From: Marinagarivorans sp.
GTDB lineage: Bacteria > Pseudomonadota > Gammaproteobacteria > Pseudomonadales > Cellvibrionaceae
NCBI GenBank assembly: GCA_028281865.1
Contig: JANQJB010000068.1
Location: 1 to 60,354 of the forward strand
Reading direction: 5' to 3'
DNA: 60,354 nucleotides
The notes below the pieces were generated by a model that searched no databases, was not told the DNA's origin, and saw only the letters and a program-made list of their open reading frames with translations. The position numbers were made by a program, and so were the translations under genes. Shown piece after piece: positions 1-60,354 of the stretch (position 1 is the first letter of the stretch; each line of letters starts with the position of its first letter).

Positions 1-106
1 CTTTGGACAAAGTTTCAGACGGCCCGATGAGCGAAAAAACAACAACTAACGAACATAGAAATTTCTCGCAAAAACTATTCAATGCGCTATTCCCGTACAC
101 TGTCAT
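1..106 (-). CDS. Partial ORF, start codon at 106, running off the left edge. N-terminus MTVYGNSALNSFCEKFLCSLVVVFSLIGPSETLSK is hydrophobic. Candidate FliO/FliP-like membrane protein downstream of fliN.
   Basis: Manual translation of the reverse complement of 1-106 gives an open frame with ATG at 104-106 and no stop before the window edge, plus a TM-like stretch. Position matches the fliN-fliO-fliP order. It is not in the supplied ORF track because it is incomplete. Confidence 0.3.
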   Translation of the reverse strand, partial: MTVYGNSALNSFCEKFLCSLVVVFSLIGPSETLSK

Positions 107-153
107 GACTAAAGTACTTCAATATCACTTGTGTTGTTTTGAAGTCCTGATAT

Positions 154-453
154 CTACCGTATAATCTCGGTAATTTGAATGCCAAAGTTATCATCAACGG
201 CGCAAAGTTCACCCTTAGCGATGACTTTACCGTCTAACATAATATTTACAGCCTGATCGAGTGCTTGATCTAGTGGAACAACAGAACCTTCCCGCAATTT
301 AAAAAATGTCTCAATATCGATCGAGCCTGTTCCCACAGACACCTCTATTTTTACTTGAGCATTCTTAACCAGGTCATACTTCCCTTCAAATATCGGATTA
401 TCATTACTGCCTTCTTGTTCCAACTCAGCATATTCAATTTTATTGACCGTCAT
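154..453 (-). CDS. fliN: Flagellar motor switch protein FliN (SpoA-domain, short form)
   Basis: 99 aa. The C-terminal segment KIEVSVGTGSIDIETFFKLREGSVVPLDQALDQAVNIMLDGKVIAKGELCAVDDNFGIQITEII matches the conserved FliN/SctQ-C surface-presentation domain. It lies immediately downstream of fliM. Confidence 0.8.
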   Translation of the reverse strand: MTVNKIEYAELEQEGSNDNPIFEGKYDLVKNAQVKIEVSVGTGSIDIETFFKLREGSVVPLDQALDQAVNIMLDGKVIAKGELCAVDDNFGIQITEIIR

Positions 454-531
454 TTTATTTTCCTACCAATACCTTATTACGCTACATTTTCGTGTTGTAT
501 AATTTTCTCTTATTATATTAATTTCTCTTGT

Positions 532-1464
532 TTAGCTACCAGAGGGATCGTGAATCTGAATTGCGCGCTTATCCCCACTTTTACCCAAATAAACACTGCA
601 CTCAATTTCACGATCTTCTACTCTCAAGAACAGAGGTTCATCCAAGGACAATTCGAGCTTAAGAATATCGCCTTTTTGCAAAGATTCCATATTATCTAGG
701 CTGAGTTCAACAGCCTTCATCTTTACCTCAAAATTGATTGAAACATCATTAAAGTGAGGCAAAAACATTTTTTCTTCAAAACCCTTATCAGAATTAATTG
801 GCGACTTTATTTCGTCAGATCGATGCAAACAGCGGTTTGCATATACATCGTAGGGTAGTAACAATAAAAAAATAATATCTGGCAAAATGACTTTCACATA
901 GATGTCGCCATTGCCAGATTTGCCAAAAGATTTAGCTGCAAAAATCTCCTTCCAAGGAGTTTTAACCGGTTTATCGCAACCTAAGAATTTGGAGACTAAA
1001 GACATTTTTAATCGATCTAATAGACGATCGACAATAAGTGTTTCGTATTCATCATGCTTTTTTTTTGGCTTTTTCTCAGCAAACGACAATACAGAACTAA
1101 TCAACTTTTCTCTGTGCATCGATTCGATCAAAAAATTAACCCATTCTCTCTCGTAGCTGATGTTACGAAAAACATTATTTTCAAACTCTAAAGCAGTAGG
1201 TTTCTCATTGACATCCGGAGCTGGATAGCTCGATGCATCTAATACCGTTCGAGTCAGCAACTCAATATTGGGAGTAGAGTCGTCGGCGTACTTAGCTTTA
1301 TTGATTTTTCGACTCTCATGACCTGAATAATAAATTTCAACGTCAAGAGGTTCCTCAAGTTTCCATTGGTTGCACCACGCGACAATGGAATCGCGAATCC
1401 AAGGCTCAATAATATTCTTCTGGCTCTTACCCAAAATAACGAATGGAGAATTGATCACACTCAT
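532..1464 (-). CDS. fliM: Flagellar motor switch protein FliM-like. It lacks the canonical N-terminal LSQxEIDALL CheY-P-binding motif.
   Basis: 310 aa. The C-terminal FliN-like segment LKLELSLDEPLFLRVEDREIECSVYLGKSG is typical of FliM. Position is between flgE and fliN. The N-terminus MSVINSPFVILGKSQ carries no EIDALL motif. Confidence 0.65.
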   Translation of the reverse strand: MSVINSPFVILGKSQKNIIEPWIRDSIVAWCNQWKLEEPLDVEIYYSGHESRKINKAKYADDSTPNIELLTRTVLDASSYPAPDVNEKPTALEFENNVFRNISYEREWVNFLIESMHREKLISSVLSFAEKKPKKKHDEYETLIVDRLLDRLKMSLVSKFLGCDKPVKTPWKEIFAAKSFGKSGNGDIYVKVILPDIIFLLLLPYDVYANRCLHRSDEIKSPINSDKGFEEKMFLPHFNDVSINFEVKMKAVELSLDNMESLQKGDILKLELSLDEPLFLRVEDREIECSVYLGKSGDKRAIQIHDPSGS

Positions 1465-1499
1465 AGCTTACTCGCAGCTCAATAGTTCCAGGTGGAAAA

Positions 1500-2714
1500 T
1501 TATGTCTGTCGACCCAGCTGTATAAGCTGTTGAATCAACTCATTGGCAACTGTAACGGTTTGAGACGCGCCCTGAAAACCGCGCTGCAATATGATAAGTT
1601 CGGTAAATTCTTGAGATAGCTCAATATTTGATATTTCAATACTATTATCGACAAGCTCTCCCATAACAGCATCAGTGGGTGCTGCAATCGTCAAATCGAT
1701 ATTTTCTGGGGCCAAATATAAACCATCTCCAAGCTGGCGAAGATCCTGCAACTGATCAAACCAAGCAAGCGCGACTTTTCCCGCATCGCGTTTTTCTTCA
1801 TTGGAATATTCCAGCTCGATTGTCCCATCACTTTGAAAGTTAATATTGAGTAACGCTCCGGTCTGAAAACCGTCCGTGCGATCCACTGATAGATTGGTTG
1901 GACCTCCGCTGGCGGTGGAGTTAGATCTGGAGCCAGGATCTCCCATGTTAAGCACAATATCGATGCTAGCGGCGTCTTCAGGCTGAAAAGCAAAGCTCAC
2001 GGTATTAAAACCTTCCTCCGGCAAGCCCCGGTCATCGAACCTCACCTCAAGGTCTCGTGCAATAACCTCGCCCTCATCATTTTCTACAACAATTAACCAG
2101 CTACGAGGAGATTCATCGATATCATTTTTATTAAAAATAAATTTTAACTCTTGAATGCGACCGAGAGAGTCGACAACTTCTACATCCTCGATTTCGTGAG
2201 TTTCTGCATTGAGGGAGATATTATCGATGAAACGTATTTCTGTAGTGGGTTCATGAGTTAGATTTCTGAGATTAGTAATATCAATATCAACTAAATTACC
2301 GTCGTCATCAAGGCCAGCGACTAGAGCATCTAAATTAGGCGAATAAAGTTTATTATCTTCGTTAAACGTGAATTGACCGACGCGCGTATAGAACCGGGTG
2401 TCACCGTTTCTCAGGATAAAAAAACCGTTTCCATTTACGGCGATATCGGTATCGCCGCCTGTCTCCTGAATATCGCCTTGACCAAAATTAATCAGTGTTC
2501 CCTTGGTTGTAACGCCGGTACCGATTTGAGAAGTCGACTGCTCTTGCCCGGTATCGCCAGTAACTTGATAACGATAAAAAAGATCCCGAAAAAGCGTGCT
2601 ACTTTTTTTAAAGCCCGGAGTATTTAGGTTAGCAACATTATTACTGACGTTGTCCAACCCTTTGGAAAATGCCTGCAACCCGGAAGCACCCTTATTAATT
2701 ACGCTAAATGACAT
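1500..2714 (-). CDS. flgE: Flagellar hook protein FlgE
   Basis: 404 aa. N-terminal rod/hook motif MSFSVINKGASGLQAFSKGLDNVSNNVANLNTPGFKKS and C-terminal motif LSQEFTELIILQRGFQGASQTVTVANELIQQLIQL. Size is typical of a hook protein. Confidence 0.85.
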   Translation of the reverse strand: MSFSVINKGASGLQAFSKGLDNVSNNVANLNTPGFKKSSTLFRDLFYRYQVTGDTGQEQSTSQIGTGVTTKGTLINFGQGDIQETGGDTDIAVNGNGFFILRNGDTRFYTRVGQFTFNEDNKLYSPNLDALVAGLDDDGNLVDIDITNLRNLTHEPTTEIRFIDNISLNAETHEIEDVEVVDSLGRIQELKFIFNKNDIDESPRSWLIVVENDEGEVIARDLEVRFDDRGLPEEGFNTVSFAFQPEDAASIDIVLNMGDPGSRSNSTASGGPTNLSVDRTDGFQTGALLNINFQSDGTIELEYSNEEKRDAGKVALAWFDQLQDLRQLGDGLYLAPENIDLTIAAPTDAVMGELVDNSIEISNIELSQEFTELIILQRGFQGASQTVTVANELIQQLIQLGRQT

Positions 2715-2725
2715 AAGCTTCGCTC

Positions 2726-3133
2726 CTACCTAACCGTGACAATTTGGCCAATAGTAATTCCGGTAATCGGAATGCCCGCTGAAGTGGTGATCGATATTTC
2801 AGGCCGCCCATTTGGAAAACTAATCGCGCTTACTTTGCCAAACTCACGCGAAGTCTCTGTCCTCACTTCCACTTCACGCCCCACCAAACTCACAGCTTGG
2901 GAGCTACTCTGCAAACTGAGAACGCCGTCAACTTTATCACTTAACTCCTGGGTTTGTTGCAGCGCTGTCAGCTGCGCAAACTGAGCCATAAACTCACCGT
3001 TGTCCATGGGCTCCAACGGATCTTGAAAAGTGAGCTGAGTTAACAGCACCTGCAAAAAATCTTCCTGAGAGAGACCCGCTCTTCGCGTTGCCGGTGTCGA
3101 GTCAAGTATTGCGCCAAAGGTTTCAACTTCCAT
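2726..3133 (-). CDS. flgD: Hook capping/assembly protein FlgD (short, Bacillus-like length)
   Basis: 135 aa. FlgD N-domain signature QEDFLQVLLTQLTFQDPLEPMDNGEFMAQFAQLTALQQ. It sits directly upstream of flgE. Confidence 0.8.
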   Translation of the reverse strand: MEVETFGAILDSTPATRRAGLSQEDFLQVLLTQLTFQDPLEPMDNGEFMAQFAQLTALQQTQELSDKVDGVLSLQSSSQAVSLVGREVEVRTETSREFGKVSAISFPNGRPEISITTSAGIPITGITIGQIVTVR

Positions 3134-3151
3134 TACAATCGCCTCACTGTA

Positions 3152-3892
3152 TTAATAAACTTTGTCTATTTCATTTCTATCGGAAAAATCAGTGTTAGTG
3201 TCCGCCTTCACATCCGCGCGGCCTAACTCTTGCCAAACATTTTTTCCATTAATGATAATCGCAGATAGCTTAACGCCATATTTTGCCAACTCACTGCGCA
3301 ATCTCTTGGCCTTATCAAAAATAATGTATGTATCGGACTCTCGACCGATATAAACCAACCTCAGTTCACCGCGATCCTCAACAACGTTCCAATTCGATCG
3401 ATCCAATTTCCCATGAGCAAAAAATTGTTCGAGAGAATTAGCTCGGCTTTTTGATTCAGTCGCATCAGGGGCTTGTTTGTTGGTTACCTTACTTGGCTCG
3501 CTATAGTGAGTCACTCCAGAAACACCAATTCTATTTTGGGACGATTTCACTTTTGCTAGTGAAAAATCTGCAGATACCTTCGGTGTTGATTTGCCATGTT
3601 GAATTTGAAATTCCGGAAACTCTGATTTTGATAAAAAATGTCCGGCAGTTGCATTACTATCGGAGTCTGAAACTGAAGTAGCAGCACTATTTTCTTTTGC
3701 AGCTTCTTCAAACGCGTGCTGTTCAGGTTTGTCATCGTTATCGCGATACTTATCGCCCTCCAGAAGCGCCTCCTCAAGAGTAGCTCGCCATTGTTGACCA
3801 TGCTGCTGGCGACTAAAAAATTCTCCAACTGACGAATTTTTTTCAGGCGCTTTTTGAATAAAAGTTGCGTCTCCGCTTGAAAAATCAGTCAT
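3152..3892 (-). CDS. FliK-slot protein, candidate hook-length control protein. It has a polar low-complexity N-terminus and a C-terminal Flg_hook-like domain.
   Basis: Occupies the fliJ-[fliK]-flgD position of the ancestral order. C-terminal segment GELRLVYIGRESDTYIIFDKAKRLRSELAKYGVKLSAIIING resembles the FliK C-domain pattern. The track ORF extends to 3958 and overlaps fliJ by 74 bp. The internal Met (MTDFSS) at 3892 is the more likely start. Confidence 0.4.
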   Translation of the reverse strand: MTDFSSGDATFIQKAPEKNSSVGEFFSRQQHGQQWRATLEEALLEGDKYRDNDDKPEQHAFEEAAKENSAATSVSDSDSNATAGHFLSKSEFPEFQIQHGKSTPKVSADFSLAKVKSSQNRIGVSGVTHYSEPSKVTNKQAPDATESKSRANSLEQFFAHGKLDRSNWNVVEDRGELRLVYIGRESDTYIIFDKAKRLRSELAKYGVKLSAIIINGKNVWQELGRADVKADTNTDFSDRNEIDKVY

Positions 3893-4394
3893 TGTTATCT
3901 CTATCGTTTCTATTTTCCAACATTGCAGATCCTCTCTGCAGATAAGCTTCTTCCACATTTTGATAGTCTTTTTCCATTAACACAGATTGAAGCTTGCCAT
4001 TATTTTCAGCATCAATTTTTTTTAACGCTTCTTTAGTGGCCAGTTTTCCGCGCAAGCGTTGATTCTGATTTTGATAAGTATTTTGTATCTTGATACATTC
4101 AGTCAAAATTTGCTGATGTTCACGCTGCTTTTGATCTGTATAGGCTCTCAGCCTCACAATATCATCAACGCTGACCTGGGCCTCGGAGGAATGCGCATTC
4201 ACCCCACCCAAGTTACTAAAAATACTTCGCAGCTGCTTTAGCTCGGTTTGACTTTTTTCCAATTCTGTTTTTTTTTCCAAAAATACATTTTTCGTTTTGG
4301 CACTGTCTCTTTCCAGCTCGTCTATTTCCCAGCTCACCTTCTTAGTATAAAGGCCCAAAGCACGCTGCTTTTTTTTAAACTTGTTGACACTCAT
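3885..4394 (-). CDS. fliJ: Flagellar export chaperone FliJ-like coiled-coil protein
   Basis: 169 aa, highly charged coiled coil, directly downstream of fliI with a 4-bp ATGA overlap. Size and position match FliJ. Confidence 0.6.
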   Translation of the reverse strand: MSVNKFKKKQRALGLYTKKVSWEIDELERDSAKTKNVFLEKKTELEKSQTELKQLRSIFSNLGGVNAHSSEAQVSVDDIVRLRAYTDQKQREHQQILTECIKIQNTYQNQNQRLRGKLATKEALKKIDAENNGKLQSVLMEKDYQNVEEAYLQRGSAMLENRNDRDNND

Positions 4395-5734
4395 AAAATA
4401 CTCTCTCGCAACTGTTTAACACTCTGGTCAAAAGCAACACGCTCATTGATACCTTGTTGCAAAAACTTCTTCATTTTGGGCAACTTAGTTAAAACCTGAT
4501 CAAGCTCAGGGTTCGAGCCTTTTTGATATGCGCCAAGATTAATTAATTCCTTTGAACGTTCGTACAGATCGAGAGATTCAACAAACTTCTTAGCCGAACC
4601 CATTACCTTTTCGTCAGCCAGTTGATGAAATAATCTACTATTACTTTGAAATAAATCTATTGCAGGAAAATGCCGCTGATTTGCCAGATCTCGGGTTAGT
4701 ACAACTCCACCATCTAAAATTGCCCGAATGCTGTCGGAAAGTGGATCGTTAGGGTCATCACCTTCGGTTAACACAGTATAAAAAGCGGTAATTGATCCTC
4801 CCGAACGATTAGTCCCGCAACGCTCCAACAATCTGGGTAGTGCAGCAAACACAGACGGCGTATAACCGCGAGCAGTTGGAGGCTCCCCTACCGCCAAACC
4901 TATTTCGCGCATCGACATTGCAAAACGGGTAATCGAATCCATCGTTAAAACAACGTTTTTTCCCAGATCACTAAAATACTCTGCGATGGCAGTCGCAGCC
5001 CAAGCGGCATGAGAACGAATTAATGGCGATTGATCGGAAGTGGCAACAATGACAACCGATTTTTTTAAGCCCTCCGGCCCCAAAACAGATTCAATAAATT
5101 CCTTAACTTCCCTACCGCGTTCACCCACTAAAGCAATGACATTGACATCGGCATTCATATTTCGGGCAATCATACCGAGAAGAGAGCTTTTACCAACGCC
5201 GCTGCCCGCAAAAATACCCATGCGCTGGCCACGACCAACAGTCAACAGGGAATCAATCACTTTTACCCCAGTCTCCAATACCTGTTCAATCCTGGGACGA
5301 TCGAGAGGGTTAATGTGCTCGCGAAATAAACCGTATCGAATATCTGAAGGAGCGAGTGACTCTCCATCAAGCGGTTTTCCGAATGCATCGACCACTCTAC
5401 CAAGTAGAGCCTCTCCTACTGGAAGATCGAGACTTTTACCCGTGCCAAAAACCTTACTGCTAAGCCGTATTCCACGAAGGTCGCCGAAAGGCATTAAGAT
5501 AACTTTATCGTTTTTAATACCGACGACTTCCGCCTTAATTGACTCCTCACCATCGGATTCAATAAAACACAGCTCGCCTAAAAAAACGTTTGGCCCGGAC
5601 GATTCTACGACAAGACCGACGATTTGATTGACACGACCAAACTCCATTTTAGATTCAAAATCAGAAATTGATTGAAGATAGTCGCGATGCAAATCACCGA
5701 TATAGTCAGAATGAGAAAAGTCGAGTTCTACCAT
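4391..5734 (-). CDS. fliI: Flagellum-specific ATPase FliI
   Basis: 447 aa. Walker A segment GIFAGSGVGKSSLLGMIARN and F1/T3SS ATPase-like sequence throughout. Confidence 0.95.
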   Translation of the reverse strand: MVELDFSHSDYIGDLHRDYLQSISDFESKMEFGRVNQIVGLVVESSGPNVFLGELCFIESDGEESIKAEVVGIKNDKVILMPFGDLRGIRLSSKVFGTGKSLDLPVGEALLGRVVDAFGKPLDGESLAPSDIRYGLFREHINPLDRPRIEQVLETGVKVIDSLLTVGRGQRMGIFAGSGVGKSSLLGMIARNMNADVNVIALVGERGREVKEFIESVLGPEGLKKSVVIVATSDQSPLIRSHAAWAATAIAEYFSDLGKNVVLTMDSITRFAMSMREIGLAVGEPPTARGYTPSVFAALPRLLERCGTNRSGGSITAFYTVLTEGDDPNDPLSDSIRAILDGGVVLTRDLANQRHFPAIDLFQSNSRLFHQLADEKVMGSAKKFVESLDLYERSKELINLGAYQKGSNPELDQVLTKLPKMKKFLQQGINERVAFDQSVKQLRESIL

Positions 5735-5762
5735 TATTTTTGCCTAGGCCGATAACACCTGA

Positions 5763-6653
5763 TCAAGATACCTGCTTATTGACACTGTTTCGATTGACTA
5801 TGCGCTGATGATGCTTATCCAGCAGCAACATTTTTAATCGGTTCATACGCTCTTCCAATCTAGCATCTAAAGTTCCCGAACTTGATTTAATAATACAACC
5901 TCCTACCTCTATAGAAGCATCACAGACGAAGCTGTCGCTGTTTAAGCCAAATAAAGTTTCCGATCGTGCTGCCCTAGTACCTCTTACATTGGCAGAACAG
6001 TCTACAATTAATTCATAGTCGCTCGGAGATAAATGGACTTTTAACGCACGAGATAGATCTAAACTTTTCAATGTTTCGCTAATAGTGTCCTTCAGATATT
6101 CGCGATAATTACCGTAACGATTGCTATGAAGGTCACCGATAAGTTTAATTACGGCATGAAACGCAATATCAAGAATCTCTTCTTCGACTTGCAGCATAAC
6201 CCCCGCAAATTGGCTTTTAACAGAATTAACAACCCCATTTAATTGCGTAATTTCTTGCTGAGCCTGTTCGAGTGCTTCCTTAGAACCACTCTCAAAGCCA
6301 TCTGCTCTGCCTGTTTCAAAGCCCTGTTTTTGGTTTTCCTCTCGTTCAGCGTACAGAGTTTCGAGTGAACTTTCGGACTCCTCCAAGCGGAGTCGATAAT
6401 TTTCGGATTGCGCTTTTTCTTTCTCAAGTTCACCTTTTAACTGTTCTATTTCCGTTAACAACGACTGATAATCGCGTTGTTCATCAATAAAATCGACTTC
6501 GAGATTTTCAGTTGCACTCGAAAAATCCGAGCACGCCTTGTCATCTACTTGAGTTTCATTTTTAGTCGCTTTAGAACAGGCTGTATTTTGACGTCCAGCG
6601 AGAACTTTGCGATCGCCGTCAGATAAGGTGTTTGACCTAATTACCGTTGCCAT
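5763..6653 (-). CDS. fliH: Flagellar assembly protein FliH (ATPase regulator) with N-terminal extension
   Basis: 296 aa. Glu/Gln-rich coiled coil followed by the FliH C-terminal region LDIAFHAVIKLIGDLHSN...IEVGGCIIKSSSGTLDARLEERMNRLK. Located between the fliG slot and fliI. Confidence 0.7.
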   Translation of the reverse strand: MATVIRSNTLSDGDRKVLAGRQNTACSKATKNETQVDDKACSDFSSATENLEVDFIDEQRDYQSLLTEIEQLKGELEKEKAQSENYRLRLEESESSLETLYAEREENQKQGFETGRADGFESGSKEALEQAQQEITQLNGVVNSVKSQFAGVMLQVEEEILDIAFHAVIKLIGDLHSNRYGNYREYLKDTISETLKSLDLSRALKVHLSPSDYELIVDCSANVRGTRAARSETLFGLNSDSFVCDASIEVGGCIIKSSSGTLDARLEERMNRLKMLLLDKHHQRIVNRNSVNKQVS

Positions 6654-7426
6654 AACATATTTTTCTCCTTCAACAGAGGAAGAGATTCCAACTGATCCTC
6701 TTCAATCTCATCTTTTACCTCGGCCTTATTCGAATCTGTAATTCGCGTTGAAAATTCCGAACTGTCTTCTTTAGCATCAACTGGATTCATCAAAATAGTA
6801 GGTTCATCGCTATTATCTAGCGACTCAGACGAACCCTCACTAAACTCTTTCGCGTTCCGATTCTCTGCAACCGCATCCTCCCACTCGATCCAACCAGGAT
6901 TTTCTTCGTCGAGATCAATTTTCACGAAAGATTCCGGCCTGCAATTCACATCAGTTGTGTCGGAATCAATTTCGTTATCCAGCACCTCCAAGAAGACGGA
7001 CATTAACTCAATGCGAATAGATTTTTCGACCGCAGTTTCCTGTACATTTTTTCGCAGTGCTCGTCGCGCACGTTCACCATGTTTTTTTGCATATCGATGA
7101 TAAAAATCATCTCGCCAAAACCAGGGATAGAGACTAAGAAGTAAGGCAAGCGCATCTGGCCGATGATTAACAAGAGCCCGACAAACTTGAATTGCATCAA
7201 CCTTGTCAATTTTTTCCACCAAATTTGACTCCGTCGTGCGAGAGGCATTTAAACGACTAAAAAATTCCTGAGTCTGACTATCCGAGGGAATGCCTAGCTC
7301 TTTAAGTTCTCGCAATAATTTTTTAATTGAGAAAAGGTATTCTGTCGGCAAATGAGACAGTAGCCAATCTCTATCCTTGACATTAAGCCCGTGTAAATAC
7401 AAAGCGACTTTTTTTAAGCTACTCAT
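6641..7426 (-). CDS. fliG: FliG-like rotor protein with N-terminal and middle domains only. The C-terminal torque-generating domain is replaced by an acidic low-complexity tail.
   Basis: 261 aa in the fliF-fliG-fliH slot. The segment RALVNHRPDALALLLSLYPWFW resembles the FliG middle-domain EHPQ region. No FliG_C-like sequence is found in any frame between 6400 and 6700. The C-terminus is D/E/S-rich (EFSEGSSESLDNSDEP...DEIEEDQLESLP). Confidence 0.55.
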   Translation of the reverse strand: MSSLKKVALYLHGLNVKDRDWLLSHLPTEYLFSIKKLLRELKELGIPSDSQTQEFFSRLNASRTTESNLVEKIDKVDAIQVCRALVNHRPDALALLLSLYPWFWRDDFYHRYAKKHGERARRALRKNVQETAVEKSIRIELMSVFLEVLDNEIDSDTTDVNCRPESFVKIDLDEENPGWIEWEDAVAENRNAKEFSEGSSESLDNSDEPTILMNPVDAKEDSSEFSTRITDSNKAEVKDEIEEDQLESLPLLKEKNMLWQR

Positions 7427-7435
7427 TTTATTTCT

Positions 7436-8998
7436 CTACAGCTTCGCTACTTTCGAAGAATCGCGATCGGAGTCCAACCATTCCTTCAGAGTCTGTAACA
7501 TTTGCTCACGCTCTTCAGTCGACATAGTTTTTTCTCTTTTGAAACTTCTGATAAGCACAAAAATAACAAGCAAACCAAACAGAGATAAGCCAATAATCCC
7601 AAACGTTTTTAGATTTTCCACTTTACTTAACGAGCTTATCAAGTCATTTGTCGCAACCTGCATATCACTCGGGCCCCGCATTTCAATCGAACCCTGTATT
7701 CCACGATCAGCTACATAATGCTCGTTGCTATTTTGATTAATATCACCCAAACCGCTTAACTCTTTATCAACAGAGCTCTCATTATCACCAGAGCTCTCGG
7801 CTATCATCGGCGCCATATCGGGTTCGTCACGATATAAACTGTTTTTAGAAGCATAAGGTTGTTCGGGAATTTCATTAGAATTTGTGGCGAAAGGGTAAAC
7901 TACAATCGCATCGCCACGCTCGCTGTCGAGACCGACGGCCATAGACACCAAGTCCTTTATTTGTTGGATTACAGTGTCTGAAGTATTCTCCGGCACCAAC
8001 ACCCCAACACTCATTTTTTTAATCGTTCCCGGTTGATTAACTGTTTGGGAAACCGAACGGCCAACCATATATTCTTCTTCTGTAGTCACTCTGCCTTGTT
8101 CTGTTTTTTTCATACCGCCCTCCTCAGTTTTCGACTCTCGCCTACGCAGCAAACCCTGACCCGATTCGCCTACAGGAAGGACATTTTCATGCGTTGTGGT
8201 CGACTGACTATAATCGAGCGTCAAATCTATACTTATCGCAAAATCATTGGCATCAAACGCACGTGCTAATACTTCTTCCGCTTTACCTTTTAAATAATTT
8301 TCTATAGATTGCTTCTGCAGTAACCCGGCCGACATCACTCTCATGGCAGGACTGTCTAAGGTCCGACTCAGTGTTACACCATTTTGATCAAGCACTGTGA
8401 CATCATCGGGAATTAATTGCGGAACTGATGCGGCAACAAGTTGCTGAACACCGCGAATCTGACTTGTCGTTGGAATCACATGAGGTCGCAAAAATAAGGT
8501 GACCGACGCCGTCGCTTTTCTATCTTTTCTTTTAAAGAGACCGTTTTCTGGCAACACAAGATGAACACGCGCGTATTTAACCTCATCAAGCGACATAATT
8601 GTGCGCGTAAGTTCACCCTGAAGCGCGCGTTGAAAGTTCACTTTTTGGGCGAATTCTGTCGCACCAAAACCCGAATCATCAAAAATTTCAAAGCCAACTC
8701 CGCCTTGCAACGCGACACCAGAACCCATTAATTTTAGACGCGTCGCATGCACCTCATCTTCAGGAACCAAAACCAGCTCACCGTCACCGACAATTTCATG
8801 AGAAATTTTTAGTCGCTCAAGTTCCTGAACAATCGCGGCAGCATCCTGGGGCTGCAAGTCATTAAATAGTACGCCGTAGTTATCGCGCATTAGCCAAAAA
8901 ATACCTGCGCCTAACATAACGACCAACAAAATAATTCCAATAATCAATCCGATAGGAAGTCTTCCACCCTCAGATTTCCACGATTCCGATATTGCCAT
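7436..8998 (-). CDS. fliF: Flagellar MS-ring protein FliF
   Basis: 520 aa. N-terminal TM and YscJ/FliF domain ...GIFWLMRDNYGVLFNDLQPQDAAAIVQELERLKISHEIVGDGELVLVPEDEVHATRLKLMG, and a second TM near the C-terminus. Confidence 0.9.
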   Translation of the reverse strand: MAISESWKSEGGRLPIGLIIGIILLVVMLGAGIFWLMRDNYGVLFNDLQPQDAAAIVQELERLKISHEIVGDGELVLVPEDEVHATRLKLMGSGVALQGGVGFEIFDDSGFGATEFAQKVNFQRALQGELTRTIMSLDEVKYARVHLVLPENGLFKRKDRKATASVTLFLRPHVIPTTSQIRGVQQLVAASVPQLIPDDVTVLDQNGVTLSRTLDSPAMRVMSAGLLQKQSIENYLKGKAEEVLARAFDANDFAISIDLTLDYSQSTTTHENVLPVGESGQGLLRRRESKTEEGGMKKTEQGRVTTEEEYMVGRSVSQTVNQPGTIKKMSVGVLVPENTSDTVIQQIKDLVSMAVGLDSERGDAIVVYPFATNSNEIPEQPYASKNSLYRDEPDMAPMIAESSGDNESSVDKELSGLGDINQNSNEHYVADRGIQGSIEMRGPSDMQVATNDLISSLSKVENLKTFGIIGLSLFGLLVIFVLIRSFKREKTMSTEEREQMLQTLKEWLDSDRDSSKVAKL

Positions 8999-9025
8999 TT
9001 TTAAAAATCTCTTGTCACCAGCTTA

Positions 9026-9385
9026 TTAAATCGACATCCGCATAATTTCTTGATATCCCTCAAGTACTCGATTGCGCACCTGCACCAGCAACTCAAAAGA
9101 AACCTTGGCTTTTTCAAGTGACATCATGACTTGATGCAGGTTTTCTGTTTCGCCCAGCGCCAGTTGCTGCAATTGCTTTTCCGACGACATAATTTGATTG
9201 TTAACAGTGCTCACCTCCCGCTCAAGCCAATCGACAAAAGTTAAGCCCTGAAATTCAGCCCCATTACTGTCCTGACTCTGATGACCCTGGACATTACCCG
9301 CATTTGACAAAATGCTGGAATTGAAAAGCGAGCTAGAAATACTCGCGTCGATAGATTGCACTGGGTTAAGCTCGCTGGACATCAA
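9026..9385 (-). CDS. fliE: Flagellar hook-basal body protein FliE
   Basis: 119 aa. C-terminus LHQVMMSLEKAKVSFELLVQVRNRVLEGYQEIMRM is typical of FliE. Located upstream of fliF and downstream of flgC. Confidence 0.8.
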   Translation of the reverse strand: MMSSELNPVQSIDASISSSLFNSSILSNAGNVQGHQSQDSNGAEFQGLTFVDWLEREVSTVNNQIMSSEKQLQQLALGETENLHQVMMSLEKAKVSFELLVQVRNRVLEGYQEIMRMSI

Positions 9386-9816
9386 TTCGCTCCTATCTCT
9401 AACGCACGTAGAGTCATAGCGCGTGCGGCGTTAATCACTTTGACATTAGCTTCGTACGCTCTTTTAGACTTCATTAAAGTCACCATTTCAGTAACGGGAT
9501 TAATATCGGGGAATGCAACAAAACCCGACTCATTAGCATCTGGGTGAGACGGATCGAACACCAGATTAGGTTCGCCCTCAACTTGTTGAATATCAACAAT
9601 TTCGACTCCCCCAATTGAGCGTTTAACAGAGTCAAAAAGCAATGAAAAATCAGTGTTAATTTTTTCACCGACAACAACCTTTAAAGGTTTGTAAACTCCG
9701 CCTTCAGCTGTTCGCGTGGTATTAACATTAGCCAAATTCAACGCAACAATATCAAGCGTATGTCTTTGAACATCCATACCAGAAGCAGCAATTTCAAATG
9801 CAGAAAAATAATTCAT
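9382..9816 (-). CDS. flgC: Proximal rod protein FlgC
   Basis: 144 aa. MNYFSAFEIAASGMDVQRHTLDIVALNLANVNTTRT and C-terminal VTEMVTLMKSKRAYEANVKVINAARAM. 4-bp overlap with fliE. Confidence 0.9.
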   Translation of the reverse strand: MNYFSAFEIAASGMDVQRHTLDIVALNLANVNTTRTAEGGVYKPLKVVVGEKINTDFSLLFDSVKRSIGGVEIVDIQQVEGEPNLVFDPSHPDANESGFVAFPDINPVTEMVTLMKSKRAYEANVKVINAARAMTLRALEIGAN

Positions 9817-9819
9817 GAC

Positions 9820-10209
9820 TTATCCTCGCGCACCGTCAATGGCCATTCTTATAATTGCTCCGCGCTTTGAGTTCGCCTCTAGCAAAGCGCGGTAATGAAG
9901 CGTGTTTTGCGTTAAGCGAATCATTTCTTGATCCAGCTGAACCTCAGCATCAGCGCGTGGCGAAATATACGTTTTTTCAGTTAAATTTAATTTAAGTTCG
10001 TCGAAGTCCTGCCTAAAAGCTGTCTCGTTTAACGAGCCGTTATCCATGTATTTTGCTAGTTCTCGTTCGAAACTGAGTTTTTTTGCCGCGAAGCCCGGGG
10101 TGTCTGCATTGGCGACATTGTGGGCAATAACCTCATGGCGAAGTAGCGCCGCATCCAGCGCTAAACTCACTAATTTTGATGTCACTCCACCCAAATCATC
10201 TATTGTCAT
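9820..10209 (-). CDS. flgB: Proximal rod protein FlgB
   Basis: 129 aa. Rod N-motif LRHEVIAHNVANADTPGF and C-terminal MIRLTQNTLHYRALLE. Confidence 0.85.
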   Translation of the reverse strand: MTIDDLGGVTSKLVSLALDAALLRHEVIAHNVANADTPGFAAKKLSFERELAKYMDNGSLNETAFRQDFDELKLNLTEKTYISPRADAEVQLDQEMIRLTQNTLHYRALLEANSKRGAIIRMAIDGARG

Positions 10210-10243
10210 TTTTCACTCCTGTATTTTTATATACAAAACTCAT

Positions 10244-11422
10244 TTATTGAATAATTAATTCCGCATGTAACGCACCAGCGCGTTTAACACCTTGTAAAAT
10301 AGTAATAATGTCTCGACTCGATGCGCGTACTTTATTCAGCGCAGCAACTAATTCGGCAACCGTCGAATGATTAGGCAGCGATACAGCTATGCCCTGTTCC
10401 TCATCTATCGCGATATCCGTTTGAGGGATAACTTGCGTGCGCACACCTTCGCCAGTGCCAATCACAGAAAATGGCTGCGAAACGACGAATTCCGTGCTAA
10501 TGGCAACATTTAAATCGCCGTGAGTAATTGTGATTGGTGCGATCCTGACTTCGCCACCGGCAACAACCGTACCCGTTCTTTCATTCACCACAACGCGTGA
10601 TGGCCGATCAGGTACAACAAAAGTATTTTCGATTTTGGATATCAGAGGAACGAGATTCTTTTGTCGGGAGTTATGCGAAGCTCCGAGCGAAATCTTCACA
10701 CGTGCAGCATCTACTGCCCAAGCATTATCGGGACCGACCAAGGCTTGTAATGCTTTAGCAATACGATCGGCAGTAGCAAAATCTGGTTCGTAAAGATAAT
10801 ATTCGATCGTGTTGTCGGCACCGACCAAATCAATATCAAGACGACGTTCCACCATAGCACCGCCTGCTATGTGTGCGGCTGTTGGATGATTTTTTTGCGT
10901 AATATTACCGTTGAGATCATAGCTATAACCGCCAACGGAAACGGGCCCCTGCGCTAACGCGTAGATCTTCTGATCCGCTCCAAGCAGATGCGTCAATAAT
11001 AGTGTTCCACCCACCAAACTTCTCGCATCTCCCATCGAAGTAACATTGACATCCACTTTATTGCCAATCTGCACATAGGCAGGTAGCGTTGCTGTTACCA
11101 TTACTGTTGCTGCGTTGCGACTTCGCATTTCATCTAGCGGTACATTAACGCCAAATTTCTGCAAAATATTTTTAACCGATTGCAGCGTCGCAAGGCTGCG
11201 ACTCGAATCTCCCGTTCCTGCGAGACCCGTTACGATGCCATAGCCAACGAGGGAATTTTCTTTCGCACTGGAGATACGCGATAAATCTTTAATTTTCACA
11301 CCGACGCCTGCCGACTCTGCGTAGGCATTACTCGATAACAGCACACACAACAAAAGTGTCGCAACAAAATGAAAATATATTTTCAATGCAAGAAAATGAT
11401 ATCGGATCATTAGAATACCCAA
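10244..11422 (-). CDS. flgI: Flagellar P-ring protein FlgI
   Basis: 392 aa. Signal peptide, then VKIKDLSRISSAKENSLVGYGIVTGLAGTGD and FlgI-typical sequence throughout. Confidence 0.9.
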   Translation of the reverse strand: MGILMIRYHFLALKIYFHFVATLLLCVLLSSNAYAESAGVGVKIKDLSRISSAKENSLVGYGIVTGLAGTGDSSRSLATLQSVKNILQKFGVNVPLDEMRSRNAATVMVTATLPAYVQIGNKVDVNVTSMGDARSLVGGTLLLTHLLGADQKIYALAQGPVSVGGYSYDLNGNITQKNHPTAAHIAGGAMVERRLDIDLVGADNTIEYYLYEPDFATADRIAKALQALVGPDNAWAVDAARVKISLGASHNSRQKNLVPLISKIENTFVVPDRPSRVVVNERTGTVVAGGEVRIAPITITHGDLNVAISTEFVVSQPFSVIGTGEGVRTQVIPQTDIAIDEEQGIAVSLPNHSTVAELVAALNKVRASSRDIITILQGVKRAGALHAELIIQ

Positions 11423-11979
11423 TTAACTACCCGTGTTAGAAAGCCTGGTTTTTGCCGTTTTCCGAGCAGGCCATCGCCCATATACGTAATCTTCGCATCT
11501 GCTACCCGAGTGGAGACAACAGTGTTCTCAGTACTGATATCCTCGGGTCTCACTCGCCCAGAAACGTGAATAAATTGCTTCTCATTATTAAACTCTATCA
11601 GCTGCTTTCCTTCGATTAGCATCTCCGCACTGTCTAATATTTCGCGGATCGTAACGGTAACACTCGCTATTAATTTTCCGGTTCTGCTAACGGTACCGCC
11701 ACCTTTAAATTTATTGTTAAATTCTAAGTTGCCGATTTCACTGCGACTCTTTTTGCCAGCACCGGCAGATAGGTCCATCGACTTATTCGTATCAGTCCCC
11801 GCCGATGTCGCTGCGGAAGCCTGCTCGTAAATCAATATCGTCAAACTTTCACCGACTTGATGTGAACGATGATCTTCCACTAGAGCACTATATTTCTTTT
11901 CATCAAACAAGGTCTGCGAAAAACCGGTCTGGGTCATCATTGCAATAAAAATGAGTAATATACCCATCACTCTTTTCAT
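11410..11979 (-). CDS. flgH: Flagellar L-ring lipoprotein FlgH
   Basis: 189 aa. Signal peptide, then SLTILIYEQASAATSAGTDTNKS...VTVTIREIL and C-terminal GKRQKPGFLTRVVNWVF, as in FlgH. Confidence 0.85.
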   Translation of the reverse strand: MKRVMGILLIFIAMMTQTGFSQTLFDEKKYSALVEDHRSHQVGESLTILIYEQASAATSAGTDTNKSMDLSAGAGKKSRSEIGNLEFNNKFKGGGTVSRTGKLIASVTVTIREILDSAEMLIEGKQLIEFNNEKQFIHVSGRVRPEDISTENTVVSTRVADAKITYMGDGLLGKRQKPGFLTRVVNWVF

Positions 11980-12026
11980 GCTACTGTCCTCTCTATCTTG
12001 TAATCATCTCTGGCTTTACAGCGGGT

Positions 12027-13040
12027 TTAATTAACAACGACTTTCCCCGGACCGACAACAACTGCATTATATTTAGCTGTACTACCGGTATTTTTAATTT
12101 CAACCGTGTCAAATTGATTCCCTTCAGCTAGCGCAATTCCGTTAATCGTCAATGAGACTCCTCCCGACTTTGCGAACACACTAACCTGTTGGCCGATGGA
12201 TACTAGCGGCACCGGTTCAATTATGTCAGTGGTTAACAGCTCTCCCCGGCGCAAGCTTTTGGTCACACGCATAGCTCGACTATTGCTAAACTTATCAAGT
12301 ACAAAAGATGCAGTGCCAGCTATGTTGACTCGCATTTTTTTAAAATTCTTCACATCAATTTCGCTGTAGCGTTTAATATCCTCAGTCGCAACCAATGCAT
12401 TTTGATAAACCTCAACTCGATACCAAATCGGAACAGTCTGATAATGTTCTCGATCGATTAACACGTCCACTAAAACACACATTTTCTCAGAAAGACGGTT
12501 TTTGATTTGTAATTGTGGTCGCAACGACACTAGTCCCTCTGGAACACTATAATCCTTGGCACCTTTAAAAAGAGACACCCTAAAGTCCCCGTGATCTTCG
12601 GATAACCATCGCTGCAAAAACTCTCCTGCCTGTTGTTCTAATTGTTTCGCAGAGAGTTCGATACCGCTTGAATAAACATTAACAATGTCGCTACCTCGCC
12701 ATTGAACGCTTTTGTATATTTCTGGAAACATCTTTTTAAAAGCAACTTTTAACTCAGCCTGAGTAACCAAATCAAGAAAACCGAAACGCTTTACTTTCCC
12801 GGCAATGTTTTCTGAAATTTGCGTTCGTTGATTCCGACCAAATCCATCAAAGCGCGCTAGATCGGCCCAACGATAATGCAATTGCTCCACATGAGCTTCC
12901 GAATTAAGCGTTATTACTTTGGGCTTTTGATTTGTATCAGATGCATAAGATTTAACAATGCAAACAGCACCCAGCAGGAGCAGTAGTACCGTCCGTAGCG
13001 ATATAAAAGATATTAAATATTTAGATAACACGCTTTTCAC
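12027..13040 (-). CDS. flgA: P-ring assembly chaperone FlgA-like, with an extended N-terminal domain
   Basis: 337 aa. Signal peptide. The C-terminal SAF-like domain ends GIALAEGNQFDTVEIKNTGSTAKYNAVVVGPGKVVV, as in FlgA. Located between flgH and flgG. Confidence 0.7.
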   Translation of the reverse strand: MKSVLSKYLISFISLRTVLLLLLGAVCIVKSYASDTNQKPKVITLNSEAHVEQLHYRWADLARFDGFGRNQRTQISENIAGKVKRFGFLDLVTQAELKVAFKKMFPEIYKSVQWRGSDIVNVYSSGIELSAKQLEQQAGEFLQRWLSEDHGDFRVSLFKGAKDYSVPEGLVSLRPQLQIKNRLSEKMCVLVDVLIDREHYQTVPIWYRVEVYQNALVATEDIKRYSEIDVKNFKKMRVNIAGTASFVLDKFSNSRAMRVTKSLRRGELLTTDIIEPVPLVSIGQQVSVFAKSGGVSLTINGIALAEGNQFDTVEIKNTGSTAKYNAVVVGPGKVVVN

Positions 13041-13837
13041 TAACGATTAAGCCCATTAATAATTTCCAAAATCTCATTGGATGTTTGCACTACCTTTGCG
13101 CCCATTTCGTAACCGCGCTGGGCTAACAGCAAATTCGTCATTTCGTTGACTAGCGCGACGTTTGAACCCTCCAGCGCTCCTTGCTGAATCCGACCAAAAC
13201 CATCTTCGCTAGGTGTTCCAGAAAAGCCATCACCCGAAATTTCGTTTGCCAAATAAATATTATCCCCCGAAGGTGTGAGTCCGGTTGGGTTCATAAATTT
13301 GACCAATTCCATTTGACCAATTTCAAACAGGTCATCTCGACCAACAACCTTCGCCATAAAACGACCATCCGCTTGAACAAGCAAGGATTCCATATCATCC
13401 GGAATCACTATGGCAGGCCTCAGCGGGTAGCCATCTGAATTAACAACAAGGCCATCTTCCCCAACCATTAAATTACCCACGCGTGTATAGGCCGATGAGC
13501 CGTCAGGCAATAAGACTTCGATAAAACCCTCTCCTTGAATCGCAACATCAAGAGGTCTATCAGTTAAGGTCATATCACCCTGAGCAAACTCCTTGCGAAT
13601 TAACCCTACTCCTGTCCCCAAACCTACAAATGACTGCGGCGCTTGCGCACCCATTAGATCTGTCGCCTCTCTAATTGCTATAGACATTAAGTCTTCAAAT
13701 TGGACAGTACTTTTTTTAAAGCCAGCAGTATTGACGTTAGCGAGATTATTCGCAATCACATCAATTTGCATCTGCTGGGCATGCATACCTGAAGCCGCAA
13801 TATTTAACGAATCTACCATTATTTTTCTCCCGTCCAA
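13040..13837 (-). CDS. flgG: Distal rod protein FlgG
   Basis: 265 aa. LNIAASGMHAQQMQIDVIANNLANVNTAGFKK and C-terminal GSNVALVNEMTNLLLAQRGYEMGAKVVQTSNEIL. Confidence 0.9.
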   Translation of the reverse strand: MDGRKIMVDSLNIAASGMHAQQMQIDVIANNLANVNTAGFKKSTVQFEDLMSIAIREATDLMGAQAPQSFVGLGTGVGLIRKEFAQGDMTLTDRPLDVAIQGEGFIEVLLPDGSSAYTRVGNLMVGEDGLVVNSDGYPLRPAIVIPDDMESLLVQADGRFMAKVVGRDDLFEIGQMELVKFMNPTGLTPSGDNIYLANEISGDGFSGTPSEDGFGRIQQGALEGSNVALVNEMTNLLLAQRGYEMGAKVVQTSNEILEIINGLNR

Positions 13838-13885
13838 AAATTTAACAAATATCTGTCAATCATTTAGTTTCTAGGTAAAAACTAA

Positions 13886-14647
13886 CTAAAAATCCGCAAT
13901 CGTCGATATCGCTTCACCGAGCATATCGTCATAACCTCGCATTAACCGTTGCGTCATCTCTAAATGTCTTACTGTCTTCATCATTAAAATCATCTCGTCC
14001 AATGGCTTAACATTGGAGTCTTCTACAAAACCTTGGCGCACGTTAATAGAACTCTCATCAAGCGCTTGTGTTTCCGCGCGTGACAAATATAAGCCTTCAC
14101 CAACTTTTTGAACTTTTGTTAAGTCCTTAACATTTACAATTTTCAGTTGCGCAATAAAGTTCTCACCATCCCAAATACGCCCTAGCGAATCGATTTTCGG
14201 TGTTTCACTAAGCAAACGTATTTCTCCACCCATTCCCTGCAAGGGATATTTTCCGCCAACAACCAGTCGCCCCATCGAATCCAATGTGAAAGAACCACCC
14301 CTAGAAACAGCTACACCATTATTTGTAGCAACTTCAAAAAAACCATCGCCTTCAATTGCCACATCGAGAGCTCTACCCGTTTGTTTTAAAGCCGCCGGAG
14401 AAAAGTCGGTCAAATGCCGAACGTTGGGTACATCTGATGCAATGCTTTGCTCACCGCTTATTCGCTCTAAAAGGTGTCCATGGTCAATAAAACCCGCATT
14501 TTTTAACATTGCCGAAAAATCAGAAACCAATACTCGATCGCGCTTAAAACTTTGCGTACCAAGATTCGCTACGTTATGGCTAATTGACTGCATAATTTTT
14601 AAATCATTTGACAAACTCAATTCACTTATCGATATCGCATCTGACAT
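13886..14647 (-). CDS. flgF: Proximal rod protein FlgF
   Basis: 253 aa. Rod-family N-motif ...SISHNVANLGTQSFKRD and C-terminal NVKPLDEMILMMKTVRHLEMTQRLM. Located downstream of flgG. Confidence 0.8.
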   Translation of the reverse strand: MSDAISISELSLSNDLKIMQSISHNVANLGTQSFKRDRVLVSDFSAMLKNAGFIDHGHLLERISGEQSIASDVPNVRHLTDFSPAALKQTGRALDVAIEGDGFFEVATNNGVAVSRGGSFTLDSMGRLVVGGKYPLQGMGGEIRLLSETPKIDSLGRIWDGENFIAQLKIVNVKDLTKVQKVGEGLYLSRAETQALDESSINVRQGFVEDSNVKPLDEMILMMKTVRHLEMTQRLMRGYDDMLGEAISTIADF

Positions 14648-14666
14648 AGTTTTCTCACATAAATAT

Positions 14667-14966
14667 TCAACTGTTTTTATCTCGTTTATAACTTTCGTGT
14701 AAATCGTATTTTTCTATCGCATCTAAACCATAAATATGTACTAAAAGTATGGCTACAACTTGAAACAGATCCTCACTGATCTCCGCGTAAAGCGGTAATT
14801 GAAAAAGTCGATCCAGTAATTCTCGATCTTCGATTAATCGCTTATCGCTCGCTCTTTGCCTCTCAGTTACAATCTCCTCGGCATACTTGCCCAGTTGCTT
14901 AACCACGATTTTAGGTGCGCCATCATCGGCTTCATATTTGATACCGACTAATTTCTTAAGCGACAC
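14667..14966 (-). CDS. Stand-alone FlhB C-terminal-domain homologue (FhlB/YlqH-like small protein)
   Basis: 99 aa. EEIVTERQRASDKRLIEDRELLDRLFQLPLYAEISEDLFQVVAILLVHIYGL parallels the cytoplasmic C-domain of FlhB/SctU. It lacks the TM region and the NPTH site. Confidence 0.65.
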   Translation of the reverse strand: MSLKKLVGIKYEADDGAPKIVVKQLGKYAEEIVTERQRASDKRLIEDRELLDRLFQLPLYAEISEDLFQVVAILLVHIYGLDAIEKYDLHESYKRDKNS

Positions 14967-14996
14967 AAAAGCCTCTCAAATCGCACACATTCATCT

Positions 14997-16325
14997 CTAC
15001 CAATAGCGGCTAAAACTGTCCAATTGCGCAGTATGATCGATCACTGCATTGACAACAGCTGCTGAGCTGGTGTTTATTCTTTTCTCGTGCCTCTCTTGGT
15101 TATCCTCGGACAGTTTGTCATATGTCACTTGATCTACTGCCCATCCGAATTCTTGCAATAGCTCTTCCAAATATTCTTGTCGTTCTGAAAAGCGGTTGGC
15201 TGTTTCAGCCTGTTCCAAATGCAAAGCCAAATTAATCCTGCGCTGCTGAACAGTCGCTTCGACCTCAACCTGTCCAAGATTTTCTAATTGCAGTGAAAAA
15301 ATGATTCGATTTAGTGGATATTTCTCTTCTTTGCCTTTTCCCTCTCGCTTATTTTCGGAAAAAACGGCTATATCTATTTCTACTAAACTATCTTGGTACA
15401 AAAAGGGAATGGACTGAAAGCTATGACGCATTTGACCCGAATTCTGTATATTCAATAACATCTCGGCCAGATTTAATCTTGGATCATAGTCACCCTCGTC
15501 ATATAAATCTGGCGGCTGATCTTCAGATAAACCTGAAACAATCGTTTTATCCGCGACATGGGAGTTACTTTTTGGGGAAACTTTGTTTTTTGAATTAAAG
15601 CGCGGATTTAATTCACTGAGCGCCTGATTGCGCGAACGAGCATAGTCACTTAAATAATTCGATAATATAGCCACAAACGATTTGTTGTCAGCTAACTGCC
15701 CTTCCGTGGACAAAACTTCCTCTGAAAGCCTCGAAAACGAAACCTCGGGAGGTTTAACAATACTATCTGGCGAAGATTTTTCTGAAGATAATCTCGCTAA
15801 TTGTTGATGCAAGGTCTTTAGCGTAGATTCGCGCAGAGGCAAATCTAACTTGCGCAGCATTACAGCAGTTTTCAGAAGCAACAAAGCGTCCATTTGACTC
15901 AATGGACGCATTAAATTTTCCATGGTTTTTAATTGGCTAGCATCAAGCTTAATTTGATATTGTTTAAAAAATTCCGATACAAAATTTTTGGAATTTTCTA
16001 AAGTCACCTCAGCATTGAACGTTGAAATCGCACTGTGTTGCTGATGAATACGTTTTAGAAAAACCCTGCTATCTTTTATTGCAGTTACACGGGTGTGTAC
16101 CGTTTCACCTTTAACAAGCGCCACCTCGCTATCGACCACCTGGTTGCGATCATTAAATTGAACGGTATAGCGACCAGGCTCGTCATGTTGACGAAGTACT
16201 TTTCCTTTAATAACTTGCCCAACTGTCAAGGTCGAAGCAAAATCACCGCTCTGAGGTAAAATTAGTGCATGGCCTAATTGCATCGTACCACTTTGCAACG
16301 CTGAAACGATTTCGGAGATATTCAC
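14997..16325 (-). CDS. FliK-like protein (Flg_hook C-terminal domain). Second hook-length-control candidate.
   Basis: 442 aa. The C-terminal segment LQLENLGQVEVEATVQQRRINLALHLEQAETANRFSERQEYLEELLQEFGWAVDQVTY matches the FliK C-domain pattern (L.L.P..LG.V.V.L...). It is adjacent to the FlhB-CTD-like gene, a common FliK pairing. Confidence 0.45.
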   Translation of the reverse strand: MNISEIVSALQSGTMQLGHALILPQSGDFASTLTVGQVIKGKVLRQHDEPGRYTVQFNDRNQVVDSEVALVKGETVHTRVTAIKDSRVFLKRIHQQHSAISTFNAEVTLENSKNFVSEFFKQYQIKLDASQLKTMENLMRPLSQMDALLLLKTAVMLRKLDLPLRESTLKTLHQQLARLSSEKSSPDSIVKPPEVSFSRLSEEVLSTEGQLADNKSFVAILSNYLSDYARSRNQALSELNPRFNSKNKVSPKSNSHVADKTIVSGLSEDQPPDLYDEGDYDPRLNLAEMLLNIQNSGQMRHSFQSIPFLYQDSLVEIDIAVFSENKREGKGKEEKYPLNRIIFSLQLENLGQVEVEATVQQRRINLALHLEQAETANRFSERQEYLEELLQEFGWAVDQVTYDKLSEDNQERHEKRINTSSAAVVNAVIDHTAQLDSFSRYW

Positions 16326-16326
16326 G

Positions 16327-18429
16327 CTAAATCACCTCCGCACGATCGTCGATCGCAACGACAGCATAGGGTTTCACATTGATATTTGACGGCACCTCTG
16401 CCATCGATAGCACAATTAAATCTGGAATCATGCGTTCAGTGAAGCGACGCAAATGCCTCCGCAATTCCGGTGCGCATAAAAGTACCGGAGACAGATTAGA
16501 ATTAAGCATTTTTTCCGCCGTTGCCGCAACGCGTGTTAAAACAGTTTCCGCATACTTAGGTTCAACTACAATCTGACTTTTTTCTCCTGGGCGAACACCT
16601 TTAGCCAGCGCCTGTTCTATTTGTTGATCGAGTAAAAACACAGTTAAATCGGATTCGTCAGCAACCAGCGACTGGCAGATAGACGGGCCCAGTGCTTGTC
16701 GTACCGACTCAGTCAAGATCTCTGGTTCTTTTATTTGTTTACCCGAATCCACCAGCACCTCAAGTATCGATTCCAAATTTCGAATGGAAACTTTTTCTTT
16801 TAGTAAGCTTTGCAATACCTTCTGTAGCGTGCTTAGAGAAATAACTGCCGGAATTAATTCCTCCACTAAATTTGGGTCAGTCTTTTTCACTCGTGTTATT
16901 AAGCGATCAGTCTCAGCGCGTGACAAGAGGTTGTGTGCTTGGTTGCGCACAGTTTCGCTAAGGTGAGTGAGTAATACATTGATCGGCTCGACTACGGTAT
17001 AACCTGCTTCCTTCGCTAACTGACTCTGATTTTCGGTAATCCACCAAGCGGGTAAACCATAGGTCGGATCTTCCGTCGGCAAGCCATCGAGCTCGCGAGT
17101 TACATCGCCTGGCTTAATCGCTAACACGCGATCCATTAAAATTTCACCATCGCCTATTTTCGCATCGTAAATACTAATTTCGTAAGCTTGCGGATTGAGT
17201 TTTTTATCATCTTTCGCGCGAACGCGTGGAATCACAAAACCCTTTTCAAGCGCATACTGCTTGCGCAAAGAAGCGATGCGACTCATGACCAAACTATCAT
17301 CACCGCTAAATAGCGGGATAAGCCCTTGCCCCACCTTAACTTCGAGAGGTTCCAAAGCCATGATGTCGTAAATATCTTCGTTATTTTCCTCTGCATCATC
17401 AGAATCGGCTGAAAGCTCCTCGGCCTGCCTGCGTTGTTTCGCTTTATATGCAAACCACAACAACCCACCAATCAAGCTTAAAAGTATCATTGCCGGAAAA
17501 GTCGGTATACCCGGGAGAACAGCAATTAAAAGTAATGACGCAGCAACAAGTAATAAAATTTTTGGGAAAGCTGTTACCTGGCGAGTAATTTCTTTACTAA
17601 GAAAGCCATCTGATGCGGCCCGCGTGACGATGATGCCGGTTCCAGTCGAGATAATCAGCGCAGGAATTTGAGTCACAATTCCGTCCCCAATAGTGAGCAA
17701 CGTATATGTCTGTAGTGCGTCACCCCATTCCATATCGCGTTGAGCTACACCAATCGTCAACCCCCCGATAATATCGATTAAAATGATGATAATACCTGCA
17801 ATCGCATCGCCTTTAACAAATTTACTGGCGCCGTCCATTGCGCCGTAAAAATTCGCTTCTTTTTCAATTTGCTTGCGACGCTCTTGAGCCTGTTTTTCAT
17901 CGATAAGCCCCATATTTAGGTCTGCGTCGATACTCATCTGCTTACCTGGCATACCGTCCAGAGTGAACCGCGCAGCAACTTCCGCGACCCGCTGCGCACC
18001 ATTGGTGACAACGACGTATTGCACAACGATTAACACAAGAAAGACGATTAAACCAATAACGTAATTACCGCCGACAACATGAGAGCCGATAGTTTCGATA
18101 ACTTGTCCGGCATCCGCATCAGCAAGAATCAGGCGCGTGGCAGCGATATTTAATGCGAGCCGAAACAGCGTAGCGATCAGCAATAATGAAGGAAACGTCG
18201 AAAACTGAAGCGGTTTTTCCACATAGAATGTCAGCAATAAAACCAAGAGTGCGAAATGGAAATTCGCCAATAGTAGAAAATCTAGAAGCCCCGCCGGAAT
18301 TGGCATAAATAAAATCAACAATATGCCAACGACGCCGAAAACCAAAATAAGATCGGATTGATTACCAAAAAATTGTCGCCAACGCGGAGTAGCAGCTATT
18401 TCAGGTTTAGTTTCAGCAGAAAAAGCCAT
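16327..18429 (-). CDS. flhA: Flagellar export gate protein FlhA
   Basis: 700 aa. Eight TM N-terminal region with FHFALLVLLLTFYVEKPLQFSTFPSLLLIATLFRLALNIAATRLIL and a large cytoplasmic domain. Confidence 0.95.
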   Translation of the reverse strand: MAFSAETKPEIAATPRWRQFFGNQSDLILVFGVVGILLILFMPIPAGLLDFLLLANFHFALLVLLLTFYVEKPLQFSTFPSLLLIATLFRLALNIAATRLILADADAGQVIETIGSHVVGGNYVIGLIVFLVLIVVQYVVVTNGAQRVAEVAARFTLDGMPGKQMSIDADLNMGLIDEKQAQERRKQIEKEANFYGAMDGASKFVKGDAIAGIIIILIDIIGGLTIGVAQRDMEWGDALQTYTLLTIGDGIVTQIPALIISTGTGIIVTRAASDGFLSKEITRQVTAFPKILLLVAASLLLIAVLPGIPTFPAMILLSLIGGLLWFAYKAKQRRQAEELSADSDDAEENNEDIYDIMALEPLEVKVGQGLIPLFSGDDSLVMSRIASLRKQYALEKGFVIPRVRAKDDKKLNPQAYEISIYDAKIGDGEILMDRVLAIKPGDVTRELDGLPTEDPTYGLPAWWITENQSQLAKEAGYTVVEPINVLLTHLSETVRNQAHNLLSRAETDRLITRVKKTDPNLVEELIPAVISLSTLQKVLQSLLKEKVSIRNLESILEVLVDSGKQIKEPEILTESVRQALGPSICQSLVADESDLTVFLLDQQIEQALAKGVRPGEKSQIVVEPKYAETVLTRVAATAEKMLNSNLSPVLLCAPELRRHLRRFTERMIPDLIVLSMAEVPSNINVKPYAVVAIDDRAEVI

Positions 18430-18434
18430 GGCCG

Positions 18435-19541
18435 TCAGCTTCCTTTACCTGTCGTTGCATATTTATGGCTCTGCTTTAGATAAACCCAAGCGAGAATTTT
18501 TGCCACTTCAGGAAATACGTTGTTTGGAACTGCATCATCAATCGCAGATTTTCGAAATAGCTCTCGTGCTAGGGGTTTATTTTCCACAACCATTATGTCG
18601 TGTTCATGCGCTAGTCGACGCATCTTTAACGCGACTTCTCCGGCTCCTTTAGCAGAAATAATTGGCGCAGCCATTTTTTCGCGATCGTATTTTAACGCAA
18701 TTGATAAATGAGTCGGGTTGGTAATCAGGACATCTGCACTGGAAACATTTTTCAGAGAGCCTGCTCGTTTGACCGCCTCTCGCTGCAACTCACGCAACTT
18801 GGCTCGAATTAACGGATCACCTTCACGACGCTTAACCTCTTCTTTTAATTCTCTGCGACTCATACGCATGCGTTTAGCAAAATCCCAACGCGTATAAGCC
18901 AAATCAAGCAAAGCAATAAATAGAACTGCAATTAATAAAACCCCGACCAACGAATAAATATGCGAGGTTAATACCAGTGGATAGGCATCGGGGCTAACAT
19001 TCAAAAGCATCAGTATATTCGGCAATAAGGTCTTAAGCGTAAAATAAATAACGGTGCCAAACAATAATAATTTAATTAGACTCTTGAGCGCTTCGAAGAG
19101 CATTTTTTTGGAAAATACTCGCTTAAAGCCTTGCACCGGGTTAAGGCGCTTAAAATCGGGTTTAATCGGGAAAAATGAAAAAATAGGTCCTGTCTGAATC
19201 ATATTCGCAGCAATGCCAGCCAATACAATTGCACCAAAAATGGGCCATAGAACGCTGGCAAGATGTCGAACCGTTCCGCGATACCAATACAGTGATGAGG
19301 TTTCTTCACCGTTAAATAGATGTGCACTGACCAAAATTTTAGTGAACAAATGCAGCAAACCCTGCGCTGCACTAGCGCCGATCAAGACAAATAAAGCCAA
19401 CCCAATAGCCAATATAACTAACGAGTTGACCTCCATACTTTTTGCAACCTGACCGCGTTTCTTCGCCTCTTTGAGCTTAAAAGGCGTCGCCGGTTCATTA
19501 CGGTCTTGCTCCTGCTGGTTTTCAGCCATTATGTCGCCCAA
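18435..19541 (-). CDS. flhB: Flagellar export switch protein FlhB
   Basis: 368 aa. Four TM segments and the NPTH autocleavage motif (ITNPTHLSIALKYD) in the C-domain. Confidence 0.9.
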   Translation of the reverse strand: MGDIMAENQQEQDRNEPATPFKLKEAKKRGQVAKSMEVNSLVILAIGLALFVLIGASAAQGLLHLFTKILVSAHLFNGEETSSLYWYRGTVRHLASVLWPIFGAIVLAGIAANMIQTGPIFSFFPIKPDFKRLNPVQGFKRVFSKKMLFEALKSLIKLLLFGTVIYFTLKTLLPNILMLLNVSPDAYPLVLTSHIYSLVGVLLIAVLFIALLDLAYTRWDFAKRMRMSRRELKEEVKRREGDPLIRAKLRELQREAVKRAGSLKNVSSADVLITNPTHLSIALKYDREKMAAPIISAKGAGEVALKMRRLAHEHDIMVVENKPLARELFRKSAIDDAVPNNVFPEVAKILAWVYLKQSHKYATTGKGS

Positions 19542-19589
19542 TCACCGATTACTAATGAGTCATAAAATCCAATTAATACCGATCGCACA

Positions 19590-20366
19590 TTAATAGTCGA
19601 CAATACCCTCAAGATATAACGCAATCGACTCATAAATTTGCGTTAAAATAGATCCCATAAACGCCAGAGAAATTGTCAACACCAAAAGGCCAACAAATAT
19701 CTTCAAAGGCAAGCTCACGATAAACATATTCACTTGTGGCATTGTTCTCGCCGCAACAGCCATACCCACATCAATCAAAAACAACGAGAAAATTACAGGT
19801 GCAACCACCATTAGCCCGTAGATGAACATCAAGCCAAACTGCCTTACCATCAAACCGATATTCCAAGAAAACAAGCCCGCTCCAGGCGGTAAAGTCTCCA
19901 GTGAATAGTCGATCCCTTTTACTAATAAAAGATGGCCATCGACCCCAAAAAAAACACCAATTGCCATCAAATACAACAGTGTCCCCAACAATGGACTTTG
20001 GGAGTTTGTTGACGGATCAATAAGATTCGCAATGCCAAAGCCCATTTGAAAATCTAAAATTCTGCCGCCTAATTGCAGCGCTCCAAACGAAGCGAACAAA
20101 CCAAAAGCCATTGCGGAACCAATAATGAACTCGTAAACCAAGCCCTTAAATAGATTCCACCCGGTAAACGCTGAACCCAGCGTCGCCGTATCGAAAACAC
20201 TCGCAGCCAACAAATAGGCCAGAGGCAAAAGTGTTAGTATTCGTATCCGCAACGGAATCTGTAAAATTGAAAACAGAGGCATGAACAAAAAGAAAGCACT
20301 AAGTCTGACAAAAATCATCCAAACTGCTATCAAAAACTGCCAATCTGCACTTATAGTCAAAGACAA
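19590..20366 (-). CDS. fliR: Flagellar export apparatus protein FliR
   Basis: 258 aa polytopic membrane protein. N-terminus DWQFLIAVWMIFVRLSAFFLFMPLFS aligns with the FliR N-terminal region. The start at 20366 is a TTG. Confidence 0.85.
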   Translation of the reverse strand: MSLTISADWQFLIAVWMIFVRLSAFFLFMPLFSILQIPLRIRILTLLPLAYLLAASVFDTATLGSAFTGWNLFKGLVYEFIIGSAMAFGLFASFGALQLGGRILDFQMGFGIANLIDPSTNSQSPLLGTLLYLMAIGVFFGVDGHLLLVKGIDYSLETLPPGAGLFSWNIGLMVRQFGLMFIYGLMVVAPVIFSLFLIDVGMAVAARTMPQVNMFIVSLPLKIFVGLLVLTISLAFMGSILTQIYESIALYLEGIVDY

Positions 20367-20599
20367 GACCTGCTTTGTCGCGTATCGCTATCCTCGCAAT
20401 GCTGCATCGCCTTTGGTTCTCTATTACCTATTAATAAAACGTTACCTAATACCAAATTGGAAATCGATTATGATGCTACACATTTATTTAATACTTATTT
20501 CAGCACTCGCTATATTGAGACGCAGATAGCTGAAGCAGTTCATATCTTCAATAAATTCTCTTTTTAACTCAGTTAAGAGAACTACTTTTTCCCAATTCG

Positions 20600-20866
20600 T
20601 CAAAAAAAATTCGGTATATTTGCTATAAGATTTCTGGAGAAATCGACGACCATGCTCAACATCCACGGACCCAGAACAATCAGCGAAATGGCTACTGTAA
20701 AAAGTTTTGGAATAAAAGCAAGAGACATTTCTTGGATTTGGGTAATTACTTGAAAAATACTGATCATCAAACCAACTAACATTGTGAAACCCAGTATCGG
20801 AGCACATACCTTAATTGCAGTCCACATCATCTCGGAAGAAATAACCATTGCTAGGTCATTGGTCAT
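20600..20866 (-). CDS. fliQ: Flagellar export apparatus protein FliQ
   Basis: 88 aa, two TM segments. MWTAIKVCAPILGFTMLVGLMISIFQVITQIQEMSLAFIPKLF is a FliQ/SctS signature. Confidence 0.9.
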   Translation of the reverse strand: MTNDLAMVISSEMMWTAIKVCAPILGFTMLVGLMISIFQVITQIQEMSLAFIPKLFTVAISLIVLGPWMLSMVVDFSRNLIANIPNFF

Positions 20867-21561
20867 ATCAGTATTTCCATTGTAAAGGAATGCCTAATAA
20901 CGACGGACATTATTCCGAAAAACATACTTTGTCAACAATAAACAATTTCTATAATATAAAGTTACAGCAACTACTAAAATCAAAAAACCCTTAATTGAAA
21001 CAGGTGTGTGTTCTTTTCTTTACGCGCCATAAACACAATGTTAACGGGGTTCTCTGATAAAAAAAATAACAAAAATTGGTGAAAATGATGAAAGTATGAG
21101 CAGAAACAGAGCTACAGCATAATATTTTCGAAGATCAAAAACCCACTCATCACAAAACCTTATAAAAGTTCAATAAAATCATCGCAATGAAATGCTTTTG
21201 CGAGATTAGATATTAAATTTATGCTGTCACCGATCTATTCAATATGGCGTACTAACTAATTAGCCAAATAATAAGATCAAAATTTAATCTAACGAAGACC
21301 GTTTCTTTAACAAACCTAAGCGCGAAGCTGTCTAATATTGAATAACCAATTAACTAGAAAAAAAATAGCACTTTATAACTAAGAACTAGGCATATTGAAT
21401 TTTGTCATCTTTAATTTATTTTCAGGTTAAAGCTCCCTAGGTTTTATGAACGCAAAACCAGAATGGAAAAATTGGTAGTAGCCTACAAACTTTGTTCAAG
21501 TTACACTTTGCTAATCAGTGATATTAAGTCTTTTGTCTACACGTTAATACGTTCGAATGGA

Positions 21562-22056
21562 ATGTTAGGAGTAATCGTGGATACAGAATATAAGGGTCAA
21601 TTAGCATTAGCGACCAACCTCGCAAAAGATAGGCAATTTGATCAAGCCATCGTCATTCTTAAATCACTTGTTAGTGAAAATAGTAAGGATGAAATTGTGC
21701 TAGGCCTGTTGGCCTCCATCTACTTTCAAATTGGAATGGAGGAGCACGCTAAAGACTTTTATTTAAAAATTCTTACAGTCAATCCAGAAAATGCTCTGGC
21801 CGCTTTTCAGCTCGGGCTAGCCCAGTTGTCCACGGGGCAGGCTCAAGAGGCCGTTGATACATGGGCGCCTTTATTGAAAAACGAGCAAGAATTTATGGCT
21901 CATTTTCATACCGGCCTTGCGTTTTTGGAATTAGAGAGACCGGTCGAAGCCTTAAATGTCTTACAGATTGCCCGCCTCAATATGCCCAAATCTCACCCAC
22001 TGTTCGAAAAAGCTGACGAAATTATAGCCTCTCTGGAGAATGATAATGACGAGTGA
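21562..22056 (+). CDS. Small TPR-repeat protein
   Basis: TPR-like helices (AFQLGLAQLSTGQAQEAV...GLAFLELERPVEA). The track ORF starts at 21463. An internal ATG at 21562 or a GTG at 21577 preceded by AGGAGT is the more likely start. Confidence 0.55.
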   Translation: MLGVIVDTEYKGQLALATNLAKDRQFDQAIVILKSLVSENSKDEIVLGLLASIYFQIGMEEHAKDFYLKILTVNPENALAAFQLGLAQLSTGQAQEAVDTWAPLLKNEQEFMAHFHTGLAFLELERPVEALNVLQIARLNMPKSHPLFEKADEIIASLENDNDE

Positions 22057-23239
22057 TGTCAACGAGTTAAAATCAAAAATCCAAAAATATGAAAGCTATA
22101 TCCAGCACGACCCCGAAAACACCTTACTTTGGATAAGCATTGGAGACCTTTATCATGCAAGTGGTCAGTTAGACAAAGCCACTGCCTGCTTTGAGAAAAC
22201 ACTGCTTATCGACGGCGAAAACACGATAGCAAGAGCACGGCTCGGAAACGTTTTACTCTCCCAGCACCAGTTTTCAGAAGCGGAAAAGTTGTACATCTCA
22301 GCGCTGAGCGATGAGCAAGACCCCACCTTGCAGCACAACTTGGGGCTTTCGTTGTTTTACCAAAAAAAATGGTCAGAAGCTCTGCACGCTTTTGAATCTT
22401 CGAGCGCTAATGGTATTGCAGACCCTCAAAATACCGAATATTTGGTCTATGCGCTTCATCATATGGACAAAACCGAAGAGGCGTTGGCACTCGGGCAACA
22501 ATGGCTGGATCTCGCACCAGGTCCGCGCACAGAGGGCTACATTTCCATGTTAGAAATGGACCATGGCGACATGGGCGCTGCGACGGAAAGAGCCAATCGC
22601 GTCATAGAAGAAGACCCAGAAAATGCCGATGCGAATACGGTGCTCGGTACATTCAAAATGGAGCAACAGGAAGTCGCCAAAGCACGCGCACATTTCGAAC
22701 GTGTTGTTGGCCGGGAATCTGACAGCCCGCGGGGTTGGCAGGGGCTTGGACTCACGTACATGTATGAGCAAAACTTTGATCGCGCGATGGAGTGCTTTTT
22801 GCGGGCACAATCATTTATGCCCGACAATGCGACAAACAGTTTGATTATGGGATGGTTGGAATTAGCAAGAACCAAACCAGTCGAAGCAGAAATGTACTTT
22901 CGCCGCTCAATCGAGTTGGATCGCAATTTCGGCGAGGCACACGGCGGACTTGCAGCTGCACTAATTCTACAAAATAAAAAAGAAGAAGCTAAGGAGGAAA
23001 TTAAGCGCTCTCAGGGGCTTGACCCAGAGGGTTTTGGCGCTGTCTACGCGGCCAGTATTCTTATGCAACTCGAAGGTCGTGGGGCACTAGGCACTAAGTT
23101 AATGGCAAGATTATTCGAGCGAACGCCTCCGCATGGGGACAAACCGTTAATTGATTACATTCAAGTATTTTTAAAACAACAATCTGCTGCGGAAAAAGCA
23201 GCTAATCGGAAGAATGCATTACCAAAGAAAAAACGTTAG
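22040..23239 (+). CDS. TPR-repeat protein (about 8 TPR units)
   Basis: 399 aa with repeated W/LG..Y.....A...F..AL motifs throughout. 17-bp overlap with the upstream TPR gene. Confidence 0.7.
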   Translation: MIMTSDVNELKSKIQKYESYIQHDPENTLLWISIGDLYHASGQLDKATACFEKTLLIDGENTIARARLGNVLLSQHQFSEAEKLYISALSDEQDPTLQHNLGLSLFYQKKWSEALHAFESSSANGIADPQNTEYLVYALHHMDKTEEALALGQQWLDLAPGPRTEGYISMLEMDHGDMGAATERANRVIEEDPENADANTVLGTFKMEQQEVAKARAHFERVVGRESDSPRGWQGLGLTYMYEQNFDRAMECFLRAQSFMPDNATNSLIMGWLELARTKPVEAEMYFRRSIELDRNFGEAHGGLAAALILQNKKEEAKEEIKRSQGLDPEGFGAVYAASILMQLEGRGALGTKLMARLFERTPPHGDKPLIDYIQVFLKQQSAAEKAANRKNALPKKKR

Positions 23240-23274
23240 TTGAATGTCCTAAAACATACTAAGGGTAATTTCTA

Positions 23275-23697
23275 ATGAACGCTATTTTGGGAGTATCTAC
23301 TGTTGTAAAAATTAATCTAAAAATTATCGCTGTATTAATCATATTATTGCTTTTTTTATCCTGCTCGTATATTACTCAAGGTTACAAAATAGAGCAGGTC
23401 TCTTCGGCTAAATTTGGCACCAGCCAATCAGTAGAAATTATCCGCGAAAAACCCAAGCGAGCATTTTCAATTATCGCAACATTTGAAGGTAATGAACTGA
23501 ATCAGTGTAAAGGCAAGGAGGAATTTTGTCAGCTCATTAAATTGGCGAAAAAGTCAGGGGCTGACGCAGCATGGATACAAGGCCACACTAAAAGCGAACA
23601 GCCTGGTCAGTGGATAACCTATGAAAATAAACCAATGTATATACGTCCTTACACAGTAGAGAGATTCCGCGGCGTTTTTATCAAGTTTGAAAATTAG
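23275..23697 (+). CDS. Predicted lipoprotein, function unknown
   Basis: 140 aa. Hydrophobic leader ending in the lipobox FLSC. Third gene of the TPR-TPR-lipoprotein operon. Confidence 0.5.
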   Translation: MNAILGVSTVVKINLKIIAVLIILLLFLSCSYITQGYKIEQVSSAKFGTSQSVEIIREKPKRAFSIIATFEGNELNQCKGKEEFCQLIKLAKKSGADAAWIQGHTKSEQPGQWITYENKPMYIRPYTVERFRGVFIKFEN

Positions 23698-24212
23698 TAA
23701 GCAAAAATATTCAACGAGTTACAACGAAAGGGTCAATACGGAGGTCGGCGCAGTTGCCCTACCTCCATAACCCGCAGATTTGGCCAGTAGTTTTAGTTTG
23801 CCGCTGCTCGGGGCTAAACTTACCCCGGCGCAGCCGGTTTAGATAAATTTGAGCCTGGCGCAGCGGTAACAATATCGTCACCTTTAATCCAGGCTTCAAT
23901 GCCTGTCGATACAGAAGGCGCACTGATTGATCTGCGATACTCTTAGTTTAACCAACTCCCAGACTGAAACAGTGATGATATTTGAAATGCTGAATTGCTT
24001 ACGCAGATAAGTTTATTGCTTCATCAAAATCTGCATCGCCTTTGATGCTAAGCCACGATAATTTGCACACTGAGTCATATCTCGCCTCCTCAATACTCGC
24101 CTCCTCAATAATAGGTAAAGACAAGATACGAGCTTAACTACAATGGCTATTGAATATTTTCGACATCGCGAGTTATATCATTCAACCGCACCGCGATTAT
24201 CTAGTGCTACTT

Positions 24213-24512
24213 TTACTGAATTTCACTAAGAGAGAGCTCGCACATATCAATCCACGTGCCCTTTTTCGAAACGGGTATCAGTACTCTATCCTTCATCGGT
24301 TTCCCTGTGCCCGGATCATGAGGTAGGCCCTCACTGTTCTCAATAAGTCTTTGTACGCTCTCCGGTTTTAGTTTGACAGTTAAATCACCTTTATAAAACA
24401 TGGCAAACATTTTACCTTTATACTTTAGACCTTGCGCACCTTTACCTTCAGCAATTTCCACTTTCGCGTTGCCTCGAAAATGCGCCTTTACCTTATCGTA
24501 CACTTCACTCAC
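24213..24512 (-). CDS. Small protein resembling the MmcQ/YjbR family
   Basis: 99 aa. GKMFAMFYKGDLTVKLKPESVQRLIE loosely matches the FAM...V.LK..PE pattern of the YjbR family. Confidence 0.4.
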   Translation of the reverse strand: MSEVYDKVKAHFRGNAKVEIAEGKGAQGLKYKGKMFAMFYKGDLTVKLKPESVQRLIENSEGLPHDPGTGKPMKDRVLIPVSKKGTWIDMCELSLSEIQ

Positions 24513-24758
24513 CCGTAGTCTCCAATTTAAAAATTATATTTGAGATAGATTCTTTCATGTTTAGCGCTCGCAAAAGCAGCGAACAGCCTGTTGCGATTAT
24601 AACGGTTGAGAAGTAAAACCACCTTTATTTTATTTAAAAGAATCCGAACCGCGCCATATACAAACAGAGGTCAAATTGACCTAAACAATTTTTTATATAA
24701 TATTAGGCCGTTTTAAAACTATCGACTGTTATCCGCGGACTTAACTTACGAAACTGCC

Positions 24759-26177
24759 ATGGATTTTCCCTTTTTGCTCGATATCGTCCTACGCCTTTTG
24801 TTCACCGGAATTATCATTTATCGCAACAAAAGTTCTTCGCCCGTGCGCCTCGGTTGGGTGATCGTTGTTTTACTGATTCCATTTATCGGTATGATTTTAT
24901 ATCTGCTGTTTGGTGAAGTTTGGCGCGACCGCGGGCGCCTGGCGCGACATAAAGCCATTATCGAGCGAGTGCGCAAGCAAATGGAAACTATAACTATTGC
25001 GCCATCCGCTCCTGACGACAAGCCGCAAAACGCCTACTCTAAAGTAGCAAATGCCTTTGAGTTTCAGGGAGCTTTTCCATTCCGTCAGGGCAACCAATTA
25101 CAACTTTTCAGCGACCCCAAACAAACCGTGCTTAAAATCGCTGAAGACATAGACCAGTCGAAAAAGAGCTGTCATTTACTTTTTTATATCTGGCTCGATG
25201 ATAACTCGGGAAACTTGGTAGCAAATGCGTTGATTCGCGCTCGGCAACGCGGCGTTGAATGTCGGGTTCTTGTTGATGCGATGGGTTCTGCTCAGTTTCT
25301 GAATTCTGCACTTAAAAAACGCATGGACGATGGAGGCGTGGAAGTGGTGGCCTCGTTTCCGTTGTCGGTCTTCGATATCCGCATCGATCACCGCAACCAC
25401 CGCAAAATAATTGTTATCGATGGCAACATCGGATGGACAGGTAGCCGTAACTTGGCCGACGCCGAATTCAGAATTAAACCCGATTTTGCACCCTGGGTTG
25501 ATATCATGGTGCGGATCTACGGACCTTCAGTGTACGATCTGCAAATAGTGTTCATCGAGGACTGGTTACTTGAGCAGGATGTGCCGATCGAAACCTTGAT
25601 GACACCTCTACCAAAACCCGAAAATAACCAATCGCAAGTTCAGGTATTCGCTTCCGGACCAACCCTGGATTTTCGAACATTGCGTCAAATAGTCGTGATA
25701 TCCTTGTTCATTGCCAAACGCGAACTGATTATCACAACACCGTATTTTGTGCCCGATGAAGCCAGCATAACGGCCTATTGCGGCCTCGCACGATCCGGCA
25801 CGCGGACAATATTAATCTTACCCAAGCGCAACGATTCCCGATTGGTCGCTGCTGCCAGCCACAGTTTCTATCAGGATCTGCTTGACGCCGGTGTGGAAAT
25901 TTATGAATATCGGCCCGGCCTATTGCACTCCAAAACCATCACCATTGACGGTCAATTGTCCATTCTCGACACAGCCAATTTCGATCGCCGCAGTTTTGAA
26001 CTGAATTACGAAATAAGTTTTGCTACTACGGATATTACTTTCACTTCCCAGTTGCGTGATTTACAAATGCAATACATTTCGGACTCCGACAGAATCGACA
26101 TAAATCAATGGTCTCAACGTTCGAGCTACACTCGCTTTATAGAAAATACCGCGCGCTTGTTTGCGCCAATTTTGTGA
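24759..26177 (+). CDS. cls: Cardiolipin synthase (phospholipase D superfamily, two HKD motifs)
   Basis: 472 aa. N-terminal TM pair. HKD motif 1 HRNHRKIIVIDGNIGWTGSRN and HKD motif 2 LHSKTITIDGQLSILDTANFDRRS. Confidence 0.9.
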   Translation: MDFPFLLDIVLRLLFTGIIIYRNKSSSPVRLGWVIVVLLIPFIGMILYLLFGEVWRDRGRLARHKAIIERVRKQMETITIAPSAPDDKPQNAYSKVANAFEFQGAFPFRQGNQLQLFSDPKQTVLKIAEDIDQSKKSCHLLFYIWLDDNSGNLVANALIRARQRGVECRVLVDAMGSAQFLNSALKKRMDDGGVEVVASFPLSVFDIRIDHRNHRKIIVIDGNIGWTGSRNLADAEFRIKPDFAPWVDIMVRIYGPSVYDLQIVFIEDWLLEQDVPIETLMTPLPKPENNQSQVQVFASGPTLDFRTLRQIVVISLFIAKRELIITTPYFVPDEASITAYCGLARSGTRTILILPKRNDSRLVAAASHSFYQDLLDAGVEIYEYRPGLLHSKTITIDGQLSILDTANFDRRSFELNYEISFATTDITFTSQLRDLQMQYISDSDRIDINQWSQRSSYTRFIENTARLFAPIL

Positions 26178-26178
26178 T

Positions 26179-27012
26179 CTACTGTCGGCTTTTTATTTTT
26201 AACAATTCTTCCAGTTGCCTACGCAACAACTCCTTGGCCGGACCGGACTGTCTTAATATCTCCTTGGCTTTGTAAAATTCCAGCATCTGAATATCAACGA
26301 TCTCCGGCTCGATAAATATGTCTGGTGGACCTGCACGTAGTTTATGCTTGAGTATTGTCGTTTGCATGATTTGAAAATTATTGAAAATTGCTTCAGTAAA
26401 CGACGGGATTAAATCTGCGCTTTCAGTGCGGTTGCCCATAACATTGACTGCAATCACGAGGTCACAATCATTCAGCACATCGAAAGGCACGGGATTGACA
26501 GCGCCACCATCGATCAAAACCTGGTCACCAATGACCACCGGTACGAAGATACCTGGCAGAGCCATGCTGGCCTGCACTGCCTGCCGTAGATCCCCTGAAT
26601 CGAATACAACTTGCTCACGCTTCCAGAAATCAGCTGCGACAACTTTAAGCTGGTATTTTAAATCTTCAAATGCCGAAACTCTAACATCGCTCATTAAATC
26701 AGCCATGAAGCTATCCGCTTTTAAAAACGCGTTACCTCCCCAATCAATATTAATATACTTAAGCCAGCGGAATGTGTGCTTGTCTTTAATACTGCGCAAT
26801 AATCCGTCGCCTTTCACATACGTCATCTGCGACACAATATAGCGAATCTCCTTAGCAGAATATCCCGACGCATATAAAACACCTATAATTGCCCCGATAC
26901 TGGTGCCAGCAATTTGATGCACTTGCAATCCAAACTCATCGATCACTTCCAGCATCGGAATATGCGCAAGGCCCTTGGCCCCACCACCGCCCAAAGCAAT
27001 ACCCAGTTTCAT
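26179..27012 (-). CDS. Patatin-like phospholipase (RssA-like)
   Basis: 277 aa. Oxyanion loop GGGGAKGLAH, nucleophile elbow GTSIGAIIG and catalytic Asp in LIDGGAV. Confidence 0.85.
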   Translation of the reverse strand: MKLGIALGGGGAKGLAHIPMLEVIDEFGLQVHQIAGTSIGAIIGVLYASGYSAKEIRYIVSQMTYVKGDGLLRSIKDKHTFRWLKYINIDWGGNAFLKADSFMADLMSDVRVSAFEDLKYQLKVVAADFWKREQVVFDSGDLRQAVQASMALPGIFVPVVIGDQVLIDGGAVNPVPFDVLNDCDLVIAVNVMGNRTESADLIPSFTEAIFNNFQIMQTTILKHKLRAGPPDIFIEPEIVDIQMLEFYKAKEILRQSGPAKELLRRQLEELLKIKSRQ

Positions 27013-27056
27013 TATTAATCACCCGCCCTTTTGCTGATTTGCATATTCAGAAAGTG

Positions 27057-27773
27057 TTATGAAACAAACCCCAGAAATTCTTTCAATGGCCTTAGATAGC
27101 GGCGCGAAATTGGTACTTTCTTTTGCCTTTGTGTTGTTATTTCACCGTTTCCTGCATCAAAGACATCAATTTCTGCAATTGAATTTGGATTGATAAGGTA
27201 TTGACGATGACAGCGTATGAGGTCCGTTTTTTCTTCCATGATTTTTAACGATAAATGAGAGTGTACCACTTCATCAGCGGTTACAATATGGATTCCGGAT
27301 AAGTCTGAATATACATAATCCACATCATTTGGTGCAACAACTTTTAATATTTTCCCGCTAAAACAGGGTAGATGTTTCAGTTTAGATGGTGCTAATTTAC
27401 TAAATTCATTGCTTTTGCTATGCCTTCTAATTTTGTCCAGACATAGATCTAAACGTTGTTCCTCTATAGGTTTTAAAACATAATCGGCAACATTTTTTTC
27501 AAAAGCTTCTAGTGCAAAGTTATCATAGGCAGTAACAAAAACAATATCTACAGCATAGTCTGGATCTATCATTGCAAGCATTTCCATACCAGAAATTCTA
27601 GGCATTTCAATATCTAGAAAAATTAAATCAGGTTTTAATTTAACAATTACCTCCATCGCATCAACGGCATTAGCACACTGACCGACTACACTAATGTCTT
27701 GGTGTTTTTTTAATAATTCAGTCAATTCTTCTCGTGCTGATTGCTCGTCATCAACAATTAATGTACTGATCAT
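27057..27773 (-). CDS. Two-component response regulator, LytTR family
   Basis: 238 aa. Receiver domain (LIVDDEQSAREEL...KPDLIFLDIEMPRISGMEM) followed by a LytTR DNA-binding domain. Overlaps the upstream kinase gene by 23 bp. Confidence 0.9.
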   Translation of the reverse strand: MISTLIVDDEQSAREELTELLKKHQDISVVGQCANAVDAMEVIVKLKPDLIFLDIEMPRISGMEMLAMIDPDYAVDIVFVTAYDNFALEAFEKNVADYVLKPIEEQRLDLCLDKIRRHSKSNEFSKLAPSKLKHLPCFSGKILKVVAPNDVDYVYSDLSGIHIVTADEVVHSHLSLKIMEEKTDLIRCHRQYLINPNSIAEIDVFDAGNGEITTQRQKKVPISRRYLRPLKEFLGFVS

Positions 27774-29571
27774 GTTCCTGCCTCACGAGCGGTAAAGTAA
27801 TAGTTACGCGTGTAAATAGCTTAGCTTTATAAGCAATATCAACTCCGTACCGTTCGCCATACTCGTTTTGTATTCGTTTATTAACAATATTAATTCCCAG
27901 ACCTTTGGAATCGTTCGTCGATTGATAAAGACCAGCATTATCTTCAACAGTTAGATAAATACATTCTTTTTTTTGAAATAAGCCAATAATTATTTGGCCC
28001 TTATTCAGACTTTGAGAGGTACCGTGCTTTATTGCATTCTCGACAATTGGCAACAAAGTAAAACTCGGTATTTCACAGGCTGTTAAACTTTTATCAATGT
28101 CAATTACAATATCGAGATTATCACCGTAACGCGCCTTCTCAATAACCAAATAGGAATCGAGCTGCTCAAGCTCTTCACTTAGACTAGTAGCACTCGAATC
28201 GCGTTTAAGATTTTTCCGCATAAATGAAGAGAGATGCAGTAGCAAGTCTCTGGCAGAATCACCATTTTTTCGCATAACCGCGCTAATCGTATTTAAAGCA
28301 TTAAATAAAAAGTGAGGATTGACCTGAGCCTGAAGTAATTTCAATTCGGATTGGACCAACAGTGTTTGCTGCTGATTATAACGGTTATTCAACAATTGGT
28401 TAGACAGTAACCTCGCAATGCCTTCACCCAAACTACGGTTAATATTTAAAAAAAGTTTATTTTTATTTTCAAAAAGCAGTAGTGTAGCGACGACTTTTTG
28501 GTTTTCGTGCAGAGGGATAATCAAACAAGATCCAAAGGGGCAATCATTGGAATACGGACAATCGTATTGAATTTCAACGCCATTAATAAAAATAACCTTA
28601 TTTTGACTAATGGCACATTCGACCTCCTCTGAGGCAATTTTTAAGCCCGGTTCATGGTGTTCTGCCCCCTTCCCAATCGTGGCAATAATTTTTTCTGTAT
28701 CTGTAATAACAACCGCACCAATATCAGTTTCCTCTTGAATAATTTTAGCAAGCATTTCCCCCGTTTTTGTTGTCATCGATTTGGTTAAAATACCAACGCT
28801 GCGCTCAGCTATGCGCAGTGCTTGGCTTGAAAGGTTAGACGCGAGTTTGTCGTACTCCCTTTTTCTGTCGACGATTAAACTAATAAATATTGCCGAACCA
28901 AACGAGTTGATAAAAACCATTGGCAATGTAATTTCCTTGAGTAAATTTATTGTTTCTTCACTGGGAGGCGCAAAAAGTACGATATCTCCGGAGGGTCTCG
29001 CGGCAAATAAAACAACTAATTTGCCTATACACTGAAGACAAAATGTTAGGCCTCCCGCAACCAAGGGGCTAAAAATAAGATCGGATCTATGTGCTCGTCT
29101 AAGGTAGTAACTAAAAAGACCCGCGACGCAACCCGCAAGCAAGGTATTAAATGCACATGGAATTGCAGTCCACCCTCCAATGGCATAACGATGAATCCCG
29201 CCAACAAGCCCAATGAAAAAACCAACTATAGGTCCGCCAAGCAAGCCTCCCACTATTGCACCCATATCACGGGTATTGGCAATAGCGATGTTTTCATTGT
29301 TGTTTTTACTATTAGCGTTTTCTGAGATGAATTGCGTTTCGCCAAGTTGATCCTTAAGTGGAATACGATTTCCTAACTCTGTTGCAAGAATGCAAAAGAT
29401 TGAGAAAAAAATACAAAATAATATTTTATGGGGAAGGCGAGTAGACTGTTCAATAAAGGGTTTAAATATTGGCGTTTTACTCGCCAAATATGCAATGATT
29501 AAAAACAATCCCATATGTTGGATAAGCGTGATAAATATCTCTAGCATATCGGGCTCCGCAGTGTAGTCCAT
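27751..29571 (-). CDS. Sensor histidine kinase of the LytS/YehU type
   Basis: 606 aa. Multi-TM N-terminus, central GAF-like region, His-kinase motif NPHFLFNALNTISAV and a C-terminal HATPase domain. Confidence 0.9.
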   Translation of the reverse strand: MDYTAEPDMLEIFITLIQHMGLFLIIAYLASKTPIFKPFIEQSTRLPHKILFCIFFSIFCILATELGNRIPLKDQLGETQFISENANSKNNNENIAIANTRDMGAIVGGLLGGPIVGFFIGLVGGIHRYAIGGWTAIPCAFNTLLAGCVAGLFSYYLRRAHRSDLIFSPLVAGGLTFCLQCIGKLVVLFAARPSGDIVLFAPPSEETINLLKEITLPMVFINSFGSAIFISLIVDRKREYDKLASNLSSQALRIAERSVGILTKSMTTKTGEMLAKIIQEETDIGAVVITDTEKIIATIGKGAEHHEPGLKIASEEVECAISQNKVIFINGVEIQYDCPYSNDCPFGSCLIIPLHENQKVVATLLLFENKNKLFLNINRSLGEGIARLLSNQLLNNRYNQQQTLLVQSELKLLQAQVNPHFLFNALNTISAVMRKNGDSARDLLLHLSSFMRKNLKRDSSATSLSEELEQLDSYLVIEKARYGDNLDIVIDIDKSLTACEIPSFTLLPIVENAIKHGTSQSLNKGQIIIGLFQKKECIYLTVEDNAGLYQSTNDSKGLGINIVNKRIQNEYGERYGVDIAYKAKLFTRVTITLPLVRQEHDQYINC

Positions 29572-29821
29572 TCAATGCTATTACAAATGCCAAGCAATGG
29601 CTATAGCAACGCTAGGGCATGCCAACACAAATGATCTTTGTTTAGAAGACTCTTATCATCTTTTTGCCGCACAAAGCCATTTTTCAACCGTTTGCTTTTA
29701 AATATTACCGCTTACATTTTTGCCGGTGTACAACTCCGCAGAATTTGTTATGTTAATAACCCTAGAGCTAAAAAAGATCACATCAATATAACTTGTCTGG
29801 ATAAAGACTGAGAGAATAATC

Positions 29822-31498
29822 ATGATACTCTATACACTTTCACCCATATTTTTTTTCGCCGCGGCGCTTATACTACATATTTTAGCGAAAACACTTCCTC
29901 AAGGACTTTTACTACGTATCGCATCGTGGTTCAGCTGGATGTTATCCGTTTTCTTATTAATAAGTACATCATTTGTAATTGTTGATCAGGAGTCTGTTGG
30001 CCATCTTAAACGCATTTATTTCGCCGACGATTTAAAGCCGGGCCAAATTATTGCAAAACGCAACCAAAAAGGACCACAAGCGGTAATATTAGGACCGGGT
30101 TTTCATTTTATCCCGTTTGTTAATCTTCTTTATAAGGTTGAGGAATTTGGCATTATTGACATCCCCGATGGCACCTACGGGCACTTACTAGCAAAAGATG
30201 GAGCGCCACTTGAGAATCAACAGTACATGGCGAGAAAATGGCCCGATGATACTTTTGATCAAATGCTCGACGCTGAATATTTTTTAAAAAATGGAGGCCA
30301 AAAAGGTCCCCAGTTATCTGTTTTAAAACCAGGCTCTTACAGAATAAATCGCTATCTTTTCGACGTTGATATCTATAAAGCTCTAAACGTACAAGCGGGT
30401 GAAGTAGCTGTAATCAAATCTAATGTTGAAGAAATTGAAAATTGTCCAGATCAAAAAAAATTAACGCTAGACAGCTCTGACAAAAAACAAGGTACAGAAC
30501 TTTCTCTACCTGTTGTACCGGTTGGCTGTGTGGGAGTTTGGGATATGCCCCTTCTACCGGGGCGCTACTATTTAAATACAGAAGCTTATATGCCAACCTT
30601 AATTCAAACTCGCGCTCAAACTTGGGTTTATGGTGGCGATTATGAAAAACGATTAATTAATTTAACCGTAGACGAATCAGGAAAAATCAATCAAGAGGTT
30701 TGGACAAAACAGATAGAAATGCCAAGAGGCGCAACGGACAAAGCAGTAATTGTTATGGTAGAGGGCTGGCGCGTTCCGCTCGATATCCGAGCGGTTGTGC
30801 AAATTGAACCTCAAAATGCACCGCGCGTAGTTGCATCTGTAGGAGGGCTTCAAGAGGTAGAAGATCGCATTGTCACACCTGCGCTGCGCAGCATTGTGCG
30901 CAATATTGCAGGCGCCCCCGGCAGACAGGTGCTCGACCTTATTAATCACCGGGATACGCTCGAGACATTGGTGGAAGAAGCCATTTTTTTAGAGGGCCAA
31001 AAGGCCGGTGTCACAATAAAGGAAATTCGCTTTGGCGACCCTGTAATTCCCGCCGCTCTTCTAGTTGCCCGTCAACGACAACAATTAGCAGACCAACTTG
31101 ACGTAACTTATGAGCGCGAACGTATTGCTCAGGAAAAACGAATTAACGTCGAAAAAAGTCGCGCGACGGCTGACCAGCAAACAGAACTTGTGCGTGCGCA
31201 AATCGCGGTTCAAATTGCGGAACAACAAAAACTGCAAGCAAAGTTGCAAGGCGAAGGTGAAAAACTGCGTTTGCAAGAAATTGCGCGTGGGCAGTTAGCA
31301 CAGGTAGAAGTTTTAGGCCAAGAGTCAGCTTTTCAACTTGCGGAACTTGAGAAAGTATTAAAAGCAGCGACAACTAACGCCAACATCGTAAAAGTACCCA
31401 GTATTTATGTGCAAGGGCAAGGTGGAGGCTTTGAAGGGGCCGCAGCCGTTTTGGGCGCTAGTAGTTTAGTACAAGCGATATCGAAGAAACCGCAATGA
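29822..31498 (+). CDS. Flotillin-like SPFH/band-7 protein (YqiK-like)
   Basis: 558 aa. N-terminal TM hairpin, SPFH domain, and a C-terminal Ala/Glu/Gln-rich coiled coil (IAEQQKLQAKLQGEGEKLRLQEIARGQLAQVE). Confidence 0.85.
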   Translation: MILYTLSPIFFFAAALILHILAKTLPQGLLLRIASWFSWMLSVFLLISTSFVIVDQESVGHLKRIYFADDLKPGQIIAKRNQKGPQAVILGPGFHFIPFVNLLYKVEEFGIIDIPDGTYGHLLAKDGAPLENQQYMARKWPDDTFDQMLDAEYFLKNGGQKGPQLSVLKPGSYRINRYLFDVDIYKALNVQAGEVAVIKSNVEEIENCPDQKKLTLDSSDKKQGTELSLPVVPVGCVGVWDMPLLPGRYYLNTEAYMPTLIQTRAQTWVYGGDYEKRLINLTVDESGKINQEVWTKQIEMPRGATDKAVIVMVEGWRVPLDIRAVVQIEPQNAPRVVASVGGLQEVEDRIVTPALRSIVRNIAGAPGRQVLDLINHRDTLETLVEEAIFLEGQKAGVTIKEIRFGDPVIPAALLVARQRQQLADQLDVTYERERIAQEKRINVEKSRATADQQTELVRAQIAVQIAEQQKLQAKLQGEGEKLRLQEIARGQLAQVEVLGQESAFQLAELEKVLKAATTNANIVKVPSIYVQGQGGGFEGAAAVLGASSLVQAISKKPQ

Positions 31499-31577
31499 TT
31501 CATCTAAATCCAGAACAATCATAGAAAAATCAGCCTGAAAATAGCGCCTCTTGCATGACCAAGGCATAAATTTGAAT

Positions 31578-32576
31578 CTATTCTGTCAGGCTAGTCTCTT
31601 CAGGCCCTTCGCCGGTCGGCTTGTAATCCAGGTCTTGAGTGAGAATAAACTTGTCGAGTTCAGCCCCGTCTTCACGCATCGAAATTTTTATAATGTGAAC
31701 ACCTGGATTTTCCACCGTAACCATTGCCATCATATTTTCTTGAGCAAAGCAGCCATTGTGCGGTTCGCGGCGAGTTTTGACCCACATCCAAGCGTTATTT
31801 ATCGGGCCAGTTTGTTTATAGTACTTACAACCGCCATTAGGGTTATTGCATTCAGGATTGCGCTGACAGCCTTCAACACGTTCGCCAAGCGTTGGCCAAT
31901 CATCATTGATTCCCAAGTGGAGACTATTGGATTCGGTGTCAGAGATAAACATGCGCACCCAGAAGCGATAATCGCCTGCATTGAGAAAATCCACTTCATA
32001 GGTCAAGATAGCGGCACCCCCGCCGTTATCCATCAAACCCGGTTTTTCACCATCTCTGCCATTGGGGCCATGCGCTTGCTTTTCGTCTGGTAGAGCTTCT
32101 ACGTAAACCTTTGCACTTGCGCTGTTAAAGTGTGGGCCATCCTTATCGCGAACCTTAGGTACATTTCCGGCTTTAATAACTCGCCACGTCTGCTTGAAGT
32201 CGCCATTACTGCCGCTCATTTGTGACAAGAAGTTTTCTGCCTCAATCACGACCATGCCGTCGACTTCAACAAACTTGCCAGCCACGGGCTCACCGCCTCC
32301 ACCCGAGGAAGATGAACTGGAGGAAGAACTTGAACTGCTCGAGCTGCTTGAACTACTAGAGGAGCTGCTGGAGCTTGAAGATGAACTTGATGAGCTGGAG
32401 GAACTCGATGAACTTGAGCTGCTCGATGATGAGCTACTAGAGCTTGAAGAAGAGCTCGATGATGAGCTAGAACTACTAGTATCTACAGATTGAGCCGGGC
32501 CGTCCTCGGCGACACAGGCGGTCAGGAGCAGCACGCCAAAGATGCATAGGCTCGCTTTAATATTCGGTATTAACAT
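31578..32576 (-). CDS. Lipoprotein with a ~61-residue polyserine linker and a C-terminal beta-sandwich, carbohydrate-binding-like domain
   Basis: 332 aa. Lipobox LLLTAC, then an uninterrupted run of about 61 Ser, then a Cys/Trp-containing domain (…GINDDWPTLG…CKYYKQTGPINNAWMWV…). Confidence 0.7.
   Translation of the reverse strand: MLIPNIKASLCIFGVLLLTACVAEDGPAQSVDTSSSSSSSSSSSSSSSSSSSSSSSSSSSSSSSSSSSSSSSSSSSSSSSSSSSSSSSSSSGGGGEPVAGKFVEVDGMVVIEAENFLSQMSGSNGDFKQTWRVIKAGNVPKVRDKDGPHFNSASAKVYVEALPDEKQAHGPNGRDGEKPGLMDNGGGAAILTYEVDFLNAGDYRFWVRMFISDTESNSLHLGINDDWPTLGERVEGCQRNPECNNPNGGCKYYKQTGPINNAWMWVKTRREPHNGCFAQENMMAMVTVENPGVHIIKISMREDGAELDKFILTQDLDYKPTGEGPEETSLTE
32295..32477 (-). repeat. Codon-diversified polyserine linker coding repeat, about 61 Ser
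   Basis: Uses all six Ser codons (AGC, AGT, TCA, TCG, TCT, TCC). It generates the shadow ORF 32194..32493(+), EEELELLELLE, on the opposite strand. Confidence 0.8.
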
Positions 32577-33059
32577 AGCTTTGGCATCTCTCTCTTAATA
32601 TGTCTCTGTTTTATCTTTGTTCTAATCGAACGTTAAGCGCTCTTTGAATCAAAGAACTTTCTTAACCAATGAAGCTTTTGGAATAAAGAATCTTCGCTGC
32701 GCTAATTATTCTTGCTGGGCAAAATATCGTCGGAGTATCTATTTATAAGCTTAAATAAGCACTTTAAATTACAAGCACTTTAAGCGCTCTCCCAGTGCTG
32801 TTGGCGCAATATCACTTCCAGAGCTTAACATCTATTAAGCAGAGCGTAGAGCGCAGAATGGCAAGATCAAAGGGTTAATTTCACGGTCTGAGACTAGAGT
32901 CTCAAGGAGGACGCACTTACTGTTCCTACCTTAATTCGCCTTAATCTGGTGAGCAGACAAATACGTCACAAAGTGAATGAAGGCTAGTTCACAGGATCAC
33001 AGCAAATGCGCCAAAATTGATCGTGGATTGTACATATCCACCTTTTTAGGAAAGCGAGG

Positions 33060-34541
33060 CTAGGGCCCAAACACAATTTCTGTAGGCAATAAAAAACGGG
33101 CCAATCCATAGCCACTGAAAAGCAAGCGACTTTTCGAATCGACAGCCATGGCGCGATTGTTCCAGGGTGTAGTAAAGATTGTTCCTGCGTCGGCGCCTAA
33201 ATACGAACCCATTGCACCTACGGGATTGCGTATCGATGGAATTACCTTATTGTTTCCGTCGATGGCAATAAAAAAAGCATCGTTGCCATCGCTAATAAGC
33301 GTCGAACCCTGTGCAAAAGTAACATCACTTGACGGTAAAAATAGTACATTCTGCATTTCGCCGGCGTATTCAACAAAATTGAATTGGTCGACAACTAGGC
33401 CAAGCTCTCTATCAACAATAGATATTGAAGGTACTTGCGGTTCACCTATCATCAGCAGAGTTCCGACGAGCACTAAATCGCCCGAGGAGCGAACAACCAA
33501 ATCCCGATAGTAGCCAACGCCGTCATATTCGTGAACAACATATCCGTTCCCGAGGCCAAATTTAACATTGATGCCGCCATTCAAATCTAACGAAAAAACC
33601 GCCGGATTGCCTTCTACTAAGCCACCAAAGTAGAGATTTTCGTCAGCAAGCGCCATGCTCAGAATATAGCTCTCCGGATCCGCTGAATTTACTATTGGCG
33701 TAAACAGCACAATACCATTTTGACCAAAGTCATTATCGAACTGACCGTTTGCCGTTAGTCGAAGCACCGCCGCAGAAGTACCAAATAAATATTGCCTTTT
33801 TCCGGCAATGTATAAGCTGTTATTTTCGTGATAAAAAACGATATCGGCTATTTTCACCGTATTGTAAATACCACTTCCGTCAAAAAAATCACTGAGAATT
33901 GTCACCCCGTTTGAACCGAAGTCGGTATCGAGATTGCCCTCGCTATCAAACGAAACGATTCTGGAATCTAACAGCCCGGTTATCGCCAAAAATATTGAAC
34001 CGTCTGACTTTTCCTCGATTGCATAAGTTTCTACCAGATCTGCGCCATCTAACGAATAAGACACACGACCGTCAATGCCGTAAGATTCATCCAATGCTCC
34101 ATCACTATGGAACCTCGAGATCACCACCGTATCGCTTGACTCTTCAGACGCGAGCATATACTGGTCATTCTCCAAAACCAGTAAGTTTTGCAGCACATCC
34201 GGAGAGAAATGCTGTCTTGAAATCCCAAGCCTGCGATCGGGATCTTCACCGAAACTCGTGTCTAAAATAAATTGATTATTTTCGCTTGGGGCTTCGCTAT
34301 TGGGTTTACCTGATGAACTTGACGCACTCGAAGAGCTCGCACTACTAGCCGAACTAGAAGAACTCGAGCCCGTCGAGGTTGACGCACTGCCTGATGAAGA
34401 CGATGAGGTACTCGACCCACCACCACTTGAAGTATCGTTTACCGAATCAACTGAATTTTCATTACTACTTCCACAAGATGCCAAGAACCAGACACAAAAA
34501 GCTGCGAAGGTAATTTTCCAAATACAATTGATAGACATCAT
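33060..34541 (-). CDS. Lipoprotein with a Ser-rich linker and a beta-propeller-like repeat domain (repeated D..FG.NG motifs)
   Basis: Lipobox FLASC. Ser/Gly-rich linker (encoded at 34307..34430). Repeats DESYGIDGRV, DTDFGSNGV, DNDFGQNGI, NVKFGLGNGY. The track ORF starts at 34565. An internal Met at 34541 or 34538 is the likely start. Confidence 0.65.
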   Translation of the reverse strand: MMSINCIWKITFAAFCVWFLASCGSSNENSVDSVNDTSSGGGSSTSSSSSGSASTSTGSSSSSSASSASSSSASSSSGKPNSEAPSENNQFILDTSFGEDPDRRLGISRQHFSPDVLQNLLVLENDQYMLASEESSDTVVISRFHSDGALDESYGIDGRVSYSLDGADLVETYAIEEKSDGSIFLAITGLLDSRIVSFDSEGNLDTDFGSNGVTILSDFFDGSGIYNTVKIADIVFYHENNSLYIAGKRQYLFGTSAAVLRLTANGQFDNDFGQNGIVLFTPIVNSADPESYILSMALADENLYFGGLVEGNPAVFSLDLNGGINVKFGLGNGYVVHEYDGVGYYRDLVVRSSGDLVLVGTLLMIGEPQVPSISIVDRELGLVVDQFNFVEYAGEMQNVLFLPSSDVTFAQGSTLISDGNDAFFIAIDGNNKVIPSIRNPVGAMGSYLGADAGTIFTTPWNNRAMAVDSKSRLLFSGYGLARFLLPTEIVFGP

Positions 34542-34569
34542 TCGACACTCCAAATCACTTAACAAATAC

Positions 34570-34761
34570 TTATTTTGACGCCGTCTCCAAAAACTTACCG
34601 CACTCTGAAATATTAGTGATCTGCCCCGATTCCACTAGGCTCTTACATTTTTTTGCCTCTTCCAATTTATTGGAATATGGCAACGCTCCGGTGTTCATAG
34701 GAATTGCATTACAAGCACTGAGAACGCACGCTGAAACTACCACTGCCATGATCTTATTCAT
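34570..34761 (-). CDS. Small predicted lipoprotein (63 aa)
   Basis: MNKIMAVVVSACVLSAC... signal peptide with lipobox LSAC. Short, so uncertain. Confidence 0.35.
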   Translation of the reverse strand: MNKIMAVVVSACVLSACNAIPMNTGALPYSNKLEEAKKCKSLVESGQITNISECGKFLETASK

Positions 34762-34970
34762 AATAACTCCAAGAAAACTATCGTGTTAATACAGGAAAAC
34801 TGTCGTGTTAATAGAAGCTAAATAAGTGGGAAAATTAGATAGAGTCGCTAGCCATCCTTCGCCACTTTTGCCCGCGGCGAAATAATAGAGGCAGCTGAAT
34901 ACGAGAGGCAATATAGGAAATACTAGGGTTTACTATCCATCGACTAAGTGATAACCCGAGCGATAAAGGC

Positions 34971-37900
34971 TTAAAATTGACAACGATCTATCAATTTATT
35001 CATGGTGTTTAAAAAGTTTTGGGCTTCTTTTTTATGTTTGAAAGAAGTCGCCATATAGGTGTTTTTTTGAACATACCCTTTTGTAGACAACACTTCTTCC
35101 CAGTCGTCCATTTCCATTTTTTTGGAAGTAGCGACCCAAGATCTCATCAGAAAGCTCTGACTCGGATTACGATATTTGAATACCACCGCCCAAAACTTGT
35201 CCCCTACATAATCGTACTGCTGAGCGAGCATCTGTGATTTCATCATCTCTTTCACGGTCGCGTTCATCGCCGTATTTTCAATCACCAGCGTATTGAAGGT
35301 AACTTGTTTAAATGCCTCACGGTCTAATATTTCAACTGGACGCTTTAAATCCTTTAGTTTTAGTTGATAACTGTTAACAAAATGTTGATCTTCCAAGTTG
35401 TTTTTAAAAAGGTAATCTAAATGACACGAGCCAGTACCATAACGAAACTGGTCGTTGAATTCCTTAACTGAAGAACTGTGCTTTCTGCCATCCCGAAAAC
35501 GCAATGTAATTTTAAAAGGCTTACGTTTGCTCAATATATCATTTAACTGAGCGACAAGGTCTTCAGATTGGTTTACCCCTTGAAAAACAGGTAACTTGCG
35601 AACCGCACGATTGGCGAGAAGTAATGGCGTCTGACTATTTGGCAGACCATCGGTAAATTGAGCAGTAAGTTCCTTCGTCTTTAAAAAAACCTCTTCCAAT
35701 TCAACTATTTCATCACGATTAATATCTGCCTCTGCATTTAAACTGTTTAGCAAAGCGTAAGTAAACAGTCCGTGCTTTTTATCGTCCAGTTCTTGACTGT
35801 ATTCACCTTCGCCCGACGCGGCCAATATCGCGTATGAGCTAGAAGCAGATTTATACGAGAGCGAGCGAGGTGAAAAGGTTCCTCTCGCTCCACCGGCGTG
35901 GCAGGTATCCAAAATGAGTAAACGTTTTCCTAATACCTTAGAAAGTGAGGAATGCAGCTCTTTCCAACTCAATAATGCGCCGCTGGCCTGGTTTTTGGTC
36001 TGCATCGCCACCAAGTCATCGTCTCGCATATCACTCGGCAAGACGTAATAATTTCCAAAATCGTCATTCACACCATGTGCGGCAATAAAAACAATATTTG
36101 TATCATTATGGTCCGAAGCCTCTAGCCGCTTAAGGGCTCTAAGAATATTAGCTTTTATCGGTTTGAGCCTAGAGTCGTCATTAAGCTCAATGACTTCAAC
36201 GGAGTCGTAAATTTCTGTTAAGCCTTGAAAATAAGAAGCGATTGCTTGCGCGTCGTTGACCGCATAATTTAACGTAAAGCTCTTGTCAGACAAGCTTTTA
36301 TATTGATTCACGCCAATCGCGATAACCCTTAATTTTCCGTTTTTCTTATTCTTCTTGTCCCCAGTTTTATCTTTATTGTAAACAATAGTTTTGCTATACC
36401 CCATCCCATGGTTATTTAAGCTCTCAATATGGATCACATTTTTTCCATATACCATTGGAACGCTTGCAGAAAAATTTTTGCTATTTTTAAACGTATTTTT
36501 ATCCGAAAAAACGGGAATATCGTTTACGAAAACCGAAACGCTATTGTTAGCCGTTCCACCTGGATCAACTTGAAACCTCAATAAAGCCTCAGAGTCGACT
36601 GAAGTGAACTTCGACTCGTGCTGATCAATTACAACTTTCGGAAGCTTTATCCCTCGCAGGGTATTCCCCGAAGGTGGAACCGATTTCGATATTCCTTTGA
36701 CTGCGATATCTATTTTATCGGGTGAATAACCAAACCTCTCAAATTGATACGCAGAGTAAAAGCGAGGCAAGCCCACAAACTCTTGTTCAAGCCACCCAAT
36801 AGATCGTTCAAAATCTACCGTTGCATCAAAATAACCACTCTCGTCCCATACAACCCAATTTGAACCGTCTTGAGAGAAATATGCCGATAAAACAAGATCT
36901 CCTGTTTTTACATTTCGCCACTCCATCGCACCGCTGCTAAATAACAGCACCAGTGTCCGTTTGTTCTGCGATAAACCAGCACTCACTATTATATTTTCGA
37001 GTTTTTTTCGCCACAGTAGCCGCCCTGTTTTATTTGCCAAAGCGATTTCCATGATCCCGAGGTTGAAATCAGGCTCATAACCCAAACAAAAATTTGCTGG
37101 AAGAGGCTTGACCGTGAGATACGGCCGGTTTTTGGTTTTATTAATTTTGCATTTGTCTGAGAATGAAAGTGGATAAGAGGGGCCATCGGGTGTATAACTC
37201 AAATCCTCAGCTTTTAGATGCGTAAGTGTTCGCTGTAACAAATCAAAACGCAAAACGTCCAAAATAGGCATTTCGTCTAATTCGTAAGCCTCCGTAAAGC
37301 TTGGTTTCATTGCGTTGAAGCGAACTAAATCAATTACCGCTCCATCTTTATGGACTTTCATTGAATTGGGTGCATTCAGGTAGGGTTGTCGGTCAGTCGA
37401 CCATTGCTTTCCTACCCAATTTAACTCTGCTAGAACACTGCTCGGCAATTTTATTTTTGCTTTCGACGACACTCCGCGTAACTTCGGATATTTTAGAATG
37501 TAAGGCTTGCGACCCCCGACTTGACCAGCGAAAAACAGCTGGATTTCTTTTCGTTTTTCATCGACCCGAACGCGGGGTCTATTCATAAAACCTGCTAACT
37601 TGCTGGTACAGTATTCGGACGCAAGACTTCCAGAGGTTGAGAATAACTCGAAGCAAACCAATGCTTTATTATTTTTTTGGCGATAAGAAATCGACAGAAA
37701 ATAATTATTATCGATAAAACTACTGTATCTAAGGCCTTTGAGCTCCTTGTTAAAAATCTTATCCCCGGAATTCAGTTGCAGCAGCGTGACAGTTCTCTCG
37801 TCTCGATAAGCCGCCCCCATCTGCGGCTCTTTACCTGAAACCGTAACGGCGAATTTTCCATTGCCTGATAGAGATACATCTACAATTGTACCTTCACTAA

Positions 37901-38348
37901 CCGGAACAGTTTCGACCAATTTTTCCTGAGCCCAATCAATAAAATACAATTGATTTAAAGCCTCCCGCCCTTTTTTATTATCCCCGCCTTTAGTATCGCC
38001 ACCGACGACGACATACCGCTCTTTTTTGTCAAGCGCAATTGCATGTAACAAGCCGTCATTTGTGCCTGCGCTGGGAACAAACAAGGTTTTTATTAGCTCT
38101 TCAGATTCGATATCGCGAATTTTTATTCTCTTGTCAACTCCGGCCGAAAAAATAAGCGGATTGACTTTTCCTGCAACAACAACCGGATTCTTACGCTGGT
38201 GAAAAGGTAAATCCAAAGTCAAAGCCCATTCGCCGTTGCGCTGCACGCTCGCTGAGTTGGCGAAAGCTCCATGCATATGAATGTGTATGGCAACAATAAA
38301 TAAAGTAAATTTTAAAACGGTCAATAGGCCTAGCTGCATACTAATCAA
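34971..38348 (-). CDS. Periplasmic WD40/beta-propeller protein with a caspase-like (peptidase C14) domain, an orthocaspase
   Basis: 1125 aa. Signal peptide. WD40-like N-terminal half. Caspase segment LRVIAIGVNQYKS...NYAVNDAQAIASYF... with the His box FIAAHGVNDDFGNYYVLPSD and the Cys box RLLILDTCHAGGARG. C-terminal extra domain. Confidence 0.8.
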   Translation of the reverse strand: MISMQLGLLTVLKFTLFIVAIHIHMHGAFANSASVQRNGEWALTLDLPFHQRKNPVVVAGKVNPLIFSAGVDKRIKIRDIESEELIKTLFVPSAGTNDGLLHAIALDKKERYVVVGGDTKGGDNKKGREALNQLYFIDWAQEKLVETVPVSEGTIVDVSLSGNGKFAVTVSGKEPQMGAAYRDERTVTLLQLNSGDKIFNKELKGLRYSSFIDNNYFLSISYRQKNNKALVCFELFSTSGSLASEYCTSKLAGFMNRPRVRVDEKRKEIQLFFAGQVGGRKPYILKYPKLRGVSSKAKIKLPSSVLAELNWVGKQWSTDRQPYLNAPNSMKVHKDGAVIDLVRFNAMKPSFTEAYELDEMPILDVLRFDLLQRTLTHLKAEDLSYTPDGPSYPLSFSDKCKINKTKNRPYLTVKPLPANFCLGYEPDFNLGIMEIALANKTGRLLWRKKLENIIVSAGLSQNKRTLVLLFSSGAMEWRNVKTGDLVLSAYFSQDGSNWVVWDESGYFDATVDFERSIGWLEQEFVGLPRFYSAYQFERFGYSPDKIDIAVKGISKSVPPSGNTLRGIKLPKVVIDQHESKFTSVDSEALLRFQVDPGGTANNSVSVFVNDIPVFSDKNTFKNSKNFSASVPMVYGKNVIHIESLNNHGMGYSKTIVYNKDKTGDKKNKKNGKLRVIAIGVNQYKSLSDKSFTLNYAVNDAQAIASYFQGLTEIYDSVEVIELNDDSRLKPIKANILRALKRLEASDHNDTNIVFIAAHGVNDDFGNYYVLPSDMRDDDLVAMQTKNQASGALLSWKELHSSLSKVLGKRLLILDTCHAGGARGTFSPRSLSYKSASSSYAILAASGEGEYSQELDDKKHGLFTYALLNSLNAEADINRDEIVELEEVFLKTKELTAQFTDGLPNSQTPLLLANRAVRKLPVFQGVNQSEDLVAQLNDILSKRKPFKITLRFRDGRKHSSSVKEFNDQFRYGTGSCHLDYLFKNNLEDQHFVNSYQLKLKDLKRPVEILDREAFKQVTFNTLVIENTAMNATVKEMMKSQMLAQQYDYVGDKFWAVVFKYRNPSQSFLMRSWVATSKKMEMDDWEEVLSTKGYVQKNTYMATSFKHKKEAQNFLNTMNKLIDRCQF

Positions 38349-39315
38349 GCTCGCGACGCAAATACTCTAAATGTTCCCTCGCCATCCATTTTGTACTCTC
38401 AAAAGGCGATGACTGGCTCAACAACAGACTGCGCTCGGCATATTCCAAGCTCTCGTCCTTTTTACCCCGATATTCCGCAATCTTTGATAACAGGAGCTCC
38501 CTTTGAACGCCATATTCATCGCTCAGCTTTTTAAGATTGTTTTCCGCTTCAACTAAGTATTTTTGATGAATTAATTCACTGGACTCAATTAAAGTTTGCA
38601 ATGTTTTATTGTCATTGCGGATTGTTTCGTCCCGCCAGCTTTTTAAGGGGTTGTCCGAGGAAATACGAATATTCATCCAGTTTGTTCGCTGCTGCGAACA
38701 AGGTGTTTGGCTGGGGCTATTACACAGTAACACACGATATTTAAGGTCGGGCTGTGTAATTGTTTTAGAGAGGTCAAACTCACCACCGGTAATTCCCTTT
38801 ATTTTTCGATCGACCCGAGGCACATCCGACATCGTGTCAAAGAGATAAAGATCGACAGGGCTTTGGGGGATCCATTTAAGTAGCGGTGCCGCTAAAAAAC
38901 GTTGCTGATAGGTAGGCGATGTAATCACCACACCTTGGTTAAGTGAGCCTGTTTCACCTCGAAAACGGCGAGCGGTCCACTTCGGAAAAGCTGAAGGAAG
39001 GCACACTTCATTGGGGTTTTGCCTTGGTGATAAATATTCCACCCGCCTTTCTTTATTGCCACAGACTATAGCAATAGAGGCTTTTTTTGATGCATCGCTT
39101 AAACGCCAGTGAGCTGGCATAAGGTCTCCCGGTTTTACCGGCAAGCTAGTTTTTTTAGCGCCAAACCGTTGGTTCACCTTTGGACTGCCTTTTACGGCAT
39201 ACACCACATAGTATTTCTGCGTAATAACTTCTTGCGCTGCCTCAACCATTGGAACAGCAAAAACAAAGCCAGCAAAAATGTGTAAAAACTTACTCTTGTT
39301 CAACAACCCACCCAT
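38341..39315 (-). CDS. Secreted/periplasmic protein of unknown function with a helical C-terminal region
   Basis: Signal peptide MGGLLNKSKFLHIFAGFVFAVPMVEAAQE. The track ORF starts at 39366 and overlaps the upstream gene. The internal Met at 39315 is the likely start. Confidence 0.5.
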   Translation of the reverse strand: MGGLLNKSKFLHIFAGFVFAVPMVEAAQEVITQKYYVVYAVKGSPKVNQRFGAKKTSLPVKPGDLMPAHWRLSDASKKASIAIVCGNKERRVEYLSPRQNPNEVCLPSAFPKWTARRFRGETGSLNQGVVITSPTYQQRFLAAPLLKWIPQSPVDLYLFDTMSDVPRVDRKIKGITGGEFDLSKTITQPDLKYRVLLCNSPSQTPCSQQRTNWMNIRISSDNPLKSWRDETIRNDNKTLQTLIESSELIHQKYLVEAENNLKKLSDEYGVQRELLLSKIAEYRGKKDESLEYAERSLLLSQSSPFESTKWMAREHLEYLRRELD

Positions 39316-40312
39316 ACCATGCTCTTTCAAGAAAAGGTTTCGCCTCACCGTAATGAAACTGCTCACAAACAGTAGCCTCGCGTTGATAATTTATATTGAG
39401 GTTTTGCAGAAGCATGGCAGTAAGGCAATTCTTGTAATAGGCGTGACGATTTGGTTTTACTCCTACTGAAAATTGCTGTAATTGCGCCAGCGATACTTCG
39501 GCTTTTTTATTGTGGCCCGACTCCAACTCGGCCCAAATCAAATTCTTCAATACAGTTAGCTTCTGCTCATTGGTTAAATTTTGAAAAGCCTCGGTATTGA
39601 CAACGGATTCAAGCCGAATGCGCGCGGAATCCGCCCGCCCGTGTACAATTTCCAACCAAGAGAGGTCGTTTATCGCTTCAAGATTAAACGGCTTTTTACT
39701 CAACACTTGTTTGTATAAAGCCATTGCTCGCTCAGGCTCGGTTTCTTGCAGTAACGAAGCCTGCTGCAAAATCTTGTCTTCGTCGGGAAGCGCGATTAAC
39801 ACAATCAGCAGAAGCGCTAAAATGCCCACTGCAAGCGTCGAAGCGGCAATATAGAAAGTGCGGGAGCTGCGGACAACCGAAGAAAGCTTGTCTTCGCCCA
39901 GGTTTTGAGCACATTCATTTTCACGAGAAACTGGGTGCTCGCTTTCCTCTGATGGCTCAGGCGAACTCTTTTCACGAACATCGAAGAACAGCGCAAACTT
40001 GTCAGGGTGACAAGACTTCACCCACTGCCAAAAGCTTTGCTCCGTCTCACTGAGAGCTTTAAGCAATTTGCGGCAGTTATCAATTCTAAAGTTTGAATCG
40101 GAGTTTAGGCTCTCGTAACGCTTAACCGTTTTATCGCTGACAATAGCTTTTTCCGCCAGCCTCTCAATTGATAACGAAGGCTCATGTAGCTCGCGTTTCT
40201 GTCTTATATACGTTTTGAAAAGCCATTTGAATTCCGGGTCAGAAAGATGCTTTTTTTCAATATTTATTGTCTGATCATTCGCAAAATCGCCCTGGTCTAA
40301 GCTTTGCCCCAT
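39290..40312 (-). CDS. Membrane-anchored XRE-type HTH regulator with one TM segment and a periplasmic TPR-like domain
   Basis: 340 aa. N-terminal HTH-like segment LSIERLAEKAIVSDKTVKRYE. TM segment TFYIAASTLAVGILALLLIVLIAL. Periplasmic helical repeats. Confidence 0.5.
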   Translation of the reverse strand: MGQSLDQGDFANDQTINIEKKHLSDPEFKWLFKTYIRQKRELHEPSLSIERLAEKAIVSDKTVKRYESLNSDSNFRIDNCRKLLKALSETEQSFWQWVKSCHPDKFALFFDVREKSSPEPSEESEHPVSRENECAQNLGEDKLSSVVRSSRTFYIAASTLAVGILALLLIVLIALPDEDKILQQASLLQETEPERAMALYKQVLSKKPFNLEAINDLSWLEIVHGRADSARIRLESVVNTEAFQNLTNEQKLTVLKNLIWAELESGHNKKAEVSLAQLQQFSVGVKPNRHAYYKNCLTAMLLQNLNINYQREATVCEQFHYGEAKPFLERAWYGWVVEQE

Positions 40313-40492
40313 TTAATAACCCCTTCTGACCCGCAAAAGTCCCGATATTACCCGGTAAAGACCCTTTGCTGGGCTGTTTACAACAATCTCCGGCCTCTAA
40401 GCTTTTTCTCGTGAAAGCAATTTGACACTTGCTCAACGCAGCAACGATTTGCCAATAAAGCCAATTTGTTAAAAAGCTAGGAGGATATGAAC

Positions 40493-41044
40493 ATGCTAAT
40501 GCGGCAACAATATCAAAAACGCATTTACCTCTCTACTACTAAGAAAGAGCTGGATAAGATTGTGGCGTTTAGAAAGCAACATTACAAAAGCATATATCCA
40601 ACGATGAACCTAGATACGGAACCGTTGGATTTCTTCAGCCTAAATTTTTATTCGCAAGATTCCAATAACGATAGCGTAACGGGGGTTGCAAGGCTCGCGT
40701 TGGAAACCCCGTTCGGTTTTCCACAAGATCCCTATCTAGCGGAATATAGGAAAGGAAAGCGCTTAATGGAATTCGGTCGGTTCATTGTTCAACCCAGTAA
40801 CTCTGCATTACTGAAAAACTTTTACGCGGTCATTTATGAATGCGCTAGGGAGCTCGGTTACAACGCAATCATTATGGCAATGAAACCAAAAGACATACCT
40901 TTTCACAAGCGCCTAATGGACCTTCAAGTTATCAGTCAAGATACTGGAGTGAGCTACGGTGGCGCCATCTCCCTAAGCTGCGTCTCTTGGGAACTCGACA
41001 GAACAACACAGAAATTTTTTGCATGGGCGGGGGTAAACAAATGA
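40493..41044 (+). CDS. LuxI-like/GNAT-fold acyl-homoserine-lactone or N-acyl-amino-acid synthase candidate
   Basis: About 183 aa. Size and the EFGRFIV motif (compare the LuxI E-x-S-R-F motif) and the VAFRKQHY region suggest a LuxI-like fold. AGGAGG SD at 40479-40484. The track start 40487 is too close to the SD, so 40493 is the more likely start. Confidence 0.45.
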   Translation: MLMRQQYQKRIYLSTTKKELDKIVAFRKQHYKSIYPTMNLDTEPLDFFSLNFYSQDSNNDSVTGVARLALETPFGFPQDPYLAEYRKGKRLMEFGRFIVQPSNSALLKNFYAVIYECARELGYNAIIMAMKPKDIPFHKRLMDLQVISQDTGVSYGGAISLSCVSWELDRTTQKFFAWAGVNK

Positions 41045-41730
41045 AAGACTTCGATAATCGTACAATATATGAGCTATTCACATTTTTTATTCGGCAACCT
41101 TGCTGGAACGGATATGCAGATTCATTTCATGCTGTTACACCTTCCGCATTGCAAGAACTTAATAGAGAGGCGGCCAGCTGGCTTTTTGGTGAGGTTGCCG
41201 ACTTAGGTTGCGGGGCAGGCAAGCAAATTCCTTGCGTCAGTGAAAACCAGAAGGTGACTCGTTACACCGGGGTCGATATGTCAAAGAAAATGACCAAAAA
41301 GGCTCGTTGGATGGCGAGACAATTCCCGCATATCGAAGCACAAATTATTACAGACCGCATCGAAAACGTTTCCTTCGGGCCAGTTGATTCAATTGTATCT
41401 ATCAACAGTTACTATAGCTGGCCAAAGCCTGAAATGATTTTGTCGCACGCCAATCGCAACTTAAAGGAGAACGGCGTGTTCGTGCTTGCAACAGTCAACA
41501 ATCAACTTAACATGGAACGGCTCCTTAAAACAGCAAAGGCCGATTTGATTTCTCACCCCAATTGGTTTGAGTATGTAAAATACAATCTCAAAATTTGCAA
41601 AAACCCAAACTACAGATTTGTAAGTCTTGACACGCTAATAAGGCAAGTTCAGACTCACGGGTTTGAAGTTCTCGATGCCCATACTCGCTTTTATCAAGGT
41701 GGATTGAGTTTTCTTGTTCTGAAAAAATAA
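41041..41730 (+). CDS. Class I SAM-dependent methyltransferase
   Basis: Motif I VADLGCGAGK. Its start codon overlaps the stop of the upstream synthase gene (ATGA at 41041-41044), which suggests translational coupling. The track ORF begins at 40987. MKDFDN at 41041 is the likely start. Confidence 0.7.
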   Translation: MKDFDNRTIYELFTFFIRQPCWNGYADSFHAVTPSALQELNREAASWLFGEVADLGCGAGKQIPCVSENQKVTRYTGVDMSKKMTKKARWMARQFPHIEAQIITDRIENVSFGPVDSIVSINSYYSWPKPEMILSHANRNLKENGVFVLATVNNQLNMERLLKTAKADLISHPNWFEYVKYNLKICKNPNYRFVSLDTLIRQVQTHGFEVLDAHTRFYQGGLSFLVLKK

Positions 41731-41862
41731 ACATCTTAATTGAGCATCTGCTTAAATTTATTCGATGGTAGGAAAACGGTTAATCGCGTTGGCCTCTAGT
41801 TAAATGTCCGGCGCTGACTTACCGTTTTCCATTCTCCCAAACGTGATTTATAAGAGTAAAAT

Positions 41863-42666
41863 ATGCCTAACAGAAATTCACGCAGAATACTTGGAGAATT
41901 TGCCCATAAACTGTTTGAGTCCTCTTCTTTTGATCAAGCATTTTCAGCGTATCAAGAGCATGTGTTTCAGCTCAATTTTGAGGGCGTATTATACACCTAT
42001 ATCCCTCGCCCACTTGTCGAGAGTAACTTTCATCAAAAACCTGTATATATCGTTTCAAATTCCTATAGCCCTGAATACTTAACACATTACGCCGAAGCAC
42101 GATTTGAAAAATATGACCCCCTTATAAAAGCAGTAAATTCTAACGTTTCCGAAGTCGTGGATTGGCACGGCGATATCTGCGAGCATTTCCAAGGCGATGA
42201 TCCGAAGAGCAAAGAAGTCATTGAAACATCAAGACTCTACGGCATTACCAACGGTTTGACTATTCCAACAATGAACGACAGAAGAGCCTTATCTGGAGCA
42301 AGCTTTATTTCCTCAGAAAGTCATCATTATCAGACCTTACTAAGAGAGAATTCTGGGCTATTAGCATCAATTACTAAAATCTTTCATGCTCTTGTTGCAT
42401 CCGATGCAATATTTCATTCCAAGACTTTTATTAAGCCATTGTTTTCGTCGCTAAGCGAAAAAGAGTTACGCCTTCTCAAATATTTGGCTGAAGGCAAAGC
42501 ACCCTGCCAAATTGAGGGTGAACTGGGCTGTAGTGCAAAATATATTGAACAACTTATGCTCAGCCTGCGCCGAAAAGTATCAGGGTTCACTTCCGAACCC
42601 CAAAAAACGATCAATAGGAACCAGCTTTTATATTATGCTGGCCTATTGAATTTTATGGATACCTAA
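41863..42666 (+). CDS. LuxR-family regulator with an N-terminal autoinducer-binding-like domain and a C-terminal HTH
   Basis: 267 aa. N-domain pattern YLTHYAEARFEKYDPLIKAV...VVDWHGD (the Y...Y...D-DP...W pattern of the autoinducer-binding domain). C-terminal HTH LSEKELRLLKYLAEGKAPCQIEGELGCSAKYIEQLMLSLRRKV. Confidence 0.75.
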   Translation: MPNRNSRRILGEFAHKLFESSSFDQAFSAYQEHVFQLNFEGVLYTYIPRPLVESNFHQKPVYIVSNSYSPEYLTHYAEARFEKYDPLIKAVNSNVSEVVDWHGDICEHFQGDDPKSKEVIETSRLYGITNGLTIPTMNDRRALSGASFISSESHHYQTLLRENSGLLASITKIFHALVASDAIFHSKTFIKPLFSSLSEKELRLLKYLAEGKAPCQIEGELGCSAKYIEQLMLSLRRKVSGFTSEPQKTINRNQLLYYAGLLNFMDT

Positions 42667-42736
42667 AATGCGGCTACTTGGTAATTCCTTTATCCCGATT
42701 TGCAGGCAACTTTAGAACACAAACATAAATGCCTTG

Positions 42737-43129
42737 TTAGATTACAAACATCACTGCCTTGTACGACAAATAAAACACTAAGCATGTTACAAGGGTAAAT
42801 ATCCAAGCCACAACTAAACTAAACAATCTTTTTGTATTGATCAGCAACTTTTTAAAAAAGCCCGCCCCAGGCTTTGGCTTTTCGGTTATGGATATAAAAT
42901 ATTGCTTAACACCAAGCATAGTAAGAAACCATAAAGGAAACACAGCCACAGCGAGTTCTTGTTTAGGATCTACTATTTGTTGATTTGATATAAATACGTA
43001 AATACAAAATACTAACGACAGAAAAAAACAAATCCATATTAATACGGAGATTTTCTCAAGTCTTTGTGCAATTTTGTTGTATAGCTGTATCATTGTTAAT
43101 TTTGCTTTTTTGTTAAAGTCAAAACCCAA
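42737..43129 (-). CDS. Small integral membrane protein, unknown function
   Basis: 130 aa with three predicted TM segments and no recognisable motif. Confidence 0.35.
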   Translation of the reverse strand: MGFDFNKKAKLTMIQLYNKIAQRLEKISVLIWICFFLSLVFCIYVFISNQQIVDPKQELAVAVFPLWFLTMLGVKQYFISITEKPKPGAGFFKKLLINTKRLFSLVVAWIFTLVTCLVFYLSYKAVMFVI

Positions 43130-43242
43130 AAACAGATCATACTGGATTTCGATAAAGCACCGTTAGTGTAAGAAAACCTCAAAAGCCTTAAATTCAAGTG
43201 CTAAAATAGGGCTGCGCTGGCAAGAACCTATTAGCAGTAACG

Positions 43243-44160
43243 CTATCTAAATCCTGGGATACAGCTAAATTCGTTAATGATTAGCTGTGTAAAAGCTCTC
43301 AGCCGCAAAGGTTGGTAGCGTGCTGGAAGATACGCAATATGAACATCTAAAGCGGGCGCTTGCCATTTGGGCAAAAGATTAATCAATTGCTTATTACTCA
43401 ATTCGTCATCAATGAACCACTTTGGCATCACGGCCATTCCAAGCCCCATCATAACTAATTCCTTTAGTGCAAAAATATTATTGGTAGTGGTTTTTAGCGC
43501 AGGTTTTAAGTAAACCGTTTTCCCCCGTGTATTCGAGAGAGGAATGTTGCCTCCCTCAAAAGGTGACAAGCCTATAGCGTCGTAAGTTTTGACTTGCGAC
43601 AGATTTTTGGGCATACCTCTTTTATCGACAAAACCTTTTGACGCCACGAGTATGCGCTCCACAGAGCCCAGCTTTTTGACGACGAGCGTATCATCCGGCA
43701 CTGGTCCAACTTTTATCCAACAATCACAGCCTATTTCGCTAAACCGTATAGCGCGATCCTCAAGCTCCCAATTCACCGATACCAACGGATAATCAAGCTG
43801 AAACTTAGCCAAAATTCTTGCGAGATGGACTTGCCCTAATGCGACCGGTGCAATGACTTTTAACTTGCCTTGAATTGTTTGTTCTGTGTTGGTGTGTTTT
43901 TCTTTTAAGGTTTCCCAAGCGTCCAGCATCGCTCTAGCATCTTTCAACAACTCGGCTCCTGATTCCGTCAATGCCAAGCCATGAGTATTCCGGCGCACCA
44001 GCTGAGACTTCAAACGCTCTTCCAACTCGGCCAAATGACGGCTGGCGGAGGGCTGTGTTATTCCCAAGTCTTTTGCCGCGGCACTGATACTGCCCGCATC
44101 AACAATGCGGACGAAGGTATGCAATAGGGTTAAACGATCTAGCGGCTTACTCATACGCAA
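43243..44160 (-). CDS. LysR-family transcriptional regulator
   Basis: 305 aa. N-terminal wHTH LTLLHTFVRIVDAGSISAAAKDLGITQPSASRHLAELEERL and a LysR substrate-binding domain. Divergent from the aldo-keto reductase gene. Confidence 0.9.
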   Translation of the reverse strand: MRMSKPLDRLTLLHTFVRIVDAGSISAAAKDLGITQPSASRHLAELEERLKSQLVRRNTHGLALTESGAELLKDARAMLDAWETLKEKHTNTEQTIQGKLKVIAPVALGQVHLARILAKFQLDYPLVSVNWELEDRAIRFSEIGCDCWIKVGPVPDDTLVVKKLGSVERILVASKGFVDKRGMPKNLSQVKTYDAIGLSPFEGGNIPLSNTRGKTVYLKPALKTTTNNIFALKELVMMGLGMAVMPKWFIDDELSNKQLINLLPKWQAPALDVHIAYLPARYQPLRLRAFTQLIINEFSCIPGFR

Positions 44161-44167
44161 TATGTAT
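44153..44167. promoter_or_regulatory. LysR-type T-N11-A box (ATAC-N7-GTAT) in the divergent lysR/AKR promoter region
   Basis: ATACGCAATATGTAT with perfectly inverted ATAC/GTAT arms. It overlaps the lysR start region. Confidence 0.3.
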
Positions 44168-44263
44168 ATCAGATATTCACAGTATTCGTCTACCGAATTT
44201 TATAAAAATCGCCGATATTAGATTCAACACATTCATCTGAACCAAACACTTAGGAGAAAACAC

Positions 44264-45043
44264 ATGAACGCAATTAATCAGACATTCGCAATCGGCGGTG
44301 AACAGCATGTAAATCGACTCGGATATGGAGCGATGCGCCTTTCGGATCAGCCCGGTAACTTTGGCTCATACCCTAACTGGGAACAGGGCAAAATGCTGCT
44401 GCGTAAAGCAGTCGAGTTCGGTGTTCAATTTTTCGATTCTGCACGGGCCTACGGCCCGCAATGGGTCGATAAAATTATCGCTGATGCTCTTCATCCTTAT
44501 GCAGAAAACGTTTTTATTGCCACCAAAGGGGGCGTGGATAAATTCGCCCCTGACCGCATTGTCACCGATGGCAGACCAGCGACGATTACCGCTCAGATTG
44601 ATAGTGCCTTAGACAATCTTAAGACAGAACAAATTGACCTGTTCCAATTACATCGGGTCGACCCTAGGGTACCTATTGAAGAATCTGTTGGTGCTATCGA
44701 GCAGGCAAGAGAACAAGGGAAGCTTAGGTTTATTGGACTTTCTAATGTCAATAAAGACCAATTGGATCGCGCCTTGACAGCAGCGCCTATCGCCAGCGTG
44801 CAAAATCGCTTTAATCAGGCAGAAGCAGCCGATGCTGCGTTAGTGGACTACACCGCCGAACTCGGCATTGCTTATATTCCGTACGGCCCACTCGGAGCAC
44901 ATCCAATGCGGCAAGGAGCCTCTTTACCTACGCAGTCTGCTCTAGCCTGGCTCCTGCGCCGCTCACCTAATATCATCGTTATTCCCGGCACGACATCCAC
45001 CGAACACCTTAAACAGAATGCAGCAATCTGGCAAAACTTTTAG
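44264..45043 (+). CDS. Aldo-keto reductase family oxidoreductase
   Basis: 259 aa. LGYGAMRL...DSARAYG...LFQLHRVD motifs of the AKR family. Confidence 0.85.
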   Translation: MNAINQTFAIGGEQHVNRLGYGAMRLSDQPGNFGSYPNWEQGKMLLRKAVEFGVQFFDSARAYGPQWVDKIIADALHPYAENVFIATKGGVDKFAPDRIVTDGRPATITAQIDSALDNLKTEQIDLFQLHRVDPRVPIEESVGAIEQAREQGKLRFIGLSNVNKDQLDRALTAAPIASVQNRFNQAEAADAALVDYTAELGIAYIPYGPLGAHPMRQGASLPTQSALAWLLRRSPNIIVIPGTTSTEHLKQNAAIWQNF

Positions 45044-45068
45044 AAAATTAACCTGTTAATTTATTATT

Positions 45069-45308
45069 ATGAAAAGTCATCGCTTAAGATTCAGGGAAAC
45101 CATTATCAGCTGGTTAGTGGTTTACCCTCTAATTACCCTATTATTATGGTTACTAAACCCTGTTATTACTGCATGGCCATTACCCGCAAAAACATTTTTA
45201 CTGACCGTTTTGGTTGTACCTATTATGTCATTTTGGGCATTGCCGATGGCTTTTCGTGGATGTGAGCGGATAGAGGAAAAGTACTTTCGGGGAAACGCTC
45301 CATGCTAA
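45069..45308 (+). CDS. Small two-TM membrane protein
   Basis: 79 aa, two hydrophobic helices. Immediately downstream of the AKR gene. Confidence 0.35.
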   Translation: MKSHRLRFRETIISWLVVYPLITLLLWLLNPVITAWPLPAKTFLLTVLVVPIMSFWALPMAFRGCERIEEKYFRGNAPC

Positions 45309-45669
45309 TAGATTCCGTTAAAAAAAGAATGGAGACTGAATCATGGCATTTTTATTTTCATAACACCATGCAACAAATCTTGGCTTATTTATATCGGATG
45401 TAGCCGAACAATATATTGAGTTGGTAAAAAATTTTTTTGGCGCTAGCTAATGATCGTATTGAGATAAGGCATTCGATCAAGCTCTCTGAAAATCATCTAG
45501 CCAGCCTCCAATAGCCCTTTGATCAAATGATTTTCGCGTTCGGCGCAATCAATCAGATTCGTTGTATTAGAACTCAGATAACATTTCTAACATATATTCT
45601 TCATCAAACCTTAATAGAGCGACGATATAAATAATATTCAAATGAAACAGGGTCAAGGAGAGAAATCAT

Positions 45670-45774
45670 ATGCGTCTTAATTATTTGGCACTAACCAACA
45701 TTTTTCATTCTTCCCCCCTTTTATATTTATATCTTTTGTTTCTAGTTATATTTAAGACTTGGATAATTAAATGA
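45670..45774 (+). CDS. 34-codon hydrophobic leader ORF (MRLNYLALTNIFHSSPLLYLYLLFLVIFKTWIIK) with a strong SD, ending 9 nt before the giant gene start
   Basis: AGGAG at 45656-45660, 9 nt upstream of ATG 45670. The stop TGA at 45772-45774 overlaps the GAGG SD of the 45784 start. It is too short to appear in the ORF track. Confidence 0.3.
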   Translation: MRLNYLALTNIFHSSPLLYLYLLFLVIFKTWIIK

Positions 45775-45783
45775 GGTATCGCT

Positions 45784-48700
45784 ATGTTAGGTCGCCTGCC
45801 TATCACGTCAAAAATCACGTGTCTATTGTTTTCACTAGTACTATCAACTGGTACCTATGCACAGGCTTGTGACGATAATTACGTTGCAAATACTCCCGTT
45901 CGCGACGATATTCTGATCCTAGTTAACGATAATTCCGTTGACTCCTGCGAGGTAGGTTTACATTACGCACAAGCACGCAATGTGCCGAAAGAAAATATTA
46001 TTCATATCGCCTCGCCTGCATTATACAAAATCGAATGGGATGATTTTCGCAGTATGATGGATCAAATTATTTTTCATTTACAGCAGCCGTCACTATTAAA
46101 ACCTGATGCCCCTCCCGCTCCGGTGTGCGCCGGAGCCAACCCACTCTATTGTTCTGAATCTGCCGATCATCTGAGAAGTTTTACCAAAATTAAATATATA
46201 GTGACCACTAAAGGTGTGCCCACTAATACGCAAATGCCGATGTCTCCTCTTATTCCTGATTCAGGTGGCCGGGATACACACGCGACCTCTGTGGATAATC
46301 ACCTTAAATTTTGGCTTCTGCGATATTTCCCTGAACCGTCCCAATTTAATTTCCAAGAACGTGAAAATGACTTTAGCTCAGATGGCAGAACGCTGAGGAT
46401 TGTTGATGTTGAACACGATGGTGAGTTCATCGTAGGTCGTATCGACGGCTATGATCTCAATTCGGCAAAAGTGCTGGTAGACAGGACGATTCGCTCCGAA
46501 CAGCAAGGTATTTTTGGTACAATTTATGGATCGACAAAATTCAAACTACCCCAATACCAGCCAGATGCGCCCTGGGCAGAAAATGCTTGGCGCTACCAAT
46601 TTGGTCTCGTGGGTGAAAGCGACCCCGTGTGCCGCGATTTAAGCTATTCTTCCAACTCTGGGCAAGCCCCCTCCCACTGCAAAGCGAAATTTGGGCAACC
46701 GGGAAGTGGTCCGGCTGTTCCCGGCAATATTGGCTCTCGCGTAGTAGATGGCTCTGAGGCGTTGGTATACCTTGGGCATTTACAAGGCCACAGAAGTGGC
46801 GGCAACCAAGGAGGTAAAAAAGGCGATTTTCGTACGATATTAAATATTGTAAAAGCCTCGGGCTGCCAACCACGCCTCTGCAAGGATCACGCGTCGCCGA
46901 CAGATTGTCGCTTGTCATCAACCGATCCGCTGAGAGAACTTAACACAGAATGTGTCGGCGTCAACGAAGGGTTTATTGGATATAATCATCAATCATACCC
47001 AATGGCTAATTTTTCTCTTTGGCCAACCTCATGGACCGGACCTCGAGGTCATACAGTTCGAAATCTAGCGTATCCGCGTGTACGAGATAACGACGGTCAT
47101 GGTGTAACGGATTCGAATAGTATTTGGTTTACTAACCTAGAAGATATAAACACCCCAACGTGTTACCCAGTTGGACATAGCGATTTTTCTCAACTCCCCT
47201 CTGTACCTTGCGCTAACCAATATCATATTCGTCTGCACCAAGATGTTGATGATGCAATTATCGCTGAAGGCAACCAATATCGACTGCAATTTTGGTACAA
47301 AAGTAATGTAACTTCGGCAAAACGTTTAAATGTCACTTTAAAATTCAGTAACCCTGCGGAAACAAATTTTGGACAAGTCATTCATCAAGTGACGCTAAGT
47401 AATGTTAGCGACTGGACATTGGTAGGGCCTCTTGATTATACCGTGCCCACTCTCAGTGGTGCCGCAAATCGCTTAAGCTTAGAAATTAGTTCGATAGATA
47501 ATACAACGGATGCCGAAATTGGACTCGATGATTTTTCCCTGATTGACCTTGGAACAAGCATTGAACAACTTAACAACGGTCAATTTAATTTAGGTCACGA
47601 ACAAGATTCTGCTGGCGATCACGCTGCAATGTTTATTAGTCGTCTCGGCGGAGTTGGATTTTGGGGAAGCGTTAGTCACTATCAAAGTGGTGGGCATTCA
47701 TTCGGAGGCAGTGTTCTACGCGGACTTTATTATTATTTCAAAGGCTTACCCTTAGGCGACGCGGTCTGGTTCGGTGACTCAAATAATAGCGGCATATTTT
47801 ATGGCGACCCTGTTTACTCGCCGCTTGCTGTTCGATTTGATGATTTAAATTTAAGTATCGGCGACACTGCACTCACAAATTCAACCATTAGTTTATTTGG
47901 TCAGGCTTTTAACGGTAGGGATAATAATGCAGTTAATACAACGTATTACATCGACTACTGCAATCAAAGCCACGATTTTTATGTTTGCGATGATTTGAAT
48001 GCCTGGAACACCTCAAACATTAGCGGATCTGGGCAATATTTAGCTAATGGTACCGCATTGCAATTTGGCGATTGGGATACGACTGGATTAACTCCGGGTG
48101 ACTATCTTTTGCGCTTAAGAGTCGAAACTCAAAATGTCAGTTCAGGCAATCCGCAATCGGGCAAAACCCAGAGTTTCAATGATTACTATGCCCTTACTCT
48201 ATATAACGCTAACGATGATGATGACGGTGATCTTTTATCCAATGCAAGTGAACTTGCGCTTGGTACAGACCCAACTGATCCTGATAGTGACGACGATGGC
48301 CTAAATGATTTTGAAGAAAATCAAACGGGCGCCGACCCCTTACGACATGCCTCGGAAGTCGACAGCGACGATGATGGTATGCATGATGACTGGGAATTGG
48401 TACATGGCACCTCTGCATTAATTCAGGATGCCCTTGTCGATTTAGATGGGGATGGAGTCGATAACATTATTGAGTTTTTGCAAGGAACACTACCGACAGA
48501 TAACACATCCAAACCGTGTATAAAAACATGGTATGTCGATTCGGGTTTGCCGGCCTCAGGTGGAGATGGTTCAGTTGACAACCCGTTTAAAACGATTCGC
48601 GACGCTCTCGCAAGTCCTAGTGTTAACCACGGTGATACGCTCTTCTTAAAGTTTACATCGAGTGATACTTTTCAGTTTTATTATGATCCAACTCCAGTTG

Positions 48701-51231
48701 ACATAGATAAGAGTGTTAAAATTATTGGCTCTGATGAAGGGATAATTTATTTATTTGCACCACTTTATTTTTCCGGTGTGAAGTGGGGCGGCATCTACAA
48801 TGTTAATTTGGCAGGGTCTCTTATACTTACAGAGAACAGTGAAATATCCAATTTTTCACTGGAGCGAAATATTATAAGTACACAGCGTATTAATTTGTTT
48901 GATGCCAAACGTGTATTGATTAAAAATAATATACTACTTAAAAATGTGGCGACTCAAACCGGGATTGATATGGGCACATCGAGTCATAGTGTTATCGAAA
49001 ATAACACCATTGTTAATTTCGACTCAGGTGTGGGTGTTGATCGTGTCAACGCTACAGAATATCTCGTCCAAAATAATATTTTCTGGAATAACGTGAATGA
49101 TCTGGCGGGATTTTCAACATCAGATTCTATTCGCAACAATATTTTGGGTACAGGACTTTTTGACGGTATCAATGAAAACTTTAATGCAGACCCTTTATTT
49201 TTAAATACGAGTGATTTTAACTCTCCAGATTTCTATCGGTTAACTAGTTTTACTTCTCCGGCGATTGATAAAGGTCATCGATTATCGCGATTTGAAAATG
49301 AGCCTAACCCCTTGCATGGCTCGGTTAACGGTGGGCGCATTAATCTCGGTGCCTTTGGCAATACATCCGGAGCGGCACCTTCGTTAGACTCTGATAGCGA
49401 TGGAATTTCGGATCAAGAAGAAATAGAAATCGGCACTTCCCCCATTTCTCCGAGTGTTGATGACCTAGACGTCGACAATCTACCCGATGACTGGGAATTT
49501 GCCCGCTGCAATAATCAAAATTGTATCTCGAGCAATGATGATCCTGATGGTGACGGACATACCAATTATATGGAGTATATAAATGGAAGCCTACCGCAAG
49601 AAAATCAATCTTTTAGATTGGGCGCTTGGAAAACTCTGACCGAAACATTTCCACTTCCCGTTGCAAGTGCCGATATAGAGGCTAATACATTAACTTCAGG
49701 TCACTGGCTGCCTGTTGCAAACGATAGTTCCACATTAATTATTGTCTCTGCAAATCACGCTAATGTTGGCTCCTATCACGCTAAATCAAATGGGGGAGTC
49801 ACTGGCTATAACACATCCGAAATAGCACAAATTATTGATGTCACACAATATGCGAGCGATATAGATTTGGGTTTAATGAGTGGTGATTTTTCAGCCTTTG
49901 GCCATTCCACACAAGCTGGATGGGACTATGCTCGTATCCGAGTTGAATTTCTCGATGAAAACGAAGCCCTTATCGCGGACGGGGGACAATCTATTAATGA
50001 TGACGGAGACGGAATATGGAAACAAATGAAAATCAGCAATTCAAAACTTCCATTTGGTACACGAAAAATTCGCCTCGTTATCGGAGTCGTGCGAACCGGC
50101 GGAAATAACACCGATGCGCTGGTGGATGGTCAAGTAGAAGCGGCGTTAACAAGAACAGAAGTCGTATCGTTCAATCCACTCAATATTCGCGGGGCCGATA
50201 TCGAGCTTGATTCCATTGCGTGTGACGCTTGGCAACAAGCACCCAATTCAACCGGCGCGATTTTAAACATTGTACCGAGCCAAGATACCATCGCCGGAGT
50301 TGCCCGAGGCCAAGTGAATGGAGGTTCCTCAGGCGGCAATGTGACTAAAGCAGAGCTTGAACAAGTAATTGAAATCGCTGATTTGGGATACAACAAACAA
50401 ATTGAAGCGGGCTTGGTTAAACTCAAACTCAGCACTTATGCGCGCTCAAATCAGTTGGGCGACTTCGCTCAGCTGAGCATTGAATTTCTTGATGAAGCTG
50501 GCCTATCTCTCGGGTTTCAAGAAAGCGCATTTGAGGATTACAACGACGGAGTATGGCGAGAGTTTGTTTTTTATAGCCAATCGTTACCGCCAAAAACACG
50601 GAAAATTAAATTACTCGCAGGGCTTGTTCGATCGGGTGGTGTCACTACCGATGCTATTTTAGATGGCCCAGTGCGCGGTCATTTGGTGTTTTCAGAAAAG
50701 CAAAATGTTTTTCCGCTTTACGTTCAAGGTTCAGCTATTGAAGCCGGCGATATTGCGACGGCCAAATGGAATCGCCTAAGCGACGGCAATGGTTCAATCA
50801 TTCAAATTGACAGCGGCGGCGCGTACACCGGTGCGACCAGGGCACGCTCAGCGGGTGGGATTTTTGGCGATAATACCTCAGAAATCGAACAGATTATTCC
50901 ATTAGGAACACTTGGTTTAAACAATGAAATTGATAATAGCCAAACGACGATTAGTTTTTCCGCATATGGACAGTCTCGCCAGGTGGACGACTCCGCGCAT
51001 TTATGGTTCGAATTTTTGGATGAGAACAACCAATCCATTAGTACCATTGGTCCTGCCAGCATAGCAAATGGCTCCGTTACATGGACAAAATTAGAATTTG
51101 AAAATATTGCAATTCCACCCCATTCTCGTTTTGTTCGTTTGCTTCTTGGCTTACGACGCATCAACGGACAAACCACCGACGCGTCTTTCGATGGGCCGGT
51201 TGAAGGGCGAATTAATATAGTTGAAGAATAA
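45784..51231 (+). CDS. Giant secreted Ca-binding repeat protein. It has a signal peptide, thrombospondin-type-3-like Asp-rich repeats, a right-handed parallel beta-helix region, and three tandem ~178-aa C-terminal domains.
   Basis: 1815 aa. Signal peptide LLFSLVLSTGTYAQA. D.D.DG..D repeats (NDDDDGDLLSNASELALGTDPTDPDSDDDGLNDFEEN..., DSDSDGISDQEE..., DDPDGDGHTNYMEY). Beta-helix NN(I)..NN repeats (NNIFWNN, NNILG). Three homologous C-terminal units starting at about 49817, 50356 and 50884. Confidence 0.8.
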   Translation: MLGRLPITSKITCLLFSLVLSTGTYAQACDDNYVANTPVRDDILILVNDNSVDSCEVGLHYAQARNVPKENIIHIASPALYKIEWDDFRSMMDQIIFHLQQPSLLKPDAPPAPVCAGANPLYCSESADHLRSFTKIKYIVTTKGVPTNTQMPMSPLIPDSGGRDTHATSVDNHLKFWLLRYFPEPSQFNFQERENDFSSDGRTLRIVDVEHDGEFIVGRIDGYDLNSAKVLVDRTIRSEQQGIFGTIYGSTKFKLPQYQPDAPWAENAWRYQFGLVGESDPVCRDLSYSSNSGQAPSHCKAKFGQPGSGPAVPGNIGSRVVDGSEALVYLGHLQGHRSGGNQGGKKGDFRTILNIVKASGCQPRLCKDHASPTDCRLSSTDPLRELNTECVGVNEGFIGYNHQSYPMANFSLWPTSWTGPRGHTVRNLAYPRVRDNDGHGVTDSNSIWFTNLEDINTPTCYPVGHSDFSQLPSVPCANQYHIRLHQDVDDAIIAEGNQYRLQFWYKSNVTSAKRLNVTLKFSNPAETNFGQVIHQVTLSNVSDWTLVGPLDYTVPTLSGAANRLSLEISSIDNTTDAEIGLDDFSLIDLGTSIEQLNNGQFNLGHEQDSAGDHAAMFISRLGGVGFWGSVSHYQSGGHSFGGSVLRGLYYYFKGLPLGDAVWFGDSNNSGIFYGDPVYSPLAVRFDDLNLSIGDTALTNSTISLFGQAFNGRDNNAVNTTYYIDYCNQSHDFYVCDDLNAWNTSNISGSGQYLANGTALQFGDWDTTGLTPGDYLLRLRVETQNVSSGNPQSGKTQSFNDYYALTLYNANDDDDGDLLSNASELALGTDPTDPDSDDDGLNDFEENQTGADPLRHASEVDSDDDGMHDDWELVHGTSALIQDALVDLDGDGVDNIIEFLQGTLPTDNTSKPCIKTWYVDSGLPASGGDGSVDNPFKTIRDALASPSVNHGDTLFLKFTSSDTFQFYYDPTPVDIDKSVKIIGSDEGIIYLFAPLYFSGVKWGGIYNVNLAGSLILTENSEISNFSLERNIISTQRINLFDAKRVLIKNNILLKNVATQTGIDMGTSSHSVIENNTIVNFDSGVGVDRVNATEYLVQNNIFWNNVNDLAGFSTSDSIRNNILGTGLFDGINENFNADPLFLNTSDFNSPDFYRLTSFTSPAIDKGHRLSRFENEPNPLHGSVNGGRINLGAFGNTSGAAPSLDSDSDGISDQEEIEIGTSPISPSVDDLDVDNLPDDWEFARCNNQNCISSNDDPDGDGHTNYMEYINGSLPQENQSFRLGAWKTLTETFPLPVASADIEANTLTSGHWLPVANDSSTLIIVSANHANVGSYHAKSNGGVTGYNTSEIAQIIDVTQYASDIDLGLMSGDFSAFGHSTQAGWDYARIRVEFLDENEALIADGGQSINDDGDGIWKQMKISNSKLPFGTRKIRLVIGVVRTGGNNTDALVDGQVEAALTRTEVVSFNPLNIRGADIELDSIACDAWQQAPNSTGAILNIVPSQDTIAGVARGQVNGGSSGGNVTKAELEQVIEIADLGYNKQIEAGLVKLKLSTYARSNQLGDFAQLSIEFLDEAGLSLGFQESAFEDYNDGVWREFVFYSQSLPPKTRKIKLLAGLVRSGGVTTDAILDGPVRGHLVFSEKQNVFPLYVQGSAIEAGDIATAKWNRLSDGNGSIIQIDSGGAYTGATRARSAGGIFGDNTSEIEQIIPLGTLGLNNEIDNSQTTISFSAYGQSRQVDDSAHLWFEFLDENNQSISTIGPASIANGSVTWTKLEFENIAIPPHSRFVRLLLGLRRINGQTTDASFDGPVEGRINIVEE

Positions 51232-51572
51232 TAACCAATAGAAGAATTTGACAGGCACAGACAATACGCTTAATTGTGGAAAAACAGCAATTGTGGCGGA
51301 TAAGGTCCAGAGGAAGGACAGCAGCGTATCTCCAAATGCTTAATCCGTCGTATTTCAATTTAATACCCAAGCGTTCAGTTGTATGTTGAAAGCTTCGTAA
51401 AGATGTGAAAATCGATTTAGACCTATCTTATCTTTTAATTAATTACTTTATCAATTCTTAAACTTTAATCTTTTCCTCTGTTTTCTCTTACTTGCATGGT
51501 CATGGCGTGCCTTTTCTAACGAGTTAAAAAACTGAAACATTACTTACGATTACATTGCCACTGAACGAATAT

Positions 51573-52445
51573 CTACGCGCTAATTCTATTCGCAATCTCC
51601 TTCAACCGAATGGCTTGTTGCGTATAAAGCGGCAATTCAGCCACTTTTGCAATGTAATCGAAAACGTACATAAGCATAGCAACAATTAATCCGTAATCAG
51701 CTATGCCGTCACTAACAGCCGCTATTGGGGCGTAGACAAACAAAGCAATTATGCCAAGCCATAAAGCAAAATAGGTACCGGTCTCAAGGTCGCTGAGTTT
51801 TATATTCCATTGCATTAAAAGTTTAAAATGTTGTTGAACAAGATTGATGTCAGGCTGTTTAATTACTTCCACTTGGTTTTCCAGTTCGCTGTTATAACCT
51901 TCGTTAAGTCGGTAATTTAAATTGCCAATCGCTAAATAAATTACCACAACTAAAACAAGTAAAGCCAAGCAGGCAAGAAACACATTTACATTTAAAGCAC
52001 TAATAATTATCAGCACCCCCACCATGCCAATGATGGCGGTGAAAACTTGCGGTAGTGCATTTTCAAAGAACTCGACAAGTTCGGTTAGCAAACCGGAGCG
52101 CGCAGCAATGGTTGATACAGACTGACTTCTAGTTTTTTCCCGCGCGACCATTTCAGGTGTAACAGTTTGGTAAATATGCGCATAGATTCGCGTGTCGTAA
52201 AATCGCCGGGCGCTGCCGACAATTACTGAAGCAGCACCTAAACCCACCAGTAAATAGATGCTATTAAACGACCCCTTAAGTAAATCGTTGATGGCCCAGC
52301 CGATAAAGAGCGGATAAAGCAACTCCAGCAAGGTTTCAATAATGACCAATGACAAGGTCAGAGAAATTCGCCATTTAAAGCGCAGAAAAATAGCAGTCAA
52401 AGACAAGGTACTATTTTTTTCAATATCGGGAGCTGACCGCGCCAA
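51573..52445 (-). pseudogene. ABC-exporter transmembrane-domain-only ORF with no nucleotide-binding domain. Likely a truncated remnant.
   Basis: 290 aa resembling a type-I ABC exporter TMD. It ends where the NBD would start, and the next 340 bp downstream are non-coding. Confidence 0.4.
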
Positions 52446-52463
52446 TTATCAACACTCCCAATA

Positions 52464-53030
52464 TTAACGCGCGACGCCGTTGCAAAATGTGTGAAAGGCC
52501 AAGTCGGCAAGCACATCGTGCTTCATAGGCTTTTCCTTGTTAGTGAGCCAAGCCGTGTAGAGCAAACCTTCAACCAGGTTTACTACCCAGGCAATTGGAA
52601 TGTCCTTTGACATGCTACCTTCTGCTTGGGCACCTTTAACCAACTCGGCGATATCATTCGCTTGCCGTCGATAGATAGCAAAAACTTCTGGATCGCCCTC
52701 TTCAAGATCGCCAAGTTTCATTAAAAATTCCATTTCCGCCGACAGCGGAAAAATAGCTTTAAACATTAAATGAAAAGCGTGCAAAGCTGATTTCGCCTCG
52801 CTTTCTAGTTGCTCGGTAGCGCGCTCGAATGAATCCAAACAATGGATGGCAATTGCCTTGATCAGTTTTTCTTTGGTGTCGTAAAGGCGATATAGCGTGG
52901 TGCGCCCCACTCCGGCTTCCCGTGCGATATCGCTCAGGGAAGCCTCGCTGTTTTTACTTAATAGCTGCATACCAGCCTTGATTATCGCGGCTTGGGACTT
53001 TTGTATGCGTGCGTCTATTTGCTCTGGCAT
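52464..53030 (-). CDS. TetR-family transcriptional repressor
   Basis: 188 aa. N-terminal HTH LSDIAREAGVGRTTLYRLYDTKEKL. Divergent from the RND efflux operon. Confidence 0.9.
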   Translation of the reverse strand: MPEQIDARIQKSQAAIIKAGMQLLSKNSEASLSDIAREAGVGRTTLYRLYDTKEKLIKAIAIHCLDSFERATEQLESEAKSALHAFHLMFKAIFPLSAEMEFLMKLGDLEEGDPEVFAIYRRQANDIAELVKGAQAEGSMSKDIPIAWVVNLVEGLLYTAWLTNKEKPMKHDVLADLAFHTFCNGVAR

Positions 53031-53048
53031 CGGAAATTACTCAGTTTT

Positions 53049-53105
53049 TATGAAACATACTTGTATCATAAATAAATTTTAGATATGGTACAAGTATGTT
53101 TCATA
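53049..53105. promoter_or_regulatory. 20-bp inverted repeat (19/20 match) with a 17-bp spacer between tetR and the RND operon. Candidate TetR operator.
   Basis: Arm 1 TATGAAACATACTTGTATCA (53049-53068). Arm 2 TGGTACAAGTATGTTTCATA (53086-53105) is its reverse complement with one mismatch. Confidence 0.5.
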
Positions 53106-53123
53106 AATTTCAGGTTGTCATTC

Positions 53124-54275
53124 ATGGTGAGCATTACAGTGAAGTGGTTAAAACAGCGAGCGGTCGGCATTGTCGCCACCGTATTGCTGGTCACGATGGC
53201 GTTGTGGCTGATGGACGAGCAGCAACCTGCTGCGACGGCAGACAAACCCAAGAATGCGGGGCTAGCGGTTACCGTTGTTGAAGTGATACCGACGAATGCG
53301 CAAATCAAAATCAATGTTACGGGCATAACCAGGGCTCGCTGGTCTACTGAAATTACCGCTTCGGTGAGTGGGCGCGTGCTTGAAGTAGCAAATAGCGCAA
53401 CCCCCGGCAGCCTGGTGAAAAAGGGCGAAGTGCTTGCCTCGCTACAAGATGTTTTTTATCAGGCTGAATTAGGGGCGGCGCAGGCCGGGTTGTCAGAGGC
53501 CGAACTCAATTTGGCAGAAGTGCTTAAGCGCCAACAAGTTGCGAAAAAAAGCGATAACGCAAAATCCGCTTTTGGTCGACTAGAGCCTCACGTCAAAGCG
53601 GCTGAGGCTAAGCGCCAAGCAGCCAGATCCTCCCTAGCGTCCGCCAAGCAACAACTTGCTGATACGCAAATCAAAGCGCCATTTGACGCTGTCGTTATCA
53701 GCGATTCGATTCATCCGGGTCAGTGGGTCAACGCGGGGGATAGCGTGTTCCAGTTGGCGGCTAGTGATTATCTGGATATAAAAGTGGAGCTTTCGGAACA
53801 GAACTGGCAGCGATTAAACGGCATTCAACAACAGCTCAGTGAAACAAGCGTAAAAGATATCACGGCAAAAGACATAACAATCGTTACACCGAATGGACAA
53901 CAGTGGCAGGCTTCGATCCGCTATTTGAGTCCGGTCATGGATGCGGTCACGCGACAACGCAGCTTAATGTTGCAGGTAGCTAAGCCATTTCAGCACTCTG
54001 AACCTTTACTCGCAGAGCAACAAGTGAACATCGTGTTTCCGGGCGAGACACGCAAGCATGTCGTGACGGCACCGGCATCGGTACTAACTGAAGACGGCAA
54101 AGTCTGGAGTGTTGTCGACCACTCTCTGCGCTTGGAAGCCATAGACTTACTCGATGAGCAACCGGAGTCAATATTGTTCCGCTACCGGGATCGGCCCGAA
54201 CAAAAACGTTTACTTGTGCGTTTTCCGTTAAATAGTTTTTTGCAGGGGCAGTCGGTCGCAACGACTTCCTTTTAG
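53124..54275 (+). CDS. RND efflux membrane-fusion (periplasmic adaptor) protein
   Basis: N-terminal TM, coiled-coil hairpin, HlyD-like domains. The track start 53085 lies inside the operator. The ATG at 53124 is the more likely start. Confidence 0.85.
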   Translation: MVSITVKWLKQRAVGIVATVLLVTMALWLMDEQQPAATADKPKNAGLAVTVVEVIPTNAQIKINVTGITRARWSTEITASVSGRVLEVANSATPGSLVKKGEVLASLQDVFYQAELGAAQAGLSEAELNLAEVLKRQQVAKKSDNAKSAFGRLEPHVKAAEAKRQAARSSLASAKQQLADTQIKAPFDAVVISDSIHPGQWVNAGDSVFQLAASDYLDIKVELSEQNWQRLNGIQQQLSETSVKDITAKDITIVTPNGQQWQASIRYLSPVMDAVTRQRSLMLQVAKPFQHSEPLLAEQQVNIVFPGETRKHVVTAPASVLTEDGKVWSVVDHSLRLEAIDLLDEQPESILFRYRDRPEQKRLLVRFPLNSFLQGQSVATTSF

Positions 54276-54284
54276 GTTGCCATT

Positions 54285-57200
54285 ATGAAAACACTGACAC
54301 GCTGGTTCTTAGATAACCCGGTTGCGGCCAACCTATTGATGGTCTTTATCATCGCCGCGGGATTGCTCACTTTGCCAAACCTGCGCGTTGAAAGCTTTCC
54401 GCAAATTCCACCGACAGAAGTAGAAATCTCAGTGGTTTATCCCGGAGGTACAGCACGCCAGGTGGATGAGGGCATTACCCAGAGAATTGAAGCAGCAATC
54501 AGCGGAGTTGCCGGCATAAATCGTATTACCAGCCAATCGCATAACGGTTATGCATCGGTGCTGGTGAAGAAAAATACCGGCGTAAAGCTGGATCGACTGA
54601 TCGATGATATCCGCAATCAAGTGGAGAGCATTGAAGGTTTTCCGGCATTGGCTGAACGCCCGAGAATTTATCGCAATGAATATACGAATCTTGCTTCGTT
54701 TGTCATGGTTTACGGCGGTGATAGCAATGAACTGCTGCAGCAAGCATCTTCTCGCGTTGAGAGAGCACTTAAAAAACACCCCAAAATCTCGAAAGTAACT
54801 AACCTCGGCAAAAGGAAACGACTGTTAGCCGTCGAGCCCGATGCAGAACAATTAAAGCGCTATGGCCTATCGATAGAAGAACTTGCTGATCGCCTGCGCC
54901 AGTGGTCAGTGGAATATCGCAGTGGCGAATTGCGAACAGCCCGCGGCAGCATCCTCTTGCAGGGCAGCACTGTGGCCGACAATCTGCGTGAGTTAGAAAA
55001 TATTCCTATTATCACGACCGAATATACTCGCGTGACCTTGGGTGATATCGCTGCAGTCCGGCGCGATTATGAACAAACCGATAGCATTGTTCGTTATCAG
55101 GGACAGCCCGCAATCGCACTGATGGTATCCACCAGTCAAAAAGATAACCTGTTTCATATCAGCGAAGCCACCGAGTCGGTATTGGGCTCGCTGAAACCAA
55201 CATTGCCGCAAAACATCGGGCTCGATGTGATGGCGGATATGTCTCCCTACATTGACGAGCAGCTAGATCTACTCAGTACTAACGCGTGGCAGGGGTTGCT
55301 GATTGTTTTAGTGTTGTTGGCTCTTTTTTTAGAGGTGCGCTTGGCTTTTTGGGTCGCGCTGGGTATTCCCGTATCCCTTGCAGGCGCCGCGACGCTGATG
55401 GGCTTGCCGGCGCTGGATTACAGCATCAATGACATTACCTTATTCGGCATGATTCTGGTTTTAGGTGTGTTAGTGGATGACGCTGTGGTAGTTGGCGAAA
55501 GTATTCACCAGGCTCGACAGGTAAACAAAGACCCGAAAGAAGCAGCCTGGCAAGGCGTGGAGGCCGTTGCCGTACCCACAATTTTTGGTGCGTTAACCAC
55601 TATTGCAGCCTTCTCTCCGATGCTGTGGATTCAGAATGAGCTGGCAAAAGTGTTAGCGGGCTTTTCCGCAGTGGTTATTTTTGCACTGATATTTTCGCTG
55701 ATCGAAAGTAAATTTATTTTGCCGACTCACCTAAGTTATGTCGCCCGCCAACGCAGAACAAGCGTGGTTGAACAATGGCTGATAAAAGCCAGAGTGCTGT
55801 GCAACCGCGCGCTAGATTGCTTTACCAGTCGTGTTTATTCGCCTCTTTTGTTAGTTAGCTTGGCTAATCGAAAGACAAGTATTGCGTTGTTTATCAGCTT
55901 TGTTTTACTCGCCTATGGCGCCTTAATGAAAAAGCATATCGATTCGGTATTTTTCCCAGAAATACCCGGGCGTTATGCCAGCGTTAAAGTGACCATGCAG
56001 CACGGCGTTGCCAATGCCTTAACCGACCGCAATTTTGCTCAACTGGAGCAGGCGATCGAACGCACGGCTGACGCACTGCAACAAGCCTACGCACTGCCAC
56101 AATCGCCAGTCAGTAAATATATCGTGGCAAAAGAAAATGCCGAAAATATCGAATTGACCGCCGAACTTACATCGAGCGCGTTGGCTAAAGTACCAAGCGA
56201 TCACTTCTTGGCTGAGCTGCGCCAACACACAGGAAACCTCGAAGGCAGTTATGCAATAAAGTTCAGTCTCGCAGAAGAGCCCGCCGGCGGCACAGCCATT
56301 TCGGTTTCTGCGCGCAATCGGGATTTGGCAAAACAAGTCGCCAATCGCATCAAGGTTGCATTAGCACAGTTGCCTGGTGTTAACGATGTTTACGATGACA
56401 GCCAGCTAGCCAAAAGACAGCTAAAAGTCAGCGTTAATGAAAGAGGAAGCGCCTTGGGTATTGATCAAAGCCGTTTGGCAACACTCGTGGGCGGCGCGTT
56501 CGGGCAAATAGAAATCCATCGCTTGCTAGATAAAAACGAAGAGACTCAGGTAATCGTTCGTTTTCCGGAAACCCAGACTAAAACAATCGAGCAACTAAAA
56601 GCGACGCCTGTGTTACTGGCCGCAAATAGATATGTCAGTTTAGGCGAGATTAGCCATCTTGAATACGAACGCGAACCAGAGGTAATTTATCGCCGCAATC
56701 GCGATGAGGTCGTGAGCATCTACTGGCGACAAAATCGCTCCATCAGTTCACCTGAAAGCACTTGGGAAAGACTAAAGGCAGAAGCTGTGTTGGACCTACA
56801 GCGGCTTTACCCCGATGTCACAATTACGGCCGTGGGAGAATTTGCTGAAATTATTGAGGTGCAGGCAGGGTTTAAAAAAGCAATGTTACTAACGTTGTTA
56901 CTTATCTACATTTTGCTTGCGATACCTTTGAAATCTTATTGGCAGCCTTTCATTATTATGTCCGTAATTCCAATGGGCTTTGCTGGAGCCATTATTGGAC
57001 ACGGACTGCTTGGGCTTCCGGTAAGTGTGTTATCGCTGTTTGGCATGATGGCAATGACCGGTGTTGTGATTAACGATTCGCTAGTATTAATGAGTCGCTT
57101 TAATCAGCTCCATGATTCAGGCTTATCGATAAAATCGGCACTGATTGAAGCGGGGAAAAGTAGGCTACGTGCAATTTTCTTAACGACGGTAACCACAGTA

Positions 57201-57389
57201 TGCGGTTTACTGCCGCTGCTGAGTGAAACAAGCGAACAAGCGCAATACCTAAAACCTGCTGCCGTATCGTTAGTATTCGGCGAACTTTTTGCCACACCTA
57301 TTACACTGATATTAATTCCCTTGTTACTGTCCTTTAGTCGGCAAAAGAAAGAGTTGCTACCGAGTAAGTCGCTAACGAGCGCTGGTTAG
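54285..57389 (+). CDS. RND-family efflux permease (AcrB/HAE-type, 12 TM)
   Basis: 1034 aa. MKTLTRWFLDNPVAANLLMVFIIAAGL and two large periplasmic loops, typical of ACR_tran. Confidence 0.95.
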   Translation: MKTLTRWFLDNPVAANLLMVFIIAAGLLTLPNLRVESFPQIPPTEVEISVVYPGGTARQVDEGITQRIEAAISGVAGINRITSQSHNGYASVLVKKNTGVKLDRLIDDIRNQVESIEGFPALAERPRIYRNEYTNLASFVMVYGGDSNELLQQASSRVERALKKHPKISKVTNLGKRKRLLAVEPDAEQLKRYGLSIEELADRLRQWSVEYRSGELRTARGSILLQGSTVADNLRELENIPIITTEYTRVTLGDIAAVRRDYEQTDSIVRYQGQPAIALMVSTSQKDNLFHISEATESVLGSLKPTLPQNIGLDVMADMSPYIDEQLDLLSTNAWQGLLIVLVLLALFLEVRLAFWVALGIPVSLAGAATLMGLPALDYSINDITLFGMILVLGVLVDDAVVVGESIHQARQVNKDPKEAAWQGVEAVAVPTIFGALTTIAAFSPMLWIQNELAKVLAGFSAVVIFALIFSLIESKFILPTHLSYVARQRRTSVVEQWLIKARVLCNRALDCFTSRVYSPLLLVSLANRKTSIALFISFVLLAYGALMKKHIDSVFFPEIPGRYASVKVTMQHGVANALTDRNFAQLEQAIERTADALQQAYALPQSPVSKYIVAKENAENIELTAELTSSALAKVPSDHFLAELRQHTGNLEGSYAIKFSLAEEPAGGTAISVSARNRDLAKQVANRIKVALAQLPGVNDVYDDSQLAKRQLKVSVNERGSALGIDQSRLATLVGGAFGQIEIHRLLDKNEETQVIVRFPETQTKTIEQLKATPVLLAANRYVSLGEISHLEYEREPEVIYRRNRDEVVSIYWRQNRSISSPESTWERLKAEAVLDLQRLYPDVTITAVGEFAEIIEVQAGFKKAMLLTLLLIYILLAIPLKSYWQPFIIMSVIPMGFAGAIIGHGLLGLPVSVLSLFGMMAMTGVVINDSLVLMSRFNQLHDSGLSIKSALIEAGKSRLRAIFLTTVTTVCGLLPLLSETSEQAQYLKPAAVSLVFGELFATPITLILIPLLLSFSRQKKELLPSKSLTSAG

Positions 57390-57428
57390 CGTCGCTCGTT
57401 ACACAGTGCTTAGTCATTAAGCATAGGT

Positions 57429-57458
57429 CCATTTTGTTTTTCTCTGAAATGGCTTTTT
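57429..57458 (+). terminator. Candidate rho-independent terminator after the RND operon
   Basis: CCATTT-N12-AAATGG stem followed by CTTTTT, 40 bp after the RND stop codon. Confidence 0.45.
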
Positions 57459-57521
57459 ACTCTTCAAAAATCGGTGCATTTTAAAACTCGGTGCGTTATC
57501 AGTTCCTGAATAAAGAACATA

Positions 57522-58589
57522 TTATTTAACCAAGCGCATGCGAATATTCCGATAAGTGATTTCAGCACCTTCAGCCTGAAGACCGATTTTACCGGAAGTC
57601 AGCGCCTGCCCATAAAAATCAACAGCCTGTTTAAATTGGTTGACGAGGACTCCGTTTACAAAATATTTTGCGGAGTCGCCGCGAATTTCCAAGCGTACTT
57701 TGTTCCAACCTTTCACTTCACTCATCGCGTACCGGATGAGTCTTGCACCACCTCGAAGCCCCTCTTGAGTTTTGCTATTGGCTACTGTTTCTTTTCCATC
57801 TTTCAGCAAACCGACTACACTCGGCCCGCGTATCGAATAGTGATCACCGGTATCACCCTCCTGAATTTGGCACTCAAGCGATACCGGCCATACTTCGAGA
57901 TCGCCTCGCGCGTGGAAAATAATACCTGCATCGCGTTTTTTATTTTGCCGCGGTGCAAATTTTCGCTCGCCCCATTTATATTCCAATTCAAAATCGTAGT
58001 GACTGTAATCAGTCGCTGTCATTATCATCGAGAAGGGTGCCTCGTTGTGCGGCCAGTTATAAAGAGCTTTTAGATAATGGCCGTCATTTTCAAAAACAAT
58101 ATTTTCCAGCGTTTTATACTGACTGTAACGCGTACTCTGCGTGTAAACTTTGCCAATCCCCTGGGCTGGAAATGGGTTAAACCAAGTGTTTAATTGCGGG
58201 TTTTTGTGTGAGTTTAGAAAAACTATTGCATCATGCGTTTCATTTGATTTTCTATTCTTTGCGCTTAATTTTAACTCGTACTTTTTGTAGCCCGCAAACT
58301 TGGGAAGCTTATCTATTGACAGGACTCCTGTCTTTTTATCGATTGAAAAAAAATCGGCTTTCGCGTTATCCGATATAGCATCAATTGAAAACTCAAATTT
58401 ACTCTCGCCTGTATGATTAAGTCTTGCAATCGCTGCTCCGGGTGTTAAATAACCATAGGCGGGAAAAGCATAATATAAAAAGGGATTGGCAAATGGGCTG
58501 CGGTCCGAAGTCTCTCCTGCTCTAGTATTTGAACAAAAAACAACTAGGATAATCAGCATTATATAGAGCCGTTTAAAAAATCTGCGCAT
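57522..58589 (-). CDS. Secreted DUF1080-family protein (3-keto-disaccharide hydrolase / LamG-like fold)
   Basis: 355 aa. Signal peptide. C-terminal GKIGLQAEGAEITYRNIRMRLV matches the DUF1080 C-terminal hallmark. Confidence 0.7.
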   Translation of the reverse strand: MRRFFKRLYIMLIILVVFCSNTRAGETSDRSPFANPFLYYAFPAYGYLTPGAAIARLNHTGESKFEFSIDAISDNAKADFFSIDKKTGVLSIDKLPKFAGYKKYELKLSAKNRKSNETHDAIVFLNSHKNPQLNTWFNPFPAQGIGKVYTQSTRYSQYKTLENIVFENDGHYLKALYNWPHNEAPFSMIMTATDYSHYDFELEYKWGERKFAPRQNKKRDAGIIFHARGDLEVWPVSLECQIQEGDTGDHYSIRGPSVVGLLKDGKETVANSKTQEGLRGGARLIRYAMSEVKGWNKVRLEIRGDSAKYFVNGVLVNQFKQAVDFYGQALTSGKIGLQAEGAEITYRNIRMRLVK

Positions 58590-58860
58590 CGAGAGTTCCA
58601 GTAAGTTATGACGTTATCATTGTTTTAGCGAAAATTGATTGGATCGATGCATTTTATCAAAGACTGAAAAAGCCTCGAAGTTTCTTAATCTTTCCATGCG
58701 CATTGAAGCTGAAATAGTTAATGCCTTCATGGATAAGCTTTAGCATATATACCATGAACAAAAATAATGATTAATTGAAAATATATCATTTTTATTCATT
58801 CATATCATACCTTACGCTAATGGCAATTCATTAATTGGCAGCACAGTGAAAGGTAGCGCT

Positions 58861-60354
58861 ATGGCTTTGACTCATAATCTTGGATATCCCCGTATTGGCG
58901 AACAACGCGAACTTAAACGGGCAACAGAAGCGTTCTGGAAAGGAAAGCTTTCAGAAAGCGAGCTGCAAAAAACGGCTGCCCAAATTCGCCGTACGAATTG
59001 GTTTAAACAAAGGGATGCTGGCATTGACCTTATCCCCGTCAACGATTTCTCGTTCTACGACCAAACCCTCGATATGAGCTGCCTACTGGGTAATGTACCG
59101 CCTCGCTTCCAATGGCAAGGGGAGCAAACGGATCTTAATACCGTATTCACTATCGCGCGCGGTACACAGGGCGGCGTATCTCTGGTCGAAAATGAAAAAG
59201 ACTGTCAGACCGACAAGGTCTCAACCTTCGCCAGTGAAATGACCAAGTGGTTCGATACCAATTACCACTACATCGTCCCTGAATTCTCGGCAGACACGAA
59301 GTTCTCCCTTTCTGGCAGCAAAGTATTCGATGAATTTAAAGAAGCAAGAGCATTGGGAATTAACGCCAAACCTGTGCTTGTCGGCCCAATAACGTATCTC
59401 TCTTTGGGCAAGGTCCAGGACAGCAAAAACCCCGACTTCGATCCGTTTACGCTGCTGGATAATCTTGTCAGTGTTTATGAAGAAATTATCGGCAAACTCT
59501 CCTCGGCTGGTGCGCAGTGGATTCAGTTGGATGAACCGGTATTCTCGCTCGATCTTAGTGAAAAACAGCGCGCCGCGTTCAAAATAGCCTACGATCGACT
59601 TGCCAAAGCTAAAGGTGCGGCCAAGTTGCTCGTTACCACCTACTTTGGTGGAGTACGTGAAAACCTAGACACTTACCTCGCGCTGCCAGTCGAAGCCCTG
59701 CACTTCGATTTTGTGCGTGGTGCTGAAGATATCGATTCTGTGCTGGCGAAATTTCCGCAAGACAAAATTCTCTCAGTCGGCATCGTAGAGGGCCGTAATA
59801 TCTGGAAAAACAATTACGACGCCTCGCTGGCTATTCTGAAAAAAGCCAAAGCCGCAGTCGGTGATCGCTTGTGGATTGCACCAAGCTGCTCGCTGCTGCA
59901 CTCGCCCATCACGTTAAAAAACGAAACAAAACTTGACGATGAACTGCTGAACTGGCTCGCATTTGCAGATCAGAAACTGCTGGAAATCGCCGACCTTCGC
60001 CAACTCCTGGATGGCACGGGAGGCAGGGAGGCACTGCGGCCCAATCAAGCGGCTATTGCATCTCGCAAGGCCAGCAAGCGTATCCACAACGATGCAGTCC
60101 AGTCACGTCTAGCCGGTGTAACATCGAGCGATTTCGAGCGCGCCTCGAATTTTGCAGCTCGCCAACAAAGCCAGGCCAATAAACTCCAACTTCCCGAATT
60201 TCCGACGACCACCATTGGCTCCTTCCCACAAACAAGCGAAGTCCGCCAAGCACGTGCAAAATGGAAAAAAGGCGAACTTAGCGCTGCTGACTACGACACG
60301 TTCCTGAAACAAGAAACCGCAAAATGCGTCGCCTTCCAGGATGAGATCGATATC
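58861..60354 (+). CDS. metE: Cobalamin-independent methionine synthase MetE, 5' part. The ORF runs off the right edge.
   Basis: Manual translation gives MALTHNLGYPRIGEQRELKRATEAFWKGKLSESELQKTAAQIRRTNWFKQRDAGIDLIPVNDFSFYDQ..., the classic MetE N-terminus. It is open to the end of the window and absent from the track because it is incomplete. Confidence 0.9.
   Translation, partial: MALTHNLGYPRIGEQRELKRATEAFWKGKLSESELQKTAAQIRRTNWFKQRDAGIDLIPVNDFSFYDQTLDMSCLLGNVPPRFQWQGEQTDLNTVFTIARGTQGGVSLVENEKDCQTDKVSTFASEMTKWFDTNYHYIVPEFSADTKFSLSGSKVFDEFKEARALGINAKPVLVGPITYLSLGKVQDSKNPDFDPFTLLDNLVSVYEEIIGKLSSAGAQWIQLDEPVFSLDLSEKQRAAFKIAYDRLAKAKGAAKLLVTTYFGGVRENLDTYLALPVEALHFDFVRGAEDIDSVLAKFPQDKILSVGIVEGRNIWKNNYDASLAILKKAKAAVGDRLWIAPSCSLLHSPITLKNETKLDDELLNWLAFADQKLLEIADLRQLLDGTGGREALRPNQAAIASRKASKRIHNDAVQSRLAGVTSSDFERASNFAARQQSQANKLQLPEFPTTTIGSFPQTSEVRQARAKWKKGELSAADYDTFLKQETAKCVAFQDEIDI

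Follow-up and report, generated by a model that had tools for sequence, protein, structure and literature searches.

What could be the role of a FliG that appears to lack its torque-generating part? FliG is the protein that converts ion flow into rotation, and its C-terminal region, FliG_C (ARM_C and a C-terminal bundle), bears the charged torque helix engaged by MotA. The stretch of DNA that we analysed, called the window below, is a whole contig of 60,354 bp, and it carries a single ORF between fliF and fliH. The earlier note had read this ORF of 261 aa as a FliG with N- and M-like features, an acidic tail and no torque domain, in a cluster without stator genes. The ORF was confirmed as described, with an ATG start located 9 nt downstream of the fliF stop (Table 1). 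This leaves several possible accounts of the gene: a sequencing accident, an unrelated protein, a remnant of a lost flagellum, a part of a rotating motor, or a part of a machine that does not rotate.

A first account would be that a sequencing or assembly indel truncated a full-length fliG. Such an accident would fit the last 100 residues, whose sequence is of low complexity and unlike that of the other family members. They form the acidic tail noticed earlier: residues 157-255 contain 29% of Asp and Glu, and they are predicted to be disordered (AlphaFold2 pLDDT <50). When we compared it with an alignment of 76 sequences of the family and with the fetched loci, the tail was found on this contig alone. 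However, the reading frame is intact through the tail, because it reaches a C terminus typical of the family, LWQR (often LWRR or LWRQ in the other members). The gene ends with ...AAT ATG TTA TGG CAA CGG TAA (...N M L W Q R *), and fliH starts within these last codons, in an overlap of 13 bp. The argument that this overlap makes a simple frameshift unlikely is strengthened by the homologues listed or fetched, which are equally short. There is also no FliG_C-like coding potential in any frame. Since a large family of homologues has the same short architecture and a matching overlap with fliH, the short form is not an assembly artefact, and we regard a truncating indel as hardly credible.

Table 1. 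Position of the short fliG gene, of its parts and of the other genes of the operon in the window.
Feature	Coordinates	Strand	Remarks
Short FliG homologue	6641..7426	-	261 aa, ATG start; FliG_N-like 1-62, FliG_M-like 66-156, tail 157-261
Folded core of short FliG (residues 1-156)	6958..7426	-	Sole part common to the family
Acidic disordered tail of short FliG	6641..6957	-	Lineage-specific; last codons overlap fliH start
FliF (MS ring)	7436..8998	-	Pfam/NCBIfam
FliH	5763..6653	-	Pfam/NCBIfam
FliI ATPase	4391..5734	-	
FliJ-like coiled-coil protein	3885..4394	-	Position only
268-aa protein in canonical FliK slot	3152..3958	-	
FlgD hook cap	2726..3133	-	
FlgE hook protein	1500..2714	-	
FliM-slot protein, 310 aa	532..1464	-	Only C-terminal SpoA/FliN-type domain recognisable
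FliN	154..453	-	Pfam/NCBIfam
FliE, FlgC, FlgB, FlgI, FlgH, FlgA, FlgG, FlgF (rod, P ring, L ring)	9026..14647	-	
Stand-alone FlhB-C-like 99-aa protein and FliK-like protein with Flg_hook domain	14667..16325	-	
FlhA, FlhB, FliR, FliQ (export gate)	16327..20866	-	Operon start

The gene is part of one flagellar-type operon that occupies the minus strand from 154 to 20866 and is interrupted right after fliN, where the contig ends (left end). In the order of transcription, the operon includes fliQ, fliR, flhB, flhA, a FliK-like gene, the 99-aa FlhB-C-like gene, flgF, flgG, flgA, flgH, flgI, flgB, flgC, fliE, fliF, the 261-aa ORF, fliH, fliI, the FliJ-like gene, the 268-aa gene, flgD, flgE, the 310-aa FliM-slot gene and fliN. 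All of them are intact, and they encode the export gate, the MS ring, the rod, the P and L rings and the hook. Searches with phmmer, using queries from E. coli, revealed no MotA, MotB, FliC, FliD, FliS, FlgL, FlgJ, FlgM or FlgN in the contig or in about 25 syntenic loci, so that the reported lack of stator genes extends to the related clusters. FlgK gave just two marginal matches (about E 4e-4), in two loci. Taken from the sequence, the natural inference would be a rotor unable to couple to a stator.

Is the 261-aa protein a FliG at all? By itself, it has no match in Pfam and NCBIfam, even at E<=1, and it falls below every FliG threshold of both. The homology emerged only with a profile of the family. 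All 12 matches of this profile to PDB sequences were FliG, several of them FliG_M-only chains, and the best was the full-length FliG of Aquifex (3hjl, E 2.6e-4). When the profile was compared with canonical FliG, hhalign gave a probability of 91% (E 1.1e-6), with residues 1-152 colinear with residues 3-186 of E. coli FliG apart from a gap of ~35 residues that falls into the latter half of FliG_N. Domain by domain, residues 66-156 match FliG_M with 94.6% probability (E 7e-8) and FliG_C with just 10-16% (E about 2e-3), whereas the match of residues 1-62 to FliG_N is weak (10%, E 3e-3). The protein has the FliG middle domain (ARM_M fold), and its AlphaFold2 model shows ten helices in residues 1-156, mostly with pLDDT ~90, followed by the disordered tail. 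The earlier note had suggested profile-HMM comparison and structure prediction as checks, and the N/M resemblance that it noticed is borne out by the profile comparison, with the FliG_M match much the stronger. One element of that description did not stand, which is the EHPQR region. This motif of FliG_M binds FliM in canonical motors, but it is not conserved here: in the window protein, H-R-P-D stands in place of EHPQ and Ala in place of Arg160, and the family consensus keeps the E and a shifted P only.

With a sequence identity to FliG of just 10-16%, one could also think of a recruited MgtE_N-like helical-repeat protein that is not an orthologue of FliG and has an unrelated regulatory role. 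Weak Pfam matches among the 76 family members are indeed slightly more common for MgtE_N (23) than for FliG_M (20), with another 17 for FliG_C. Yet comparison of the structure model gave MgtE at 4.3-4.6 only, and the profile matches described above were to FliG. We consider such a recruitment very improbable. The data support instead the identification of the 261-aa protein as a divergent FliG homologue with N-like and M-like domains and without the C-terminal torque domain. Like canonical FliG (E. coli b1939, Aquifex 3HJL, Salmonella C-ring 8UMD), the protein is encoded between fliF and fliH, and its FliG_M armadillo domain is homologous to the canonical one. It differs in the weak similarity and the deletion within its FliG_N-like domain, in the lack of helix_MC, ARM_C and the torque-helix domain, and, in the window copy, in the presence of a 100-aa acidic disordered tail.

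The lack of FliG_C is apparent both within the protein and around it. In the short FliG, hhalign identified no counterpart of the regions beyond residue 186 of E. coli FliG. In the contig, all six-frame stop-to-stop segments gave only noise with an HMM of canonical FliG made from 4 sequences (E. coli and three from control loci), an HMM that is insensitive, since it fails to detect even the short FliG. Searches of the contig by tblastn with the C-terminal halves of FliG gave best E values of 0.5-1.3, with no match within 5700-7500. Hence, the claim that no frame encodes a FliG_C-like sequence holds for the entire window. The weak Pfam matches of family members to FliG_C, sub-threshold in all cases inspected, can be explained as cross-matches between the repeated domains of FliG, because in the one member inspected for this (P0005) the FliG_C match covers the same residues as the FliG_M match, and because the family HMM touches the M as well as the C regions of canonical FliG.

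How widespread is this short form? A word-indexed homologue search with the 261-aa protein retrieved only itself. In contrast, an exhaustive HMMER search of 1.84 billion cluster representatives revealed 510 proteins at E<=1e-3. Among the 150 matches listed, the proteins have 135-250 aa and align only to query residues 1 to ~155. Four residues, A8, D18, W102 and W104, are invariant in the alignment of 76 sequences. We also scanned species-representative genomes for FliF, which resulted in 30 loci, and in 24 fetched loci, including two on plasmids, the family HMM identified a short ORF that follows fliF directly. The four control loci with ordinary flagella have instead a FliG of 331-341 aa with the EHPQ motif (one control is cut at the contig end). 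In two loci of high GC content (L005 and L007), FliF and the short FliG seemed to be fused in one ORF; this probably stems from naive ORF calling, and these ORFs were left out. The search for homologues advocated in the earlier note thus revealed the short form together with an absence of stator genes in the syntenic loci, and the system is conserved and widespread beyond one genome.

These loci share the order fliQR-flhBA-flgFGAHIBC-fliEF-shortG-fliHIJ-X-flgDE-fliM-like-fliN-(O)P-sigma factor, where the sigma factor at the end of the operon is FliA-like. This order holds in beta-, gamma- and alphaproteobacteria and on plasmids. The loci are from Burkholderiales (Roseateles, Polaromonas, Ramlibacter, Pandoraea, Methyloversatilis) and from Rhodanobacteraceae, Lysobacteraceae, Kangiellaceae, Pleionea and Sphingomonadaceae. 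A fully annotated copy is present in plasmid pUYM01 of Undibacterium sp. YM2, where the short FliG is annotated by PGAP as a hypothetical protein and no motility-specific gene is listed, nor any gene for the filament, junction or cap. One of the plasmid copies has a flgI gene split into two parts. Ralstonia solanacearum YC45 encodes a short-fliG cluster a few kb from canonical fliGHIJK in one replicon. The presence of both in this strain indicates that the short-FliG cluster is a paralogous system in its own right, and more than the remains of a cell's only flagellum.

Clusters of this type have been noticed before. Lysobacter enzymogenes OH11 is non-flagellated and has an FT3SS-like flagellar gene set that includes the export gate, FliI, FliF, the rod, the P and L rings, FlgD, FlgE and FliN (PMC7277350, PMC7688988, PMC9927559). 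BLAST searches in this strain failed for fliC, fliD, flgK/L, fliG, fliM, fliH, fliJ and motAB, and the authors considered that divergent homologues of the missing genes might exist (PMC7688988, PMC9927559, PMC7277350). Export of FlgD and of several toxic proteins by this system depends on FliI and FlhB (PMC7688988, PMC9927559). We liken it to the operon of the window given the similar gene content and the Lysobacteraceae and Rhodanobacteraceae loci among the syntenic relatives, but in the published studies fliG counts as lost or undetectable, and no short form of the protein is described (PMC7277350, PMC7688988, PMC9927559). The second case is the candidate flagellar system named "FlhA3" in Xylophilus strains ASV27 and KACC 21265, reported in a 2026 survey without flagellin or annotated fliG and with predicted genes FlgABCDEFGHI, FlhAB and FliAEFHIJMNOPQR (PMC13436205). 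This is the same predicted gene list, in a member of the Burkholderiales, and we liken the two by gene content and by the Burkholderiales loci among our matches. The survey merely mentions the system, suggesting that fliG could be among the hypothetical proteins, and does not analyse it (PMC13436205). These two cluster reports were the only ones that we found, and the open-access literature that we searched contains no description of a truncated FliG. Clusters of this kind are on record, and in that literature we found neither the identification of the gene in the FliG slot as a FliG without torque domain nor the breadth of its family.

Could the cluster be a decaying flagellar operon, and the short gene a truncated fliG pseudogene close to loss? 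The parts for the motor, the filament and the coupling to chemotaxis are absent, the Lysobacter authors regarded the genes as lost (PMC9927559), and the split flgI of one plasmid copy could be a sign of decay. However, a pseudogene is not expected to keep the same short architecture in the 150 listed of the 510 representatives, nor four invariant residues. The ratio dN/dS (Nei-Gojobori) is 0.09-0.56 across eight pairs of loci and is below 1 in every pair, with the caveat that some pairs are saturated or have spurious N-terminal extensions from the ORF calls. The short fliG is under purifying selection. In addition, the operon genes of the window are intact, the type of fliH overlap found in it recurs in another locus (L001), the same gene order is present in three proteobacterial classes and on plasmids, and in Lysobacter, the system is expressed and active in protein export (PMC7688988). 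A decaying remnant thus seems very unlikely.

If the cluster is functional, is it flagellar or closer to an injectisome? The FlhA of the window has 53-58% identity with those of the short-FliG family, ~40% with proteobacterial flagellar FlhA and 33-35% with SctV. In a rough neighbour-joining tree of FlhA, the family groups with the proteobacterial flagellar sequences and is separated from SctV, each with a bootstrap of 100, and the monophyly of the short-FliG family in this tree has a bootstrap of only 59%. This is consistent with the position given to the FlhA3 of Xylophilus beside the flagellar class (PMC13436205). Unlike an injectisome, the cluster has FlgH/FlgI rings and a FlgE hook and not a secretin SctC, SctD or a needle, and its FlhA is not in the SctV clade. 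A parallel may nevertheless exist with SctK, the adaptor that connects the inner-membrane ring of injectisomes with the SctQ pods. The proposed role is alike, that of a small cytoplasmic adaptor between the ring and the SctQ/FliN platform in a type III machine that does not rotate. The analogy would be functional only; we found no similarity of sequence or fold between the short FliG and SctK (YscK, OrgA, PscK) and rejected the idea that it is a SctK homologue. The cluster also keeps the rod, the hook and the P and L rings in place of a secretin and a needle.

The putative partners of the short FliG have features of their own. The cytoplasmic C-tail of FliF is short (~34 aa in the window and about 30-35 residues in the family) and keeps an L..L..W(L/I)(D/E) helix. 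This helix resembles the canonical ...VIRQW(I/M)... end of FliF, which binds FliG_N. For the FliM-slot protein, the PDB profile search and hhalign against E. coli FliM recovered the C-terminal SpoA/FliN-type domain only and no recognisable FliM middle domain. By eye, its N terminus shows no LSQxEIDALL-type CheY-binding peptide. The AF2 model of this protein was unusable (pLDDT 39) and was discarded. Given the lack of a recognisable FliM middle domain, the link between the short FliG and the platform stays a proposal.

We propose that the short FliG is probably an orthologue that has kept the parts for anchoring to the basal body and that works as a static adaptor in a non-rotating, flagellum-derived hook-basal-body apparatus for export or for a function at the surface. 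Its shortened FliG_N-like domain would dock on the conserved helix with a Trp at the C terminus of FliF, presenting the M-type armadillo domain to the FliM-like/FliN platform, which could then recruit FliH-FliI to the export gate. The short FliG would in this way provide a static link between the MS ring and the sorting platform, allowing an efficient type III export gate. The operon would be self-contained for this purpose: it encodes the export gate, the ATPase complex, the MS ring, the rod, the P and L rings, the hook with its cap, a platform of the FliN/SctQ type and a sigma factor of its own, but no stator, filament, junction or filament cap. The machine is best read as non-rotating, because there is no FliG_C surface for MotA and because the operon lacks a stator, a filament and a coupling to chemotaxis. 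It may act as an export or surface apparatus of the hook-basal-body type.

The opposite could also be argued: the cluster would build a rotating flagellum, with filament, junction and stator provided in trans, and torque would be generated through another surface of the rotor or by a separate FliG_C-like subunit. The genes for the hook, for the control of its length and for the P/L bushing fit best with a rotating axial structure. Some hosts also have a complete canonical flagellar system, such as Ralstonia YC45 and Xylophilus (PMC13436205), and the contig represents 60 kb of a genome where a gene for the stator, flagellin or a FliG_C-like protein could sit elsewhere. Yet the contig has no FliG_C-like sequence, none of the ~25 loci has a stator, flagellin or junction gene, and the family consensus shows, by eye, no conserved charged ridge. 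The FliM-slot protein, without a visible CheY-binding N terminus (by eye) or a detectable middle domain, fits poorly with a rotor, and the Lysobacter species with a similar gene set is non-flagellated (PMC9927559). We thus regard a rotating flagellum as unlikely.

The proposal of a static adaptor may have broader consequences. We suggest tentatively, as one possibility, that this family of operons represents a second route, independent of the injectisome, from the flagellum to a type III apparatus that does not rotate and serves for export or at the surface. On this route, the rod, the hook and the P and L rings would have been kept, with loss of the stator, the filament and FliG's torque half. 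The short FliG would then be both a marker of the system and its static adaptor between ring and platform, in machines that are widespread in environmental Proteobacteria and can be plasmid-borne. If these machines are non-rotating exporters, they could be a present-day counterpart of the first step proposed for the evolution of injectisomes, the loss of the motility parts. A natural FliG that keeps only the anchoring half would separate the structural or export role of the protein from its role in torque, which is directly testable. The short FliG also offers a simple sequence marker for a large and mostly unannotated class of flagellum-like clusters, which genome surveys tally as "partial" or "lost" flagella. 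One candidate relative has been studied, the system of Lysobacter, and it is linked to the export of toxins (PMC7688988).

Domain content at the canonical fliM place of the flagellar-type operon, just before fliN, is closer to that of SctQ than to that of FliM. No FliM middle domain is detectable in the 310-aa protein encoded there (hereafter the FliM-slot protein), and no CheY-binding N-terminal peptide was seen when its sequence was read by eye. Two tryptophans of the protein, W30 and W34, show little or no variation across its family; its AlphaFold2 model, with a pLDDT of 39, is unusable. The FliF of the window also departs from the usual form: the canonical cytoplasmic tail has about 80-100 residues, whereas this one has only about 34, in which a Trp-containing amphipathic helix is retained. 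The shortened tail parallels a deletion of about 35 residues in the FliG_N-like domain of the short FliG, the 261-aa protein encoded between fliF and fliH.

Features of the operon and of the rest of the contig
Feature	Position	Strand	Remark
FliM-slot protein, 310 aa	532-1464	-	C-terminal SpoA/FliN-type domain only
268-aa protein in canonical fliK slot	3152-3958	-	between FliJ-like gene and flgD
FliF C-terminus	7436-7540	-	cytoplasmic tail past second transmembrane helix
Stand-alone FlhB-C-like 99-aa protein and FliK-like protein	14667-16325	-	between flhA and flgF
TPR-repeat proteins of 197 and 399 aa	21463-23239	+	divergent from operon start
Very large ORFs of 1125 and 1815 aa	34971-38348; 45784-51231	-; +	without Pfam match
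FeeM-type N-acyl amino acid synthase, methyltransferase, LuxR-type autoinducer-binding regulator	40487-42666	+	grouped

The stand-alone protein of 99 aa corresponds to no more than the C-terminal region of FlhB (Bac_export_2), and the FliK-like protein adjoining it carries a Flg_hook domain. Elsewhere, the only BLAST matches to the pair were in L002, the Methyloversatilis locus; of eight loci checked, five have flhA directly beside flgF. Pfam gave no match for the 268-aa protein of the fliK slot, a place taken in related loci by a weakly conserved ORF of 230-456 aa. With the FliK-like protein and this one, the window therefore encodes two candidate hook-length proteins.

The short-FliG cluster can share a replicon with a canonical fliG. 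Locus L035, from the Ralstonia solanacearum YC45 megaplasmid (CP011998.1), has a canonical fliG-fliH-fliI-fliJ-fliK block at 1-5118 and, about 12 kb away, a short-FliG cluster at 16782-32511, where the short FliG (28225-28875) is entered as a hypothetical protein. The profile of the short-FliG family did not detect the ORF (116-142 aa) between fliF and fliH in L023, L028 and L029, loci from Pleionea and Sphingomonadaceae; hence, the slot protein also occurs in forms that are shorter or have diverged even further.

The window being the entire contig, its edge (1-154) interrupts the operon after fliN. Since in all related loci fliN is followed by (fliO), fliP and a FliA-like sigma factor, these genes are expected immediately past the end of the contig.

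The source organism, with a GC content of about 42%, is a member of an otherwise unsampled lineage. Each contig protein that was tested and is present in a collection of 15 billion sequences is a singleton at 90% identity, and the nearest FliF is only 52% identical. Outside the operon, the gene group that includes the FeeM-type synthase may be a small signalling-lipid locus. Pfam returned nothing at all for the two very large ORFs. On plasmid pUYM01 of Undibacterium sp. YM2, which has an annotated copy of the short-FliG cluster, some 3 kb separate this homologous cluster from a giant gene for a "tandem-95 repeat protein".

What the first reader, a model, noticed from the sequence alone, without database searches (positions are those of the whole stretch)
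34971..40312. Operon encoding a membrane-anchored XRE-HTH/TPR regulator, a periplasmic protein and a periplasmic WD40-caspase
Three co-oriented, overlapping genes (junction overlaps of 8 bp and about 26 bp) encode (i) a one-TM protein with a cytoplasmic XRE-like HTH and a periplasmic TPR domain, (ii) a signal-peptide protein of unknown fold, and (iii) a 1125-aa signal-peptide protein combining a beta-propeller with a complete caspase His/Cys dyad (HG...DTCHAG). The architecture suggests a regulated-proteolysis signalling or death module. A periplasmic caspase could cleave the regulator's sensor domain or the middle protein to release or activate the DNA-binding moiety. It is divergently arranged with the LuxI-like/LuxR module, so the whole 34.9-42.7 kb segment may be one regulatory island.
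Basis: partly seen in the sequence, partly recalled or inferred. Interest (0 to 1): 0.6.

Follow-up and report, generated by a model that had tools for sequence, protein, structure and literature searches.

The report
Exported WD40-caspase behind orphan membrane regulator
Three tightly packed genes encode a membrane-anchored DNA-binding protein, a secreted protein found in no other sequenced organism, and an exported caspase-type protease from a widespread but unstudied bacterial family; the genes are real, but nothing shows that they work together as a proteolytic switch.

Summary
Three co-oriented minus-strand genes (39290-40312, 38341-39315, 34971-38339) are packed stop-to-start. They encode (i) an HTH-TM-TPR protein, (ii) a signal-peptide protein with no detectable relatives, and (iii) a 1122-aa signal-peptide protein: beta-propeller, Ig-like domain, caspase domain, then a 200-aa C-terminal region of unknown fold. 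The His/Cys dyad is intact and invariant in 88 aligned family domains.

The protease is a divergent member of a large family of exported WD40-Ig-Peptidase_C14 proteins. At least 517 hits were found in representative genomes of many diderm phyla. WD40 is already documented as the commonest accessory domain of prokaryotic metacaspases.

The proposed regulated-proteolysis module has no comparative support. Genes 1 and 2 are orphans in billions of proteins. The only close homologue of the protease (55% identity, same sequencing run) lies directly after gyrB. Distant family members neighbour OmpA and DUF4384 envelope proteins, not regulators.

Genes 1 and 2 most resemble a ToxR/ToxS- or TcpP/TcpH-type co-component sensor cassette, an analogy of layout and not homology. 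The neighbouring "LuxI-like" gene is a FeeM-family N-acyl amino acid synthase.

Verdict: new member of a known kind, with low-to-moderate interest.

The parts
39290..40312 (-). Gene 1: 340-aa membrane-tethered regulator-like protein (P0017) with cytoplasmic XRE-like HTH, one TM segment and a periplasmic TPR domain
   Evidence: ORF. Pfam HTH_3 (sub-threshold) and TPR_19. Hydropathy. No homologue.
40049..40207 (-). XRE-type helix-turn-helix, residues 36-88 of gene 1
   Evidence: Pfam HTH_3 E 3.2e-4, 21.1 bits against a 23-bit cut-off. hhalign to a five-sequence XRE profile, E 0.0024, correct register.
39785..39862 (-). Single transmembrane segment of gene 1, about residues 151-176
   Evidence: Kyte-Doolittle maximum 2.87. 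Flanks are VVRSSR on the N side and PDEDK on the C side, which fits an N-in topology by the positive-inside rule.
39293..39754 (-). Predicted periplasmic TPR domain of gene 1, residues 187-340
   Evidence: Pfam TPR_19 at 187-241, E 1.4e-7, 32.2 bits, above cut-off. Weak NCBIfam TPR-protein matches over 188-295.
38341..39315 (-). Gene 2: 324-aa signal-peptide protein (P0016), an orphan. The longest ORF begins at GTG 39366.
   Evidence: Only itself found among 5.8e9 clusters. The exhaustive HMMER search gave only a weak repeat hit. The AF2 model is unusable, pLDDT 41, with beta strands at 145-217 and three long helices at 223-323.
34971..38348 (-). Gene 3: exported beta-propeller / Ig-like / orthocaspase protein. 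It is 1125 aa from TTG 38348 and 1122 aa (P0001) from ATG 38339.
38259..38339 (-). Signal-peptide-like N-terminus of gene 3 (MQLGLLTVLKFTLFIVAIHIHMHGAFA|N)
   Evidence: Hydropathy. The AFA|N motif is shared with P0002. 67 of 83 caspase-bearing ORFs scored carry such a segment.
36750..38231 (-). Beta-propeller region, residues about 40-533
   Evidence: All-beta AF2 model with pLDDT about 65-85. Foldseek top hits are tandem WD40 propellers. It aligns to the WD40 region of P0003. No direct Pfam WD40 hit.
36372..36638 (-). Ig-like beta-sandwich, residues about 571-659
   Evidence: AF2 strands at 568-656. It aligns with the corresponding segment of P0003 and P0007.
35580..36332 (-). Caspase (Peptidase_C14-type) domain. 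Catalytic His758 is at 36075-36077 and Cys816 at 35901-35903.
   Evidence: NCBIfam caspase model E 5.6e-14. It aligns to PF00656-positive domains of P0003 and P0007. pLDDT 80-93. His, Gly, Asp(-2) and Cys are invariant in 88 of 88 aligned domains. Coordinates.
34974..35573 (-). C-terminal extension of about 200 aa with unknown fold, shared only with paralogue P0002
   Evidence: Other family members end after the caspase domain. phmmer finds the extension only in P0002. pLDDT below 50. Cys972 and Cys1120 are conserved in both paralogues.
40313..40486 (.). 174-bp divergent intergenic region between gene 1 and the FeeM-like gene, the presumed promoter region
   Evidence: Sequence. No sigma-70 consensus site on the minus strand there. 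No inverted repeat or lux-box pattern.

Best explanation
This is a lineage-specific three-gene operon of a gammaproteobacterium-like diderm.

Gene 3 encodes a Sec-exported, envelope-located orthocaspase of the metacaspase-like D-x-C-H-x-G type. Such enzymes are expected to cleave after Arg or Lys. A beta-propeller and an Ig-like domain probably act as the substrate- or ligand-recognition module. It is a divergent member of the widespread exported WD40-Ig-Peptidase_C14 family and carries an extra C-terminal domain.

Genes 1 and 2 look like a transmembrane transcription regulator and its overlapping periplasmic partner, laid out as in ToxR/ToxS, TcpP/TcpH and VtrA/VtrC co-component sensors. Gene 1 has a cytoplasmic XRE HTH, one TM segment and a periplasmic TPR domain. 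The most likely arrangement is that this pair senses an envelope or extracellular cue and controls transcription of its own operon, so the protease is its co-expressed output. The protease would then act on envelope or secreted proteins, not on the regulator.

Shown here: gene packing, domain composition, export signals, the catalytic dyad, family membership and the lack of conserved partners. Inferred: co-transcription, topology, DNA binding, protease activity and specificity, and any functional link among the three products.
For: - Packing: 26-nt overlap and a TAG-T-ATG junction.
- Regulator: HTH, TM and TPR features.
- Export: hydrophobic N-terminal segments on genes 2 and 3, and on 67 of 83 caspase-bearing ORFs scored. 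Non-catalytic Cys positions are conserved between P0001 and P0002, which fits disulfides in an oxidising compartment.
- Caspase domain: homology and an invariant dyad, with a confident caspase-domain model.
- The family acts without these partners. At least 517 relatives exist in representative genomes, their recurrent neighbours are OmpA-like and DUF4384 envelope proteins, and the paralogue has no partner gene upstream, lying directly after gyrB.
- Diderm host: a flagellar cluster and an RND pump lie on the same contig.
- Codon usage of the three genes resembles the rest of the contig.
- Literature: WD40 is the commonest accessory domain of prokaryotic metacaspases, N-terminal TM or signal peptides are frequent, and OmpA occurs in 14 metacaspase operons (PMC3501461).
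- Literature: co-component cassettes consist of an HTH-TM-periplasmic transcription factor plus an overlapping, fast-evolving periplasmic partner (PMC9214523).
Against: - No expression, topology or activity data exist.
- The HTH match is below the Pfam threshold.
- Neither P0001 nor P0002 reaches any Pfam threshold for Peptidase_C14 or WD40 directly. Membership is transitive, through homologues.
- The co-component analogy is architectural only. The DNA-binding domain is XRE, not an OmpR-type winged helix. The periplasmic domain is TPR, not an alpha-beta sandwich. The partner is about 300 aa and could not be modelled.
- No promoter or operator was identified.
- Orphan status may reflect a poorly sampled lineage and not fast evolution.
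- A membrane-anchored XRE HTH need not bind DNA. RodZ is a precedent (from memory).
Confidence: 0.5

Rival explanations
1. The exported orthocaspase is the dedicated site-1 protease of the membrane-tethered regulator. It cuts the periplasmic TPR domain, intramembrane cleavage follows, and the HTH is released or destroyed. The middle protein acts like TcpH or ToxS, as a protector or co-sensor that gates the cut.
For: All three products are predicted to meet in the periplasm, and the genes are packed stop-to-start. A known precedent of the same layout exists: TcpH protects the transmembrane regulator TcpP from two-step regulated intramembrane proteolysis (PMC11323476), and co-component cassettes have overlapping genes (PMC9214523). 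TPR adaptors for periplasmic proteases, NlpI-Prc and LbcA-CtpA, are known (from memory).
Against: There is no conserved linkage. The partners are orphans. The paralogue P0002 and 80 distant family loci lack any such partner. The family therefore has a partner-independent function. No cleavage-site evidence exists.
Confidence: 0.15
2. Fortuitous juxtaposition. A duplicated copy of the exported caspase gene landed downstream of two unrelated lineage-specific genes. The three products have no functional relationship beyond shared transcription.
For: A 55%-identical paralogue has no partner gene upstream, lying directly after gyrB. The partners have no relatives anywhere. Family neighbourhoods are heterogeneous. 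Published metacaspase operons are highly diverse (PMC3501461).
Against: A stop-to-start junction (TAG-T-ATG) and a 26-nt overlap are typical of translationally coupled, co-evolved genes. All three products share a predicted envelope location.
Confidence: 0.2
3. Gene 1 is not a transcription factor. It is a RodZ-like membrane scaffold whose XRE-fold domain binds a cytoplasmic protein, and whose TPR domain docks the two secreted proteins for an envelope-remodelling task.
For: The HTH match is sub-threshold. RodZ has the same layout of XRE-fold HTH, TM and periplasmic domain (from memory). One published metacaspase lies in an mreBCD operon (PMC3501461).
Against: No similarity to RodZ beyond the generic HTH alignment. 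No cell-shape genes nearby.
Confidence: 0.1
4. An anti-phage or abortive-infection (programmed death) module of the caspase/CHAT type, such as gasdermin-protease, EACC1 or STAND-linked caspases.
For: The best NCBIfam hit is the EACC1-associated caspase model (E 5.6e-14). There is also a marginal Pfam CHAT hit.
Against: The NCBIfam score is 52 bits against a cut-off of 140. No PADLOC or PHROG match for any of the three proteins, apart from one marginal PHROG hit of unknown function on the regulator. No NTPase, gasdermin or EACC1 partner is present. The signal peptide places the protease outside the cytoplasm, where it could not execute the producing cell in the known ways.
Confidence: 0.03

Closest known systems
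Prokaryotic metacaspases/orthocaspases with WD40 domains (Peptidase_C14, PF00656), surveyed by Asplund-Samuelsson et al. 2012 (PMC3501461) and Klemencic & Funk 2017 (PMC5756287)
   Same: The caspase domain has an invariant His-Gly and D-x-C-H-x-G. A beta-propeller is the accessory domain. An N-terminal signal or TM segment suggests an extracytoplasmic location. Operon contexts are heterogeneous, and some include regulators.
   Different: Here the propeller is N-terminal and is followed by an Ig-like domain. The well-known cyanobacterial forms have C-terminal WD40 repeats. P0001 and P0002 are too divergent for direct Pfam detection. They carry a unique C-terminal domain of about 200 aa. None of these exported forms has a characterised function.
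Exported WD40 / 'WxWTPxGYYDAS' linker / Ig-like / caspase proteins of Desulfobacterota, Accumulibacter, Chthonomonadales, Acidobacteriota and others (P0003-P0015; loci L003-L082). This family has no name and no study.
   Same: The same order of signal peptide, propeller, linker motif (NWVVWDESGYFDAT in P0001), Ig-like domain and caspase domain. Identity is 23-29% over residues 360-920.
   Different: Those proteins end right after the caspase domain. Their recurrent neighbours are OmpA-like, DUF4384 and second caspase genes. No HTH-TM-TPR or gene 2-like neighbour was found.
Co-component signal transduction cassettes: VtrA/VtrC, ToxR/ToxS, TcpP/TcpH, PsaE/PsaF (PMC9214523; PMC11323476)
   Same: A membrane-tethered regulator with an N-terminal cytoplasmic HTH, one TM segment and a periplasmic domain. 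A partially overlapping downstream gene encodes a periplasmic partner with a signal peptide or TM anchor. Sequences evolve beyond recognition. In TcpP/TcpH, periplasmic proteolysis of the regulator is the control point.
   Different: The DNA-binding domain here is XRE-type, not an OmpR-type winged helix. The periplasmic domain is TPR, not an alpha-beta sandwich. The partner is twice as long and is not demonstrably lipocalin-like. The known systems do not encode their protease in the operon, and none uses a caspase-family enzyme. This is analogy, not membership.
RNPP/RRNPP quorum-sensing receptors (Rap, Rgg, NprR, PlcR, PrgX)
   Same: An XRE-type HTH fused to a TPR domain.
   Different: RNPP proteins are soluble cytoplasmic peptide receptors of Gram-positive bacteria. 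Here a TM segment separates the HTH from the TPR domain, which places the TPR domain outside the cytoplasm. No sequence match was found.
Craspase (type III-E CRISPR gRAMP with TPR-CHAT/Csx29), from memory
   Same: A caspase-like protease with a TPR module whose cleavage of a partner protein controls a transcription-factor pathway.
   Different: It is cytoplasmic, RNA-guided and CRISPR-linked. There is no homology or shared context here, and PADLOC gave no hit.

Membership tests
Peptidase_C14 / orthocaspase (clan CD) | Sequence homology of the domain to the caspase/metacaspase p20 family | tested here: met
   NCBIfam caspase model NF047832, E 5.6e-14 over residues 674-892. phmmer E 3.7e-31 to P0003. 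The aligned region of P0003 is PF00656-positive at 56.6 bits against a 21.4-bit cut-off.
Peptidase_C14 / orthocaspase (clan CD) | Direct match to Pfam PF00656 at the gathering threshold | tested here: not met
   No PF00656 hit at E<=0.1 for P0001, and no Pfam family at all for P0002 at E<=0.001. This reflects divergence and model sensitivity. It is not a defining biological feature of the family.
Peptidase_C14 / orthocaspase (clan CD) | Catalytic His-Cys dyad in the conserved H-G and D-x-C-H-x-G motifs | tested here: met
   AAHG and DTCHAG are present. His, Gly, Asp(-2) and Cys are invariant in 88 of 88 aligned domains.
Peptidase_C14 / orthocaspase (clan CD) | Caspase-haemoglobinase alpha/beta fold | tested here: inconclusive
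Peptidase_C14 / orthocaspase (clan CD) | Cys-dependent endopeptidase activity, with Arg/Lys at P1 for the metacaspase type | not testable with these tools
   This needs an enzyme assay.
Exported WD40-Ig-caspase family (unnamed) | Signal peptide, N-terminal beta-propeller, W-x-W-[TD]-x-x-G-Y-[YF]-D-A linker, Ig-like domain and C-terminal caspase domain, in that order | tested here: met
   The search pattern D[GKR]x[NR]WV[VAM]W[TD][PES] was derived from an alignment that includes P0001.
WD40 repeat (PF00400) | Recognisable WD40 repeats at the sequence level | tested here: not met
   No Pfam WD40 or beta-propeller hit for P0001 or P0002. The propeller is supported by the AF2 model and Foldseek and by alignment to the WD40-positive P0003. 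It is best described as a beta-propeller homologous to WD40 propellers.
XRE-family HTH (PF01381, HTH_3) | Match to the HTH_3 model at the gathering threshold | tested here: inconclusive
   21.1 bits against a 23-bit cut-off, E 3.2e-4.
ToxR-like / co-component transmembrane transcription regulators | N-terminal cytoplasmic DNA-binding domain, single TM segment and periplasmic domain, with an overlapping downstream gene for a periplasmic partner | tested here: met
   The topology is predicted, not shown.
ToxR-like / co-component transmembrane transcription regulators | OmpR-type winged-helix DNA-binding domain, VtrA/ToxR-fold periplasmic domain and lipocalin-like partner | tested here: not met
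   The DNA-binding domain is XRE-like and the periplasmic domain is TPR. The partner model is unusable. The locus is therefore an analogue, not a member.
RNPP quorum-sensing receptors | Soluble cytoplasmic HTH-TPR protein | tested here: not met
   A strong TM segment at residues 151-182 lies between the HTH and the TPR domain.
LuxI-type AHL synthase (for the neighbour at 40487-41044) | Match to the autoinducer synthase family | tested here: not met
   The only Pfam hit is FeeM, PF21926, at 33.1 bits against a 27-bit cut-off. No NCBIfam hit.
Known anti-phage defence systems with caspase/CHAT proteases | Match to PADLOC models or the presence of partner modules (gasdermin, NTPase, EACC1, CRISPR) | tested here: not met
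   No PADLOC hit. The NF047832 score is 52 against a cut-off of 140. No such partner genes occur in 24.7-51.3 kb.

The most novel reading that the evidence does not exclude
The trio is a self-contained trans-envelope switch. An exported orthocaspase is the dedicated site-1 protease of a membrane-tethered XRE/TPR transcription factor, and the orphan middle protein acts as a TcpH-like protector or co-sensor. If true, this would be the first caspase-family enzyme assigned to regulated proteolysis of a transcription factor in the bacterial periplasm. It would also give a first functional handle on the exported WD40-Ig-caspase family, which spans more than 500 species.
Probability: 0.1. Interest if true: 0.7.

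Novelty: new member of a known kind. Interest (0 to 1): 0.3.

Why it matters
Exported WD40-caspase proteins occur in hundreds of diderm species, and none has a known substrate or role. Here one is packed stop-to-start behind a membrane-tethered regulator and a secreted partner. That gives a small set of candidate interactors that could be tested by western blot in a Cys816Ala background. It is a hypothesis generator, not a discovery. The partners are unique to this genome, so anything learned about the link may not transfer to the rest of the family. The unmodelled 200-aa C-terminal domain shared by the two paralogues, and the adjacent FeeM-methyltransferase-LuxR cluster, are minor additional leads.

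Tried and rejected
- Homologue searches for the regulator and the middle protein returned only self hits. These were the word-indexed 5.8e9-cluster search, an exhaustive HMMER search of 1.84e9 representatives for the middle protein, and two metagenome scans. The one weak hit, P0018 at E 1.5e-6, is a seven-fold repeat in a 1779-aa surface protein and is not informative.
- phmmer of both partners and of the C-terminal extension against all six-frame ORFs of the 80 related loci found nothing. A crude XRE HMM on the same ORFs found three soluble HTH proteins and none with a TM segment. That HMM did not recover the window's own regulator either, so the test has low sensitivity.
- The first genome scan, with a 15-sequence alignment, failed for lack of conserved stretches. 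The 5-sequence alignment worked.
- The cluster look-up gave no names or accessions. The SRA run number appears in no paper.
- AF2 of the middle protein from a single sequence gave pLDDT 41 and is unusable, so no fold search was attempted. The C-terminal 200 aa of the caspase protein were not modelled.
- PADLOC and PHROGs gave no meaningful hits. Rfam found nothing in the window.
- No inverted repeat or lux-box pattern occurs in the divergent intergenic region. No consensus promoter lies upstream of gene 1, and no intrinsic terminator follows gene 3.
- Pairwise BLASTP among the three proteins showed no internal similarity.

Full report
**1. What is in the sequence**

Three minus-strand ORFs occupy 34971-40312.

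- Gene 1 (39290-40312, 340 aa) starts 8-9 nt after a GAAGGGG ribosome-binding site.
- Gene 2 is listed from GTG 39366. The ATG at 39315 has an AAAGAG site 6 nt upstream and is the start used in the public gene call (324 aa, P0016). It overlaps gene 1 by 26 nt.
- Gene 3 is listed from TTG 38348, which gives an 8-nt overlap. The public call uses ATG 38339, and the alignment with its paralogue supports that start. The junction then reads TAG-T-ATG.

Under either choice the genes are packed stop-to-start, as in translationally coupled operons. No sigma-70 consensus promoter was found upstream of gene 1, and no intrinsic terminator after gene 3. Codon usage and GC content of the three genes resemble the rest of the contig.

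The contig carries a flagellar gene cluster at 0.5-20 kb and an RND efflux pump at 53-57 kb, so the host is a diderm. The gyrB fragment next to the paralogue is 74% identical in DNA to E. coli gyrB. This suggests a gammaproteobacterium.

**2. The three proteins**

*Gene 1.* It has a sub-threshold Pfam HTH_3 match at residues 36-88 (E 3.2e-4, 21.1 bits against 23) and an above-threshold TPR_19 match at 187-241. A single strongly hydrophobic segment at 151-182 has Arg residues on its N side and PDEDK on its C side. By the positive-inside rule this places the HTH in the cytoplasm and the TPR domain in the periplasm.

*Gene 2.* It has a signal-peptide-like N-terminus (MGGLLNKSKFLHIFAGFVFAVPMVEA|AQ), four cysteines and no family match. 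Single-sequence AF2 failed (pLDDT 41). It suggests only a beta-rich middle part and three long C-terminal helices.

*Gene 3.* It has a hydrophobic N-terminus ending AFA|N, conserved in its paralogue. AF2 with a 15-sequence alignment gives a beta-propeller at about 37-530 (pLDDT 65-85), an Ig-like sandwich at 568-656, a confident caspase-type alpha/beta domain at 670-920 (pLDDT 80-93), and an unmodelled tail at 923-1122. Foldseek against the PDB returns tandem WD40 propellers.

**3. Is it a caspase?**

Pfam Peptidase_C14 does not hit the protein directly. An NCBIfam caspase model does, at E 5.6e-14, although far below that model's own cut-off, so the protein is not an EACC1-type member.

phmmer links it at E 3.7e-31 to P0003 and at weaker E-values to a dozen other proteins that carry PF00656 and WD40. 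The alignments run through the whole caspase domain and superimpose AAHG on AGHG and DTCHAG on DTCHAG or DACNSG. P0003 and P0007 pass the PF00656 threshold over exactly that region.

I aligned 88 caspase domains: the window's, the paralogue's and 86 from related loci. The catalytic His, the following Gly, the Asp two residues before the Cys, and the Cys itself are invariant in all of them. The D-x-C-H-x-G motif is the metacaspase/orthocaspase form, which cleaves after basic residues. That last point is from established knowledge and was not tested here.

**4. The family**

They occur in Desulfobacterota, Accumulibacter and other Betaproteobacteria, Chthonomonadales, Acidobacteriota, Nitrospirota, Bacteroidota, Spirochaetota and others.

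The typical member is 950-1130 aa. It has the same order of signal peptide, propeller, a W-x-W-T-P-x-G-Y-Y-D-A linker, an Ig-like domain and a caspase domain. It ends right after the caspase domain. Of 83 caspase-bearing ORFs scored, 67 have a signal-peptide-like N-terminus. Several of the exceptions run off a contig end or look mis-started. The family is therefore exported.

The literature already records three relevant points (PMC3501461; PMC5756287):

- WD40 is the most frequent accessory domain of prokaryotic metacaspases (10.9%).
- N-terminal TM helices or signal peptides are common.
- OmpA occurs in 14 metacaspase operons.

I found no functional study of the exported propeller-first form.

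The window protein and its paralogue P0002 (55% identity) are divergent members. They carry a unique C-terminal extension of about 200 aa. Six non-catalytic Cys positions are conserved between them, which fits disulfides in an oxidising compartment.

**5. Is the trio conserved?**

No. Gene 1 and gene 2 found only themselves in the 5.8-billion-cluster protein collection. An exhaustive HMMER search with gene 2 over 1.84 billion representatives gave only a weak, repeat-inflated hit to a surface protein. Metagenome scans with either protein found nothing.

P0002 comes from the same sequencing run and lies 113 nt downstream of the end of gyrB, with no partner gene upstream. Neither partner has a relative in any six-frame ORF of the 80 related loci.

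The recurrent neighbours there are DUF4384 lipoproteins, OmpA-like proteins, second caspase genes and adenylate cyclases, plus generic ABC ATPases and response regulators. The protease family clearly works without these partners. This shows only that the linkage is specific to this lineage. Orphan status could reflect fast evolution or a poorly sampled lineage, and I cannot tell which.

**6. How it most likely works**

Genes 1 and 2 reproduce the layout of co-component signal transduction cassettes such as VtrA/VtrC, ToxR/ToxS, TcpP/TcpH and PsaE/PsaF. These have a membrane-tethered transcription factor (cytoplasmic HTH, one TM segment, periplasmic domain) followed by a partially overlapping gene for a periplasmic partner. 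Their sequences have evolved beyond recognition (PMC9214523).

This is analogy, not membership. The DNA-binding domain here is XRE-type, the periplasmic domain is TPR, and the partner is twice as long and could not be modelled.

My preferred reading (confidence about 0.5) is that this pair senses an envelope cue and drives its own operon, with the exported orthocaspase as the co-expressed output acting on envelope or secreted proteins.

There the partner protects the regulator from two-step regulated proteolysis (PMC11323476). The caspase would be an operon-encoded site-1 protease. It remains possible (about 0.15) but has no support beyond co-localisation and packing.

Three other readings remain:

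- Chance juxtaposition after duplication of the caspase gene (about 0.2).
- A RodZ-like, non-DNA-binding scaffold (about 0.1).
- A death or defence module (about 0.03). This is unlikely because the protease is exported, no PADLOC model or informative PHROG family matches, and no NTPase, gasdermin or EACC1 partner is present.

**7. The 'regulatory island'**

The divergent genes are three:

- a FeeM-family N-acyl amino acid synthase (PF21926, not LuxI);
- an overlapping SAM-dependent methyltransferase;
- a LuxR-type regulator with an autoinducer-binding domain and a sub-threshold GerE HTH.

The 174-bp shared intergenic region has no inverted repeat or lux-box-like pattern. Adjacency is the only link to the trio.

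**8. Verdict**

The protease is a new, divergent member of a known kind, the exported WD40-type orthocaspases. The operon partners are unique to this genome. Interest is 0.3. It could serve as an entry point to an unstudied protease family, but nothing here would surprise a specialist, and the proposed mechanism cannot be supported by comparison.

Noticed in passing
window 40487-42666 (+): A FeeM-family N-acyl amino acid synthase (not LuxI) overlaps a SAM methyltransferase and is followed by a LuxR-type regulator with an autoinducer-binding domain and a sub-threshold GerE HTH. Together these could make and sense an N-acyl amino acid (methyl ester) signal instead of an AHL. N-acyl alanine methyl esters of Roseovarius come to mind, from memory.
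   Followed up: partly
window 34768-34811 (-), upstream of the small ORF at 34570-34761 (-): Two copies of a perfect 17-nt core, TTAACACGA[C/T]AGTTTTC, lie 22 nt apart and overlap a promoter-like site (34789 to 34760). They sit just upstream of a 63-aa lipoprotein gene (MNKIMAVVVSACVLSAC...) that leads into the DUF5122 lipoprotein gene. The 22-nt period and the ACAGTT core recall LytTR-type direct-repeat sites (AgrA, ComE). A LytS-like kinase and a LytTR regulator pair lies at 27057-29571. The motif occurs nowhere else in the window.
   Followed up: partly
L001 (Logan contig of run SRR20820735), 2-208 and 321-3710: A 55%-identical paralogue of the caspase protein (P0002, 1129 aa, same C-terminal extension) lies 113 nt downstream of the end of gyrB, with no partner gene upstream. 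This is an unusual position next to a core replication-origin-region gene.
   Followed up: partly
window 31578-32576 (-) and 33060-34565 (-): Two secreted Ser-rich proteins lie downstream on the same strand. One has an uninterrupted run of about 65 Ser residues and a GH115_C-like C-terminus. The other is a Ser-rich lipoprotein with a DUF5122 beta-propeller repeat. Both could be envelope substrates of the protease, though this is purely speculative.
   Followed up: no
window 45784-51231 (+): A 1815-aa ORF has no Pfam or PADLOC match at all.
   Followed up: no
L050 2484-13062; also L010, L051, L053 and L061: Some Desulfobacterales and other genomes carry two or three tandem copies of the exported WD40-Ig-caspase gene on one strand. 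This echoes the multi-metacaspase operons reported for Desulfococcus (PMC3501461).
   Followed up: no
window 34974-35573 (-), residues 926-1125 of gene 3: The C-terminal extension of about 200 aa is shared only by the two paralogues. It has a conserved Cys pair (972 and 1120), no family match, and AF2 pLDDT below 50. It may be a new domain, with a pro-domain, inhibitory or sorting role.
   Followed up: partly
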